DNA of 64,000 nt, taken from contig CP142727.1 of the NCBI GenBank assembly GCA_036630325.1, positions 682,001 to 746,000 on the forward strand, written 5' to 3'. Numbering within the stretch: the stretch's first letter is position 1; every line of letters starts with the position of its first letter. Shown here piece after piece: positions 1 through 64,000 of the stretch. The translations under genes and the position numbers were made by a program. The notes below the pieces were generated by a model. That model searched no databases. It had not been told where the DNA came from and saw nothing but the letters and a program-made list of their open reading frames with translations. The stretch is from Vairimorpha necatrix (taxonomy: Eukaryota).

Positions 1-920
1 TTGGAGATCATATATAATGATCTAATAATTAAGAAAGAAAATAAAAAATGTAGCGTCTGTAATCAAAAAATGTAGCAAAGAGGGGAGCAAAGAAGTCTCA
101 TAAGGTGTCCATGGAGCTCATGTAAAAACACAATTTCAATTTGGAATGGAACTTTCTTTCAGGATTCTAGGCTAAATCACATCAAAATATCACAAATAAT
201 AAATTTATGGATTCTAGGTTATACACGTAAGTCCATTTCTCAAGTTTTAGGTTGTACTAAACCTTCTATATCTTCCGTGCTAAAAAAGTTAAAAGAAATG
301 AGTCTTTATGATAAGTATTTATCTAGTATAGGGACTATTGGAGGCGATAATCTTATAGTGGAAATTGATGAGACTAAGATTGGGAAGAATAAATACAATA
401 GGGGGAAGTTAGTAAAAGGATTTTGGTGTTTTGGAATGGTTGAACGTACCATCCAACGTAGAATCATAGTAGTATATATCAAGAAAAGAGACGAAAGAAC
501 ACTTACTGAACTTCTTTTAAAATATGTAAGTAGAAGCAGTATTATATATAGCGATATGTGGAGAGCGTATCATTCTTTATATACAATATTTAACCAACAT
601 AATATGGTTGATAATACATTACATTTAGAGATCCGAATACAGGAGTACATACCAATACCATATAAGGTAATTGGAGATCTCTAAAACATTCTATACCAAA
701 TAGAAACTGATCATCTAATAGCGCTAAACTTTATTTATTTAGATATTTGATCCAAATAAACTTTAAAACACCAGTTTTTGAAGCTTTATTGAAATATTTA
801 TTCTAGTTTTTATTTTTGTTCCTTCCTCATCATTTTCTTTCCTCCATTTTTTAAAAAAAGGGGCAAAAAAAAAACAAAAAACCCTATATCGATTTTTTGT
901 AGCTAATGCTTACTTCAGCC
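1..920 (+). mobile_element. Merlin/ISXO2-type DNA transposon family A, left end cut by window edge, transposase disrupted
   Basis: ORF 277-684 has VEIDETK, KYNRGK, WCFGMVER and IYSDMWRAY. Right TIR ends CTTCAGCC at 920, followed by GTTGACTG, the TSD of the complete copy at 45065-46088. Confidence 0.92.
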
Positions 921-1550
921 GTTGACTGTTTTCGTTCTTGCATAAATAGATAGTTTTAATATCAACGTTTGAATTTTATATTTGAATCTGGTATTTGTTT
1001 AAATGACTGAACAGTTTAATTTATAGTTTTCATTGTATTGAAATTGTTTTATTAAAAAACTTCGAAATGATTAAAACTTAATGTTATTTTATCTTACCAA
1101 GAGATCAATCTTTAATTTATATTTTTACCAAGAAAAACAAAAGAATATTAAAGTCTTAGTTATTTTAGTTCGATTTTACACTTTAACATCGACAATAAAA
1201 TATATTCGTTTCGTTCTATTAGAAAAAATTTACTTATTTATATAATTATAAACTTTTAATTGGATTTTATTGTTCACCTGTCAAAGTCAAAAATTTCTCC
1301 CGCTTATGTAATTGATGTTTTTTAATATAAATATCAATATAAACTGCTAGAAATACTAAAATTTCAAATCAAATCTTGATTTTTACTTCTAACAAATCTT
1401 TTAACATAATGATTAAAACAAACGATTTACTACTTTTTATTAAATGTTCTAACATTCACATATTTTTTAATAACATGATTTCCTAATATTTCACTTAAAA
1501 TATTAGATCTGCGATGTTTAGAGCATAGACAAATATTAATATAATCTATA

Positions 1551-1900
1551 TTAAAACAAGTATGATGTCTTTGCAATCGACTGGGCAGAAGATATGGGGT
1601 TTAAACTGAATAATTCCAGACTTAATTACTTGTGACGGGAAAGTGACTAAGTTTCACAAATCATACACCACAAGACCTGACATCCCTATGAAACTAGAAG
1701 TGTACGTGAAGATGTTCACGATGAAGAAGACGCTAGAAAGCATTCTTCTGGACCATCGAAGGAGAAGAGACAAAGCCGACGTGGGAAGGACTATGGAGTC
1801 TAAAAGCTACATAAAAGCAGAAGACGCCAACGCGGCACCTATCAAAAGCAAACTAGAAATATTTACTACATTAAGCAAACCCAAATTATATTCATTTATT
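1551..1900 (+). mobile_element. 5'-truncated REL-type non-LTR retrotransposon fragment
   Basis: VTKFH...KKTLESI..DHRR resembles the C-terminus at 34733-35083. Flanked by TATAATCTATA (1540-1550) and TATAATCTACA (1901-1911). Confidence 0.75.
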
Positions 1901-4756
1901 TATAATCTACACTAGATTTTAATCTAGCATTGTTATTGTTTTGAAGTTAATCAATACAGTAATTGCTTTTCTTATTATCAATACATAAATTTGGCCCAAC
2001 TACAGATTTTGCTGCAAACATCGAGTTTTCGTTTATGGTTTGTAAGTCGTTTTCTAATTGGCAAATTTGCAAAGAGCGAAGTCAAAAGATCTCGTGATTC
2101 TAAAAAAAAATGACAAGTTTTTAAAATGGAATTAAATAAATAAAACTGTGGTATCCACCACTGAGGAAAGTATTTAAAATATTTTTATTGTTAATATTGT
2201 TTTTTCTTTTAATTACTCCGTACCCCTCTCCGGATAAAATGATTAAATAAATGTTGGGGGAAACTGGACGAATTTGGCGGGAAATATTTATAAACTATTT
2301 TTATGATATTTGGGATATCATAAAAATCTATTCATACTAATTACAAATACGTTTTACTAAAATAAAACTACAAAATTTAATATATAAGGATTTCGCAAAA
2401 ATTGATTAAACAATATTAAAATAAGTGTGTTTTATGAAATCCTACTTTATTTTCTATAATGTAAATATGCATTTTTCTTTCATAATATACGAGAAAGGAA
2501 AAGAAAGAGTACTACTGAAAGCTGTTAATGAGAATCAGTCACTTTAAACAATCTTCTACATAACATGGCTGCTCCGAAAAGTTAAAAATTTTTACTTAGT
2601 ACATTAGTCATTTCTTTCTTTAGACTTTTTAGTTGTTTTGAATTCGCGCATTTGGTGATTTTTCTTATATTTATCTCGATTATAAGTTAATATGTACGTA
2701 TTTTCCTAAATATAATCAACACCGATTAAAAGTAATTCAACTGTTTTTAAATTAATTTTACAATTTTTAATAATACACAAAAACCTACACCTTTTATTAT
2801 TTTAAATCATTTTACATTCAAATTTCACTTTTAATTTGCGTAGATTAGATAATTTTTAATTATATTCGTTATTTAATTTTTATAAGGTATTAAAAAAAAT
2901 TCTACATTTCCAAGATACTCGTGGTTTCTATTATTTTTAATTGCAAATGCTTAAAAGTTTTTATTTTAACTTTTTAACCCCTTTTTCCTCTGCTTTCTAT
3001 GTTTAGAATTAATATTTTTTATCCCCAACTTAAATAGTTTTGTCTCGTCGAAACATGTCTAATCATTTCAACCGAATGATTATACTCATTTAGTATTGGA
3101 TATCTACCATAAGCTGTTTTCGTTGTTCCTTAATAATTCCCTATCTTAGGTAAAATTTTTCTTTTTGTTTTTCTTGATCTTTTTCGTTTTTATAGTTTTT
3201 TAACTAGTTACTAGTATTAAATTTAAAAATATGGGTCAAAAAATATAGAAAAAAATCACCAAAACAAACGTCTCTTTATTAACCACAGAAAAGAAGTTCT
3301 GAAGAAAGAAAATGTTACAAACACAATGGTGTATTCTGTCGTTTAAAGACTGATAATCCAAAAGAATTACTAAGGACTACAAAAAATTATGCGAATAGTG
3401 TTCTCTAGATGTGTTTTATCATTCATAAAATTTGGCGGTATCTTTTGAGGTTAATAAAGAAAGCTGCAGGGTGTTTTCTGTAAAAAAAACTGTGCATATA
3501 TCATCTTATCAGCATTTATAGTTAAAGGTGCAAGACAAATGACAACTATTAATTTATATTACCCTACTTGAAAAAGAAAAAATTAATTTAAGTCGCAATA
3601 ATAGAAAATATATTTTGGGATTAACTTTTTTAAAAATGCATAAATTGTTTATAAGAAACTTAATATAATTTACAAAGAATGAGTCAACAGATTTTAGAAA
3701 CAGATACGTTTCATAATTGAGTTTTCTTCCGTAAAATTCGGTTTATAAATCATGAAAAAAAATCTTTTGACAACTAAATTTTATGACGTGTCAATTTATA
3801 GAATATTACAAACCAAGCCGAATGGCTAAAGCATGATAGATAAAAGTAAAATTTTATTCTTGAAAAAGATGACTGCCATAAACAAAATTTTTATTTAATA
3901 AAAAGCTTTTTAGAGAAAGTTTCAGATACATTAAAATATAAATATATGATGATATTATTTTAGTACTCCTGGACCTAATTTATCAATACAAAGTTCATGT
4001 AAAAGCATACGTCATGACATAGGCAGAATCGTGATAACATAACACGTCAAGTATGTATAAGACCATAAGCTCATCGACTGTTTCCACAGCTTATATCAAA
4101 ATTAGAGTCATAAAAAAGACATTGGAGAGCTTCTACTCTGTCAACTGCTTGGCTCGCCGTTAAGGATCTTCAACTAAGAATATAATGAAAGTAGCTAGAA
4201 TGTGGTGTGACCAGTTAGAAGGGCGGCAGTAGATAACCAGTGAAATTCAAATTAAACAACAGCTATAATAAATGCTTTTTAAAAATAAAATTGCTGTTTG
4301 TAAATCGAAGTACTCCCAATTTTTTTCGATCTTTATTGAGAAAGGCTTTTATTACATGAACAAAATCCAGGCCTGCTAGAGGTAATAAATTTATGAATAT
4401 ACTTATTCTCTAAAGAAGAAAGCTTATAACAACATAGACGTCCAAATTAGGACACTATTGCATAATGAACCTCTTTTGATAATTAAATAGAACTAACTTT
4501 AATTAAAAATAACAATCCGATGATTGCAGTAGTTTTGCAAAAATATCTCACTGAGTACCTTCTTAAAATACAAGATGAGACTTTCGAGCTTTCTAGAATG
4601 TGTATATATAAATAATGATCAATCCACAGAAAATCGCAGGCTTTTAAGATCTTCAGTTTTTTATTTCGAAATCTATGTACACTAATTTATCTAAAACATC
4701 TATAACAATATATCTAGATGAAAACTCTTGGAGCATCAAAACACAGAAGGATTACG

Positions 4757-5863
4757 GGATCTAGATTGTTATACGCCGAAAAGGGAGAATAACTAATTTT
4801 GTTAAGAAAATTTTGCCCAAATGAGAACGGTTGTGTCGCAGTTTATAATTTACGTACAAATCCGTAGGAAGCCCCCTTTACAGATGATTTCTGTTCTGCG
4901 AGAACAAAATCTTTTTCTGACCAGTATGCCCTGTTCTGAGTGTTCATCTGGGATGGTTGAGAGTTTGAGGAAGGGCTGACCTTTTATTCTAGACTTACAA
5001 AAATCAAGTGTGCAGGCTCTACAGAAGCACAAAGATCATTAGAATTGAATTTTTTCTTGGGGATATAAATTGCCATTGTCTGAGTATTTCGCTATGATTT
5101 TGCTTTTGAGCGAAGGAAAACAGATTAAAGAGATTATTTCCGATTATTAATTCAGAAACAGCATTGTGGAGATTTTAAACATCTGAGGACTATCCTTTAA
5201 GTATACATTGAGGCCGATCCAATGAGATTGGAGGTCCAGAGTGTATTGCCAGATTGACCAAAGCTCCTTCGTCCACAAGATCAAACATCATTGTAGCAGA
5301 GCACCATCCAGAGATGTGCCTAGTTCCGGAGTCGCAATCACTTTTTTATCTCCTGCGCAGGGCTATATGGAGATTGTCCCCAATAGATCAGCTGCTGTTT
5401 TACTTAAGATCATTGCTAGAATATGTAGACCTGGTTTAATCAACCCCCCAGATGGCTGGTGATCATATGTGAGTGTTGAAAGAGAGTTCGGGTTCCGTCA
5501 TCTGGTTGTAAACCACAAGACAAATTTGACAATCGATAACTGAAGCCCATACTCAGAACATGGAGTCATTCGTGAATAAGATGAAGCATGCGATTAAGAA
5601 AATGTATGGTGTTCAAAAGCGCAACTTTTGGTCTTATAGCTGAACTGATGTTTGAGATGAGTTTAAGGAGACTGTGTTAATCAGAATGCTGGCTTTATTT
5701 GCCATAAGCTAAAAATAAAATAATTCCAAAACAAGCTTGTCTTTTTACAATGCTGCTTTTTTATTATCATGCCTTAAAGTTTTTTCTCTTTTAAAGCTGC
5801 AATTTTTTATTCCGGGCAAATAACAAACTAGGTTTGGCTCCGTGCGCGTAGCAAACTAGATCC
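4757..5863 (+). mobile_element. Merlin-type transposon family B, degenerate
   Basis: TIRs GGATCTAG../..CTAGATCC; 8-bp TSD GGATTACG/GGATTATG; transposase remnant QIDQSSFVHK..GYMEIVPNRSAA..ICRPG (5241-5462). Confidence 0.88.
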
Positions 5864-6144
5864 GGATTATGCATCTTTAACTTAAGAATAAGCGTTCAGT
5901 TTTTTTCCGACTATCGCCTGCTTTTAAAAATCTATTGGTCTACAATGAAAAAAAATGTTTACTATATAAAGCAAGGAATAGTTTATTATGCAAGAGCACA
6001 GGCATGAAATTAGCCATAGACAGTTAGACGGATAATACATAAACATATACGGTATAAAAAATAAAAGTTGATAAAAAACATGAAAATAGTCTATTAACAT
6101 GTATATAGATGTAATAAGTCGATACCCTACTTAGCATTTTTGCC

Positions 6145-7572
6145 TTTTTGAAAAGTAAGAGTTAGGAAAAGAAACTTATCTTGATATCATAGGTAATTGC
6201 ACATGATCCTTATTTTATAGAACAGTAAGACGGTTACTCATTAGAACTATATCTTTCTTTCGCCGGCAAGTAAGATTTCTGTATATATTGGACTTTACTT
6301 TTGAAACCATTTCCATTTATACCCCAAATCGCGTCCAGAGTGATCTCACAGCAGATATACATAACGTGTTAGGGTTCCGACCAGGACAGACATTTGTCAG
6401 CTTACTCAAAAAACATACAATCGTCTTTATCCTCAAAAAGTACCATAAACCGCCATATAACCCCCCTACACTTTCTTGGACTGCGAGAACACAAGTATTC
6501 CAAGAGTGTCTAAAAATTGTTTTAACTTCCAGCATGATTGGCCATGAAAATTCTAATGCTATATTTAGTTAACTCTATTATTTGGCTTGAGACCCCCTGG
6601 AGATTACCAAATATATATTCAACTAGGTTGTGTCCAGCATAACGTTTTATGGTACATGACCGTTTGGAACCCGCATTGGGAAAACGAACCCGCTTTGGGA
6701 AAATAAACTTGCTTTAAAATTATAAAGGACCCCCTTTAAAAAAATGGCAAAATTGGCAAAAACAATGTTTGTTGAGGCAGATGAGATTTTTATTGATGAG
6801 ATGTATTTAACAAGGAATATAAGAAAAAAGTTTATTTTGCAAACATTTGATGCTGAATCGGCGTGCGCCTTGCATGTTTCTGTAACTAGTAGAAATATTG
6901 CTTTTTCCTTGAGGTAATACAAGAAAATGTATAACCTGTTTCTATTATGATCTCTAATCAATGGGTAGCATATGATGCCATATTAGCTAAGCAAAAGGAT
7001 GGAGCACAGTGCAAAGATTCACTCCATAAATGCTGTAATCTCTATCGATTCGAGCAACAATACCATATAATTTAGTTGGTGATGGCTCATTTCTATAAGA
7101 GATATTCGATCTTAACATAAACAAAGAAGAACACTATGAGTACATTTTACAGTTTCACTGGGCTTTCCAAATTCCCAAAAATCGCCGGATAAATTGTCTT
7201 CTGTCATTATTTAAAAAAAACATCAAGTCCCTTTTTTTATTTTTCCCTTTTTTGAATTTTTCAAAGCAGGTTCATTTTCCCAATGCGAGTTCATTTTCAC
7301 AAAGCGGGTTTCAAACGGTCATGTAACCCTTTTATAAATCTATAAAATAAGATATACGGGATTTCAATTTTTATGAGTGTTTCTTCGCTAGATACTGATT
7401 CTCTAATGGCGGAACCACAAGTCCCATTTAATTAACTCGATGATTATTGTGGCCATGTTCATTATCTAAATTGTCTATGGATGCAGCATAGAGATTAGAA
7501 ATAGTATGATGATGCTGGACCGAGACCTACAAAGGTTAATGAAAGCTCATTCAGACCGCCGGGCTTGTGGTC
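6145..7572 (-). mobile_element. Degenerate tRNA-headed SINE copy, interrupted by a Merlin derivative
   Basis: Reverse complement aligns to the SINE at 44027-44807: 3' tail near 6145-6180, body TCACTCTGGACGCGATTT near 6325-6345, and head remnant AGCCCGGCGGT near 7555-7566. Confidence 0.75.
6651..7327 (+). mobile_element. Internally deleted Merlin-type element (family C, MITE-like)
   Basis: TIRs GGTACATGACCGTTT../..AAACGGTCATGTA(A/C)C with subterminal sub-repeats; 8-bp TSD CGTTTTAT/CCTTTTAT; internal VEADE remnant. Confidence 0.8.
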
Positions 7573-8350
7573 TTAGAAATATATTTAAGGATGTCATATG
7601 AAAAAAAACACACTTAAGCCTTTGACTGTTTTATCAAGATGTTAAACTTCATAAAGCGTTTAGATTAATTTAGTAAACTGAAAAGGTTTAAATAGAATTT
7701 AGAATATATCAAGAAAATGGCTGGGTAGAATAACTATTACATAAAATAATAAAGAACATTAGATTAAAACATATACCTGAAAGAGAAAGCGAAATATCTA
7801 AGATTAGAGTATAATATAGGAATTGTTCAATATAGAATATAATGATAAACATTTACAAACACATAAATTAAAAAATATACCATGAAATCTGAAAATAACG
7901 AAACACGGACATCAAGAATTGAGTACAAAATATGGCCCAATTGTGACTTTTAATATAGAAAAAGGATTTGAATTTATAACATCTAGAAGATTTGAACAGA
8001 ATATTTATAGTTGTTTCCATTGAAAAAAGCTCCCGCGGATTGTTGCATAAATATATTGAGTAAAGCGCAAATGTATAAAGTATCTCAAAAAAGCTTTAAA
8101 CACAAAAAATGTGTCAAAAGATTTTAGAAAGTTGTGTAAAGTATTTAAAGAATACAGGATGAAATTCCGAACAAAGAGATGTAGATTTTTGCAATTCGTA
8201 TCTCCACATCCCTATTTAATGACAGATCACGTAGAACGAGCCATACTTTATCTAAAAAATAATAATTGAAAACTATATGATATAATAATGAACGGATCTA
8301 GTATTGTCACATCACTAGAAACATCGACATGTACACTTCTTAAATAGCAC

Positions 8351-8694
8351 TGTGGTATAATGGTTTATACCATATGTTCTCTATTTAACCAATGGTAACT
8401 GAAACACTGATCCCTCAACGGACGATCAATGATGGGTAGCTATTATTGATTAGTTACATCACATTTGCTATTATTAGTTACTCTGTATTAGAAATAAAGT
8501 AAATCCATCAAAGACATGGTACATCACTCGAATACTAACAAACGCCCTTCCTTCTAAATTCAGAAAAGCTAACTCTTTTTATAACAATGAACTATATTTT
8601 TCTTCAAACTATCTAAACTCGGTTTTCACATCACTCCAAAACGTAGCATCATTGATGCTTTCTTGCCACAGGCAAGCTTCCCAGTAAACACGCA
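8351..8694. mobile_element. TG..CA element (solo-LTR-like), 344 bp, 5-bp TSD AGCAC
   Basis: Starts TGTGGTA, ends CACGCA, AGCAC on both sides. 5' hairpin TGGTATAA/TTATACCA and 3' hairpin AGCATCA-T-TGATGCT match those in 35228-35501 and 37512-37828. Confidence 0.72.
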
Positions 8695-9671
8695 AGCACA
8701 ATAAACCCGTTCGTATTAATATTACTATTTATGCATTTGGCGTACTTGAAATCGACTAAGATCTAATAACCACGAATTCTGGTCTCGAATAAAAGGGGGA
8801 AGTTTATAAAAACAAAGGGTAAAATCAAAATAATAATATTAAAATTGCGATATAAATATATCTATCGTACAATTTAAACAACCATTCATGCATATAATTG
8901 AAGTACATGATTTTCGAAGTCTCGTCTTAGGTCGAATATATAAAAACGATGGAAATATAACCGTGGTATAAAATTTTCATAAAATGAAATTAAATACTAA
9001 ATTATGTAGCCATACACATCTGAATTGTATACAATAATAGTTGTAAATAATTATTGCAGTGTGAATGAACAAATATATAGTAGTTTAAGTTTGACGTAAC
9101 CATATATTTGAATGTTAGTATATATTTCTTTTAAAGCTGTAAATGGCCTCTGTAGATAAATACTGCAGTTTAAACTCTAAATATTTGCTTTCAAATGCCG
9201 GAGGAGAGTATTTACTAAACATTCAATTTTGGTCGTGTATGCAAATCACTCTAAGTGTATATTCCGTGATACTATATTCAATACATAATTATAAATTTTA
9301 GCACAATTAAAGCATAAATGCGTGCAGAAAAAAAAACATAATCTAAGATAACATATTTCATTATTTTTTTTGAACCCCGCTTAATCCATTTGAATACGTG
9401 ACTCAACGGCAAAATCAACAAACCTCTTTTGTTCTTACTAACTATAAGATATTCGGCCGATTGTTTCTAGTTTCGATTCAAAATTGTAAAATAATCGTCC
9501 CATATTTATATGAAGATTTCCGCTTAAAATATCTTTTAACAAAAAGATTTATTGTTTTATTTATTAATGATAGATCTAATTATTTAAATTTTAAAATACA
9601 TACGTTTATAAGCAAGATTTTATATGTGCCATCTTTCTTTCATATCCTCACCGTTGAGAAGATATATTTAA

Positions 9672-9720
9672 TGTGATATATTTGTATAATTTCTATCCCC
9701 CATTATGATAAATAAAGACA
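9672..9720 (+). repeat. 5' LTR (49 bp) containing CCCCC motif, ATG (9705) and AATAAA
   Basis: TGTGATATATTTGTATAATTTCTATCCCCCATTATGATAAATAAAGACA, identical to 12842-12890. Confidence 0.96.
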
Positions 9721-12700
9721 TGGGGGCGATACCGAATCGTCAGTTTACAAGTGTGGACTGTGGTCTAGAGGCCAAAAAGTTATTAAAAGAAGTTAGAAGA
9801 ATAATGTATAGGTTGGAGATGGAGGAAATAGAAATCAGTTTGTGGAAGCAGAGAATATTTATGGAAGGAAGTGAAGAAATAAAAAATTTCATGGTAGAAA
9901 GAATTAGTAAAGAGGACGAATATTATAAAATAATTGAGAAATTAGAGGAGGAAATATGTAGAGAAGAAAGAACTAAAAAAGAAGAAGAAAATAGGAGAGA
10001 ACTTATGGAGGTCATAGCTGAGAATGTTAGAGAAACTGTGAGAAAAGAAATTCAAGAGAAAGATTTAGTTTTAAGGAATACAGTACAAGAAATAAGAAAT
10101 AATAGGAATTGTTTTAATTGTGGTAAATTTGGCCATATGGCTAGGAACTGCTATTTAGGAAGGAACAATAATCAGGAAAATAATAAAAAGTTTAATAAGT
10201 ACTTAAATTTAGACGAAAACCTAAGTTGTAGTAGCAGTAATGATAATAAAGAATATAAACCAAGTGGAAAGACAAAACGAGTTAAGTTAAAGGAATGTAA
10301 TAATAGTGATAGAAGACATAAAGAAAGAATATATGCGAGCAATAAAGAGACGAAAAGAAGATTACTGAAGAGGGCATTTACGTTGGAAGATCTCAAAGCG
10401 GAATATGAAGAAGTTTTTAAACAAGGAGATGAGGTTATAAGTTATTGTACATTAGAGAAGTGTAAGATAGATACTCCAGAGGGTAAGAAGATAGTCAGAA
10501 AGGGACAGACGATCCCACAGGCTTTGACCAAACAGACTGAGGAATATATTAAGGATTTAGAAAATAGAAAAATTATAAGAAGATCGTCTTCGGAATGGCG
10601 AAACCCAATAAGAGCGATACTTAAACCAAGTGGTGAAGTAAGAGTTGTTAGTAATTTTATAGGGTTGAATGATTTAGTCGAGAAAGACCCGTATGAGCTA
10701 ACGAATATGAGAGAAATAATAAGAGCTAAGCAAGGGTCGATAATATTTACTGTTGTTGATTGCAAAGAAGCATTTTACCATTTTGAAATCGAAGAAAAAG
10801 ATAAACATAAGACGGCGTTTGAATTTAATAAAAAAGTTTACGAATGGAATAGTATGGTGATGGGATACAAAAATTCCCCACAGATACTACAGAGAACGAT
10901 GAATATGATTTTTGAAGATTTGCGGGGAAATGGTGTTGAGGTATACATGGACGATATAGTAATACATGCCAACAATAAACGTAAACACGATGAATTAGTA
11001 ATAGAGGTTATAGAAAGAATTAAGAGAAATAAAATGAAATTAAATATTGGGAAAATACAGTTTAGACAAGCGGAAGTAAAATTATTAGGTGTGACGCTGA
11101 ATGGAATAGACATGACGGCCGACGAAATAAAGAAAAATGAAGCCTTGGAGTATCCGGATCCAAAAACTTTGACGGAATTGAGGAGGTTTCTAGGATTGAC
11201 TGGATGGTTCAGACCATTTATAAAAGATTATGCCGGGCTGACGTTGAAAATGACAGATAGTTTGAAGAAAAATGGCAATTCGTGGAAATTTACGGAAGAG
11301 ATGAAAGAGGAATTTACTAAAATGAAAAATGTGTTAAGAAATATGGGAAGACTAAGATTACCGGACTATAATAAGGAGTTCATACTAAGAACAGACGCTA
11401 GCAATTTGAGATTGGGTGCGGTGTTACTTCAGAAGAATGAGAATGGGGAATGGGTTGCTATACAATGGGCATCTAAAAAGCTAACACCTACCGAAATAAG
11501 ATATGGAATATCAGAAAAGGAAATGCTTGCGATATATTGGGGCATTGATAAATTTAAATACGAGTTAAGAGGTAGGAAATTCAAGATAGAAACGGATCAC
11601 AAAGCACTGGTGGAGATAAGAAATAAACCGTTTTTTAATAATAACAGAATAAATCGCTTAATCGAGAAGATACAGGAATATGATTTTATCGTGGAATATA
11701 AAAAACCTGATGAGATGGTGGTAGCAGATGCGTTGAGTCGAATAAATATGGAAGAGGATATTAAAGAAATGAAAAATAAAGAGCGAACAATCAAGCAAAC
11801 AGAAGGTAAATGGAAAGCACATGTTTCTTCCGAGAATGGAAAGCAATATTGGCAATTTGACTCAGGACGTAAAGTTGAAATACCACCTGAGAACATAAGG
11901 AGACAATTAATCCAAGAATATCATGAAAAAGTAGGCCACAGATGCATGACAAGTGTTTATTATGCAATGAGAGAAGAATACTATTGGCCAGGAGTAAAGA
12001 AAGAAATAAACGAGGTTATAAAACAGTGTCAGAAATGTCAGATATATAACAGGAAAAATATGGGTGGTTGTGAATTTGTAGATACGTCGAGATACTTAGA
12101 GAAGGTTGCATTAGATTTGATAGACTTTAGAAATGAGAAGAAATATGTTTTAGTTGCTATCGATTATTTTACACGTAGAGTATGGGGAGTAGTTATAAAT
12201 AACAAGTCAAGTAATAATGTTGTTGGATTTTTGAAAAGATTATGTGAGCAAGGGAAGAAACCAGAAGAAATTATTACAGATAACGGGAAAGAGTTTATTA
12301 ACGTGGAATTTAGAAAATTTTGTAGAGATCTCGATATAATACACCGACAAGTAAGTATAGAAGCGCATAGAAGTAACGGAAGAGTAGAGCGTGTTATAGG
12401 AACTTTGAGAGAAAGTATTTTAAAGTCGGATGCGAAAACTTTTGAAGGCAAAGTGTATAAAAGTATCGATATATATAATCAGAGCTATCATACGGGAATA
12501 AAATGTACACCATTAGAAGCGACTGAAGATAAAACTGGAGACGTAATGCTTGAAAATAGCCCTATAGGGAAATATTGTAATAGGTTTGGAAAGGGAAAGA
12601 TCGAAAAATTTAATAAAGGTCAATTGGTAAGAATAGCTAAACGAGAAAATTTGGCAGGTGTTAATAAGTATGAAAAAGGAAGATTTTTGGATACAGGGAA

Positions 12701-12818
12701 AATTGTTGAAAAGTGTGGAAAAGATTCTTATATTGTAAAACTTAGTAATGGTAGGCTTGTGAAGAAGAGACATTATGATCTGAAGGGTATGCTTGGGGTA
12801 GATGTGAAAATTAGATGA
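9705..12818 (+). CDS. gag-pol: Single Gag-Pol polyprotein (short Gag with CCHC knuckle, RT, RNase H, integrase; no recognisable protease)
   Basis: CFNCGKFGHMARNC; RT DCKEAF, MGYKNSP, YMDD; RNase H TDAS, EKEMLA, TDHKAL, ADALSR; IN HEKVGH..CQKC, IDYFTR, TDNGKEF, NGRVER. RT-RH-IN order is Ty3/Gypsy. Confidence 0.96.
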   Translation: MINKDMGAIPNRQFTSVDCGLEAKKLLKEVRRIMYRLEMEEIEISLWKQRIFMEGSEEIKNFMVERISKEDEYYKIIEKLEEEICREERTKKEEENRRELMEVIAENVRETVRKEIQEKDLVLRNTVQEIRNNRNCFNCGKFGHMARNCYLGRNNNQENNKKFNKYLNLDENLSCSSSNDNKEYKPSGKTKRVKLKECNNSDRRHKERIYASNKETKRRLLKRAFTLEDLKAEYEEVFKQGDEVISYCTLEKCKIDTPEGKKIVRKGQTIPQALTKQTEEYIKDLENRKIIRRSSSEWRNPIRAILKPSGEVRVVSNFIGLNDLVEKDPYELTNMREIIRAKQGSIIFTVVDCKEAFYHFEIEEKDKHKTAFEFNKKVYEWNSMVMGYKNSPQILQRTMNMIFEDLRGNGVEVYMDDIVIHANNKRKHDELVIEVIERIKRNKMKLNIGKIQFRQAEVKLLGVTLNGIDMTADEIKKNEALEYPDPKTLTELRRFLGLTGWFRPFIKDYAGLTLKMTDSLKKNGNSWKFTEEMKEEFTKMKNVLRNMGRLRLPDYNKEFILRTDASNLRLGAVLLQKNENGEWVAIQWASKKLTPTEIRYGISEKEMLAIYWGIDKFKYELRGRKFKIETDHKALVEIRNKPFFNNNRINRLIEKIQEYDFIVEYKKPDEMVVADALSRINMEEDIKEMKNKERTIKQTEGKWKAHVSSENGKQYWQFDSGRKVEIPPENIRRQLIQEYHEKVGHRCMTSVYYAMREEYYWPGVKKEINEVIKQCQKCQIYNRKNMGGCEFVDTSRYLEKVALDLIDFRNEKKYVLVAIDYFTRRVWGVVINNKSSNNVVGFLKRLCEQGKKPEEIITDNGKEFINVEFRKFCRDLDIIHRQVSIEAHRSNGRVERVIGTLRESILKSDAKTFEGKVYKSIDIYNQSYHTGIKCTPLEATEDKTGDVMLENSPIGKYCNRFGKGKIEKFNKGQLVRIAKRENLAGVNKYEKGRFLDTGKIVEKCGKDSYIVKLSNGRLVKKRHYDLKGMLGVDVKIR

Positions 12819-12841
12819 GACTTACCGTCTTGAGGGGGGGA

Positions 12842-12890
12842 TGTGATATATTTGTATAATTTCTATCCCCCATTATGATAAATAAAGACA
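12842..12890 (+). repeat. 3' LTR (49 bp)
   Basis: Identical to the 5' LTR; preceded by a G-run PPT and followed by TSD TTTAA. Confidence 0.96.
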
Positions 12891-14189
12891 TTTAATAAAT
12901 TAACCCTTAACTTACAATTATCCTTAACATGGTGGAGAATATGGGATCGAACCCAAAAATGCTCAAAAGATTAGGTTGTAAATTCTGTCAAGGAATGAGA
13001 CGTAAAAAATGCAGTAATATTAAAATGGGGTTGGTTAATTGAAAACAGAAGAAAAGGTGATGGCCTGCATCAGTCGAGGGACCCGGATAGGTGAATATGA
13101 GGAGGTGCAATGAAGAGCTATTAAGAACAGAATTGACTGTAATAAGATCTAGCATAAGAGTTGTCAAGATTGATTGTAGTGGTTATCTCAACATTCACAT
13201 TAAAGCTATCGTGGCAAGATAGCTGAACCACGAGTGTTCAAAAATCCAGAGAGATTTAAAAGAGAAGGAATCAAAAAAACTGTGTTGTCGTTAAAAAATG
13301 AGATAGGCCGATAAAATCCGTTTCCATTGTTGGGGAGACATGTAAAAGAAAAATATCATGCCCATAGACTTTATGTATTTGTACAGGAAAAGAAGTGCCG
13401 TAAAGACCAATACAAGAAGGATAGTAAAATACGAAAGGGTAAAGCGCAGCCCATGGTCAATAAACTTAAAAAATGCACTTTTATTTAGAAGCCAAGCAGT
13501 AGGCATAGAAAGTTGTAAATATAATTACATCACTCAGTTCTAAATTTAGCGCGGGATGTTGAAAATATATATTTAATAAATTAACCCTTAACTTACAATT
13601 ATTTTTAACACTTAAATTGATGTGCAGATGATCTAACTATAAATGGTTTTGCGTACATGAAGTAAATATGAAATATCCGAATAAAAATTTAAACTACGTA
13701 GATACATATGTTTGTTTTCGTATTTGTCAGATGTAAAATTCAATATCGAAGTTTTTTTTTGCACCAATTACAACCTTTCAGGAAGGCTTCTAACGATTTT
13801 GTCGTATTTTTATCTTTGGTCTGTATAGATCGTTATGTATTTAATAGTCGCTTGAATTATCATACGTAATTATTATGCTCTTCTTGTATTTTAGATCTGT
13901 TGCTGTCATTGTTTCGTGCTTCGTTTCTTTGACAGAACTTTAATAATTGGAGATTTGTTTGTTCACTTCTAGTCTTAGCAATTAATTTCCTGGCTAAGTG
14001 TTAGTTCTTTGGATTTAGTATTTGTCTTTACATTTTGTATGTATTCAGAGGCAATCGTTATATAGGTTGACTATTTTTGTCTAATCATAAACCTTATCTG
14101 GTTTTAAGCCTTAAAGTTATTAAAGAAGTAAATAGTATGTGTATGAATTTATTTCAAATGTTTATTTTACTCCGGACATCTTTAGTTTA

Positions 14190-14560
14190 TAATTTTTCAT
14201 TGAAGCTATTATTGGTTACTTTTATTCTTCAATTTACTATACATCCGCGCACTCTAGCTGGCCATACAATCCTCTAGATACCATCTACTATGTTCTTGGT
14301 TTAAAATCCTCTAGCGCAGTGTCTCGCCGGCGTTCAAAGGAGATGCGCTTTAGTGTCTTTTTTTTAATTCTCATTGGATGTAGGCTTCGGTACTAGTCGA
14401 TAGGCCAAGTGCATTGATAAGGTGTGTGGTATTTTGTCACAATTCCGTCACATTTCATGATGTATTATATTATTTGATTTGTACGTTAGCACAATTCATT
14501 TGCTAAGATATCGCAGTTTTTGAGTTTTTCCTGTTCTACTTTCGGTAATTATCCTAAGAG
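14190..14560 (-). mobile_element. Degenerate REL-LINE 3' fragment (boundaries approximate)
   Basis: Minus strand reads DGIVTKYH and KKTLKRISFERRR, homologous to the LINE C-terminus. Confidence 0.65.
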
Positions 14561-14960
14561 GGTAGACATCTCGAATAATAAGCATAAATTTCTAGATGAT
14601 GCTAACACAAAGAAATTTCTTTTTCAACCAATGGTTCCTTAATTATAGTTTTATGCTTGTAGATTTTCTACACTTTTAGTTCTCTTTTTCCGTGTTTAAA
14701 ATAGTTGTTATATTTGCAGGAAAATGTATTTTCGAATATGATATATTTCTGGGTTTACTTTGCAAGTCAATATATACCAAAATACCATAGATGTTTTATA
14801 ATTCTAAAGGAAACAATATAAATATTTTACTTATTGAAGAATATGATTTTTTTTTGATATATATCTTTATTTTTAAAAACTAATTCTTAGTTAGCAATTA
14901 GAGGAATATTGTTACAAAAGTTGTGGCATTATAATTACCACAAACAAATAATTTTCCCCC

Positions 14961-14999
14961 TTTTTGGAAATAGACCATTCGAACGGTCTATTCCAAAAA
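14961..14999. promoter_or_regulatory. Near-perfect palindrome ~20 bp upstream of a CCCC motif; putative regulatory site
   Basis: TTTTGGAAATAGACC-ATTCGAAC-GGTCTATTCCAAAA; a related copy lies inverted at 25029-25060. Confidence 0.4.
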
Positions 15000-15236
15000 T
15001 TTATTATTTATATAAATTTTACCCCCAGCCCACAGAATTCAACATGAAGAAAACTATAAAAATGTTCTTAACATATACCCTTGGAATACTAAACCAAGGA
15101 AGAGCAGGAACGCTAGGGAAAATATAAAACCCTTTATTATGCACAACGGAGTCAAGTAAAGACTAAAAAACAGTTTCAATTTCATCGTTGAAATCGGCTC
15201 AAAAGTAGCATATGTTTTTCGTCAAAATCAATATAA

Positions 15237-16043
15237 ATGGAAAAAAGGATTCTCGATTTAATTAAAAAAAATAATGAAATCTACAATAGGCACCTTGAAG
15301 ATTTCGAAATCGACGAAATCTTCAGGACCTATTTTAAAGTGCACAAAGTTTTCGATGAGGCCCTTCTAATTGGCCCCATCGAAAATTTCCAAAATGAAAA
15401 AAACTCCAGGAGCCGAACACCCCAAGAGGTGAAAGCGCTAAAACCTGGAGGCAGGCACGAAGGGCCAGTGTCTGTTAAGAGAGAATCATCCCCAATGATT
15501 TCTCTTCTGTAAGCTTCCCTAAGACCAGGGAGACCCTTCAAATTTCTAAATGATGTCTTGATCTCTGACATTCCCTTTGGGCTCCTGACGCCAAGGCAGA
15601 AAGACAAGCTCATTGACATCATGGAATGTGTCGTTGTAGAAGAAGGGGAGGTCTTTATTAGGGAAGGCGAAAAGGGCAGTACCATGTTTGTGGTAGATGA
15701 AGGCATTTTTGATGTCTACATCAAAAATGTAAGAACCAAGTCCCTTGAAAGAGGAGACAGTTTCGAAGAAATTGCTTTATTTCACAATATTGACAGGACT
15801 GCCACTGTTATTAGCAGAGTAAAATCAAAAATTTGGGTCATAGAACAGAAGATGTTTGGAGGCCTGAGGGCCTTCGACAGAAATAAGAATAAAGGTATAG
15901 TTCTGGACGGGATAACCAAAATGAAGTTATATCCCGATCTAATTGAGAGAGAACTTATAAGTTTTGTAAATACATTAACTTTCGATTATCTTAAAATTGG
16001 CAGTACTGCTGATATTATCACGACAAACTTTCTCTTTACATAG
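15237..16043 (+). pseudogene. cAMP-dependent protein kinase regulatory subunit (PKA-R/Bcy1-like) pseudogene
   Basis: RRASV inhibitor-site motif followed closely by an in-frame TAA; cNMP-binding domain (IREGEKG..MFVV..G, FEEIALFHNIDRTATV); frameshifts; second cNMP domain truncated. Confidence 0.82.
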
Positions 16044-17563
16044 CCGGATTTGGCTAAATGAACAAGAAATGTAACAAATAAATTTAGAAGAAAATTATTC
16101 GTACATGAGATTAACCGTTAAACTTTCCATATTTTAATAAATTCCTAAATAATTATTTGTTGTATATTATTTAAGTCTGTTTGTGTCATTGTAAACTGTA
16201 GTATTTCTTAGCTTTCCTTCGCAATTGCCATACCCTTATTTTTAAAATTAAAATAAGACCAAAAAATCTAAAGAAGTCATTTTCTAGAAAAATTAATGAT
16301 CAGAATAAAATTTGTTTCTCGACATTTGATAAAATCACAGGATAATAGTAGACAGTGCACTTAAATAAACATATTATTATAATGAAGTTTGTAAAATTTA
16401 TCTAAAATGTTTAAATTCAATATTGACTGTGGACTGTTGTTTGAACAACAGTCTGTGAAGAATTCTTCCTTTGAATTCGTTTATTCAATTTATTAACTCC
16501 TTATTAGCATGATTTTCTTTTATGTTTATGGGCAAGAAAATATGATACATTTATTCTTCAAAAAAGATAATTAGAATAAAAGAGAAAAATATCAACGTAT
16601 TAGTATCCATTAAGTTTCAGGATTATGAGGATTTTTGAAGATCTGTCCTTTAACATATACATCTTGTATAATTTGCACTTTTCAATTTTTAAGTAGTTTC
16701 TAAGCCACGCGAAACAAATAATTTTTACTGTTCGATTAATTATTATCCCTGATGTATCTTCACTAACATAGTTCATCAATATTTCTTCGGTTTCAACATC
16801 TTTTTTATTTAATTTTGATCAAAACACTGTTCAATTAAAAAAAATAATGTCTGTATATTAATAATTATATTTTTCTTTGAAAATATTCTTCTGTTTGTAA
16901 GTTGTGGGGATACGTCATTAATTAATTGAATGGCAGCCGATATTCATGAGTATTTTGTCTTTAATTTTGGCCCCAACATAACAGTATTAAGAACAACAAA
17001 GGCCCGAAATGTTTAGTTTACCGAATTGAGCTATTATAATTGCATTTATGAAGAAAGGAAAAAAAGAAATTTTAAAGGAAAAAGAGTAAAAAGGCTTGGA
17101 GATTTATTAATGGTCGAGGAAACATAATTCAACCATAAAAAATTGATTTTGTTTGGTTATGATTATGAAAAAGGTTGTCAAAAGGACGTTACTTATAACA
17201 GAAAATCTGAAAAAATATTTTAAAGATTAAAAATGAAGAGAACATAAGCATCAAGAATTAACACACTAAATTTAATTCCAGAATTTTTAGTAATCGTGTA
17301 CAAAATAAATCTTTAATGTGATAGATTCATTTTCCAATTTTATACGATTCTAGACTGTATACTTTTTTACTAAAATCTTATTTCTAAAAACGATATGAAA
17401 AAAACAAAATTAGATACAAAAAATATTCTAAGAAAAAATTTAACTCATAAAACCTTTTAAATTTAAATATAATTATGGTTTTTTATAAATAAAAATACCT
17501 TAGTGCTTAAATTATAAAAGGTTTTGTTCTTTTAATATACGGAGAAGTGTTTTATTTATATAA

Positions 17564-20500
17564 AAACTTTTGTGAGTTGAATTTTAGCTTCGGTAGATAT
17601 TTGTAACACATCTTGTCCCAGTATTGCTCATATTATTTAACTCTTCGCAGACTTTGGCTTCATAAGTATATCTGTTTTTCAACTCAGAATTTTCAGCTTT
17701 ATTCCCCTTTGCCGACACCATCTAATTAACGGTCACCGTATTCGCTAGTATGCTTACAGCTCTAACACTTTTTTTCTCTTGCATCCTCTTGATCGCATAC
17801 TCGTCTTTACTCAAAATATATGAATTCTAGAGTCTTTCCAGCACAATATACTGGATGTATGTTTTAAGGTAGGGTTTGATTTTCAGCTTTCTGCTGTACT
17901 TTATGTGATATTTGGTCACCACTTCATCTTATGTCTCTACATAAGAAACTTTTCATGTGCAAAATTTATGTATTAGTCAATTTCATTTGCAAGAAAGTCA
18001 TATTTGCTTAGTTTTTTATTCTCGACAATGTTAAGTCGATTCTTATTGGTTATACCAACTAAACCTTTCTTATTTCATTTTTTGTTTTTTCAAACGGCAT
18101 CATATTAGGCCCATTATGGGTCTCTTCTTTAGTGATTTAATCGTATCTATTTTTATTTTCGCTCGATCATTTTCCTTAATTCCGCAAACCACGTGTCCAT
18201 GTATTTCCTTGCTGATCTGAAACCCAAATTAAATACATACTATTAGATATATGCATCTAACTACCTAGTTGTGTCTTTTTACATAATCAAGCCAACGTTT
18301 AATCACACTTTGTAGCTAAATTCACCACGGGGTTCTTATGAGATCCACAATGAGAACTTTGTCCCCATTGTTCATAAATAGTATTTCTATTTTCTTGCAA
18401 CATCAAATTACTTTGTATCGAGCATGATTGTTTTCCCCGTCTAACTAGGTAGAAGAGTTTTTAATGTTTACTAAATCATTGTACCTAGCTTTAAACAACT
18501 TTCCATGGTTTGTCCTTATGTTAATTTTGTTGTAAAGCGCTTCTTTTAGGGATTTTATTAGCATCTTCTGGGTTATATCTTCTACAAGCTAAGCCTAATC
18601 CTAAACATCGATACTTGTAAAGAAGTGTGATTTGCTCTCTTCCTCTACTTTAATTATCGCTGCCGTCGAATTAAGCTATTTATAGACCATCTAATGTTTT
18701 GAAAATATTCAAAAACATACTTTCGCTTCTATCTTCGATACTTATGAGGCCTCTACTCATTTCGGATTAGGTATGTATAGTCTTTCCTTGCAGACTGGCT
18801 GTAGATGAACCTGGTATTTGATAAGTACCTGTTGGATATCAAAATTTATACTTTTGAAATCTATTGGTTCTAATTTTAATAATCCTACATGATATTTTAT
18901 TATTGATATTGCATGGCTAGAGCTCGAAACATATTCATACCTTTTAATGAGTCTTGCTTAGTTTTTAAACCCTCTGTAGGATCTTATTCCTTACTTTTTC
19001 AAAAGTCTCTCTTTTGACAGCACTAGAGGCATCCACTGTTATTCCAAGGTATTTGTATCCTTGAAGCCTTCTAGTACTAACACATCTTCGCTACAATCAA
19101 TACAGTTAGTCGCAGACTTACTCCTGTTCATTTCTAGACCTACAGCTTAAAAAACCTTTTGTGTTTCCTCATTCTTCAGTTTTAAAACGACATCGTTCTC
19201 TGCGAGGAGCTAAAGATCATCAATAAATAGAAGATGGTTTGTTCATAGACACTTTCGTGAATCTGTATTCCTACTTTTGGGTAAGTTGAATTCGGTTTCC
19301 TGCTCAACACGTTCATACATAGCACAACAAAAGCCGCGACAAGGAACCCCCTTGTAATATGCCTCTTTCATTCTTCTTATTCAGTATCGTTTTTGATACT
19401 CATGTTATCTCAACGTGCCACCTTTTAACGGTGGATTCTAAGAATATACTTATCCATTGAGGGAAATTAAACTTGCTTATACATGTTAATAGATAAGAAT
19501 GGTCTACGGAGTAATAGGCTTTTGTTACATCTATTTACATGGTCTTCAGCTTGTTTATATGCTCCTCATTGACTGATATATTAATCAGGCTTGTTCTTAC
19601 ACTCCTTGGACTTGTCTAACTGTCCCTGGTTAATTCTCTGCGAGTAGCCTCTACTTTCTACAATTAGCTGCATTATTTTCGCCGTGCAATATGTTGAAAG
19701 CTTGTAGAGGTTCGACATACTGGTAATAGGCCTTAAGTCATTATTACTAATGGGGGTACCTTTGGGTATAAAATAAGTAATCTCCTTGTAGAACCAAGCT
19801 TCAGGTTCTTTACCATCCATGCATACTTCCTTAACAATCTTGTAAAGGAATGGGCGTAGAGCTTCACATTTCTTATAAAGAAATTGAAGATTTCATCACA
19901 GTCTGCAGCCTTCAAATTCTGTAAATATTTAATAATATCTACAAATTTTTGCAAGGTTGGAAATGATCTGATCTTGGCTATCAGGAATGTACTCTGGAGA
20001 AACATCTCTAGACTATTACAGTCTTCGGATTGCTTTTTCTGATTCCACATCTTAGACTAGAATGAACTAATATCTTCTTTGCTTACATTATGAGTAACTT
20101 CATTGGCACACTTGAGTTTTCTATAGAAATTGCTTCTATTTAGCTCAAAATTCTGAAATAAGCCCCTATAACTCTGCGTCGGTCTGCGACCTCTATCTTC
20201 CTTGAGTATATGGCTTTCCTCAAGTTGAGTATAGCATTAGCTTCAGAAGTATCTCGGTGTAAACATGCAAGCATGTTGAGTTTACGCATTACCTTCTTGA
20301 ATTCACGATTTCCTCATTTGAGAGTTTATCAAAAGCCCTGGCCTTTTTGATAAGCACTACATTGTCTTCAATCTCAGTAATTTTTTTCAAAATTCTTACC
20401 TTTTAAGAGAAGGTTTGGGCTTCTTACTGGCCATTTCCTAATATCAGATCTGCGCAGCTTGCAGTATCTTTGCCATCTGGTACATTTATGAGGGGAGGAG

Positions 20501-21102
20501 ATCTAACGTGACTATCAACCGCCTTGACTGTGGCATCAAGTTTCAACAGTTCAAAATTCAAGGCAGATATTTATCTCGTTCTTTCTACCTGGTCCACACA
20601 TGTGTTCTACATATAACTAAGTTTCTCCAATAATCGTTTTTGTACTTTTAGGACGAGCTCTGGTTCGAAGAGACTAACCCCTTCTTTCGAGTGAGTTTCG
20701 GCCTTTCGTCTTCTGGTTGGATTCTCTGAGAATTCCTGGGCCGTCATTTGTCTACCGCTATTACTAGTGAGCGCTTTCTTCGCTCTGCCCTTAAATTCTA
20801 GTGAACTCATGTTAGACCTAATTTTTTCACAGAGGAACTCGGTAGCTTTATTCCACCGTCCTCTTGGCATTCTACCAAATCTATTTATAATTGATAGAAA
20901 TACTCTTTGAAGCCCATCTTCTTCATTCGCTTCGGTACTCATAAGTACTGCTACAAGAGTCTAAGCAAATTGAATGTGCACACTAGTGTGTTCTTGCCCC
21001 TGTTCTTTTTCAGATGTGTTTATTTCGCTCCTTACCACTTCGGGGGTTGATTTGTTATTTTTTTGGTTTTTTCCTCCTGCTCTGTCATTACCCTCTTTTT
21101 GC
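17564..21102 (-). mobile_element. Full-length but degenerate REL-type non-LTR retrotransposon (R4/Dong-like by domain layout)
   Basis: Minus strand: PKG..DLRPIT..NLYK, GILQG.SLS, NHLLFIDDL, YKYLG, CCHC-region remnant with KRHN, endonuclease region; many stops and frameshifts. TATATAA on both flanks (17557-17563, 21103-21109). Confidence 0.88.
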
Positions 21103-21156
21103 TATATAATCAACGCATAAATTTAAAATTAATTTTATACCCCCACTTTTTTAAAT

Positions 21157-21945
21157 ATGACGAGAATGAAGACTAGAGAAGAAAAGGAACAGTTAAAAGT
21201 GCTGTTTTTGTGTTATAATTCCATCTTGGATAATCATGAGATAATTCAGTTATCTTATGATATTTTAAGTAAGGAATGTGATTTTGATCAAAATGATCTG
21301 CACAATTTCTTGGAAGCAGCAATAAGTTCATATAATGATATTCCCTATCATAATGCTACCCATGGGTTCAATGCATTATATAATTCGAATATCTTATTCA
21401 TAGACCAAAAATTGAACGAAAAGTTAGGTTTATCTTTTTGATTTGCTGCCTATTGCATGACATAGACCATCCAGGGTTCGATTCCCGTGGGCATAATAAA
21501 TTTGATTTAGAAAATCTCCATGTGGATTTTATAAAGAAATTACTGTCTGAATTTTTACCCGGGCATTTGACAGAGGAAAATATGAATTTAATAAGTGAAT
21601 TAATCTTATCTACAAATTTAATCATATAATGTACTGCTTGACGCTTTTAAAAATAAATATATAGGTCGGAATATTAATGGCGTCAAAAAACTAAATATTA
21701 TTGATTTCAAAATGTTGATAAAAATAGCAGACATAGGTGCATCTTATAAAAAGTTCGATGATTTCATGTGTGGAAGCAGAAAGCTCGAGAAAGAAATTCG
21801 CGGCACGTGCATAGGAGGCGCTAGAAAAAAGGCAGAACAAGATGCAATTCATCTTAAATTATTCCTTACCACTAGCAGAGGTGTTTTCTAAAGATTTTAA
21901 ATTTTTGTATGTAACTGCCATCGAAAAACAAAAAGAATACAATAA
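21157..21945 (+). pseudogene. Class I cyclic-nucleotide phosphodiesterase pseudogene
   Basis: PYHNATH, LLHDIDHPG, IKIADIG in different frames; small deletions relative to the intact paralog 40237-41058. Confidence 0.88.
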
Positions 21946-22351
21946 CAAAAACTTCTTTTAGAATAAGGCTATTTGTCTGTAATAACAGAACAAATATTTT
22001 GGCTTTTACAAGCGAATTATACGTGTTTGCCGGGAGTCTATTTTTCAAACCTCCTTTGTTAAATAGGAAATGGGTCAAGAGAAGATATAAAACACCAATA
22101 TATATCATTTCTTAAGTGATGTAACAATGAAAATTTTAGTTGTTTCGTAACACAGAGGAAGTACCTCTGAGTGTACAGATTTATACTGGACTTGACGGCC
22201 CTTTATTTTATTATGTTATTTAGCACTTTTTTCGTGCTGATAATGTCTCTAGTTGTAAGCTTTTTCCGCTCTTGTTTTCCAAGGAAAATGTTAACAGATT
22301 TTTAGAGTCAAAATGTGGGGATAGAGAAGGAAAAAAAATAGTAAAATTTTG

Positions 22352-23435
22352 GGATCAGTGGGATTTTTTCCCCCATTGGGGGAAAAAATCCTAAATTGTA
22401 AATTTTCAAAATTAGAAAAAGAAAAAAATTATAAATTAATTTTTAATAGAGTTAATATCTTTAAGAAGCGTTCATTCCTATTGTTAAACCTCCACACCAT
22501 TTCCTCCAAAAAATCGGACTTTTTGCTTGTCAAGACACCTTTTCTTTTTTTTATTTCACACTTTATAACATTATTAAAGGACTCAACAGCTTGAGTATTT
22601 GTACCTGTCGCCTTGTTTACAAATTCTTTTTTGTGGCAAACTGAAGAGTGTACATATCCTAGAGAACCTAAACTGCAATAAGATTTATGCTCATCTGTCC
22701 AAATTATGCCTCCCTCTTGGACATTGTCACGGACAATGGGTATTATTGTCGAGGCCTTTTTATTCTCGATTACACAAGCATGCGCTCGGGTAATCATTGT
22801 ATCGTGTTCTACAATACACAATGCATCTGTTTTATTAGAGGGTGACCTTCCCCTGTGACTTTTGGCTTTGTAGTCTAACATTGTCTCGTCGATTTACACG
22901 ACCTTGCCAGGCCCTCCCAATTTGTCGTGCCTACTATCTAGCCTTCTACAGTAATCTAAGAACTTTAAAATAATTTTTTTATAACTCTTGGTGTCAATTT
23001 GCATCTGCTCTATTATTGAGTGCTGAGTCTGGTTGGTTGACCATTTAATTAATACCTTTATTATTGTAATAAATGTCAAATTAAACCCCTGAAAAAAGCT
23101 ACCCTTGCGAATAAGACCTGCTTTTTATAACAAGTGCAACGAGCGTTCATACATACCCAAGCAATTTGGCACTTAATTTTGAAATAATTCTTTTTAACTA
23201 ACAAATTATTGCAAATTTCGCAAGTTAAGCCACTAGCTAATAGGTTAAAATACATCAGAAATTCAACTAATTCCTGATCATTTATCCTAACTAACTCGGT
23301 CTCGAACGAATCTAAACTCATAATAAGGGGTTAAAAAAATAAAAGTAAAAGTAATAAATTTTGAAAGGAATTTTTCCCCCAAATGTATAACAGTGGGATT
23401 TTTTCCACCAGTGGGGGAAAAAATCCCACTGATCC
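22352..23435 (-). mobile_element. Merlin-type transposon family D at a tandem-duplication junction
   Basis: TIRs GGATCAGTGGGATTTTTTCCCCCA../..GGGGAAAAAATCCCACTGATCC. Transposase split over 23321-23076, 23079-22894 and 22881-22429 (GGPGKVV*IDET, WTDEHKSY, TNTQAVES). No TSD. Confidence 0.93.
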
Positions 23436-23784
23436 GCTATTACTAGTGAGCGCTTTCTTCGCCCTGCCCTTGAATTCTAGTGAACTCGTGTTAGACCCAG
23501 AATTTTCACAGAAGAACTCGGTAACTTTATTCCACTCTCCTTTTGGCATTCTACCAAATCTATTTATAATTGATAGAAATACTCTTTGAAGCCCATCTTC
23601 TTCATTCGCTTCGGTACTCATAAGTACTGCTACAAGAGTCTAAGAAGTGGATTGAGTGGGCACACTAGTGTGTTCTGGCTCCTGTTCTTTTTCAGACGTG
23701 TCTATTTCGCTCCTTACCACTTCGGGGGTTGATTTGTTATTTTTTCGGTTTTTTCCTCCTGCTCTGTCATTACCCTCTTTTTGC
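23436..23784 (-). mobile_element. Duplicated 5' end of the REL-LINE
   Basis: MTEQEEKTEK...MSTEANEEDGLQRVF, truncated at the Merlin TIR. Confidence 0.85.
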
Positions 23785-23838
23785 TATATAATCAACGCAT
23801 AAATTTAAAATTAATTTTATACCCCCACTTTTTTAAAT

Positions 23839-24630
23839 ATGACGAGAATGAAGACTAGAGAAGAAAAGGAACAGTTAAAAGTGCTGTTTTTGTGTTATAA
23901 TTCCATCTTGGATAATCATGAGATAATTCAGTTATCTTATGATATTTTAAGTAAGGAATGTGATTTTGATCAAAATGATCTGCACAATTTCTTGGAAGCA
24001 GCAATAAGTTCATATAATGATATTCCCTATCATAATGCTACCCATGGGTTCAATGCATTATATAATTCGAATATCTTATTCATAGACCAAAAATTGAACG
24101 AAAAGTTAGGTTTATCTTTTTGATTTGCTGCCTATTGCATGACATAGACCATCCAGGGTTCGATTCCCGTGGGCATAATAAATTTGATTTAGAAAATCTC
24201 CATGTGGATTTTATAAAGAAATTACTGTCTGAATTTTTACCCGGGCATTTGACAGAGGAAAATATGAATTTAATAAGTGAATTAATCTTATCTACAAATT
24301 TAATCATATAATGTACTGCTTGACGCTTTTAAAAATAAATATATAGGTCGGAATATTAATGGCGTCAAAAAACTAAATATTATTGATTTCAAAATGTTGA
24401 TAAAAATAGCAGACATAGGTGCATCTTATAAAAAGTTCGATGATTTCATGTGTGGAAGCAGAAAGCTCGAGAAAGAAATTCGCGGCACGTGCATAGGAGG
24501 CGCTAGAAAAAAGGCAGAACAAGATGCAATTCATCTTAAATTATTCCTTACCACTAGCAGAGGTGTTTTCTAAAGATTTTACCTTTTTTGTATGTAACTG
24601 CCATTGAAAAACAAAAAGAATGCAACAACA
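23839..24630 (+). pseudogene. PDE pseudogene, second copy (end approximate)
   Basis: ORF pieces identical to those at 21157-21629. Confidence 0.88.
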
Positions 24631-27123
24631 ATAACTTTTTTTAGAATAAGGCTATTTGTCTGTAATAACAGAACAAATATTTTGGCTTTTACAAGCGAAT
24701 TGTACGTGTTTGTCGTGAGTCTATTTTTCAATCCTACTTTTTTAAATGGGAAATGGGTCAAGAGAAGATATAAAACACCAATACATATCATTTCTTAAGT
24801 GATGTAACAATGAAACTTTTAGTAGTTTTGTAACACATGGAAGTACCTCTGAGTGTACAGATTTATACTGGACTTGACGGCTCTTTATTTAATTATGTTA
24901 TTTAGCGCTTTTTTCGTGCTGATAATGTCTCTAGTTGTAAGCTTTTTCCGCTCTTGTTTTCCAAGGAAATTGTTGACAGATTTTTAGAGTAAAAATGTGG
25001 GGGTAGAGGAGGAAAAAAAATAGTAAAATTTTGGAATAGACGGTCGAAGGGTCTATTTTTTAAAGAAGATAATTTATTAATAAAACTAAATAATGTTAGA
25101 AGCTATATAGCACAAGTCATATATATCAATAGCAAAAAAAGAATAATGTTTATATTTCATGAGCATCTGTTTTTTTATTTTGATGGATTTCCCAAGGCGG
25201 TATATTGTCCTACACGAAAAATTATAATAAAAATATAAAAGATTTTTAGTTTTAAATTATTTCACAATATAAAAAGGTACTAGATCAGTCCGAAATCTAA
25301 TTTGAGCTTATTAATCTTTCTATAGAGCTCGTTTAAATATGTATTCTTTATAAGAATTATATATGTAAATTTTGATTATTTAAGTGTAAACAAGGGGCTT
25401 GTTGAATATTTAAAAATTTTTGAGACATTTTCTTTCCTCCGTTTAAACGAAGGACGCGAGGAACAGCCTCTTATAAAATGGTAAGTGTTACACCCGTCGT
25501 TATGCAATCTTCTACGATGTGCATTTTTGTTATATATCCACAAGATTGGAAAACGAAAATACAGTAACTAGATTAATATCACAAACAACCTTATTTCAAG
25601 ACAAAAAATGCACATTTATTTTGTACAACTTTTCTTAATTTTGTTACAATTTATAATTTTTGCTTAAAATAGTGCGGACATAACCTGTTGGTAAATACAA
25701 TACGGGGGTTTATATATTCAGAGTGCGAAGTTTAAATTTATATAAATACCATAAAAATTCGAATTTTTGTAATCCTTTGTGATTATAAAAGAAAACCAAT
25801 AAATAGCGAATTACGAAACATCGATTTAAGGAAAAAAAAAAGTAAACGACCCATCATGAAATATCGAATATAGCTGTTTTAAATTGTAAACCGTTGCAGT
25901 CACCATTCAAAAACAATACAAATAACATACTAGGTCTACCAACCAGTAAAATCAAAGCGAAATTCTTACAATTACAGAACATGTTATCTAAAATATAACT
26001 AATATGCAGAAGATTTGTCTTTAAATAAATTCTAACAAGTTAATGGAATAATAAATGTAAATTTATTGATATTATTATCGAAAAAAGTGTATAAAGAAAA
26101 GGGTTCTTTTTATTCCAATTAGACGTAATATGCTAGAACAATTTCTATTGTGAGTATTCGCACACGTATTGGTAATTACTCGCCAAACCTTTATTTGTTT
26201 TAAAAACAGAATTCAACAGTAATACCACTTGAAGTTATATATACTTAGATAGAATACATGAGCACATAAGGATGTGCTGCGAATCTTGGCCGAAATTATA
26301 GCTGTTTGCATGGAATTATAAAAAACGATTATTGTCACTTACGTTTAAATGAACGTAATCTAAGGGAGTTCTATAAACTTGATTGAATAAATATTATTAT
26401 TTTTTCGAAAAGTCCACGCAAAGTCCTTATAATATATAATGAAGGTTATCATTCGCGGATAGTCTTACAGAAATTCAACAATTTAGAAAAAAAAATAAAT
26501 TTTACCTCATTATTTTCAACAAATAAATCCCACAGATAAAATCTTTTTGATGCTCAATAGAAGATAAATATCTTTTCATTTAGCAGATTGTCTAGTTGAA
26601 ACAATTATTGGGGATGTTTCGAGGTTTTTATAGCCGACAGTGTCCGAAAAATACAGAAATAATGTAAGCTCGTTGAAAAGACAATAGAGAACTTTTTCTA
26701 ATTTTTTTTAAAATTTTATTGTTGTAGGAATATAGAAATTTTTTTCGTGGCATTATAGCAATTTTGCATTCATTAATAAAAATGCGTTTTTTTGCAGAAA
26801 AATGAGAATTTTGATATAAATCTAAATATAAATTTATACAAGCTAGAAAAAAATAAAAAACCATAAAGAAGCCTTTCTAGTAATCGCCTATATATCTCGT
26901 TTTTTGTTCTTTAATTTATACAAGTTCATGTTATGAATTAAATTATTTTTTCGATAAAATTATTTTTGCCGTTTTTAGTTCTCCTTGCTAATAATAAAAC
27001 CACAAAAATAAATATTTACACTAGAAATCGCATATGAGTATGTTCTTCATAAAATACTTTTGAAAAGCAAAAATTAATCTTTTTACCACTTGCTTGTTTT
27101 TAATCATGTGATACGTGATCTAA

Positions 27124-27910
27124 GGTGCCCTTAGCCCGGTGGTAGAAGGCGATTCCTTTATTGGGCAATGGCTGGGGTTAAATCCCACGGGCACCAATTT
27201 ATATCTACTTTCTATGATGTAGTTAGAGCAACTCAGATGATAAAGGTGCCCACGATATCATTAAGTTGATTCAATGAAACTTATGTGTGCCCAGCCACAA
27301 GAGGTTAGCATCTAGTGTAGAAACGCGCATCAAGAGCCAAAAGACAGTATCCCCTTGTAGTGACTTATTGATCCATAAAAGTATCTGATGGGTACGGCCT
27401 AGTTGAAACACATGGCTGGTGCATTCTAGCATGGTATCCTAGAGCTAACTAAGAGACTAGACGGAGTAGCGCAATAGAAGGTCTCGTGGATTCTATCCTT
27501 CAAGATTCTGTAACACGGTGGCCGAAACTAGTGGAAGACTGGTGGTCAACACGGCCCAATAAAAACGAAGGGCTGGTATGTGGTCATGTAAGGAACCGTG
27601 TATGCAATACAGATGATTCTTTGGACTTTTGATTCAGTACGACGACGGCTTTCTCAAGATATAGATAACCATGCCCGTTAAGTATATCCTCTGTGAGGTC
27701 ACTCTGGACGCGATTTGAGGTATGAATAGAAAATATTCTCCTGGTGCCAAAGTCCAATGGATACGGCGGAGCTGGCTGCACCGTCAAGTTATATGGAGAA
27801 GGTTTCTAATGAGTAGAAATCCCACAGTACAAATTGAACGAGTATCACGCCCAAATTTTCCTGGTACTTATGTAAGGTTTCTCCCTGCCTCTTACTTGCA
27901 AGAAAAAAAA
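27124..27910 (+). mobile_element. tRNA-derived SINE (~780 bp, poly(A) tail)
   Basis: Head GGTGCCC..GGGCACCA (7-bp acceptor-like stem); A-box-like TAGCCCGGTGG; B-box-like GGTTAAATCC; body aligns to 44027-44807; ends CTTACTTGCAAG-A(n). Confidence 0.83.
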
Positions 27911-28937
27911 TTAAAAAAACCCTAAAAATTCGTTAAAATTTCGCCAGCGATAAAAGACGGCGCATCGAAAATGGTTTCCATTTATTCGCGTTGCTCATTC
28001 GCAGCGCTGAGAGCATTTGGAGAGTTAAACGACAGTTTAAATTAATCTAAGGTGCAATCGTTTTTATGTAACACTGACTGTTATATGGCAGAAAATCGAG
28101 ATAACACGAGATTAAGAATCTTGAGATATCATAAATGCCTACATTACAACATTCTTGTTTGTTTGTCCAAGGTTTATCTATAGTTATGTGCCCTTTAGTA
28201 AAATTTATTGTTTTTGTTAATCATTTTGGTAACATATTAATTTTAAAGTTATAAAATATTAATTGGCAAGTAAAGTGTATTTCATAAAAAAATTACTTTT
28301 TTTTACAATGTATGTATTCTTAAGATTGTGAAATAATTTGATCGAGTTGTAAGAAAGAGTGATCTGGCAGAAAAATAAAGTTGAGCTTTGAATCCTTCCT
28401 TTCAAATACGCTCAATAAAGTTCTTATAACACTATATAAGTAAAAAATTTCAATCTAATCTTTATTAATATTTTCTTTATCGAGTAACTTGAAGAAGTTT
28501 TGATAATTAGAGATGAAATAGTTAATAAAAGAATAAGGGAAAACGAAACAACTTGCCTCGGTACAAAAAATATCACAAAAGTAAATTCTACGAAAATTTT
28601 ATTTATTTTAGAATTCATTATGTCACACGACATCCTTCGACCCATTAGAGATGGCAGAGGAGTTATAAATCCTAATTTAAAGTCAGAACTGCCAAATGAC
28701 TGAGATCCCATTTGCTCTCAATGACTCATCGTAAACAAACAATGAACAAAATACAAAGTATAAAAAAAACAAAAACACTCAAAACATGCTTACATCCATA
28801 ACTTCATAAATATTCCGCCTTTTCTTGAAAAAGATGAAAGGGCGGGAAAATAAAATTATAAAAGGAATTGTTTTTAACCCCAGATTGATTTATGAGAGAA
28901 CGAAACTACAATAAAGAATTTAAAAAAAAATTCTTAT

Positions 28938-29300
28938 TTAAACACACGAGCAGCCAGGGAGGCAGCCCGTGTCACACAATACATTTGCCCACTTGTATAA
29001 GTGCATCAAATAATTGCGATCTACATCGTTGCAGTTTTTATTTTTTCTAGCTTCTGGTGTCATGTTTCTTCTTTTCTTTTGAAACCACCATTTAATTGAA
29101 TTTATATTCAAATCGAGAAGCACGCTCAAGTCTTCTACTAAATTCAATGATGGCCATTGAACTCTTTCATAGGTGTGAAAGAGCACATACTCTTTAACCT
29201 GCGTATAGCTTCTTGGTTTGTATCTTTTGTTTTCTTTTTTTAGTTTTATCAATCCAAATAGAGCCTCCGTTAAAGTATTATCGTCTAAGAAGTTATTCAT
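28938..29300 (-). CDS. Divergent homeodomain protein (120 aa)
   Basis: Helix-3 motif IKWWFQKKRR, WPS..L..LL.L spacing and a basic N-terminal arm; GGGG motif just before the ATG. Confidence 0.8.
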   Translation of the reverse strand: MNNFLDDNTLTEALFGLIKLKKENKRYKPRSYTQVKEYVLFHTYERVQWPSLNLVEDLSVLLDLNINSIKWWFQKKRRNMTPEARKNKNCNDVDRNYLMHLYKWANVLCDTGCLPGCSCV

Positions 29301-29357
29301 ACCCCGTGGAGAAATGAATAATGAAATACTAAAATATTAATAAAAAATCATATTAAA

Positions 29358-32300
29358 TGTGATGTTTTTTATAATTCTATCCCAATATGATAAATAAAGA
29401 CATGGGGGCGATACCGAATCGTCAGTTTACAAGTTTGTACTGTGGTCTAGAGGCCAAAAAGCTATTAAAGGAAGTTAGAAGAATAATGTATAGGTTGGAG
29501 ATGGAGGAAGTAGAAATCAGTTTGTGGAAGCAGAGAATATTTATGGAAGGAAGTGAAGAAATAAAAAATTTCATGGTAGAAAGAATTAGTAAAGAGGACG
29601 AATATTATAAAATAATTGAGAAATTAGAGGAGGAAATATGTAGAGAAGAAAGAAATAAAAAAAAGAAGAAAATAGGAGAGAACTTATGGAGGTCATAGCT
29701 GAGAATGTTAGAGAAACTGTGAGAAAAGAAATTCAAGAGAAAGATTTAGTTTTAAGGAATACAGTACAAGAAATAAGAAATAATAGGAATTGTTTTAATT
29801 GTGGTAAATTTGGACATATGGCTAGGAACTGTTATGTAGGAAGGAACAATAATCAGGAAAATAATAAAAATTTTAATAAGTACTATAATTTAGACGAAAA
29901 CCAAAGTTGTAGTAGCAGTAATGATAATAAAGGATATAAACCAAGTTGAAAGACAAAAAGAGTTCTGTTGAAGGAATGTAGTAATAGTGATAGAAGACAG
30001 AAAGAAAGAATATATGTTTGCAATAAAGAGACGAAAAGAAGATTACTGAAGAGGGAATTTACGTTGGAAGATCTCAAAGCGAAATATGAAGAAGTTTTTA
30101 AACAAGGAGATGAGGTTATAAGTTATTGTACATTAGAGAAGTGTAAGATAGATACTCCAGAGGGTAAGAAGATAGTCAGAAAGGGACAGATGATTCCACA
30201 GGCTTTAATCAAACAGACAGATGAATATATTAATGATTTAGAAAATAGAAAGATTATTAGAAGATCGTCATCGGAATGGCGAAACCCAATAAGAGCGATA
30301 CTTAAACCAAGTGGTGAAGTAAGAGTTGTTAGTAACTTTATAGGGTTGAATGATTTAGTCGAGAAAGACCCGTATGAGCTAACGAATATGAGAGAAACAA
30401 TAAGAGCTACGCATGGGTCGATAATATTTACTGTTGATTGCAAAGAAGCATTTTACCATTTTGAAATCGAAGAAAAAGATAAACATAAGACGGCGTTTGA
30501 ATTTAATAAAAAAGTTTACGAATGGAATAGTATGGTGATGGGATACAAAAATTTCCCACAGATACTACAGCGAACGATGAATAAGATTTTTGAGGATTTG
30601 CGAGGAAATGGTGTGGAGGTATACATGGACGATATAGTAATACATGCCAAAAACAAACGTAAACACGATATACTAGTTTTAGAAAGAAGAAGGGAAATAA
30701 AATGAAATTAAATAGTTGGAAAATACAGTTTAGACAAGCGGAAGTAAAACTATTAGGTGTGACGCTGAATGGAACAGACATGACGGCCGACGAAATAAAG
30801 AAAAATGAAGCCTTGGAGTATCCAGATCCAAAAACTTTGACGGAATTGAGAAGATTTTTAGAATTGACTGGATGGTTCAGACCATTTATAAAAGATTATG
30901 CCGGGTTGACGTTGAAAATGACAGATAGTTTGAATAAAAATGGCAAATTGTGGAAATTAACGGAAGAGATGAAAAAGGAATTTACTGAAATGACAAATGT
31001 GTTAAGAAATATGGGAAGACTAAGATTGCAGGACTATAATAAGGAGTTCATACTAAGAACAGACGCTAGCTATTTGAGATTGGGAACCGGGGTTACTTCA
31101 AAAGAATGAGAATGAAGAATGTGTTGCTATACAATGGGCATCTAAAAAGCTAACACCGACAGAAGTAAGATATGGTATATCAGAAAAGTAAATGCTTGCG
31201 ATACATTGGGGCATTGATAAATTAAAATACGAGTTAAGAGGTAGGAAATTCAGGATAGAAACGGATCACAAAGCACTGGTTGAGATAAGAAACAAACCGT
31301 TTTTCAATAATAACAGAATAAATCGCTTAATCGAGAAGATACAGGAATATGATTTTATCGTTGAATATAAAAAACCTGATGAGATGGTGGTAGCAGATGC
31401 GTTGGGTCGAATAAATATGGAAGAGGATATTAAAGAAATGAAATTAAAGAGAAAACAATCAAGCAAACAGAAGGTAAATGGAAAGCACATGTTTCTTCCG
31501 AGAATGGAAAGCAATATTGGCAATTCGACTCGGGACGTAAAGTTGAAATACCACCAGAAAATATAAGGAGACAATTAATCCAAAAATATCATGAAAAAAT
31601 AGGCCACAGATGCATGAAAAGTGTTTATTATGCAATTAGAGAAGAATACTATTGGCCAGGAGTAAAGAAAGAAATAAATGAGGTTACAAAACAGTGTCAG
31701 ATATGCCAGATATATAACAGGAAAAATATGGGAAGTTGTGAATTTGGAGATACGTCGAGATGTTTAGAGAAGTTGCATTCGACTTGATAGACTTTATAAA
31801 TGAGAAGAAATATGTTTTAGTTGCTATCGATTATTTTACACGAAGGGTACGGGGAGTAGTTGTAAATAACAAGTCAAGTAATAATATTGTTGGATTTTTA
31901 AAAAGATTATGTGAGCAAGGGAATAACCCGGAAGAAATTATTACAGATAACGGTAAAGAGTTTATTAACGGAAAATTTAGAAAATTTTGTAGAGATCTGG
32001 ATATAATACACCAACAAGTTAGTATAGAAGCGCATAGAAGTAACGGAAGAGTAGGGCGTGTTATAGGAACTTTGAGAGAAAATATTTTAAAGTCGGATGC
32101 GAAAATTTTTGAAGGTAAAGTGTGTAAAAGTATCGAGATATATAATCAGAGCTATCATACAGGAATAAAATGTACACCAATAGAAGCGACTGAAGATAAA
32201 ACTGGTGACGTAATGCTTGAAAAAAGCCTTTTAGGGAAATATTGTAATAGGTTTAGAAAAGGAAAGATTGAAAAATTTAGTAAAAGTCAATTGGTAAGAA

Positions 32301-32559
32301 TAGCTAAACGAGAAAATTTGGCAAATGGTAATAAGTATGAAAAAGGAAGATTTTTGGATACAGGGAAAATTGTTGAAAAGTGTGGAAAGGATTCTTATAT
32401 TGCAAAACTTAGTAATGGTAGGCTTGTGAAGAAGAGACATTATGATCTGAAGGGTATGCTTGGGGTAGATGTGAAAATTAGATGAGACTAGCCGTCTTGA
32501 GGGGGGGGGGATGTGATATATTTGTATAATTTCTATTCCCATTATGATAAATAAAGACA
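29358..32559 (+). mobile_element. Second, degenerate copy of the mini-LTR Ty3/Gypsy family
   Basis: LTRs 29358-29402 and 32512-32559; TSD TTAAA; same PBS and PPT; ORF broken by frameshifts and stops; empty site in the paralog near 36055. Confidence 0.95.
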
Positions 32560-33708
32560 TTAAATAAAATTTTCAACTAATATGGACTGTTCTTTGTCGA
32601 AAAAAGCAAGTAAACTTATTAATTGTACTTTAACAATAATGTTATTGTCGTAGTTACTTACGCTTAAACCGAGCATTTATAATGCTTGGATATTTCTTTA
32701 TATTTTTATAATATTTTAACCCCATCTTATGGAAGAAGGAAGCCAAATAAAACGTTTCACTAACAATATCAAAACACAAAAACAATTAACATATTTTTCT
32801 CATTTGTGTCTGTCCCCTCTACAAACCACTTTGGTATTTAGATCGATAGTCATTGCGGCACTGGGAAAATACTATTTTCATACGTTTATCTTTTTTAATC
32901 TCTATAGAATCAACTAAATGATGTATTTACGATCTAAAATTAAAACATTGCAATACAAAGCTCATTTGGACATAATACATTTGTTTTTACATTATTTTAT
33001 CTTATTGTTTTTCTTTTAACTGTTTAATTTTGCACGTGAAGCTTCTTAGCACATTTATTACGTATTACTAGTAGTAACTTTAAACTTCTATTTTTGAAAT
33101 GTAGGCACAATACAATTTTTTTAAGGGGAGTCAAGTCCTTTAGCATTGTTGTAAATTCCCTTTGACTCTCTTTTACAACTTTTTTAAATAGGAATTCCAA
33201 TGGATCATATTTCTGCCCAGTTTGATATTCCCTCTTATCAATTATAAAAATAAAAGTAGAAAAATACCCCTAAAAATTCGTTGAATTTCCGCCAGAAATA
33301 AAAGACTGCACATCAAATTTGTTTAAATATGTTCGCTTTGCTCAAACAAGCTCCGAGTGCATTCGTGCATTAATCGACATTTGGAATCATTCTAGATGTT
33401 TAATCGTTTTTAAATAACACTGCCATTAAATGGCAGATTGACATTAGAATACTTCTATCAAAATTAAAAATCGTAATAGTATCACAAGTCTCTACATTAC
33501 AACATTTTTGTTTTTTTCAAGGTTGGCGATTATAGTTATAAGCGTTTTATAGAAATCATTGTTTTTGAATATCATTTCCTGGTACCATATTAATTTTAAC
33601 GCAATAAAACAAGGATTACCAAGTATTTTATATTATATGAATATGATTACTTTTATTAAAATATATTTAATACTTAATATTATGTAATAATAATGTTTGA
33701 GTTGTAAG

Positions 33709-35139
33709 TGTTGAGAATATATGAAAAAAATTTAACCTTATTAACAATTCTCTCTAACATCGTGGAGAATAACAAAATCAAACCCCAACAAAAAACAAAA
33801 TAAAAGCTTGTAAGTTTTAGCGATGCATAAGACTAAAAAATGCAGTATAGGTGAGAATGGGGATTGTTAGATGTCTACAGAAGCAAGATGAAGATTCGCA
33901 TCAGCGGGGACACGGATTTCGAGACGTAGAGGAGCTATGAAGAGCAATTAATAAACAACATTGACTGTTTAAATTTAGATCAAAGGATGCTTAGATTGAG
34001 TGCAGGTGTGAGCACCACTATTTACATTTGAATCTATTGTGGCAAGATAGCCGACTACCTAGTGTATTAAATTCCAGAGAGATTGTAAAAGAGAAGAAAA
34101 TCGAAGAAAATTGTATTGTAGTTGAAGAATTTATTCGACGAATTAATCCAGTTTTATTGTTAAGAAGACGAATCTAAAGAAAAATCTTATTTTTAGACTT
34201 ACTGTATTATAACAGGGAAGAAAGTGCCGTAAATACTAATACAAGAAGCGTTGGTAAGATGCAAAGAGTGAAACGCACCACTGGCCAGTTGACCTGCGAC
34301 TTCACTTTTATTTTACAAGCCTAGTTGTGGTCGTACAAGGTTGTAAAATTTATTAAATCGCTCAGTTCCAAATTTAGACCAAAGATGTTGAGCATATATT
34401 TTTAATAAAAATTTACCCTTATTTTATAATTATAATATGGGTTTAAGAAGACATAGAAAATACGTGGACACTCAGTACAAGAGATCATAGAAAATGATCG
34501 TGCTGAAATAAGAGTAGATACTAGAATATCCACTAATATAAAGGTAACCCATAATAAGCCTGATATTCTTGTTTTTGACAAGAAGAAGAAAGAAATTTTA
34601 ATAGTTGAAGTTGGTATAACCAACGAGGATCGACTTACTATAGTTGAGAATGAAAAACTAAGAAAATATGACCTTCTTGCAAATGAACTGGGACTAATAC
34701 ATAAATCCCAGACAAGAATAGTTCCTTATGTAATGACATGGGATGGAGTGGTGACCAAATATCACAGAAAGTACATCAGGGAGCTAGAAATCCAACCCTA
34801 CCTGGAAGCATATATCCAGTCTATTATGATGAAGAAGACTCTAGAGTCCATCTCTTTGGAACGACGACGAGGATACGATCAGGAGGATGCAGGAGAAGAA
34901 GAAGTGGCTAGTTCTGTATGCGCACCAGCGAATATGGTGACTGTTAAAGAAGTGGTGTCGGCAAAGGGGAATGAAGCTGCTAAAGTGAAGTTGGAAAACA
35001 TTAATAATTCCACAGAAACCAAAGTCTGTGAAGAGCTGAATCCCATGAGCGATACCGGGGAAAGCTGTGCTATGAACATCTAATCTTAATGATAAATTAA
35101 CTCAATAAATCTTTTATAATTTTATAATTATCTCTAACA
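33709..35139 (+). mobile_element. TRIM-like element (diverged), with a LINE fragment inserted in its 3' LTR
   Basis: 5' LTR 33709-33759; PBS TCGTGGAGAAT; 3' LTR starts at 34386 and resumes to end at 35139; TSD GTAAG on both sides; empty site GTTGTAAGAAAGAG near 28346-28359. Confidence 0.85.
34433..35119 (+). mobile_element. 5'-truncated REL-LINE (endonuclease domain plus 3' end)
   Basis: NKPDILVFDK..IVEVGIT..KLRKY..WDGVVTKYH (PD-(D/E)xK-type REL domain); TSD TTTTATAATTA at 34422-34432 and 35120-35130. Confidence 0.9.
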
Positions 35140-35227
35140 GTAAGAAAGAGTGATCTGGCAGAAAAACAGACTTTGGATTTGACCCTTTCCCTTTTAGTAT
35201 GCTTACTAAAGTATTTACACACTATAT

Positions 35228-35501
35228 TGTGATATCAATTGCCATATTTTTGATTTATTTTTATTTTCCCTCCGAGTGAATTTTCTAGAAAAATATTTTC
35301 GATTTTATTTTACCCACATAAAAGGATGAAACATCAAAAGAACTACGGGAAGTCTCAAAGAGACTTACCCCTCACAAGAGGACGGAGTATCTCCCACACG
35401 GGATACTAATAAAAATAACGTAATTAAACTAATTTGAATGCAGAAAGAAGCATTTTGGATGCTATTTACAGCAAGACCATCTCTTCGGTTGTAAGACCAC
35501 A
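35228..35501. mobile_element. TG..CA element, 274 bp, TSD TATAT
   Basis: TGTGATAT..ACCACA with TATAT on both sides; absent from the paralogous site near 28433; aligns to 37512-37828. Confidence 0.78.
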
Positions 35502-35660
35502 TATATAATTATATAATTCTAATCTATTCTTTTATTTATATTTTATTTATCGAGTAACTTGAAGGAGTTTTGATAATTAGAGATGATATAGTTAATAAAG
35601 AAAACGGAACAACTTGCCTCAATACAAAAAATAATCACAAAAGTAAATTCTACGAAAAAT

Positions 35661-36002
35661 TTATTTTTTTTCAGAATTCAATACATTTGCCCACTTATAT
35701 AAATACAACAAATATTTGCGATCTACATCGTCGCAGTTTTTATTTTTTCTTTCTTCTGGTGTCATGTTTCTTCTTTTCTTTTGAAACCACCATTTAATTG
35801 AATTTATATTCAAATCGAGAAGCACGCTCAAGTCTTCTACTAAATTCAATGATGGCCATTGAACTCTTTCATAGGTGTGAAAGAGCACATACTCTTTAAC
35901 CTGCGTATAGCTTCTTGGTTTGTATCTTTTGTTTTCTTTTTTTAGTTTTATCAATCCAAATAGAGCCTCCGCCAAAGTATTATCGTCTAAGAAGTTATTC
36001 AT
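35661..36002 (-). CDS. Divergent homeodomain protein paralog (113 aa, alternative C-terminus)
   Basis: Nearly identical to 28938-29300 across the homeodomain. Confidence 0.8.
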   Translation of the reverse strand: MNNFLDDNTLAEALFGLIKLKKENKRYKPRSYTQVKEYVLFHTYERVQWPSLNLVEDLSVLLDLNINSIKWWFQKKRRNMTPEERKNKNCDDVDRKYLLYLYKWANVLNSEKK

Positions 36003-37153
36003 ACCCCGTGGAGAAATAAATAATTAAATACTTAAATATTAATATAAAATTATATTTAATATATTATGTTACTAATTAAGACTGTTTTTTCGAAAAAAGC
36101 AGGGAAGCTAATTAATGCAACTTTAACAATAATAATATATTGTAATGTAGAAATTTACAAATTGGTGTAATATGATTTGTATATGCAATAAAATGGTTTT
36201 CATGATTATTGTTCATTAATTTATCATTATTAATATATATATATATATATATTGATCGATTACATTTGTTTACTATTATATCAAATATGAGCTATAGCAT
36301 TTGTATTTAATTAATACAACTTTTAAAAGCATTATTTTATATAAACATTCTAATAATTGTCATTTCAAATATTTATGAATATTTTATTGGTGAATTTAAT
36401 CAGACAACATCCATGACACAAAAAATTACATAAAAAAATATATTATTGATGTATTTTCATAAAATTCATTTGTTTTGGTAAATAATCAAAACGTGTCAAA
36501 TATTTTGATGTTTTATTAATTATGCGTCATAAAATATAAAAATGTGTAATATTTATACAAAGAATTCGCATTTATATGGTAATTTATGATTCATGTTGCT
36601 TTAAAAATATTCCAGAGTTTTGAAAGAAATATGGAATATAACTGCTAACTTTACGTTCTTTCTATTAAAAAACTAAAAAATAAATATAAATAAAATGTTT
36701 GGCTGTATTGGAATACATAATCCTTAGTATTAACTCAACAAGAAATGGATTTTTATTAGAAAAGTAAACTAATAAATTAATAATTAATATGTACATTCTT
36801 ACTGTATAATTTACAAAAAAATCAAACTTGCTCAATAAATTTTATCAATAACAACTTTAACTTGTACAGTATTTATTTTACAATTGAAGTCATATTAGTA
36901 ACCATTATAAATACCATTTTTTAGATTTTCCCTCCTTCAAATCGAAATAAATTAAAGCAGTGTGATAAAATTAGTAAAAAATTAATTTTATTATTCTTAA
37001 AATTTCTTGACAATGCAATTAATGCTATTAATTTTTCTTCTATTTGCGACATTTTTTAGTTTACACAAATCGGGTCTTTTATAACTATAAGATCTTGGAT
37101 AATTCCTAAATTAGTTCTAAATAATATTTTGGCTGATAAGTATAGATTTTTTG

Positions 37154-37280
37154 GGCATAAGTAAACATTAGCTACAAAAAAATCGATATAGGGTTTTTTT
37201 TGTCTTTTTTGCCCCTTTTTTTTCAAAAACAGAAGAAAGAAAATGTTAGGAAAAAACAAAAATAGAAAAAATTAAATAAA
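37154..37280 (-). mobile_element. Orphan terminal fragment of Merlin family A
   Basis: CATTAGCTACAAAAAAATCGATATAGGGTTTTT..GCCCCTTTT matches the family A TIR; the adjoining sequence resembles the right end in reverse. Confidence 0.75.
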
Positions 37281-37343
37281 TAGTTATGACAACATACGGT
37301 AAAAAAAATATATAAAAGCTTTATATACTATATCAACGTTCTG

Positions 37344-39008
37344 GGCAAAAATCAGCATCTTTGTAAAAAAAACTGGGGGTCAAAAATTTTAAAAAGTAGC
37401 CCCCTTTTTAAAAAAGGAACGTAATGATGATTAATAAAGAGAATGAAGATTTTTACGAACGTCTGCTAAACAAGAAATATAAGCAGAAAAGTAAAATATG
37501 TCCTTGGTATATGTGGTATTATTTACCACATTATTTTATTTTTATTTATTTCCCTCCAAATGAATTTTCTAGAAAATATTTTGCTATAAATATTTTCTTT
37601 TTACTTTACCAAAAATTTTTGGAAGATGAGAAGAACTGGAAACAAAGACAGATACAGTGACATCGGAAAGGCCTCTCATACCTTACCCTCTCACATGAGA
37701 AACCAATCTAGCTCACAAGGGAAATACAATAAACACAATTTAAATAAAAATATACTTAATAGTATTGCAGGGAGAGCATCATCGAATGCTACTTACAAAC
37801 AGGACACCTCCCTGGTGGTAACACCACAGTATACAAATATAGTTTTTAACGAAACTAGTCACTTGAGGTGTAAAGCAGAAAAGTACAGACATAAATTTCA
37901 GTTTGGAATAATTCATTATATGAAAACACTAGACTAGATCATTATCTGATTTAAAAATAATAAATTGTGGATAATGGGAATTAAAGTGTTACATATATCA
38001 AGAATTTTGGGATGTAATGTACAAAATGTAAGTTACACTTGCAAAAATTATGCAATTTAAATATTTATAAGAGGTATATAAATAATAGAAGCAGATAGGA
38101 GGCTAAGATGTCGTAGTATAGAATGTTGAGAGTAAAATTTGAAAAGATAGATATAATGGAGGAAAGCTTGTTAAGAAGGGGTTGGTGTTTTTTATGGGGA
38201 TGGTAAAAAGGATCGAATTAAAGAATATTGTTTTCATAATCAGCTTAAAACACAAGGGCATATTGCTTCCAATCATTCTAAAGTAATTGGTTTTAATTTG
38301 TCATCCTTTCGGATATTCGGAAGGTATATAACATTAAAACATCATTATGTGGTGTATAGAACTGTGGATCTTAGTCAAGAATTAAAGGATCAAATACAGG
38401 TGTCCATACAAATACCATCAAAGGGATTTGAAGGTCTTATAAATCCTCTGTACACAATAGAGTTTTCACGAATGAAATTGCTAAAATTTAATCAACTCTT
38501 TATATGATAAAATTATAAGAGTCAATACACCTTCAAAGCATTATTAAATTTTGTTTTGATATTTTTTAGTTATCAATGTCAAACGACGAAACAACGCTGA
38601 CAATAAGAATCACTAAATGTGAGTGATTCTATTCAATATATATGTGAAGGATGATATGATTGACAAGGATTGATTAATATTGAACATAAGCATATAGAGA
38701 ATTACTTCTACTTCTGCAATTTACTCTTTTCAGGGAAGACTTCGAAATGGTATTCCAAATATTTCTTATTTATTTATTTTCCAGCCCTACTCTTCATCAT
38801 AAGTCTAAAACACAATTCAAATAAATCTATGAATGATACTCCGTCTTCTATTTCAGGACCCCCGTGCCAAGCACACTTAATGTATATCTACACAATTTAC
38901 TTATTTATTACATTATAGGGGTTTCTGAAGTCTTTTTTAATTTTTTTTTAAATTGGCAATTTGTACAATTTTGATCCTTTTTTTTTCTACACCAATGCTG
39001 ATATAGCC
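37344..39008 (+). mobile_element. Highly degenerate Merlin-type element (family E)
   Basis: Imperfect TIRs GGCAAAAATCAGCAT../..ATGCTGATATAGCC; remnants KICP..RC, YNGGKLVK, GVHTNTIKGI; interrupted by the TG..CA element; no clear TSD. Confidence 0.6.
37512..37828. mobile_element. TG..CA element, 317 bp, TSD GTATA
   Basis: TGTGGT..ACCACA inverted termini; GTATA on both sides; interrupts the Merlin remnant. Confidence 0.8.
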
Positions 39009-39139
39009 TTTTGGCCTAATATTTATTTATGTGAAATTGATAATTTTTATTTTTAGACAAAAAGCTAAAATTTAACAATTCTTCTTAGTAAATACGCGAT
39101 TATGTAGTTATATTAAATGAATAGTAAAAAGCTTATACA

Positions 39140-39760
39140 TTTTGATAATGGTCGTGTGGAAATAAAAGTATGGCAAGGATATACTAATCTTAAGGAGATT
39201 CATAATAAGCCTGACATTCTTGTGTTTGACAAGAAGAAAGAAATTTTGATAGTTGATGTTGGTATAAGGATCAGGGAACAACTTACTTACTATAGTCGAG
39301 AATAAAAAACTATAAAAATATGCCCTTCTTACAGATGAAACGGGACTAATACATAAACCCCCACAAAAATAGTTCCGTTTTTAATGACATAGGATGTAGC
39401 GGCGACCAAATACCACAGAAAGTACATCGGAGAGTTATAATTCCAACCTTACCTTGAAGCATAAATCCATTTTATTGTGCTGAAGAAGACTCTAGAGACC
39501 ATATCCTTAGATCGGCGTTATGAAACGTTAAGGAGGATGCAGGAGAGGAAGAAGTCCCCGACATGTCGGCGCAAGAAAATATGGCGACTGTTAAAGAAGT
39601 GATGTTGTTGAAAGATCGTGGAACTGAAAAATCTGGATAGAAAAATGAAAATAATGTCACAGAGACTATAGTCTGTAAAGAGATGAATCTAATGAGTGAT
39701 ACCAGGGCAAGAAGATGTGTTGTAAACGTTAAAAATATATGAAAATAAACTCATTAAATT
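39140..39760 (+). mobile_element. Degenerate REL-LINE 3' fragment (boundaries approximate)
   Basis: HNKPDILVFDKKKEILIVDVGI; colinear with 34490-35110. Confidence 0.82.
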
Positions 39761-40236
39761 AATTCTGTTTTTTAATATTCGCTGAGATAATATACAGACA
39801 AGAATCGTCGTAATGACTTGGAAAGACTGACGATAGTCAGTTGGCAAATTAGTAAGCTTTTTCTGGATCGCAAGAAGAAAGAAGATTGCAGAATTCGATT
39901 CTAGAGGTAGAAGAACAGTTACAAGGAAAATCTAAAGATATTGTTTTTTTGCATTTTTAAATTAATGATTATGGTTACATAATTTAGACAAATTATCTTT
40001 TTAATTTTATTAAACATTTGTTTAAAGCATTCTTCTTTGTTTGATGGCGCGTTGATGCGTCATCAATGAAACGTTTGACAGTAGATGGTTCTGACATTTG
40101 GCGGCGTGGTGTAGGAATTTATCATATCCATAATTACAAAAAAGATGACAACACATCGGTCTAACGTCAAAAGTCCGATATATGTTGTTACATTTATAAA
40201 TTTAAAAATTAAATTAATTGTACCCTTTTATTAACT

Positions 40237-41058
40237 ATGACGATAGAGAACACCAAAGAAAACAAGAAACAGCTTAAAGAGCTGTTTTTATGTTATTACC
40301 CCAGCTTGGATAATCATAAGATAATGCAGTTATCTTATGATATCATAAGTAAGGAATGTAACGGGTCGCAAACAAATCTTCACAATTTCTTGGAAGCGGC
40401 CATAAGTAAATATAATGATATTCCTTATCATAATGCTACCCATGGGTTCAATGCATTATATAATGGGAATATCTTATTGAAACTTATGAATAAACCAAAT
40501 AATGAACGACAGGTCAAGTTTATTTTCTTAGTCTGTTGCTTATTGCACGATATAGGCCATCCGGGTGTTATTTGTTGTGGACACGAAAAAATTGATTTAG
40601 AGAATCATCATGCAGAACTCATAAAAAAGCTGTTATCGAAATTTTTGCCAGAGTACGTGACAGAACTTAATATAAAGTTAATAAAAGAGTTGATTTTATC
40701 TACGAATTTGAATTTGCATAGTGAGCTGTTAAATACATTTAAATACAAATATTTAGACCACAAATCTAAAAATAACATAGAACACAATTCAATCGATTTA
40801 ACAATGCTAATTAAAATTGCAGATATTGGAGCATCGTACAAAAAATTCGATGATTTCATGTGTGGAAGTAAAAAGCTTGAGGAAGAAATGTTTGGTAAAA
40901 ATACTAAATATACCAGTAAAAGACTTGAAAATAATGAATGCATTTTGATAAATTATTCCTTGCCACTAGCAGAAGTGTTTTCTACAGTTTTTACAGATTT
41001 TAAATTTTTACATGAAAAAGCCATTGAAAATCTAAGAAAAATAAAAAAAATACAATAA
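40237..41058 (+). CDS. Class I cyclic-nucleotide phosphodiesterase, catalytic domain only (273 aa)
   Basis: PYHNATH, LLHDIGHPG, LENHH, LILST, IKIADIG; CCC motif ~11 nt before the ATG; AATAAA overlaps the stop. Confidence 0.88.
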   Translation: MTIENTKENKKQLKELFLCYYPSLDNHKIMQLSYDIISKECNGSQTNLHNFLEAAISKYNDIPYHNATHGFNALYNGNILLKLMNKPNNERQVKFIFLVCCLLHDIGHPGVICCGHEKIDLENHHAELIKKLLSKFLPEYVTELNIKLIKELILSTNLNLHSELLNTFKYKYLDHKSKNNIEHNSIDLTMLIKIADIGASYKKFDDFMCGSKKLEEEMFGKNTKYTSKRLENNECILINYSLPLAEVFSTVFTDFKFLHEKAIENLRKIKKIQ

Positions 41059-41259
41059 AAAAAATTATTATAAAAAATACAAGTTCTTTGTTTCTATAAA
41101 TACATTTTTTTGAATCATTTTTTCGGGGTTTCCGATATAGGGACAATAAAAGCGCTAATAAACTTTAGAAAAAAAAAATCATAAAAGAGACTTCTTACAA
41201 ATAATCACTGATTGTTTATTCTAATTTATAAAATGTACGAAATACCACACAAATAAATA

Positions 41260-42290
41260 GTTTTCTGAGTGAATTCCCTGGCTTCAATTTAGATATTTAT
41301 AGCACAACTTGTCTTGGTACTGCTCATGGGATTCAGTTTTTTTTAGATTATGGTTTCTGCAGAATTATTTTCGTTTTTAAACTCAGAATTTTCAGCAACA
41401 TTCTTCTTAAACGACATTAAGTCTTTAACAGTCGCCTATTTACTAGTGAGCTTTCAGCTCTAGCCATTTATTCCCATCCTGTATATTCTTAAAGTATCCT
41501 TGTTGCGCTCGAAAGAGTTGGACTTTAAAGTTTTCTCTAGTACAACAAAGTATTTTATTTATGTAATTTTTGTCCTCCATTTCCTTTCATCTCTTAAAAA
41601 TTGGGATAATAAAAATATCAACAGAGTGGATGTACGCTTTAAGGCAGGGTTGTATTTTAAGCTCCCCGATGTACATTCTGTGATATTCGGTCTCCACTCA
41701 ATCTCGCGTCATTACTAAATATTAATCTTGTGAAAGATTTATCTATTCGTCTCGAATAATTTGCAAGAAGGTCAATTCCTTAGTTTTTATTCGCGGCTAT
41801 GTTATTTGCCCCTGTTGGTATTAAATTTTTATATGAGGATAATGTCTTCTTTTTGTCAAATACAAGAATGTCAGGCGTATTATGGGCCGCTTTTGTATAA
41901 TTGGATATCTTCCATCCTCTCTTATTTACGCACGATTATTTTCCATGATCTCTTTACTTAGTGTCAACGTATTGTATTATTCTTTTTAACCCGAAGTAAT
42001 TTCATATAAGAGTTCGATGCATCTAACCGCCTCGTTGTATCTTTTCATGTAATCAGCCCCCAACATTTGAAAAACTTGGTAGCTAAATGATCAAGGTCTT
42101 TCTGTGAGATCTTAATGAAGACATTGTTTCTCTTGTCAAAAAAACACTTCTATTTTTAAGGAAGCAGTAAATTGCTTCAAACCCAGTCTGATTGTTTGGT
42201 TTGTTTAGAAAATAGGCGAACCTGATGCTTACTAATTATTTTGCCTGCTTATGACTACATTTCATGGTTTGTCATATTGTTAATATCGTT
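41260..42290 (-). mobile_element. Degenerate REL-LINE 3' fragment (~1 kb, boundaries approximate)
   Basis: Colinear with 17570-18530; minus strand PDILVFDK and KRYNEAVRCI. Confidence 0.78.
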
Positions 42291-43344
42291 TTAAATTGTC
42301 TCTTACAAAAAATTGAAATTTTTTAAACTTATTTAATGATTTATCTTAAAAATTTGTTTTTATGAGCATTTTGATTTGGGTTCTGTAATATTATATACCA
42401 CATTTTTCGCGTCCTTCAAGTATTATATTTCCCCCTAATATATTATCTTTTTATCTATTTACTTTTCAAAAGATAAACTCAATCTCTACTTGCAGTTCAT
42501 AAAGTTCCTCTTTAAATTCACATGTTTAACTCTCAAATACCTCTCGCCGACCAGTACCAAGACCATCTCCAACTGACAAACTTGGCTTTTATAAAGTAAA
42601 TTTAAGACCTAGTGTCTGTAAATATGTTTACGTAAAATTTTAAGGGTAAAGAAGATATTTTAAATGTGTATCTTATCTTTTTTTAACCTACAATGTTAAA
42701 AATAGTTGTCTGAATCTAGACAAATTCTGGAATGTCAGAGAAAGTAGACACATATACTTTATATCAACACACATAAATATTCACTACGCAAGGTATTTGA
42801 CAAAGGAAAAATAAAACCTAAAATTGAGCATTATTACTACTTCTTAAAGCCCGTAGGGCAGTTTAATAGTACCAATGACGATTTATGAGGAGGCATTCGA
42901 ATTTTTTGAGTAAAAGCTTTATATCCCACTTTACATTAAAATTGTCCGGTACCAAGGTTATACAAAAATCTCGACGTATTAGTAAGTAAATTATATTAAC
43001 ATCATTGAATGCAACGCCTGTATATTATCAATCGTAAATGGTAACAGTTCGTTGAAAGCGTCATTTTCTTCGAAAACAGTCGTTATATGTTTTTATAACG
43101 TCATTTAGCATTTGAATGCTCCAAAACCACCCCAAAGAGGTATTGGTCGAAACGCATTTTGTATAAACGTCATAAGAAAAAATTCACTAAAAAATACCCC
43201 GGATTCAGACTATACATAAATGGAAGGTCTACGTAAAGCTCCAAAAAATAGAAAAAAATGTAGAAGATAAGGTAACAGGACATTTACACCTAGGACGAGG
43301 ACACAAAATACTTTTAAAAGAAGTTATAGCATGTAAACAATGTA

Positions 43345-44026
43345 AGCTCGGTTTTAATGATCGAAGGAATAATCTTGTGATTATGCACGGGCTTGTTCAA
43401 TTTATATTTATTCCTAATGTTTTTGCTTTTTATGATGCAGTTGGATCAACTCAGACGATTCATAAATTGTGTGCGTCCAGCCATGAGGGATTTGTCACCA
43501 TGTGAAAACCACAATTTGGGACCGCAAAAATTTTCTGTTGTGTTGACTTAGCGAAATATAAAGAATATGGTGGTACGCACTAGACGGATCTGTTACTAAT
43601 GCAGATCCTAGTTAATTTAAAAAAAGACGAAGTAAAAATTTAGAATAACTCGCAAAAGTTTCATATTTATTCTAGAATACTTTCTTTAAAACTGAAGCAA
43701 ACCTGTGGTCAACACTTCTAAGAAAGGTCTGGCTGAATCTCACGTGTAATAAGCTGTGAATAGGTTTAAGACGATTAGTAAGACATTTGGAGCTGAAACT
43801 ATATCTCTATTAAAGCGAAACTAATAATCTCCATTATTATAGTCGCTGTTAAATCATCCTTGGCCCAGATTATGAATAAATAAGAAAATGCATTTTGGAA
43901 CAAAGTCAAACGGATACGACATATACTGGTCACTCAAATTAAAGTAGAAACACTTATGTAAAAGAACTATGCAATGTTAGAAGTGAGATCAATCAGATGA
44001 TTTTGTATAGTTTAACTACCTCTAAC
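43345..44026 (+). mobile_element. Old degenerate SINE copy (start approximate)
   Basis: Shares TATGATGCAGTTGG..AACTCAGA, GTCCAGCCA, GTGGTCAACAC, GTGTAATAAGC and CAAAGTC..GGATACG in order with the younger SINE. Confidence 0.65.
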
Positions 44027-44807
44027 GGAGCTCTTAGCCCAGTGGTAGAAGGCGATTCTTCTATTGAGCAACAGCTAAATTCGATTCCCATTGGCACCAA
44101 AATTGTTTCTACTTTCTACGATGCAGTTGGAACAACTCAGATGATGAAAATGTCTACGATAATCATTAAGTTGATTCAATAAAACTTTTGTGTGTCCAGC
44201 CACAAGGGGATTATTATCTAGTGTAGAAACGCACCTCAAGGCCAAAGCAGTATTACCCTTGCGACTTAATGATTTATAAAAGTATCTAATGGGTACGGTC
44301 TAGTTGGAGCCCATGGATGGTGCACTTTAGAGTGCGTTCCTAGAGCTAACTAAGAGACTAGACTAAGTAGGGCAATAGAAGATCTCGTGAACACTATCCT
44401 ACAAGATTCGTATCAAGATGGCCACACTAGTTGGAGACTGGTGGTCAACTCAGCCCAATAAAACGCCGGGCTGGTGATGCAGTCGTGTAATAAGCCGTGT
44501 GTGCAATACAGATAATTGTGAGACCTTTGAGTCAGTACGATGATTTCTCTTTTCGAGTTATAGATAACCATGCTCGTTAAGTATATCCGCTGTGAGGTCA
44601 CTCTGGGCGTGATTTTAGGTATAAATGATAAATGTTCTCCTGAAGCCAAAGTCCAATGGATACGGCGGAACTTGCTGCCCGGCAAGCTGTATAGAGGGAG
44701 TTTTAGTGAGTAAAAATTTAAAAGTACCAGCTGGATGAGGATCACACCCAAAACCCCCTGGTCCCTATGTAAGGTTTCTCCCTACCTCTTACTTGCAAGA
44801 AAAAAAA
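44027..44807 (+). mobile_element. tRNA-derived SINE with TSD
   Basis: A-box TAGCCCAGTGG; B-box-like TTCGATTCC; ends TTGCAAG-A(n); TSD AACTACCTCTAAC (44014-44026) / AACTACCTTTAAC (44808-44820). Confidence 0.85.
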
Positions 44808-45064
44808 AACTACCTTTAACTTGCCACGGTCAAAATAAAAATAGTCTTTTGTTGACTGATATTTGAACGAATAACAAAAAAGTATAGATTTCATATAAGT
44901 CACTGTGGTATTCCCCTCTTGTCTAGCTTCTTCGTCTAATCCAACGCGGACAACTTTTGACTCTTATAGTACAATTTTTCATTTTCAAGGTTGTAGATCA
45001 CAAAAAGATTTTCGTTTACATTATATCAGCGTTGTAAAATTATAGTCATATCATTAGTTGACTG

Positions 45065-46088
45065 GGCTGAAGTAAGCATTAGCTACAAAAAATCGATATA
45101 GGGTTTTTTTGTTTTTTTTTGCCCCTTTTTTTAAAAAATGGAGGAAAGAATTCGGACAAGAAAAGAATTGGAGATCATATATAATGATCTAATAATTAAG
45201 AAAGAAAATAAAAAATGTAGCGTCTGTAATCAAAAAATGTAGCAAAGAGGGGAGCAAAGAAGTCTCATAAGGTGTCCATGGAGCTCATGTAAAAACACAA
45301 TTTCAATTTGGAATGGAACTTTCTTTCAGGATTCTAGGCTAAATCACATCAAAATATCACAAATAATAAATTTATGGATTCTAGGTTATACACGTAAGTC
45401 CATTTCTCAAGTTTTAGGTTGTACTAAACCTTCTATATCTTCCGTGCTAAAAAAGTTAAAAGAAATGAGTCTTTATGATAAGTATTTATCTAGTATAGGG
45501 ACTATTGGAGGCGATAATCTTATAGTGGAAATTGATGAGACTAAGATTGGGAAGAATAAATACAATAGGGGGAAGTTAGTAAAAGGATTTTGGTGTTTTG
45601 GAATGGTTGAACGTACCATCCAACGTAGAATCATAGTAGTATATATCAAGAAAAGAGACGAAAGAACACTTACTGAACTTCTTTTAAAATATGTAAGTAG
45701 AAGCAGTATTATATATAGCGATATGTGGAGAGCGTATCATTCTTTATATACAATATTTAACCAACATAATATGGTTGATAATACATTACATTTAGAGATC
45801 CGAATACAGGAGTACATACCAATACCATATAAGGTAATTGGAGATCTCTAAAACATTCTATACCAAATAGAAACTGATCATCTAATAGCGCTAAACTTTA
45901 TTTATTTAGATATTTGATCCAAATAAACTTTAAAACACCAGTTTTTGAAGCTTTATTGAAATATTTATTCTAGTTTTTATTTTTGTTCCTTCCTCATCAT
46001 TTTCTTTCCTCCATTTTTTAAAAAAAGGGGCAAAAAAAAAAACAAAAAACCCTATATCGATTTTTTGTAGCTAATGCTTACTTCAGCC
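45065..46088 (+). mobile_element. Merlin family A, complete ends (1024 bp), transposase disrupted
   Basis: ~85-bp TIRs starting GGCTGAAGTAAGCATTAGC; perfect 8-bp TSD GTTGACTG; DDE remnant 45444-45851. Confidence 0.94.
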
Positions 46089-46720
46089 GTTGACTGTTTT
46101 CGTTCTTGCATAAAAAGATAGATTTAATATCAACGTTTGAATTTTATATTCGAATCTGGTATTTGTTTAAATGACTGAACAGTTTAATTTATAGTTTTCA
46201 TTGTATTGAAATTGTTTTATTAAAAAACTTCGAAATGATTAAAACTTAATGTTATTTTATCTTACCAAGCAATCAATCTTTAATTTATATTTTTACCAAG
46301 AAAAACAAAAGAATATTAAAGTCTTAGTTATTTTAGTTTGATTTTACACTTTAACATCGACAATAAAATATATTATTTTCGTTCTATTAGAAAAAATTTA
46401 CTTATTTATATAATTATAATCTTTTTAATTGGATTTTATTGTTCACCTGTCAAAGTCAAAAATTTCTCCCGCCGATGTATTTGATGTTTTTTTAATATAA
46501 ATATCATTATAAACTGCTAGAAATACTGAAATTTCAAATCAAATCTTGATTTATACTTCTAACAAATCTTTTAACATAATGATTAAAACAAACGATTTAC
46601 TACTTTTTATTGAATGTTCTAACATTCACATATTTTTTAATAACATGATCTCCAAATATTTCACTTAAAATATTAGATCTGTGATGTTTAGAGCATAGAC
46701 AAATATTAATATAATCTACA

Positions 46721-47066
46721 TTAAAACAAGTATGATGTCTTTGCAATCGACTGGGCAGAAGATATGGGGTTTAAACTGAATAATTCCAGACTTAATTACT
46801 TGTGACGGAAAAGTGACTAAGTTTCACAAATCATACACCACAAGACCTGACATCCCTATGAAACTAGAAGTGTACGTGAAGATGTTCACGACGAAGAAGA
46901 CGCTAGAAAGCATTTCTCTGGACCATCGAAGGAGAAGAGACAAAGCCGATGTGGGAAGGACTATGGAGTCTAAAAGCTACATAAAAGCAGGAGACGCCAA
47001 CGCGGCACCTATCAAAGGCAAACTACAAATATTAACTACATTAAGCAACCCCTAATTAAATTCATT
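46721..47066 (+). mobile_element. REL-LINE 3' fragment (duplicate of 1551-1900)
   Basis: Perfect TSD TATAATCTACA at 46710-46720 and 47067-47077. Confidence 0.78.
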
Positions 47067-49919
47067 TATAATCTACACTAGATTTTAATCTAGCATTGTT
47101 ATTGTTTTGAAGTTAATCAATACAGTAATTGCTTTTCTTATTATCAATACATAAATTTGGCCCAACTACAGATTTTGCTACAAACATCGAGTTTTCGTTT
47201 ATGGTTTGTAAGTCGTTTTCTAATTGGCAAATTTGCAAAGAGCGAAGTCAAAAGATCTCGTGATTCTAAAAAATAATGACAAGTTTTTAAAATGGAATTA
47301 AATAAATAAAACTGTGGTATCCACCACTGAGGAAAGTATTTAAAATATTTTTATTGTTAATATTGTTTTTTCTTTTAATATTCCGTACCCCTCTTCGGAT
47401 AAAATGATTAAATAAATGTTGGGGAAACTGGACGAATTTAACGGGAAATATTTATAAACTATTTTTATGATATTTGTGATACCATAAAAATCTATTCATA
47501 CTATTACAAATACGTTTTACTAAAATAAACTACAAAATTTAATATATAAGGGTTTCGCAAAAATTGATTAAACAATATTAAAATAAGTGTGTTTTATGAA
47601 ATACTACTTTATTTTCTATAATGTAAATATGCATTTTTCTTTCATATTATACGAGAAAGGAAAAGAAAGAGTACTACCGAAAGCTGTTAATGAGAATCAG
47701 TCACTTTAAACAATCTTCTACATAACATGGCTGCTCCGAAAAGTTAAAAATTTTTACTTAGTACACTAGTAATTTCTTTCTTTAGACTTTTTAGTTGTTT
47801 TGAATTCGCGCATTTGGAAATTTTTCTTATATTTATATCGATTATAAGTTAATATGTACGTATTTTTCGAAATATAATCAACATCGATAAACAGTTAATT
47901 CAACTGTTTTTAAATTAATTTTACAATTTTTAATAATACACAAAAACCTACACCTTTTATTATTTTAAATCATTTTACATTCAAATTTCACTTTTAATTT
48001 GCGTAGATTAGATAATTTTTAATTATATTCGTTATTTAATTTTTATAAGGTATTAAAAAAAATTCTACATTTCCAAGATACTCGTGGTTTCTATTATTTT
48101 TAATTGCAAATGCTTAAAAGTTTTTATTTTAACTTTTTAACCCCTTTTTCCTCTGCTTTCTATGTTTAGAATTAATATTTTTTATCCCCAACTTAAATAG
48201 TTTTGTCTCGTCGAAACATGTCTAATCATTTCAACCGAATGATTATACTCATTTAGTATTGGATATCTACCATAAGCTGTTTTCGTTGTTCCTTAATAAT
48301 TCCCTATCTTAGGTAAAATTTTTCTTTTTGTTTTTCTTGATCTTTTTCGTTTTTATAGTTTTTTAACTAGTTACTAGTATTAAATTTAAAAATATGGGTC
48401 AAAAAATATAGAAAAAAATCACCAAAACAAACGTCTCTTTATTAACCACCAGAAAAGAAGTTCTGAAGAAAGAAAATGTTACAAACACAATGGTGTATTC
48501 TGTCGTTTAAAGACTGATAATCCAAAAGAATTACTAAGGACTACAAAAAATTATGCGAATAGTGTTCTCTAGATGTGTTTTATCATTCATAAAATTTGGC
48601 GGTATCTTTTGAGGTTAATAAAGAAAGCTGCAGGGTGTTTTCTGTAAAAAAAACTGTGCATATATCATCTTATCAGCATTTATAGTTAAAGGTGCAAGAC
48701 AAATGACAACTATTAATTTATATTACCCTACTTGAAAAAGAAAAAATTAATTTAAGTCGCAATAATAGAAAATATATTTTGGGATTAACTTTTTTAAAAA
48801 TGCATAAATTGTTTACAAGAAACTTAATATAATTTACAAAGAATGAGTCAACGGATTTTAGAAACGGATACGTTTCATAATTGAGTTTTCTTCCGTAAAA
48901 TTCGATGTATAAATCATGAAAAAAAATCCTTTGACAACTAAATTTTATAACGTATCAATTTATAGAATATTACAAACCAAGCCGAATGGCTAAAGCATGA
49001 TAGATAAAAGTAAAATTTTATTCTTGAAAAAGATGACTGCCATAAACAAAATTTTTATTTAATAAAAAGCTTTTTAGAGAAAGTTTCAGATACATTAAAA
49101 TATAAATATATGATGATATTATTTTAGTACCCCTGGACCTAATTTATCAATACAAAGTTCATGTAATAGCATACGTCATGACATAGGCAGAATCGTGATA
49201 ACATACCACGTCAAGTATGTATAAGACCATAAGCTCATCGACTGTTTCCACAGCTTATATCAAAATTAGAGTCATAAAAAAGACATTGAAGAGCTTCTAC
49301 TCTGTCAACTGCTTGGCTCGCCGTTAAGGATCTTCAACTAAGAATATAATGAAAGTAGCTAGAATGTGGTGTGACCAGTTAGAAGGGCGGCAGTAGATAA
49401 CCAGTGAAATTCAAATTAAACAACAGCTATAATAAATGCTTTTTAAAAATAAAATTGCTGTTTGTAAATCGAAGTACTCCCAATTTTTTCGATCTTTATT
49501 GAGAAAGGCTTTTATTACATGAACAAAATCCAGGCCTGTTAGAGGTAATAAATTTATAAATATACTTATTCTCTATAGAAGAAAGCTTATAACAACATAG
49601 ACGTCCAAATTAGGACACTATTGAATAATGAACCTCTTTTGATAATCAAATAGAACTAACTTGAATTAAAAATAACAATCTGATGATTGCAGTAGTTTTG
49701 CAAAAATATCTCACTGAGTACCTTCTTAAAATACAAGATGAGACTTTCGAGCTTTCTAGAATGTGTATATATAAATAATGATCAATCCACAGAAAATCGC
49801 AGGCTTTTAAGATCTTCAGTTTTTTATTTCGAAATCTATGTACACTAATTTATCTAAAACATCTATAACAATATATCTAGATGAAAACTCTTGGAGCATC
49901 AAAACACAGAAGGATTACG

Positions 49920-51029
49920 GGATCTAGATTGTTATACGCCGAAAAGGGAGAATAACTAATTTTGTTAAGAAAATTTTGCCCAAATGAGAACGGTTGTGTC
50001 GCAGTTTATAATTTACGTACAAATCCGTAGGAAGCCCCCTTTACAGATGATTTCTGTTCTGCAAGAACAAAATCTTTTTCTGACCAGTATGTCCTGTTCT
50101 GAGTGTTCATCTGGGATGGTTGAGAGATTGAAGAAAGGCCCAGACCTTTTATGCTAGACTTACAAAAATTAAGTGTGCAGGCTCTACAGAAGCACAAAGA
50201 TCATTAGAATTGAATTTTTTCTTGGGGGATATAAATTGCCATTGTCTGAGTATTTCGCTATGATTTTGCTTTTGAGCGAAGGAAAACAGATTAAAGAGAT
50301 TATTTCCGATTATTAATTCAGAAACAGCATTGTGGAGATTTTAAACATCTGAGGACTATCCTTTAAGTATACATTGAGGCCGATCCAATGAGATTGGAGG
50401 TCCAGAGTGTATTGCCAGATTGACCAAAGCTCCTTCGTCCACAAGATCAAAAATCATTGTAGCAGAGCACCTCCCAGAGATGTGCCTAGTTCCGGAGTCG
50501 CAATCACTTTTTTATCTCCTGCGCAGGGCTATATGAAGATTGTCCCCAATAGATCAGCTGCTGTTTTACTTAAGATCATTGCTAGAATATGTAGACCTGG
50601 TTTAATCAACCACCCAGATGGCTGGTGATCATATGTGAGTGTTGAAAGAGAGTTCGGGTTCCGTCATCTGGTTGTAAACCACAAGACAAATTTGACAATC
50701 GATAACTGAAGCCCATACTCAGAACATGGAGTCATTCGTGAATAAGATGAAGCATGCGATTAAGAAAATGTATGGTGTTCAAAAGCGCAACTTTTGGTCT
50801 TATAGCTGAACTGATGTTTGAGATGAGTTTAAGGAGACTGTGTTAATCAGAATGCTGGCTTTATTTGCCATAAGCTAAAAATAAAATAATTCCAAAACAA
50901 GCTTGTCTTTTTACAATGCTGCTTTTTTATTATCATGCCTTAAAGTTTTTTCTCTTTTAAAGCTGCAATTTTTTATTCCGGGCAAATAACAAACTAGGTT
51001 TGGCTCCGTGCGCGTAGCAAACTAGATCC
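49920..51029 (+). mobile_element. Merlin family B (duplicate of 4757-5863)
   Basis: Same TIRs and TSD. Confidence 0.88.
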
Positions 51030-51311
51030 GGATTATGCATCTTTAACTTAAGAATAAGCGTTCAGTTTTTTTCCGACTATCGCCTGCTTTTAAAAATCTA
51101 TTGGTCTACAATGAAAAAAAATGTTTACTATATAAAGCAAGGAATAGTTTATTATGCAAGAGCACAAGCATATAATTAGCCATAGACAGTTAGACGGATA
51201 ATACATTAACAAATACGGTATAAAAAAATAAAAGTTGATAAAAAACATGAAAATAGTCTATTAACATGTATATAGATGTAATAAGTCGATACCCTACTTA
51301 GCATGATTGCC

Positions 51312-52714
51312 TTTTTGAAAAGTAAGAGTTAGGAAAAGAAACTTATCTTGATATCATAGGTAATTGCACATGATCCTTATTTTATAGAACAGTAAGACGG
51401 TTACTCATTAGAACTATATCTTTCTTTTGCCGGCAAGTAAGATTTCTGTATATATTGGACTTTACTCTTGAAACCATTTCCATTTATACCCCAAATCGCG
51501 TCCAGAGTGATCTCACAGCAGATATACATAACGTGTTAGGGTTCCGACCAAGACAGACATTTGTAAGCTTACTCAAAAAACCTACAATCGTCTTTATCCT
51601 CAAACAGTACCATAAATCGCCATATAACCCCCCTACACTTTCTTGGACTGCGAGAACACAAATATTCCAAGAGTGTCTAAAATAGTTTTAACTTCCAGCA
51701 TGATTGGCCATAAAATTTCTTATGCTACATTTAGTTAACTCTATTATTTGGCTTGAGACACCCTGGAGATTACCAAATATATATTCAACTGGGTTGTGTC
51801 AAGCATAACGTTTTATGGTACATGACCGTTTGGAACCCGCATTACAAAATGAACCCGCTTTGGGAAAATAAACTTGCTTTGAAATTTTAAAGGACCCCCT
51901 TTAAAAAATGGCCAAATTGGCAAAAACAATGTTTGTTGAGGCAGATGAGATTTTTATTGATGAGATGTATTTAACAAGGAATATAAGAAAAAAGTTTATT
52001 TTGCAAACATTTGATGCTGAATCGGCGTGCGCCTTGCATGTTTCTGTAACTAGTAGAAATACTGCTTTTTCCTTGAGGTAATACAAGAAAATGTATAACC
52101 TGTTTCTATTATGATCTCTAATCAATGGGTAGCATATGATGCCATTTTAGTCAGCAAAAGGATGGAGCACAGTACAAAGATTCACTCCATAAATGCTGTA
52201 ATCTCTGTCGATTCGAGCCACAATACCATATAATTAAGTTGGTGATGGCTCATTTCTATAAGAGATATTCGATCTTAACATAACAAAGAAGAACACTATG
52301 AGTACATTTTACAGTTTCACTGGGCTTTCCAAATTCCCAAAAATCACCGGATAAATTGTCTTCTGTCATTATTTAAAATAAATCATCAAGTCTCTTTTTT
52401 TATTTTTCCCTTTTTGAATTTTTCAAAGCGGGTTCATTTTCCCAAAGCTGGTATAAAACGGTCATGTACCCCTTTTATAAATCTATAAAATAAGATATAC
52501 GGGATTTAAATTTTTATGAGTGTTTCTTCGCTAGATGCTGATTCTATAATGGCGGAACCACAAGTTCCATTTAAAAAACTCGATGATTATTGGGCCATGT
52601 TCATTATCTAAATTGTCTATGGATGCAGCATAATTTGTAGAAATAGTATGATGATGCTGGACCGAGACCTACAAAGGTTAGTGAAAGCTCATTCAGAGCG
52701 CCGGGCTTGTGGTC
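51312..52714 (-). mobile_element. Degenerate SINE (duplicate of 6145-7572)
   Basis: Colinear duplicate. Confidence 0.72.
51817..52470 (+). mobile_element. Merlin family C derivative (duplicate of 6651-7327)
   Basis: GGTACATGACCG..CGGTCATGTACC; TSD CGTTTTAT/CCTTTTAT. Confidence 0.8.
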
Positions 52715-53490
52715 TTAGAAATATATTTAAGGTCTTCATGAAAAAAAAAACACACTTAAGGCTTTGACTGCTTTATCAAGATGTTAAACTTCACAAAGCG
52801 TTTGGATGAATTTATTAAAAATAAAAGTTCAAATAGAATTTAGAATATATCAAGAAAATGGCTGGGTAGAATAACTATTACATAAAATAAAAAATAACAT
52901 TAGATTAAAACATATACCTGAAAGAGAAAGCGAAATATTTAAGATTAGAGTATAATATAGGAATTGTTCAATATAGAATATAATGATAAACATTTACAAA
53001 CACATAAATTAAAAAATATACCACGAAATCTGAAAACAACGAAACACGGACATCAAGAATTGAGTACAAAATATGGCCCAATTGTGACTTTTAATATAGA
53101 AAAAGGACTTGAATTTTTAACATTTAGAAGATTTGAACAGAATGTCTATAGTTGTTTCTATTGAAAAAAGCTCCGCGGATTGTTGCATAAATATATTGAG
53201 TAAAGCGCAAATGTATAAAGTATCTCAAAAAAGCTTTAAACATGAAAAATAGTGTCAAAAGATTTTAGAAAGTTGTGTAAAGTATTTGAAGAATACAGGA
53301 TGAAATTCTGAACAAAGAGATGTAGATTTTTGCAATTCAAATCTCCACATCCCTATTTAATGACAGATCACGTAGAACGAGCCATACATTATCTAAAAAA
53401 TAATAATTTAAATCTATATGATATAATAATGAACAGATCTAGTATTATCACATCACTAGAAACATCGAAATAACACTTCTTAAGTAGCAC

Positions 53491-53835
53491 TGTGGTATAA
53501 TGGTTTATACCATATGTTCTCTAATTAACCAATGGTAACTAAAACACTGATCCCTCACCGGACGATCAATGATGGATAGCTATTATCGATGTGTTACATC
53601 ACATTTGCTATTATTAGTTACTCTGTATTAGAAATAAAGAAAATCTATTAACGACATGGTACATCACTTGAATACTAACAAACACCCTTCCTGCAAAATT
53701 CAGATAAGCTAAACTCTTTTTATAACAATGAACTATCTTTTTCTTCAAACTATCTAAACTCGGTTTTCACATCACTCTAAAACGTAGCATCATTGATGCT
53801 TTCTTGCCACAGGCAAGCTTCCCAGTAAACACGCA
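53491..53835. mobile_element. TG..CA element (duplicate of 8351-8694)
   Basis: TSD AGCAC on both sides. Confidence 0.72.
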
Positions 53836-54791
53836 AGCACAATAAACCCGTAAGTATTTGTATTACTTTTTATGCATTTGGCGTATCTGAAATCGACTAA
53901 GATCTAATAACCACGAATTCTGGTCTCGAATAAAAGGGGGGAAGTTTATAAAAACAAAGGGTAAAATCAAAATAATAATAATATTAAAATTGCGATATAA
54001 ATATATCTATCGTACAATTTAAACAACCATTCATGCATATAATTGAAGTACATGATTTTCGAAGTCTCATCTTAGGTCGCATATAGAAAAACGATGGAAA
54101 TATAACCGTGGTATAAAATTTTCATAAAATGCAATTTAAATACTAAATTACGTAGCCATACACATCTGAATTGTGTACAATAATAGTTATAAATAATTAT
54201 TGCTGTGTGAAGAACAAATATATAACAGTTTAAGTTTGAGATAACCATATATTTGAATTTTAGTATATATTTCTTTTAAAGCTTTAAATGGCCTCTGTAG
54301 ATAAATACTGCAGTTTAAACTCTAAATATTTGCTTTCAAATGCCGGAGGAGAGTATTTACTAAACATTCAATTTTGGTCGTGTATGCAAATCACTCTAAG
54401 TGTATATTGCGTGATACTTTATTCAATACATAATTATAAATTTTAGCACAATTAAAGCATAAATGCGTGCAGAAAAAAAAACATAATCTAAGATAACATA
54501 TTTCATTATTTTTTTTGAACCCCGCTTAATCCATTTAAATACGTGACTCGACGGCAAAATCAACAAACCTCTTTTGTTCTTACTAACTATAAGGAATTCG
54601 CCGATTGTTTCTAGTTTCGTTTCAGACTTGTATAATAATTTCTCATAATATTCGGATATTTACCTTAAAATATCTTTTAACAAAAAGATTATTTGTTTTA
54701 TTTATTAATGATAGATCTAATTATTGAATTTTAAAATACATACGTTTATAAGCAAGATTTTCTATGTGCCATCTTTCTTTCATATTTTCAC

Positions 54792-55532
54792 CGTTGAGAA
54801 TATATATTTAATAAATTAACCCTTAACTTACAATTATCCTTAACATGGTGGAGAATATGGGATCGAACCCAAAGATGCTCAAAAGATTAGGTTGTAAATT
54901 TTGTCAAGGAATGAGACGTAAAAAATGCAGTAATGTTAGAATGGGGTTGGTTAATTGAAAACAGAAGAAAAGGTGATAGCCTGCATCAGTCGAGGAACCC
55001 GGATAGGTGAATATGTGGAGGTGCAATTAAGAGCTATTAAGAAACAGTATTAAATGTAATAAGATCTAGCATAGGAGTTGTCAAGATTGATTGTAGTGGT
55101 TATCTCAACATTCACATTAAAGCTATCGTGGCAAGATAGCTGAACCACGATTGTTCAAAAATCCAGAGAGATTTAAAAGAGAAGGAATCAAAAAAAACTG
55201 TGTTGTCGTTAAAAAATGAGATAGACCGATAAATTTCGTTTCCATTGTTGGGGAGACGTGAGTAAAGAAAAATCTCATGCCCATAGACTTTATGTATTTG
55301 TACAGGAAAAAAAGTACTGTAAAGACCAACACAAGAAAGGATAGTAAGACGCGAAAGGGTAAAGCGCAGCCCATAGCCAATAAACTTTAAAAAATGCACC
55401 TTTATTTTGAAGGCCAAGCAGTAGGCATAGAAAGTTGTAAATATAATTACATCACTTAGTGCTAAATTTAGCGCGGGATGTTGAAAATATATATTTAATA
55501 AATTAACCCTTAACTTACAATTATTTTTAACA
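54792..55532 (+). mobile_element. Uninterrupted TRIM-like element (741 bp, 54-bp LTRs)
   Basis: LTRs 54792-54845 and 55479-55532; PBS TGGTGGAGAATATGGGATCGAACCC; short GGGA purine run before the 3' LTR; imperfect TSD (TTCAC/CTCAA). Confidence 0.87.
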
Positions 55533-56109
55533 CTCAAATTGATGTGCAGATGATCTAACTATGAATGGTTTTGCGTACATGAAGTAAATAAAATTAAACG
55601 AATAAAATTTCTAACTATGTATGAACCTATGTTTGTTTTCTTATTTTTCAGATGTAAAATATAATATCGAAGATTTTCTTTTGCACCAGTTACAACCTTT
55701 CAGGAAGGTTTCTAACGATTTTATCGTATTTTTATCTGTGGTCTGTATAGATCGTTATGTATTTAATAGTCGCTTGAATTATCATACGTAATTTTATGCT
55801 CTTCTTGTATTTTAGATCTGTTGCTATCATTGTTTCGTGCTTCGTTTCTTTGACAGAACTTTAATAATTGAAAATTTGTTTGTTCACTTCTAGTATTAGT
55901 AATTAATTCCCTGGCTAAGTGTTAGTTCTTTGGAGTTAGTCTTTGTCTTTACATCATGTATGTATACAGAGGCAATCGTTTTATAGGTTGACTATTTCTG
56001 TCTAATCATAAACCTTATCTGGTTTTAAGCCTTAAAGTTATTAAAGAAGTAATAAGTATGTGTATGAATTTGTTTCAAATGTTTATATTTGCTGCGGACA
56101 TCTTTAGTA

Positions 56110-56480
56110 TATAATTTTTCATTGAAGCTATTATTTGGTTACTTTTATTCTTCAATTTACTATACTTCCGCGCACTCTAGCTAATCGAACCATCCTCTAG
56201 CTATCTCTACTATGTTCTTGGTTTAAAATCCTCTTTCGCCGTTTCTCGCCGGTGTTCAAAGGAGATGCACTCTTTTGTCTTTTTTATAATTCTTATTGGA
56301 TTTAGGCTTCGGTACTAGTCGATAGGCCAAGTGCATTGATAAGGTGTGTGGTATTTTGTCACAATTCCGTCACATTTCATGATGTATGGTATTATTTGAT
56401 TTGTACGTTAGCACAATTCATTTGCTAAGATATCGCAGTTTTTGAGTTTTTCCTGTTCTACTTTCGGTAATTATCCTAAG
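56110..56480 (-). mobile_element. REL-LINE 3' fragment (duplicate of 14190-14560; approximate)
   Basis: Colinear duplicate. Confidence 0.6.
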
Positions 56481-57158
56481 AGGTTAGACATCTCGAATAA
56501 TAAGCATAAATTTCTAGATGATGCTAACACAAAGAAATTTCTTTTTCAACCAATGGTTCCTTAATTATAGTTTTATGCTTGTAGATTTTCTACACTTTTA
56601 GTTCTCTTTTTCCGTGTTTAAAAACGTTGTTATATTTGCAGGAAAATGTATTTTCGAATATGATATATTTCTGGGTTTACTTTGCAAGTCAATATATACC
56701 AAAATACCATAGATGTTTTATAATTCTAAAGGAAACAATATAAATATTTTACTTATTGAAGAATATGATTTTTTTTGATATATAATCTTTATTTTTAAAA
56801 ACTAATTCTTAGTTAGCAATAAGAGGAATATTGTTACAAAAGTTGTGGCATTATAATTACCACAAACAAATAATTTTCCCCCTTTTTGGAAATAGACCAT
56901 TCGAACGGTCTATTCCAAAAATTTATTATTTATATAAATTTTACCCCCAGCCCACAGAATTCAACATGAAGAAAACTATAAAAATGTTCTTAACATATAC
57001 CCTTGGAATACTAAACCAAGGAAGAGCAGGAACGCTAGGGAAAATATAAAACCCTTTATTATGCACAACGGAGTCAAGTAAAGACTAAAAAACAGTTTCA
57101 ATTTCATCGTTGAAATCAGCCCAAAAGTAGCATATGTTTTTCGTCAAAATCAATATAA

Positions 57159-57966
57159 ATGGAAAAAAAGGATTCTCAATTTTATTAAAAAAAATAATGA
57201 AATCTACAATAGGCACCTTGAAGATTTCGAAATCGACGAAATCTTCAGGACCTATTTTAAAGTGCACAAAGTTTTCGATGAGGCCCTTCTAATTGGCCAC
57301 ATCGAAAATTTCCAAAATGAAAAAAACTCCAGGAGTCGAACACCCCAAGAGGTCGAAAGCGCTAAAAACTGGAGGCAGACACGAAGGACCAGTGTCTGTT
57401 AAGAGAGAATCATCCCCAATGATTTCTCTTCTATAAGCTTCCCTAGGACCAGGGAGACCTTCAAATTTCTAAATGATGTCTTGATCTCTGACATTCCCTT
57501 TGGGCTCCTGACGCCAAGGCAGAAAGACAAGCTCATTGACATCATGGAATGTGTCGATGTAGAAGAAGGGGAGGTCTTTATTAGGGAAGGCGAAAAGGGC
57601 AGTACCATGTTTGTGGTAGATGAAGGCATTTTTGATGTCTACATCAAAAATGTAAGAACCAAGTCCCTTGAAAGAGGAGACAGTTTCGAAGAAATTGCTT
57701 TATTTCACAATATTGACAGGACTGCCACTGTTATTAGCAGAGTAAAATCAAAAATTTGGGTCATAGAACAGAAGATGTTTGGAGGCCTGAGGGCCTTCAA
57801 CAGAAATAAGAATAAAGGTATAGTTCTGGACGGGATAACCAAAATGAAGTTATATCCCGATCTAATTGAGAGAGAACTTATAAGTTTTGTAAATACATTA
57901 ACTTTCGATTATCTTAAAATTGGCAGTACTGCTGATATTATCACGACAAACTTTCTCTTTACATAG
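57159..57966 (+). pseudogene. PKA regulatory subunit pseudogene, second copy
   Basis: RRTSVC* followed by the cNMP domain; carries the same in-frame TAA. Confidence 0.82.
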
Positions 57967-59487
57967 CCGGATTTGGCTAAATGAACAAGAAATGTAACAA
58001 ATAAATTTAGAAGAAAAATATTTGTACATGAGATTAACCGTTAAACTTTCCATATTTTAATAAATTCCTAAATAAATATTTGTTGTATATTATTTAAGTC
58101 TGTTTGTGTCATCGTAAACTGTAGTATTTCTTAGCTTTCCTTCGCAATTGCCATACCCTTATTTTTAAAATTAAAATAAGACCAAAAAATCTAGAGAATT
58201 CATTTTTCTAGAAAAATTAATAATCAGAATAAAATTTGTTTCTCGACATTTGATAAAATCACAGGATAATAGTAGACAGTGCACTTAAATAAACATATTA
58301 TTATAATGAAGTTTGTAAAATTTATCTAAAATGTTTAAATTCAATATTGACTGTGGACTGTTGTTTGAACAACAGTCTGTGAAGAATTCTTCCTTTGAAT
58401 TCGTTTATTCAATTTATTAACTCCTTATTAGCATGATTTTCTTTTATGTTTATGGGCAAGAAAATATGATACATTTATTCTTCAAAAAAGATAATTAGAA
58501 TAAAAGAGAAAAATATCAACGTATTAGTATCCATTAAGTTTCAGGATTATGAGGATTTTTGAAGATCTGTCCTTTAACATATACATCTTGTATAATTTGC
58601 ACTTTTCAATTTTTAAGTAGTTTCTAAGCCACGCGAAACAAATAATTTTTACTGTTCGATTAATTATTATCCCTGATGTATCTTCACTAACATAGTTCAT
58701 CAATATTTCTTCGGTTTCAACATCTTTTTTATTTAATTTTGATCAAAACACTGTTCAATTAAAAAAAATAATGTCTGTATATTAATAATTATATTTTTCT
58801 TTGAAAATATTCTTCTGTTTGTAAGTTGTGGGGATACGTCATTAATTAATTGAATGGCAGCCGATATTCATGAGTATTTTGTCTTTAATTTTGGCCCCAA
58901 CATAACAGTATTAAGAACAACAAAGGCCCGAAATGTTTAGTTTACCGAATTGAGCTATTATAATTGCATTTATGAAGAAAGGAAAAAAAGAAATTTTAAA
59001 GGAAAAAGAGTAAAAAGGCTTGGAGATTTATTAATGGTCGAGGAAACATAATTCAACCATAAAAAATTGATTTTGTTTGGTTATGATTATGAAAAAGGTT
59101 GTCAAAAGGACGTTACTTATAACAGAAAATCTGAAAAAATATTTTAAAGATTAAAAATGAAGAGAACATAAGCATCAAGAATTAACACACTAAATTTAAT
59201 TCCAGAATTTTTAGTAATCGTGTACAAAATAAATCTTTAATGTGATAGATTCATTTTCCAATTTTATACGATTCTAGACTGTATACTTTTTTACTAAAAT
59301 CTTATTTCTAAAAACGATATGAAAAAAACAAAATTAGATACAAAAAATATTCTAAGAAAAAATTTAACTCATAAAACCTTTTAAATTTAAATATAATTAT
59401 GGTTTTTTATAAATAAAAATACCTTAGTGCTTAAATTATAAAAGGTTTTGTTCTTTTAATATACGGAGAAGTGTTTTATTTATATAA

Positions 59488-62400
59488 AAACTTTTGTGAG
59501 TTGAATTTTAGCTTCGGTAGATATTTGTAACACATCTTGTCCCAGTATTGCTCATATTATTTAACTCTTCGCAGACTTTGGCTTCATAAGTATATCTGTT
59601 TTTCAACTCAGAATTTTCAGCTTTATTCCCCTTTGCCGACACCATCTAATTAACGGTCACCGTATTCGCTAGTATGCTTACAGCTCTAACACTTTTTTTT
59701 CTCTTGCATCCTCTTGATCGCATACTCGTCTTTATCATAAAAAATATATGAATTCTATAGTCGTTCCAGCATTATATACTGGATGTATGTTTTAAGGTAG
59801 GGTTGGATTTTCAGCTTTCTGCTGTACTTTATGCGATATTTGGTCACCACTTCATCTTATGTCTCTACATAAGAAACTTTTCATGTGCAAAATTTATGTA
59901 TTAGTCAATTTCATTTGCAAATAAGTCATATTTGCTTAGTTTTTTATTCTCGACAATGTTAAGTCGATTCTTATTGGTTATACCAACTAAACCTTTCTTA
60001 TTTCATTTTTTGTTTTATCAAACGGCATCATATTAGGCCCATTATGGGTCTCTTCTTTATTGATTTTATAGTATCTATTTTTATTTCCGCTCGATCATTT
60101 TCCTTAATTCCGCAAACCACGTGTCCATGTATTTCCTTGCTGATCTGAAACCCAAATTAAATACATACTATTAGATATATGCATCTAACTACCTAGTTGT
60201 GTCTTTTTACATAATCAAGCCAACGTTTAATCACACTTTGTAGCTAAATTCACCACGGGGTTCTTATGAGATCCACAATGAGAACTTTGTCCCCATTGTT
60301 CATAAATAGTATTTCTATTTTCTTGCAACATCAAATTACTTTGTATCGAGCATGATTGTTTTCCCCGTCTAACTAGGTAGAAGAGTTTTTAATGTTTACT
60401 AAATCATTGTACCTAGCTTTAAACAACTTTCCATGGTTTGTCCTTATGTTAATTTTGTTGTAAAGCGCTTCTTTTAGGGATTTTATTAGCATCTTCTGGG
60501 TTATATCTTCTACAAGCTAAGCCTAATCCTAAACATCGATACTTGTAAAGAAGTGTGATTTGCTCTCTTCCTCTACTTTAATTATCGCTGCCGTCGAATT
60601 AAGCTATTTATAGACCATCTAATGTTTTGAAAATATTCAAAAACATACTTTCGCTTCTATCTTCGATACTTATGAGGCCTCTACTCATTTCGGATTAGGT
60701 ATGTATAGTCTTTCCTTGCAGACTGGCTGTAGATGAACCTGGTATTTGATAAGTACCTGTTGGATATCAAAATTTATACTTTTGAAATCTATTGGTTCTA
60801 ATTTTAATAATCCTACATGATATTTTATTATTGATATTGCATGGCTAGAGCTCGAAACATATTCATACCTTTTAAATGAGTCTTGCTTAGTTTTTAAACC
60901 CTCTGTAGGATCTTATTCCTTACTTTTTCAAAAGTCTCTCTTTTGACAGCACTAGAGGCATCCACTGTTATTCCAAGGTATTTGTATCCTTGAAGCCTTC
61001 TAGTACTAACACATCTTCGCTACAATCAATACAGTTAGTCGCAGACTTACTCCTGTTCATTTCTAGACCTACAGCTTAAAAAACCTTTTGTGTTTCCTCA
61101 TTCTTCAGTTTTAAAACGACATCGTTCTCTGCGAGGAGCTAAAGATCATCAATAAATAGAAGATGGTTTGTTCATAGACACTTTCGTGAATCTGTATTCC
61201 TACTTTTGGGTAAGTTGAATTCGGTTTCCTGCTCAACACGTTCATACATAGCACAACAAAAGCCGCGACAAGGAACCCCCTTGTAATATGCCTCTTTCAT
61301 TCTTCTTATTCAGTATCGTTTTTGATACTCATGTTATCTCAACGTGCCACCTTTTAACGGTGGATTCTAAGAATATACTTATCCATTGAGGGAAATTAAA
61401 CTTGCTTATACATGTTAATAGATAAGAATGGTCTACGGAGTAATAGGCTTTTGTTACATCTATTTACATGGTCTTCAGCTTGTTTATATGCTCCTCATTG
61501 ACTGATATATTAATCAGGCTTGTTCTTACACTCCTTGGACTTGTCTAACTGTCCCTGGTTAATTCTCTGCGAGTAGCCTCTACTTTCTACAATTAGCTGC
61601 ATTATTTTCGCCGTGCAATATGTTGAAAGCTTGTAGAGGTTCGACATACTGGTAATAGGCCTTAAGTCATTATTACTAATGGGGGTACCTTTGGGTATAA
61701 AATAAGTAATCTCCTTGTAGAACCAAGCTTCAGGTTCTTTACCATCCATGCATACTTCCTTAACAATCTTGTAAAGGAATGGGCGTAGAGCTTCACATTT
61801 CTTATAAAGAAATTGAAGATTTCATCACAGTCTGCAGCCTTCAAATTCTGTAAATATTTAATAATATCTACAAATTTTTGCAAGGTTGGAAATGATCTGA
61901 TCTTGGCTATCAGGAATGTACTCTGGAGAAACATCTCTAGACTATTACAGTCTTCGGATTGCTTTTTCTGATTCCACATCTTAGACTAGAATGAACTAAT
62001 ATCTTCTTTGCTTACATTATGAGTAACTTCATTGGCACACTTGAGTTTTCTATAGAAATTGCTTCTATTTAGCTCAAAATTCTGAAATAAGCCCCTATAA
62101 CTCTGCGTCGGTCTGCGACCTCTATCTTCCTTGAGTATATGGCTTTCCTCAAGTTGAGTATAGCATTAGCTTCAGAAGTATCTCGGTGTAAACATGCAAG
62201 CATGTTGAGTTTACGCATTACCTTCTTGAATTCACGATTTCCTCATTTGAGAGTTTATCAAAAGCCCTGGCCTTTTTGATAAGCACTACATTGTCTTCAA
62301 TCTCAGTAATTTTTTTCAAAATTCTTACCTTTTAAGAGAAGGTTTGGGCTTCTTACTGGCCATTTCCTAATATCAGATCTGCGCAGCTTGCAGTATCTTT

Positions 62401-63031
62401 GCCATCTGGTACATTTATGAGGGGAGGAGATCTAACGTGACTATCAACCGCCTTGACTGTGGCATCAAGTTTCAACAGTTCAAAATTCAAGGCAGATATT
62501 TATCTCGTTCTTTCTACCTGGTCCACACATGTGTTCTACATATAACTAAGTTTCTCCAATAATCGTTTTTGTACTTTTAGGACGAGCTCTGGTTCGAAGA
62601 GACTAACCCCTTCTTTCGAGTGAGTTTCGGCCTTTCGTCTTCTGGTTGGATTCTCTGAGAATTCCTGGGCCGTCATTTGTCTACCGCTATTACTAGTGAG
62701 CGCTTTCTTCGCTCTGCCCTTAAATTCTAGTGAACTCATGTTAGACCTAATTTTTTCACAGAGGAACTCGGTAGCTTTATTCCACCGTCCTCTTGGCATT
62801 CTACCAAATCTATTTATAATTGATAGAAATACTCTTTGAAGCCCATCTTCTTCATTCGCTTCGGTACTCATAAGTACTGCTACAAGAGTCTAAGCAAATT
62901 GAATGTGCACACTAGTGTGTTCTTGCCCCTGTTCTTTTTCAGATGTGTTTATTTCGCTCCTTACCACTTCGGGGGTTGATTTGTTATTTTTTTGGTTTTT
63001 TCCTCCTGCTCTGTCATTACCCTCTTTTTGC
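59488..63031 (-). mobile_element. REL-LINE (duplicate of 17564-21102)
   Basis: Near-identical duplicate; TATATAA flanks. Confidence 0.88.
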
Positions 63032-63085
63032 TATATAATCAACGCATAAATTTAAAATTAATTTTATACCCCCACTTTTTTAAAT

Positions 63086-63874
63086 ATGACGAGAATGAAG
63101 ACTAGAGAAGAAAAGGAACAGTTAAAAGTGCTGTTTTTGTGTTATAATTCCATCTTGGATAATCATGAGATAATTCAGTTATCTTATGATATTTTAAGTA
63201 AGGAATGTGATTTTGATCAAAATGATCTGCACAATTTCTTGGAAGCAGCAATAAGTTCATATAATGATATTCCCTATCATAATGCTACCCATGGGTTCAA
63301 TGCATTATATAATTCGAATATCTTATTCATAGACCAAAAATTGAACGAAAAGTTAGGTTTATCTTTTTGATTTGCTGCCTATTGCATGACATAGACCATC
63401 CAGGGTTCGATTCCCGTGGGCATAATAAATTTGATTTAGAAAATCTCCATGTGGATTTTATAAAGAAATTACTGTCTGAATTTTTACCCGGGCATTTGAC
63501 AGAGGAAAATATGAATTTAATAAGTGAATTAATCTTATCTACAAATTTAATCATATAATGTACTGCTTGACGCTTTTAAAAATAAATATATAGGTCGGAA
63601 TATTAATGGCGTCAAAAAACTAAATATTATTGATTTCAAAATGTTGATAAAAATAGCAGACATAGGTGCATCTTATAAAAAGTTCGATGATTTCATGTGT
63701 GGAAGCAGAAAGCTCGAGAAAGAAATTCGCGGCACGTGCATAGGAGGCGCTAGAAAAAAGGCAGAACAAGATGCAATTCATCTTAAATTATTCCTTACCA
63801 CTAGCAGAGGTGTTTTCTAAAGATTTTAAATTTTTGTATGTAACTGCCATCGAAAAACAAAAAGAATACAATAA
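63086..63874 (+). pseudogene. PDE pseudogene, third copy
   Basis: Appears identical to 21157-21945. Confidence 0.88.
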
Positions 63875-64000
63875 CAAAAACTTCTTTTAGAATAAGGCTA
63901 TTTGTCTGTAATAACAGAACAAATATTTTGGCTTTTACAAGCGAATTATACGTGTTTGCCGGGAGTCTATTTTTCAAACCTCCTTTGTTAAATAGGAAAT

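Follow-up and report, generated by a model that had tools for sequence, protein, structure and literature searches.

Elements of the Ty3/Metaviridae type are organized as Gag-PR-RT-RH-IN, with a protease (PR), reverse transcriptase (RT), RNase H (RH) and integrase (IN) following Gag, while non-autonomous LTR elements such as TRIM, LARD, Morgane, TR-GAG and BARE-2 are without coding sequence, Gag or Pol. Maturation by the protease and a two-lobe capsid are regarded as essential for Ty3/Gypsy elements and for retroviruses.

Several studies bear on how such elements are built in microsporidia and on how a single reading frame can yield an excess of Gag. Three microsporidia-specific groups of single-ORF Ty3/Gypsy elements have been described (Parisot et al. 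2014; PMC4202319); the word protease is absent from the main text of that paper, and a protease-less layout is not described in the parts of its text available to us. Most of the complete Anncaliia algerae elements in its table are 3.6–4.3 kb long with LTRs of 100–270 bp, and its supplement gives as complete an A. algerae consensus, retro_L, of 3,127 bp with a 50-bp LTR and an ORF at 32-3049 for one polyprotein. Over its first ~600 nt retro_L shows, by eye, an ATG in the LTR, a knuckle and AATAAA-12-TAT, and its size, LTR and start layout, a comparison confined to the start and made unaligned, make it a likely member of the clade discussed below that was catalogued without comment. In Nosema bombycis ‘nearly all’ Nbr elements are said to carry five domains including the protease (PMC2474625), a wording under which a protease-less exception may already be in print, and the accessible part of a further paper restates the single-polyprotein point only (PMC13174016). 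Excess Gag from single-ORF elements requires some device, and in the available text on the Ty1/Copia elements EVD, BARE1 and Drosophila copia the device is a Gag-only mRNA made by splicing and early termination; short RNAs that stayed unspliced and had no stop did not yield Gag, and these elements retain their protease (PMC5580714). In the open-access literature searched, a microsporidian Gypsy clade without protease is nowhere described, and neither is a Gypsy element whose Gag stop is finished by polyadenylation.

The element considered here occupies positions 9672-12890 of the window (the whole 64,000-nucleotide stretch of Vairimorpha necatrix DNA analysed) and is a complete 3,219-bp (3.2-kb) member of the Gypsy lineage. 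It shares with Ty3 and the Metaviridae the RT-RH-IN order, a tRNA primer site, a polypurine tract, TG...CA LTRs, a 5-bp duplication and one CCHC knuckle, but it differs in having a single capsid lobe, LTRs of 49 bp and a length of 3.2 kb, and in being without protease and frameshift. Like TRIM- and LARD-type elements it is small, has very short LTRs and is missing parts of the standard kit; unlike them, its clade has retained all three enzymes of Pol together with half of Gag, and these are conserved from genus to genus. The resemblance to the Copia elements lies in the single ORF and in a short Gag mRNA that ends early, here a predicted one; there the splice makes the stop, whereas here no splice would be involved and the poly(A) tail would complete the stop.

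The insertion and its coding sequence

The features of the element and of its surroundings in the window are as follows.

9667..9671 (left) and 12891..12895 (right), + strand: 5-bp TTTAA target-site duplication, single copy at the empty site
9672..9720, + strand: 5' LTR, 49 bp, TG...CA
9721..9733, + strand: primer-binding site, complementary to the 3' end of a host tRNA-Pro(AGG) gene with CCA added
9756..9989, + strand: single capsid-like helical lobe, aa ~18-95 (AlphaFold, hhalign)
9924..10100, + strand: long charged helix, aa 74-132, at the position of the capsid C-lobe (AlphaFold)
10110..10151, + strand: CCHC zinc knuckle (Pfam PF00098)
10152..10373, + strand: low-complexity linker at the protease position, no retropepsin
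10182..10202, + strand: N-K-x4-Y, made up of AATAAA (10182-10187), 12 nt and the Tyr codon TAC (10200-10202); candidate poly(A) site or retained cleavage site
10374..11741, + strand: reverse transcriptase and RNase H (Pfam, catalytic residues)
11883..12818, + strand: integrase, with HHCC, D-D-E core (12114, 12279, 12387) and conserved C-terminal part
12818..12841, + strand: AGAC-N4/5-GTCT motif, then polypurine tract, clade-specific
12832..12841, + strand: polypurine tract
12842..12890, + strand: 3' LTR, same sequence as the 5' LTR
29358..32559, + strand: second copy of the family, 94% identical, no protease, AATAAA motif at 29863
54807..54811, + strand: empty insertion site with one TTTAA, in the second copy of a segmental duplication

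The segmental duplication repeats positions 1-9672 and 12890-22071 of the window at 45168-64000 with 97-98% identity, and since the duplicate segment is without the element and carries a single TTTAA, 9672-12890 is a true insertion. The canonical terminal features of Ty3/Gypsy elements are all present (TG...CA LTRs, target duplication, primer site, polypurine tract). The LTRs had been called identical by the first-pass annotation, which is correct for the first copy in the window, where the 49-bp pair matches exactly; the second is a decayed copy with frameshifts, stops and LTRs that differ from each other.

The 5' end of the element is unusually compact in that the first ATG (9705) and an AATAAA (9711-9716) both fall inside the 5' LTR, which just before ATG 9705 also carries an AATTT/CCC-type microsporidian promoter pattern (as compared by eye with the patterns presented in PMC2803860). 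The primer-binding site is translated, and the junction of LTR and primer site, which is the same in the sister families, creates a second in-frame ATG (9720). The reading frame is open over 9690-12818 and from ATG 9705 encodes 1,037 aa up to the stop at 12816-12818, a single ORF that starts with a helical Gag and continues through the knuckle, RT and RNase H to the integrase. Pfam matches the last four of these in the ORF. The catalytic Asp codons of RT lie at 10758, 10950 and 10953 and the catalytic residues of RNase H at 11394, 11520, 11595 and 11727; all 14 of the 14 catalytic or zinc residues of RT, RNase H and integrase are intact, as had been claimed of the motifs, and they are invariant in 28/28 aligned relatives. 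The canonical Gypsy order of RT, RNase H and integrase is thereby present with its catalytic residues.

Gag and the linker at the protease position

The claim made from the sequence at the outset that this element has no aspartic protease is confirmed by a six-frame scan, Pfam, a profile HMM and AlphaFold. The canonical Ty3/Gypsy protease, which would stand between nucleocapsid (NC) and RT, is absent: D-[TS]-G occurs three times in the six-frame scan of the element and at no place upstream of RT, and Pfam on the 1,037-aa ORF returns neither a protease nor a Gag family. This ORF scores -2.1 bits with a local retropepsin HMM built from 32 natural sequences, and no protein of the ‘mini’ clade defined below exceeds 0.7 bits; the same HMM reaches 29-70 bits with four protease-bearing ORFs of this genome that were held out from it, and 24-37 bits with the protease-bearing relatives P0054, P0059 and P0065. 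AlphaFold, run with 38 aligned sequences, predicts helices and disorder and no beta-rich domain within aa 1-230, so that the retropepsin fold for which aa 150-230 were to be searched is not detected, and no retropepsin family is found in the 38 aligned members among the 25 of 33 Pfam families listed. The estimate of ~75 low-complexity Asn/Lys-rich residues in the linker was close to the mark. There are 74 post-knuckle residues (N13, K13, S7, R8), only 14 of them hydrophobic; in four related proteases 35-41 of 92 residues are hydrophobic. Neither copy in the window has a protease, as was stated for both, but the second of them is decayed.

In place of the two-lobe capsid of canonical Gypsy elements, one small bundle and a long helix precede the knuckle. 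The bundle is predicted confidently (AlphaFold pLDDT >90 over most of the lobe), and hhalign aligns its profile to the two-lobe Gag of the nearest relatives with a probability of 70% (E 4e-5, 59 columns). The match is to the first half of that Gag only, with no second alignment of the lobe profile, and because of this aa ~18-95 are read as a capsid N-lobe that would share its descent with the relatives' first lobe. The Gag N-terminus is therefore more than the E/K/R-rich helix that it was first taken for, being a conserved small helical bundle, while the short Gag before the knuckle noticed at the same time is real and common to the clade, in which only the first capsid lobe appears to be kept. 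Between the six families of the genome, identity is 37% in the lobe, 22% in the helix that follows and 22% in the linker. The start of the long charged helix is the last helix of the lobe, and the length of the helix varies among relatives.

Comparisons with known structures give no more than a hint of an N-lobe fold, searches with aa 1-307 and with the lobe alone yielding no clear match. Arc lobes align with the lobe structure at Z 5.6-5.9 (rmsd 2.8-4.0 over 64-70 aligned residues), a level that unrelated helical bundles reach as well; the Ty1' capsid CTD is met by the Gag region at a Foldseek E of 3.9-5.0; Atlas Retrotrans_gag clusters reach scores of 0.90-0.93 on only 123-135 shared features; and the VIA structure list for the lobe alone holds no capsid entry among the 50 rows listed, which speaks neither for nor against a capsid fold. 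A sequence search of the PDB with the Gag profile matches essentially via the knuckle, and a trimer prediction of lobe and helix, made without alignment, scored 0.00 and weighs neither way.

Copies, relatives and the order of losses

The genome surveyed comprises 15.0 Mb in 12 contigs and holds at least about 25 near-full-length copies of the family (40/317 candidates scored). These copies span 3.1-3.2 kb throughout, and the possibility raised at first pass that most genomic copies carry the protease is thus not borne out. The full ORF is found in 3/30 fetched copies, and both ends are present in 20 copies; in 9 of these the two LTRs are identical, and 16 are flanked by a target duplication. 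These counts, together with the empty site, show that the family was recently mobile, in agreement with the initial suggestion, and the copy at 9672-12890 is a recent insertion.

An RT search yielded ten loci that resolve into five further protease-less families of 3.07-3.19 kb, with LTRs of 38-49 bp, ORFs of 1,003-1,042 codons and the ATG in the LTR. Several of these sister families also have a full ORF, and the absence of intact coding capacity that marks TRIM and LARD elements does not apply. LTRs of 38-49 bp are below the usual settings of LTR finders, and counts of such families may for that reason be too low. Between families, synonymous sites are close to saturated (pS 0.62-0.85), which makes dN/dS unusable at this level.

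The genome is also rich in protease-bearing elements, with 146 of the 150 scored PF13975 matches passing the Pfam cut-off. Ten protease-bearing loci measure 4.0-4.3 kb where both LTRs are resolved, with LTRs of 180-320 bp and different primer sites, and these co-resident families have ORFs of 1,260-1,340 aa and near-identical LTRs. Relatives that carry a protease and share the LTR or primer site of the clade had been proposed as a check; among the 10 protease-bearing copies examined, a sample of families, there are none. The AGAC-N4/5-GTCT motif at the 3' end is found in 6/6 mini families as against 0/8 protease-bearing families. A stable hairpin formed by this motif is ruled out (z +0.7).

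Beyond this genome, the best ~55 of 120 listed matches in a protein search are 574-1,188 aa long and mostly on 3-kb contigs, and the named relatives among those ~55, in which the layout is the same, belong to the microsporidian genera Vairimorpha, Nosema and Enteropsectra, with one filed under a bacterial MAG; no relatives were found in viral contigs. In an RT-RNase H tree of 42 rows, from which truncated or unclear rows and P0057 were left out, all 27 of the rows without protease group together (SH-aLRT 98, bootstrap 99), and 22 ‘mini’ rows make up a group of their own among them (93.9/94). A protease is present in each of the successive sisters, P0054/P0059, P0065, P0066 and P0117, and the protease-bearing families sampled from the genome are distant. 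A 92-row quick tree, with 4 short rows dropped and the insect outgroup thinned, gives the mini clade a support of 99 and leaves one two-lobe group unplaced. The RT descends from Gypsy-type elements and is nested among protease-bearing ones, in trees that were built without a curated reference set and assign it to no named clade.

The relatives also suggest in what order the parts were lost. P0054, P0059, P0065 and P0066, sister groups on the RT-RNase H tree with a homologous first Gag lobe, differ from the element in keeping the second capsid lobe and the protease (in P0066 by Pfam), whereas P0051, P0052 from Enteropsectra breve, P0055, P0060 and P0061, with a homologous first lobe as well, are protease-less but two-lobe. 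The simplest history would be that the protease was lost once and the second capsid lobe afterwards. With neither a retropepsin fold in the linker nor a protease in most genomic copies, protease loss and short Gag are real and common to the whole clade. This is an old, monophyletic, mostly microsporidian Gypsy lineage that keeps RT, RNase H, integrase, N-lobe and knuckle; the element is by descent a Gypsy element that lacks two canonical features, the protease and the two-lobe capsid.

The motif after the knuckle and a possible release of Gag

Within 30 aa of the knuckle, N-K-x4-Y occurs in 21/43 relatives versus 1.0 expected by shuffling, and two further cases are found among later protein matches. 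It starts 2-18 aa past the knuckle in a linker that is otherwise unalignable, and its inner residues are free. The exact motif is missing in 22/43 relatives, among them an entire subclade as well as the L052 family, L102 and L104. In the motif-carrying mini families with DNA (L001, L046, L050, L068 and L083) N-K is coded AATAAA in 5/5, with a background of 69/128 among other N-K pairs, and over 15 intact ORFs (6 mini, 9 protease-bearing) N-K-x4-Y is AATAAA in 5/5 at the Gag end and 5/13 elsewhere, a small test in which 5/5 gives p about 0.05 and the families are related. This ORF contains AATAAA 16 times, and the hexamer alone can therefore not be the signal; an in-frame TA 12 nt past AATAAA occurs at 3/43 sites in the six mini ORFs, all 3 of them post-knuckle. 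In three further families N-K is coded AATAAA, the Tyr is missing and an in-frame TGY codon stands 6 nt later, and in L049 the post-knuckle N-K is coded AACAAG. L070, a decayed and frameshifted element with two stops at the Tyr position, was left out of all counts; variants with S-K, I-K or N-R, or with F, C or L for Y, are post hoc and uncounted; and T-richness downstream of the motif, being partly circular, was left out of the evidence.

The motif extends to other elements. In the protease-bearing L059 and L063, AATAAA-12-TAT stands at the knuckle/PR junction, and in L036 and L041, also protease-bearing, N-K-x4-Y lies inside the start of the protease, occurrences compatible both with a poly(A) device in general use and with a cleavage site kept by descent. 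Among other A. algerae elements, in those parts of the published sequences compared by eye, it is inconsistent (N-K-x4-L in AJ; no N-K there in AT, BS and BZ; the sequence read for AE and CK stops short of the position). No deposited Gag-only protein ends four residues past N-K among 28 Gag-like matches, which weighs neither way.

A single ORF with neither frameshift nor protease would leave each Gag attached to ~100 kDa of enzymes. Three ways out were proposed at first pass (an unprocessed polyprotein, a host protease, or protease and capsid borrowed in trans); a fourth, polyadenylation inside the ORF, has the best support in the sequence. According to the accessible text of PMC2803860, recognition of AAUAAA in Encephalitozoon cuniculi is stochastic and read-through occurs, and a 5' UTR there measures <7 nt downstream of a CCC-like motif. 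There is some reason to think, with confidence just short of even, that polyadenylation at an internal site, where the tail would complete a UAA stop, gives the element a Gag-only mRNA while Gag-Pol stays uncut. The 49-bp LTR would serve as a promoter of the host's type and leave hardly any 5' UTR, and some transcripts would be cut and polyadenylated ~13 nt past the post-knuckle AAUAAA, a spacing that may not be the host's. Cleavage past the T or A of the in-frame TAY, followed by the tail, would create UAA, and the stop-containing mRNA would yield a free Gag of about 165 aa with lobe, long helix and knuckle. Read-through transcripts would supply genomic RNA and a Gag-RT-RH-IN protein that may work uncut in a small putative particle or RNP built of free Gag. 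Free Gag made in this way, together with an uncut polyprotein, would need no protease, whether the element's own or a helper's. It is a plausible but still tentative view, held slightly less firmly than the poly(A) site itself, that the lineage is self-sufficient without a protease or two-lobe capsid, internal polyadenylation setting the ratio of Gag to Pol, Gag-RT-RH-IN acting uncut, and one lobe and a helix being enough for assembly. The same device may also serve some protease-bearing microsporidian Gypsy elements.

Other readings of the same observations deserve weight in different degrees. The element might be a semi-autonomous parasite, co-packaged through its N-lobe into the particles of protease-bearing Gypsy elements and cut by the helper's protease at N-K-x4-Y as the ancestral NC/PR site. 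Borrowing is possible because protease-bearing Gypsy families are many in the genome, including those with near-identical LTRs described above; the motif sits at the position of their NC/PR junction and is similar to it, and the clade is without a capsid C-lobe. We nonetheless consider such trans-cleavage unlikely, if well worth keeping in mind. LTR, primer site and 3' motif are not common to the clade and the protease-bearing copies examined, and the sampled families are far away on the RT tree. As a retropepsin site the motif is mixed, with Asn at P2 in 10/24 sites and L/Y/V/M/I/F at P1' in 19/24, but Lys at P2 in 4/24, including this element, and G/C/K/R/S at P1' in 5/24. Counted from the Tyr, N and K fall at P7 and P6, beyond the residues P4-P4' recognised by retropepsins, and a protein site makes no prediction of AATAAA codons. 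The RNase H/integrase junction is charged, variable in length and without the hydrophobic pair of five protease-bearing families of the genome; the junction of the close protease-bearing relatives P0054 and P0059 resembles that of the mini elements.

A capsid-less RNP, in which only the full-length polyprotein is made, lobe, helix and knuckle serve in cis as an RNA chaperone or oligomeriser like LINE ORF1p and the motif has another role or none, would be in keeping with a long helix that stands in for the C-lobe, with the relatives in which the motif is missing and with the lack of clear internal cleavage sites in the polyprotein. It leaves the fixed N-K-x4-Y spacing and the AATAAA coding unaccounted for and sits poorly with an N-lobe that is more conserved between families than the linker, and we regard it as improbable. 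That a host protease frees Gag at the conserved Tyr seems very unlikely: the Tyr does keep its position within a linker that is disordered and exposed, yet this reading names no candidate enzyme, nothing points to one, and the codon pattern is again unaccounted for. The absence of the protease could, finally, be only apparent, through a very diverged protease in the linker or because these are dead derivatives of a protease-bearing master. The catalytic Asp lies 134-155 aa from the RT anchor in four protease-bearing relatives, and the 148 aa from knuckle to the same anchor in the window copy at 9672-12890 overlaps this range, so that length alone does not exclude a protease in this copy. However, the distance in 43 relatives is 101-240 aa with a median of 120, and it is <125 aa in 22/43 (minimum 101). 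A hidden or frameshifted protease is ruled out by these distances together with the D-[TS]-G scan, the HMM scores (those of the mini-clade proteins among them) and Pfam, including the Pfam families of the aligned members. A deletion derivative is ruled out by the uniform length of the family copies, the sister families and the clade tree. This last reading is largely refuted, and we give it almost no credence.

The poly(A) reading and the lineage that carries it bear on what an LTR retrotransposon needs. The stepwise loss of both the protease and the second capsid lobe, in a clade still spreading across microsporidian genera, tests how small an LTR machine can be. The candidate internal poly(A) site bears on a long-standing problem, that of how more Gag than Pol is obtained from a single ORF, and a poly(A)-completed stop, if true, would be a route not found described for Gypsy elements in the literature searched.

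Genomic setting of the insertion

Two segments of the window, 1-22071 and 45168-64000, form a tandem segmental duplication that exceeds 18 kb and shows 97-98% identity; the protease-less Gypsy-lineage mini element is present in the first copy only. The mini element (9672-12890) lies within the 5' LTR of a TRIM-like element of ∼740 bp, which has LTRs of ∼55 bp, lacks a long ORF, and bears a primer site that we take to resemble tRNA-Ala. About 40 copies of this TRIM-like element occur in the genome, with identities of 77-100%. Features of the window outside the mini element include:

9652-9671 + 12891-13610, TRIM-like element, interrupted
about 54792-55520, TRIM-like element, intact paralog
76-684; 22429-22893 (minus strand); 45243-45851, IS1595/Merlin-type transposase remnants
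15513-16043 and 57403-57966, duplicated ORFs with a cyclic-nucleotide-binding domain
40213-41058, cyclic-nucleotide phosphodiesterase ORF

Repeated pieces related to the cyclic-nucleotide ORFs are also found near 21000-24500 and 63000.

A motif beside the polypurine tract

The motif AGAC-N4/5-GTCT adjoins the polypurine tract on its 5' side (12818-12830) and is conserved in the mini families, where it was recorded at loci L046, L048, L049, L050, L052, L083, L095, L096, and L102. Matches to the pattern number 194 in the genome (partly overlapping) as against 0 in the control, and the motif was not found in eight protease-bearing families. In the protease-bearing families of the V. necatrix genome (loci L056-L065) the ORF start also falls within the LTR, most lack a TGG-type primer site, and several have a knuckle variant of the H-H-C type.

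Clade relatives and the end of Gag

Four clade relatives (L102-L105) were deposited within Clostridium and Turicibacter MAGs; these are most likely eukaryotic contigs mis-binned into bacterial MAGs. In the protein P0261 (309 aa), a decayed integrase-like stretch comes immediately after the Gag lobe and knuckle of the mini type. In a subclade that lacks the post-knuckle N-K-x4-Y motif (proteins P0018, P0020, P0024, P0027, P0029, P0032, and P0035, and locus L104), another word, roughly Y-T-F-D/E-R, is conserved directly after the knuckle, and it may mark a different way to end Gag.
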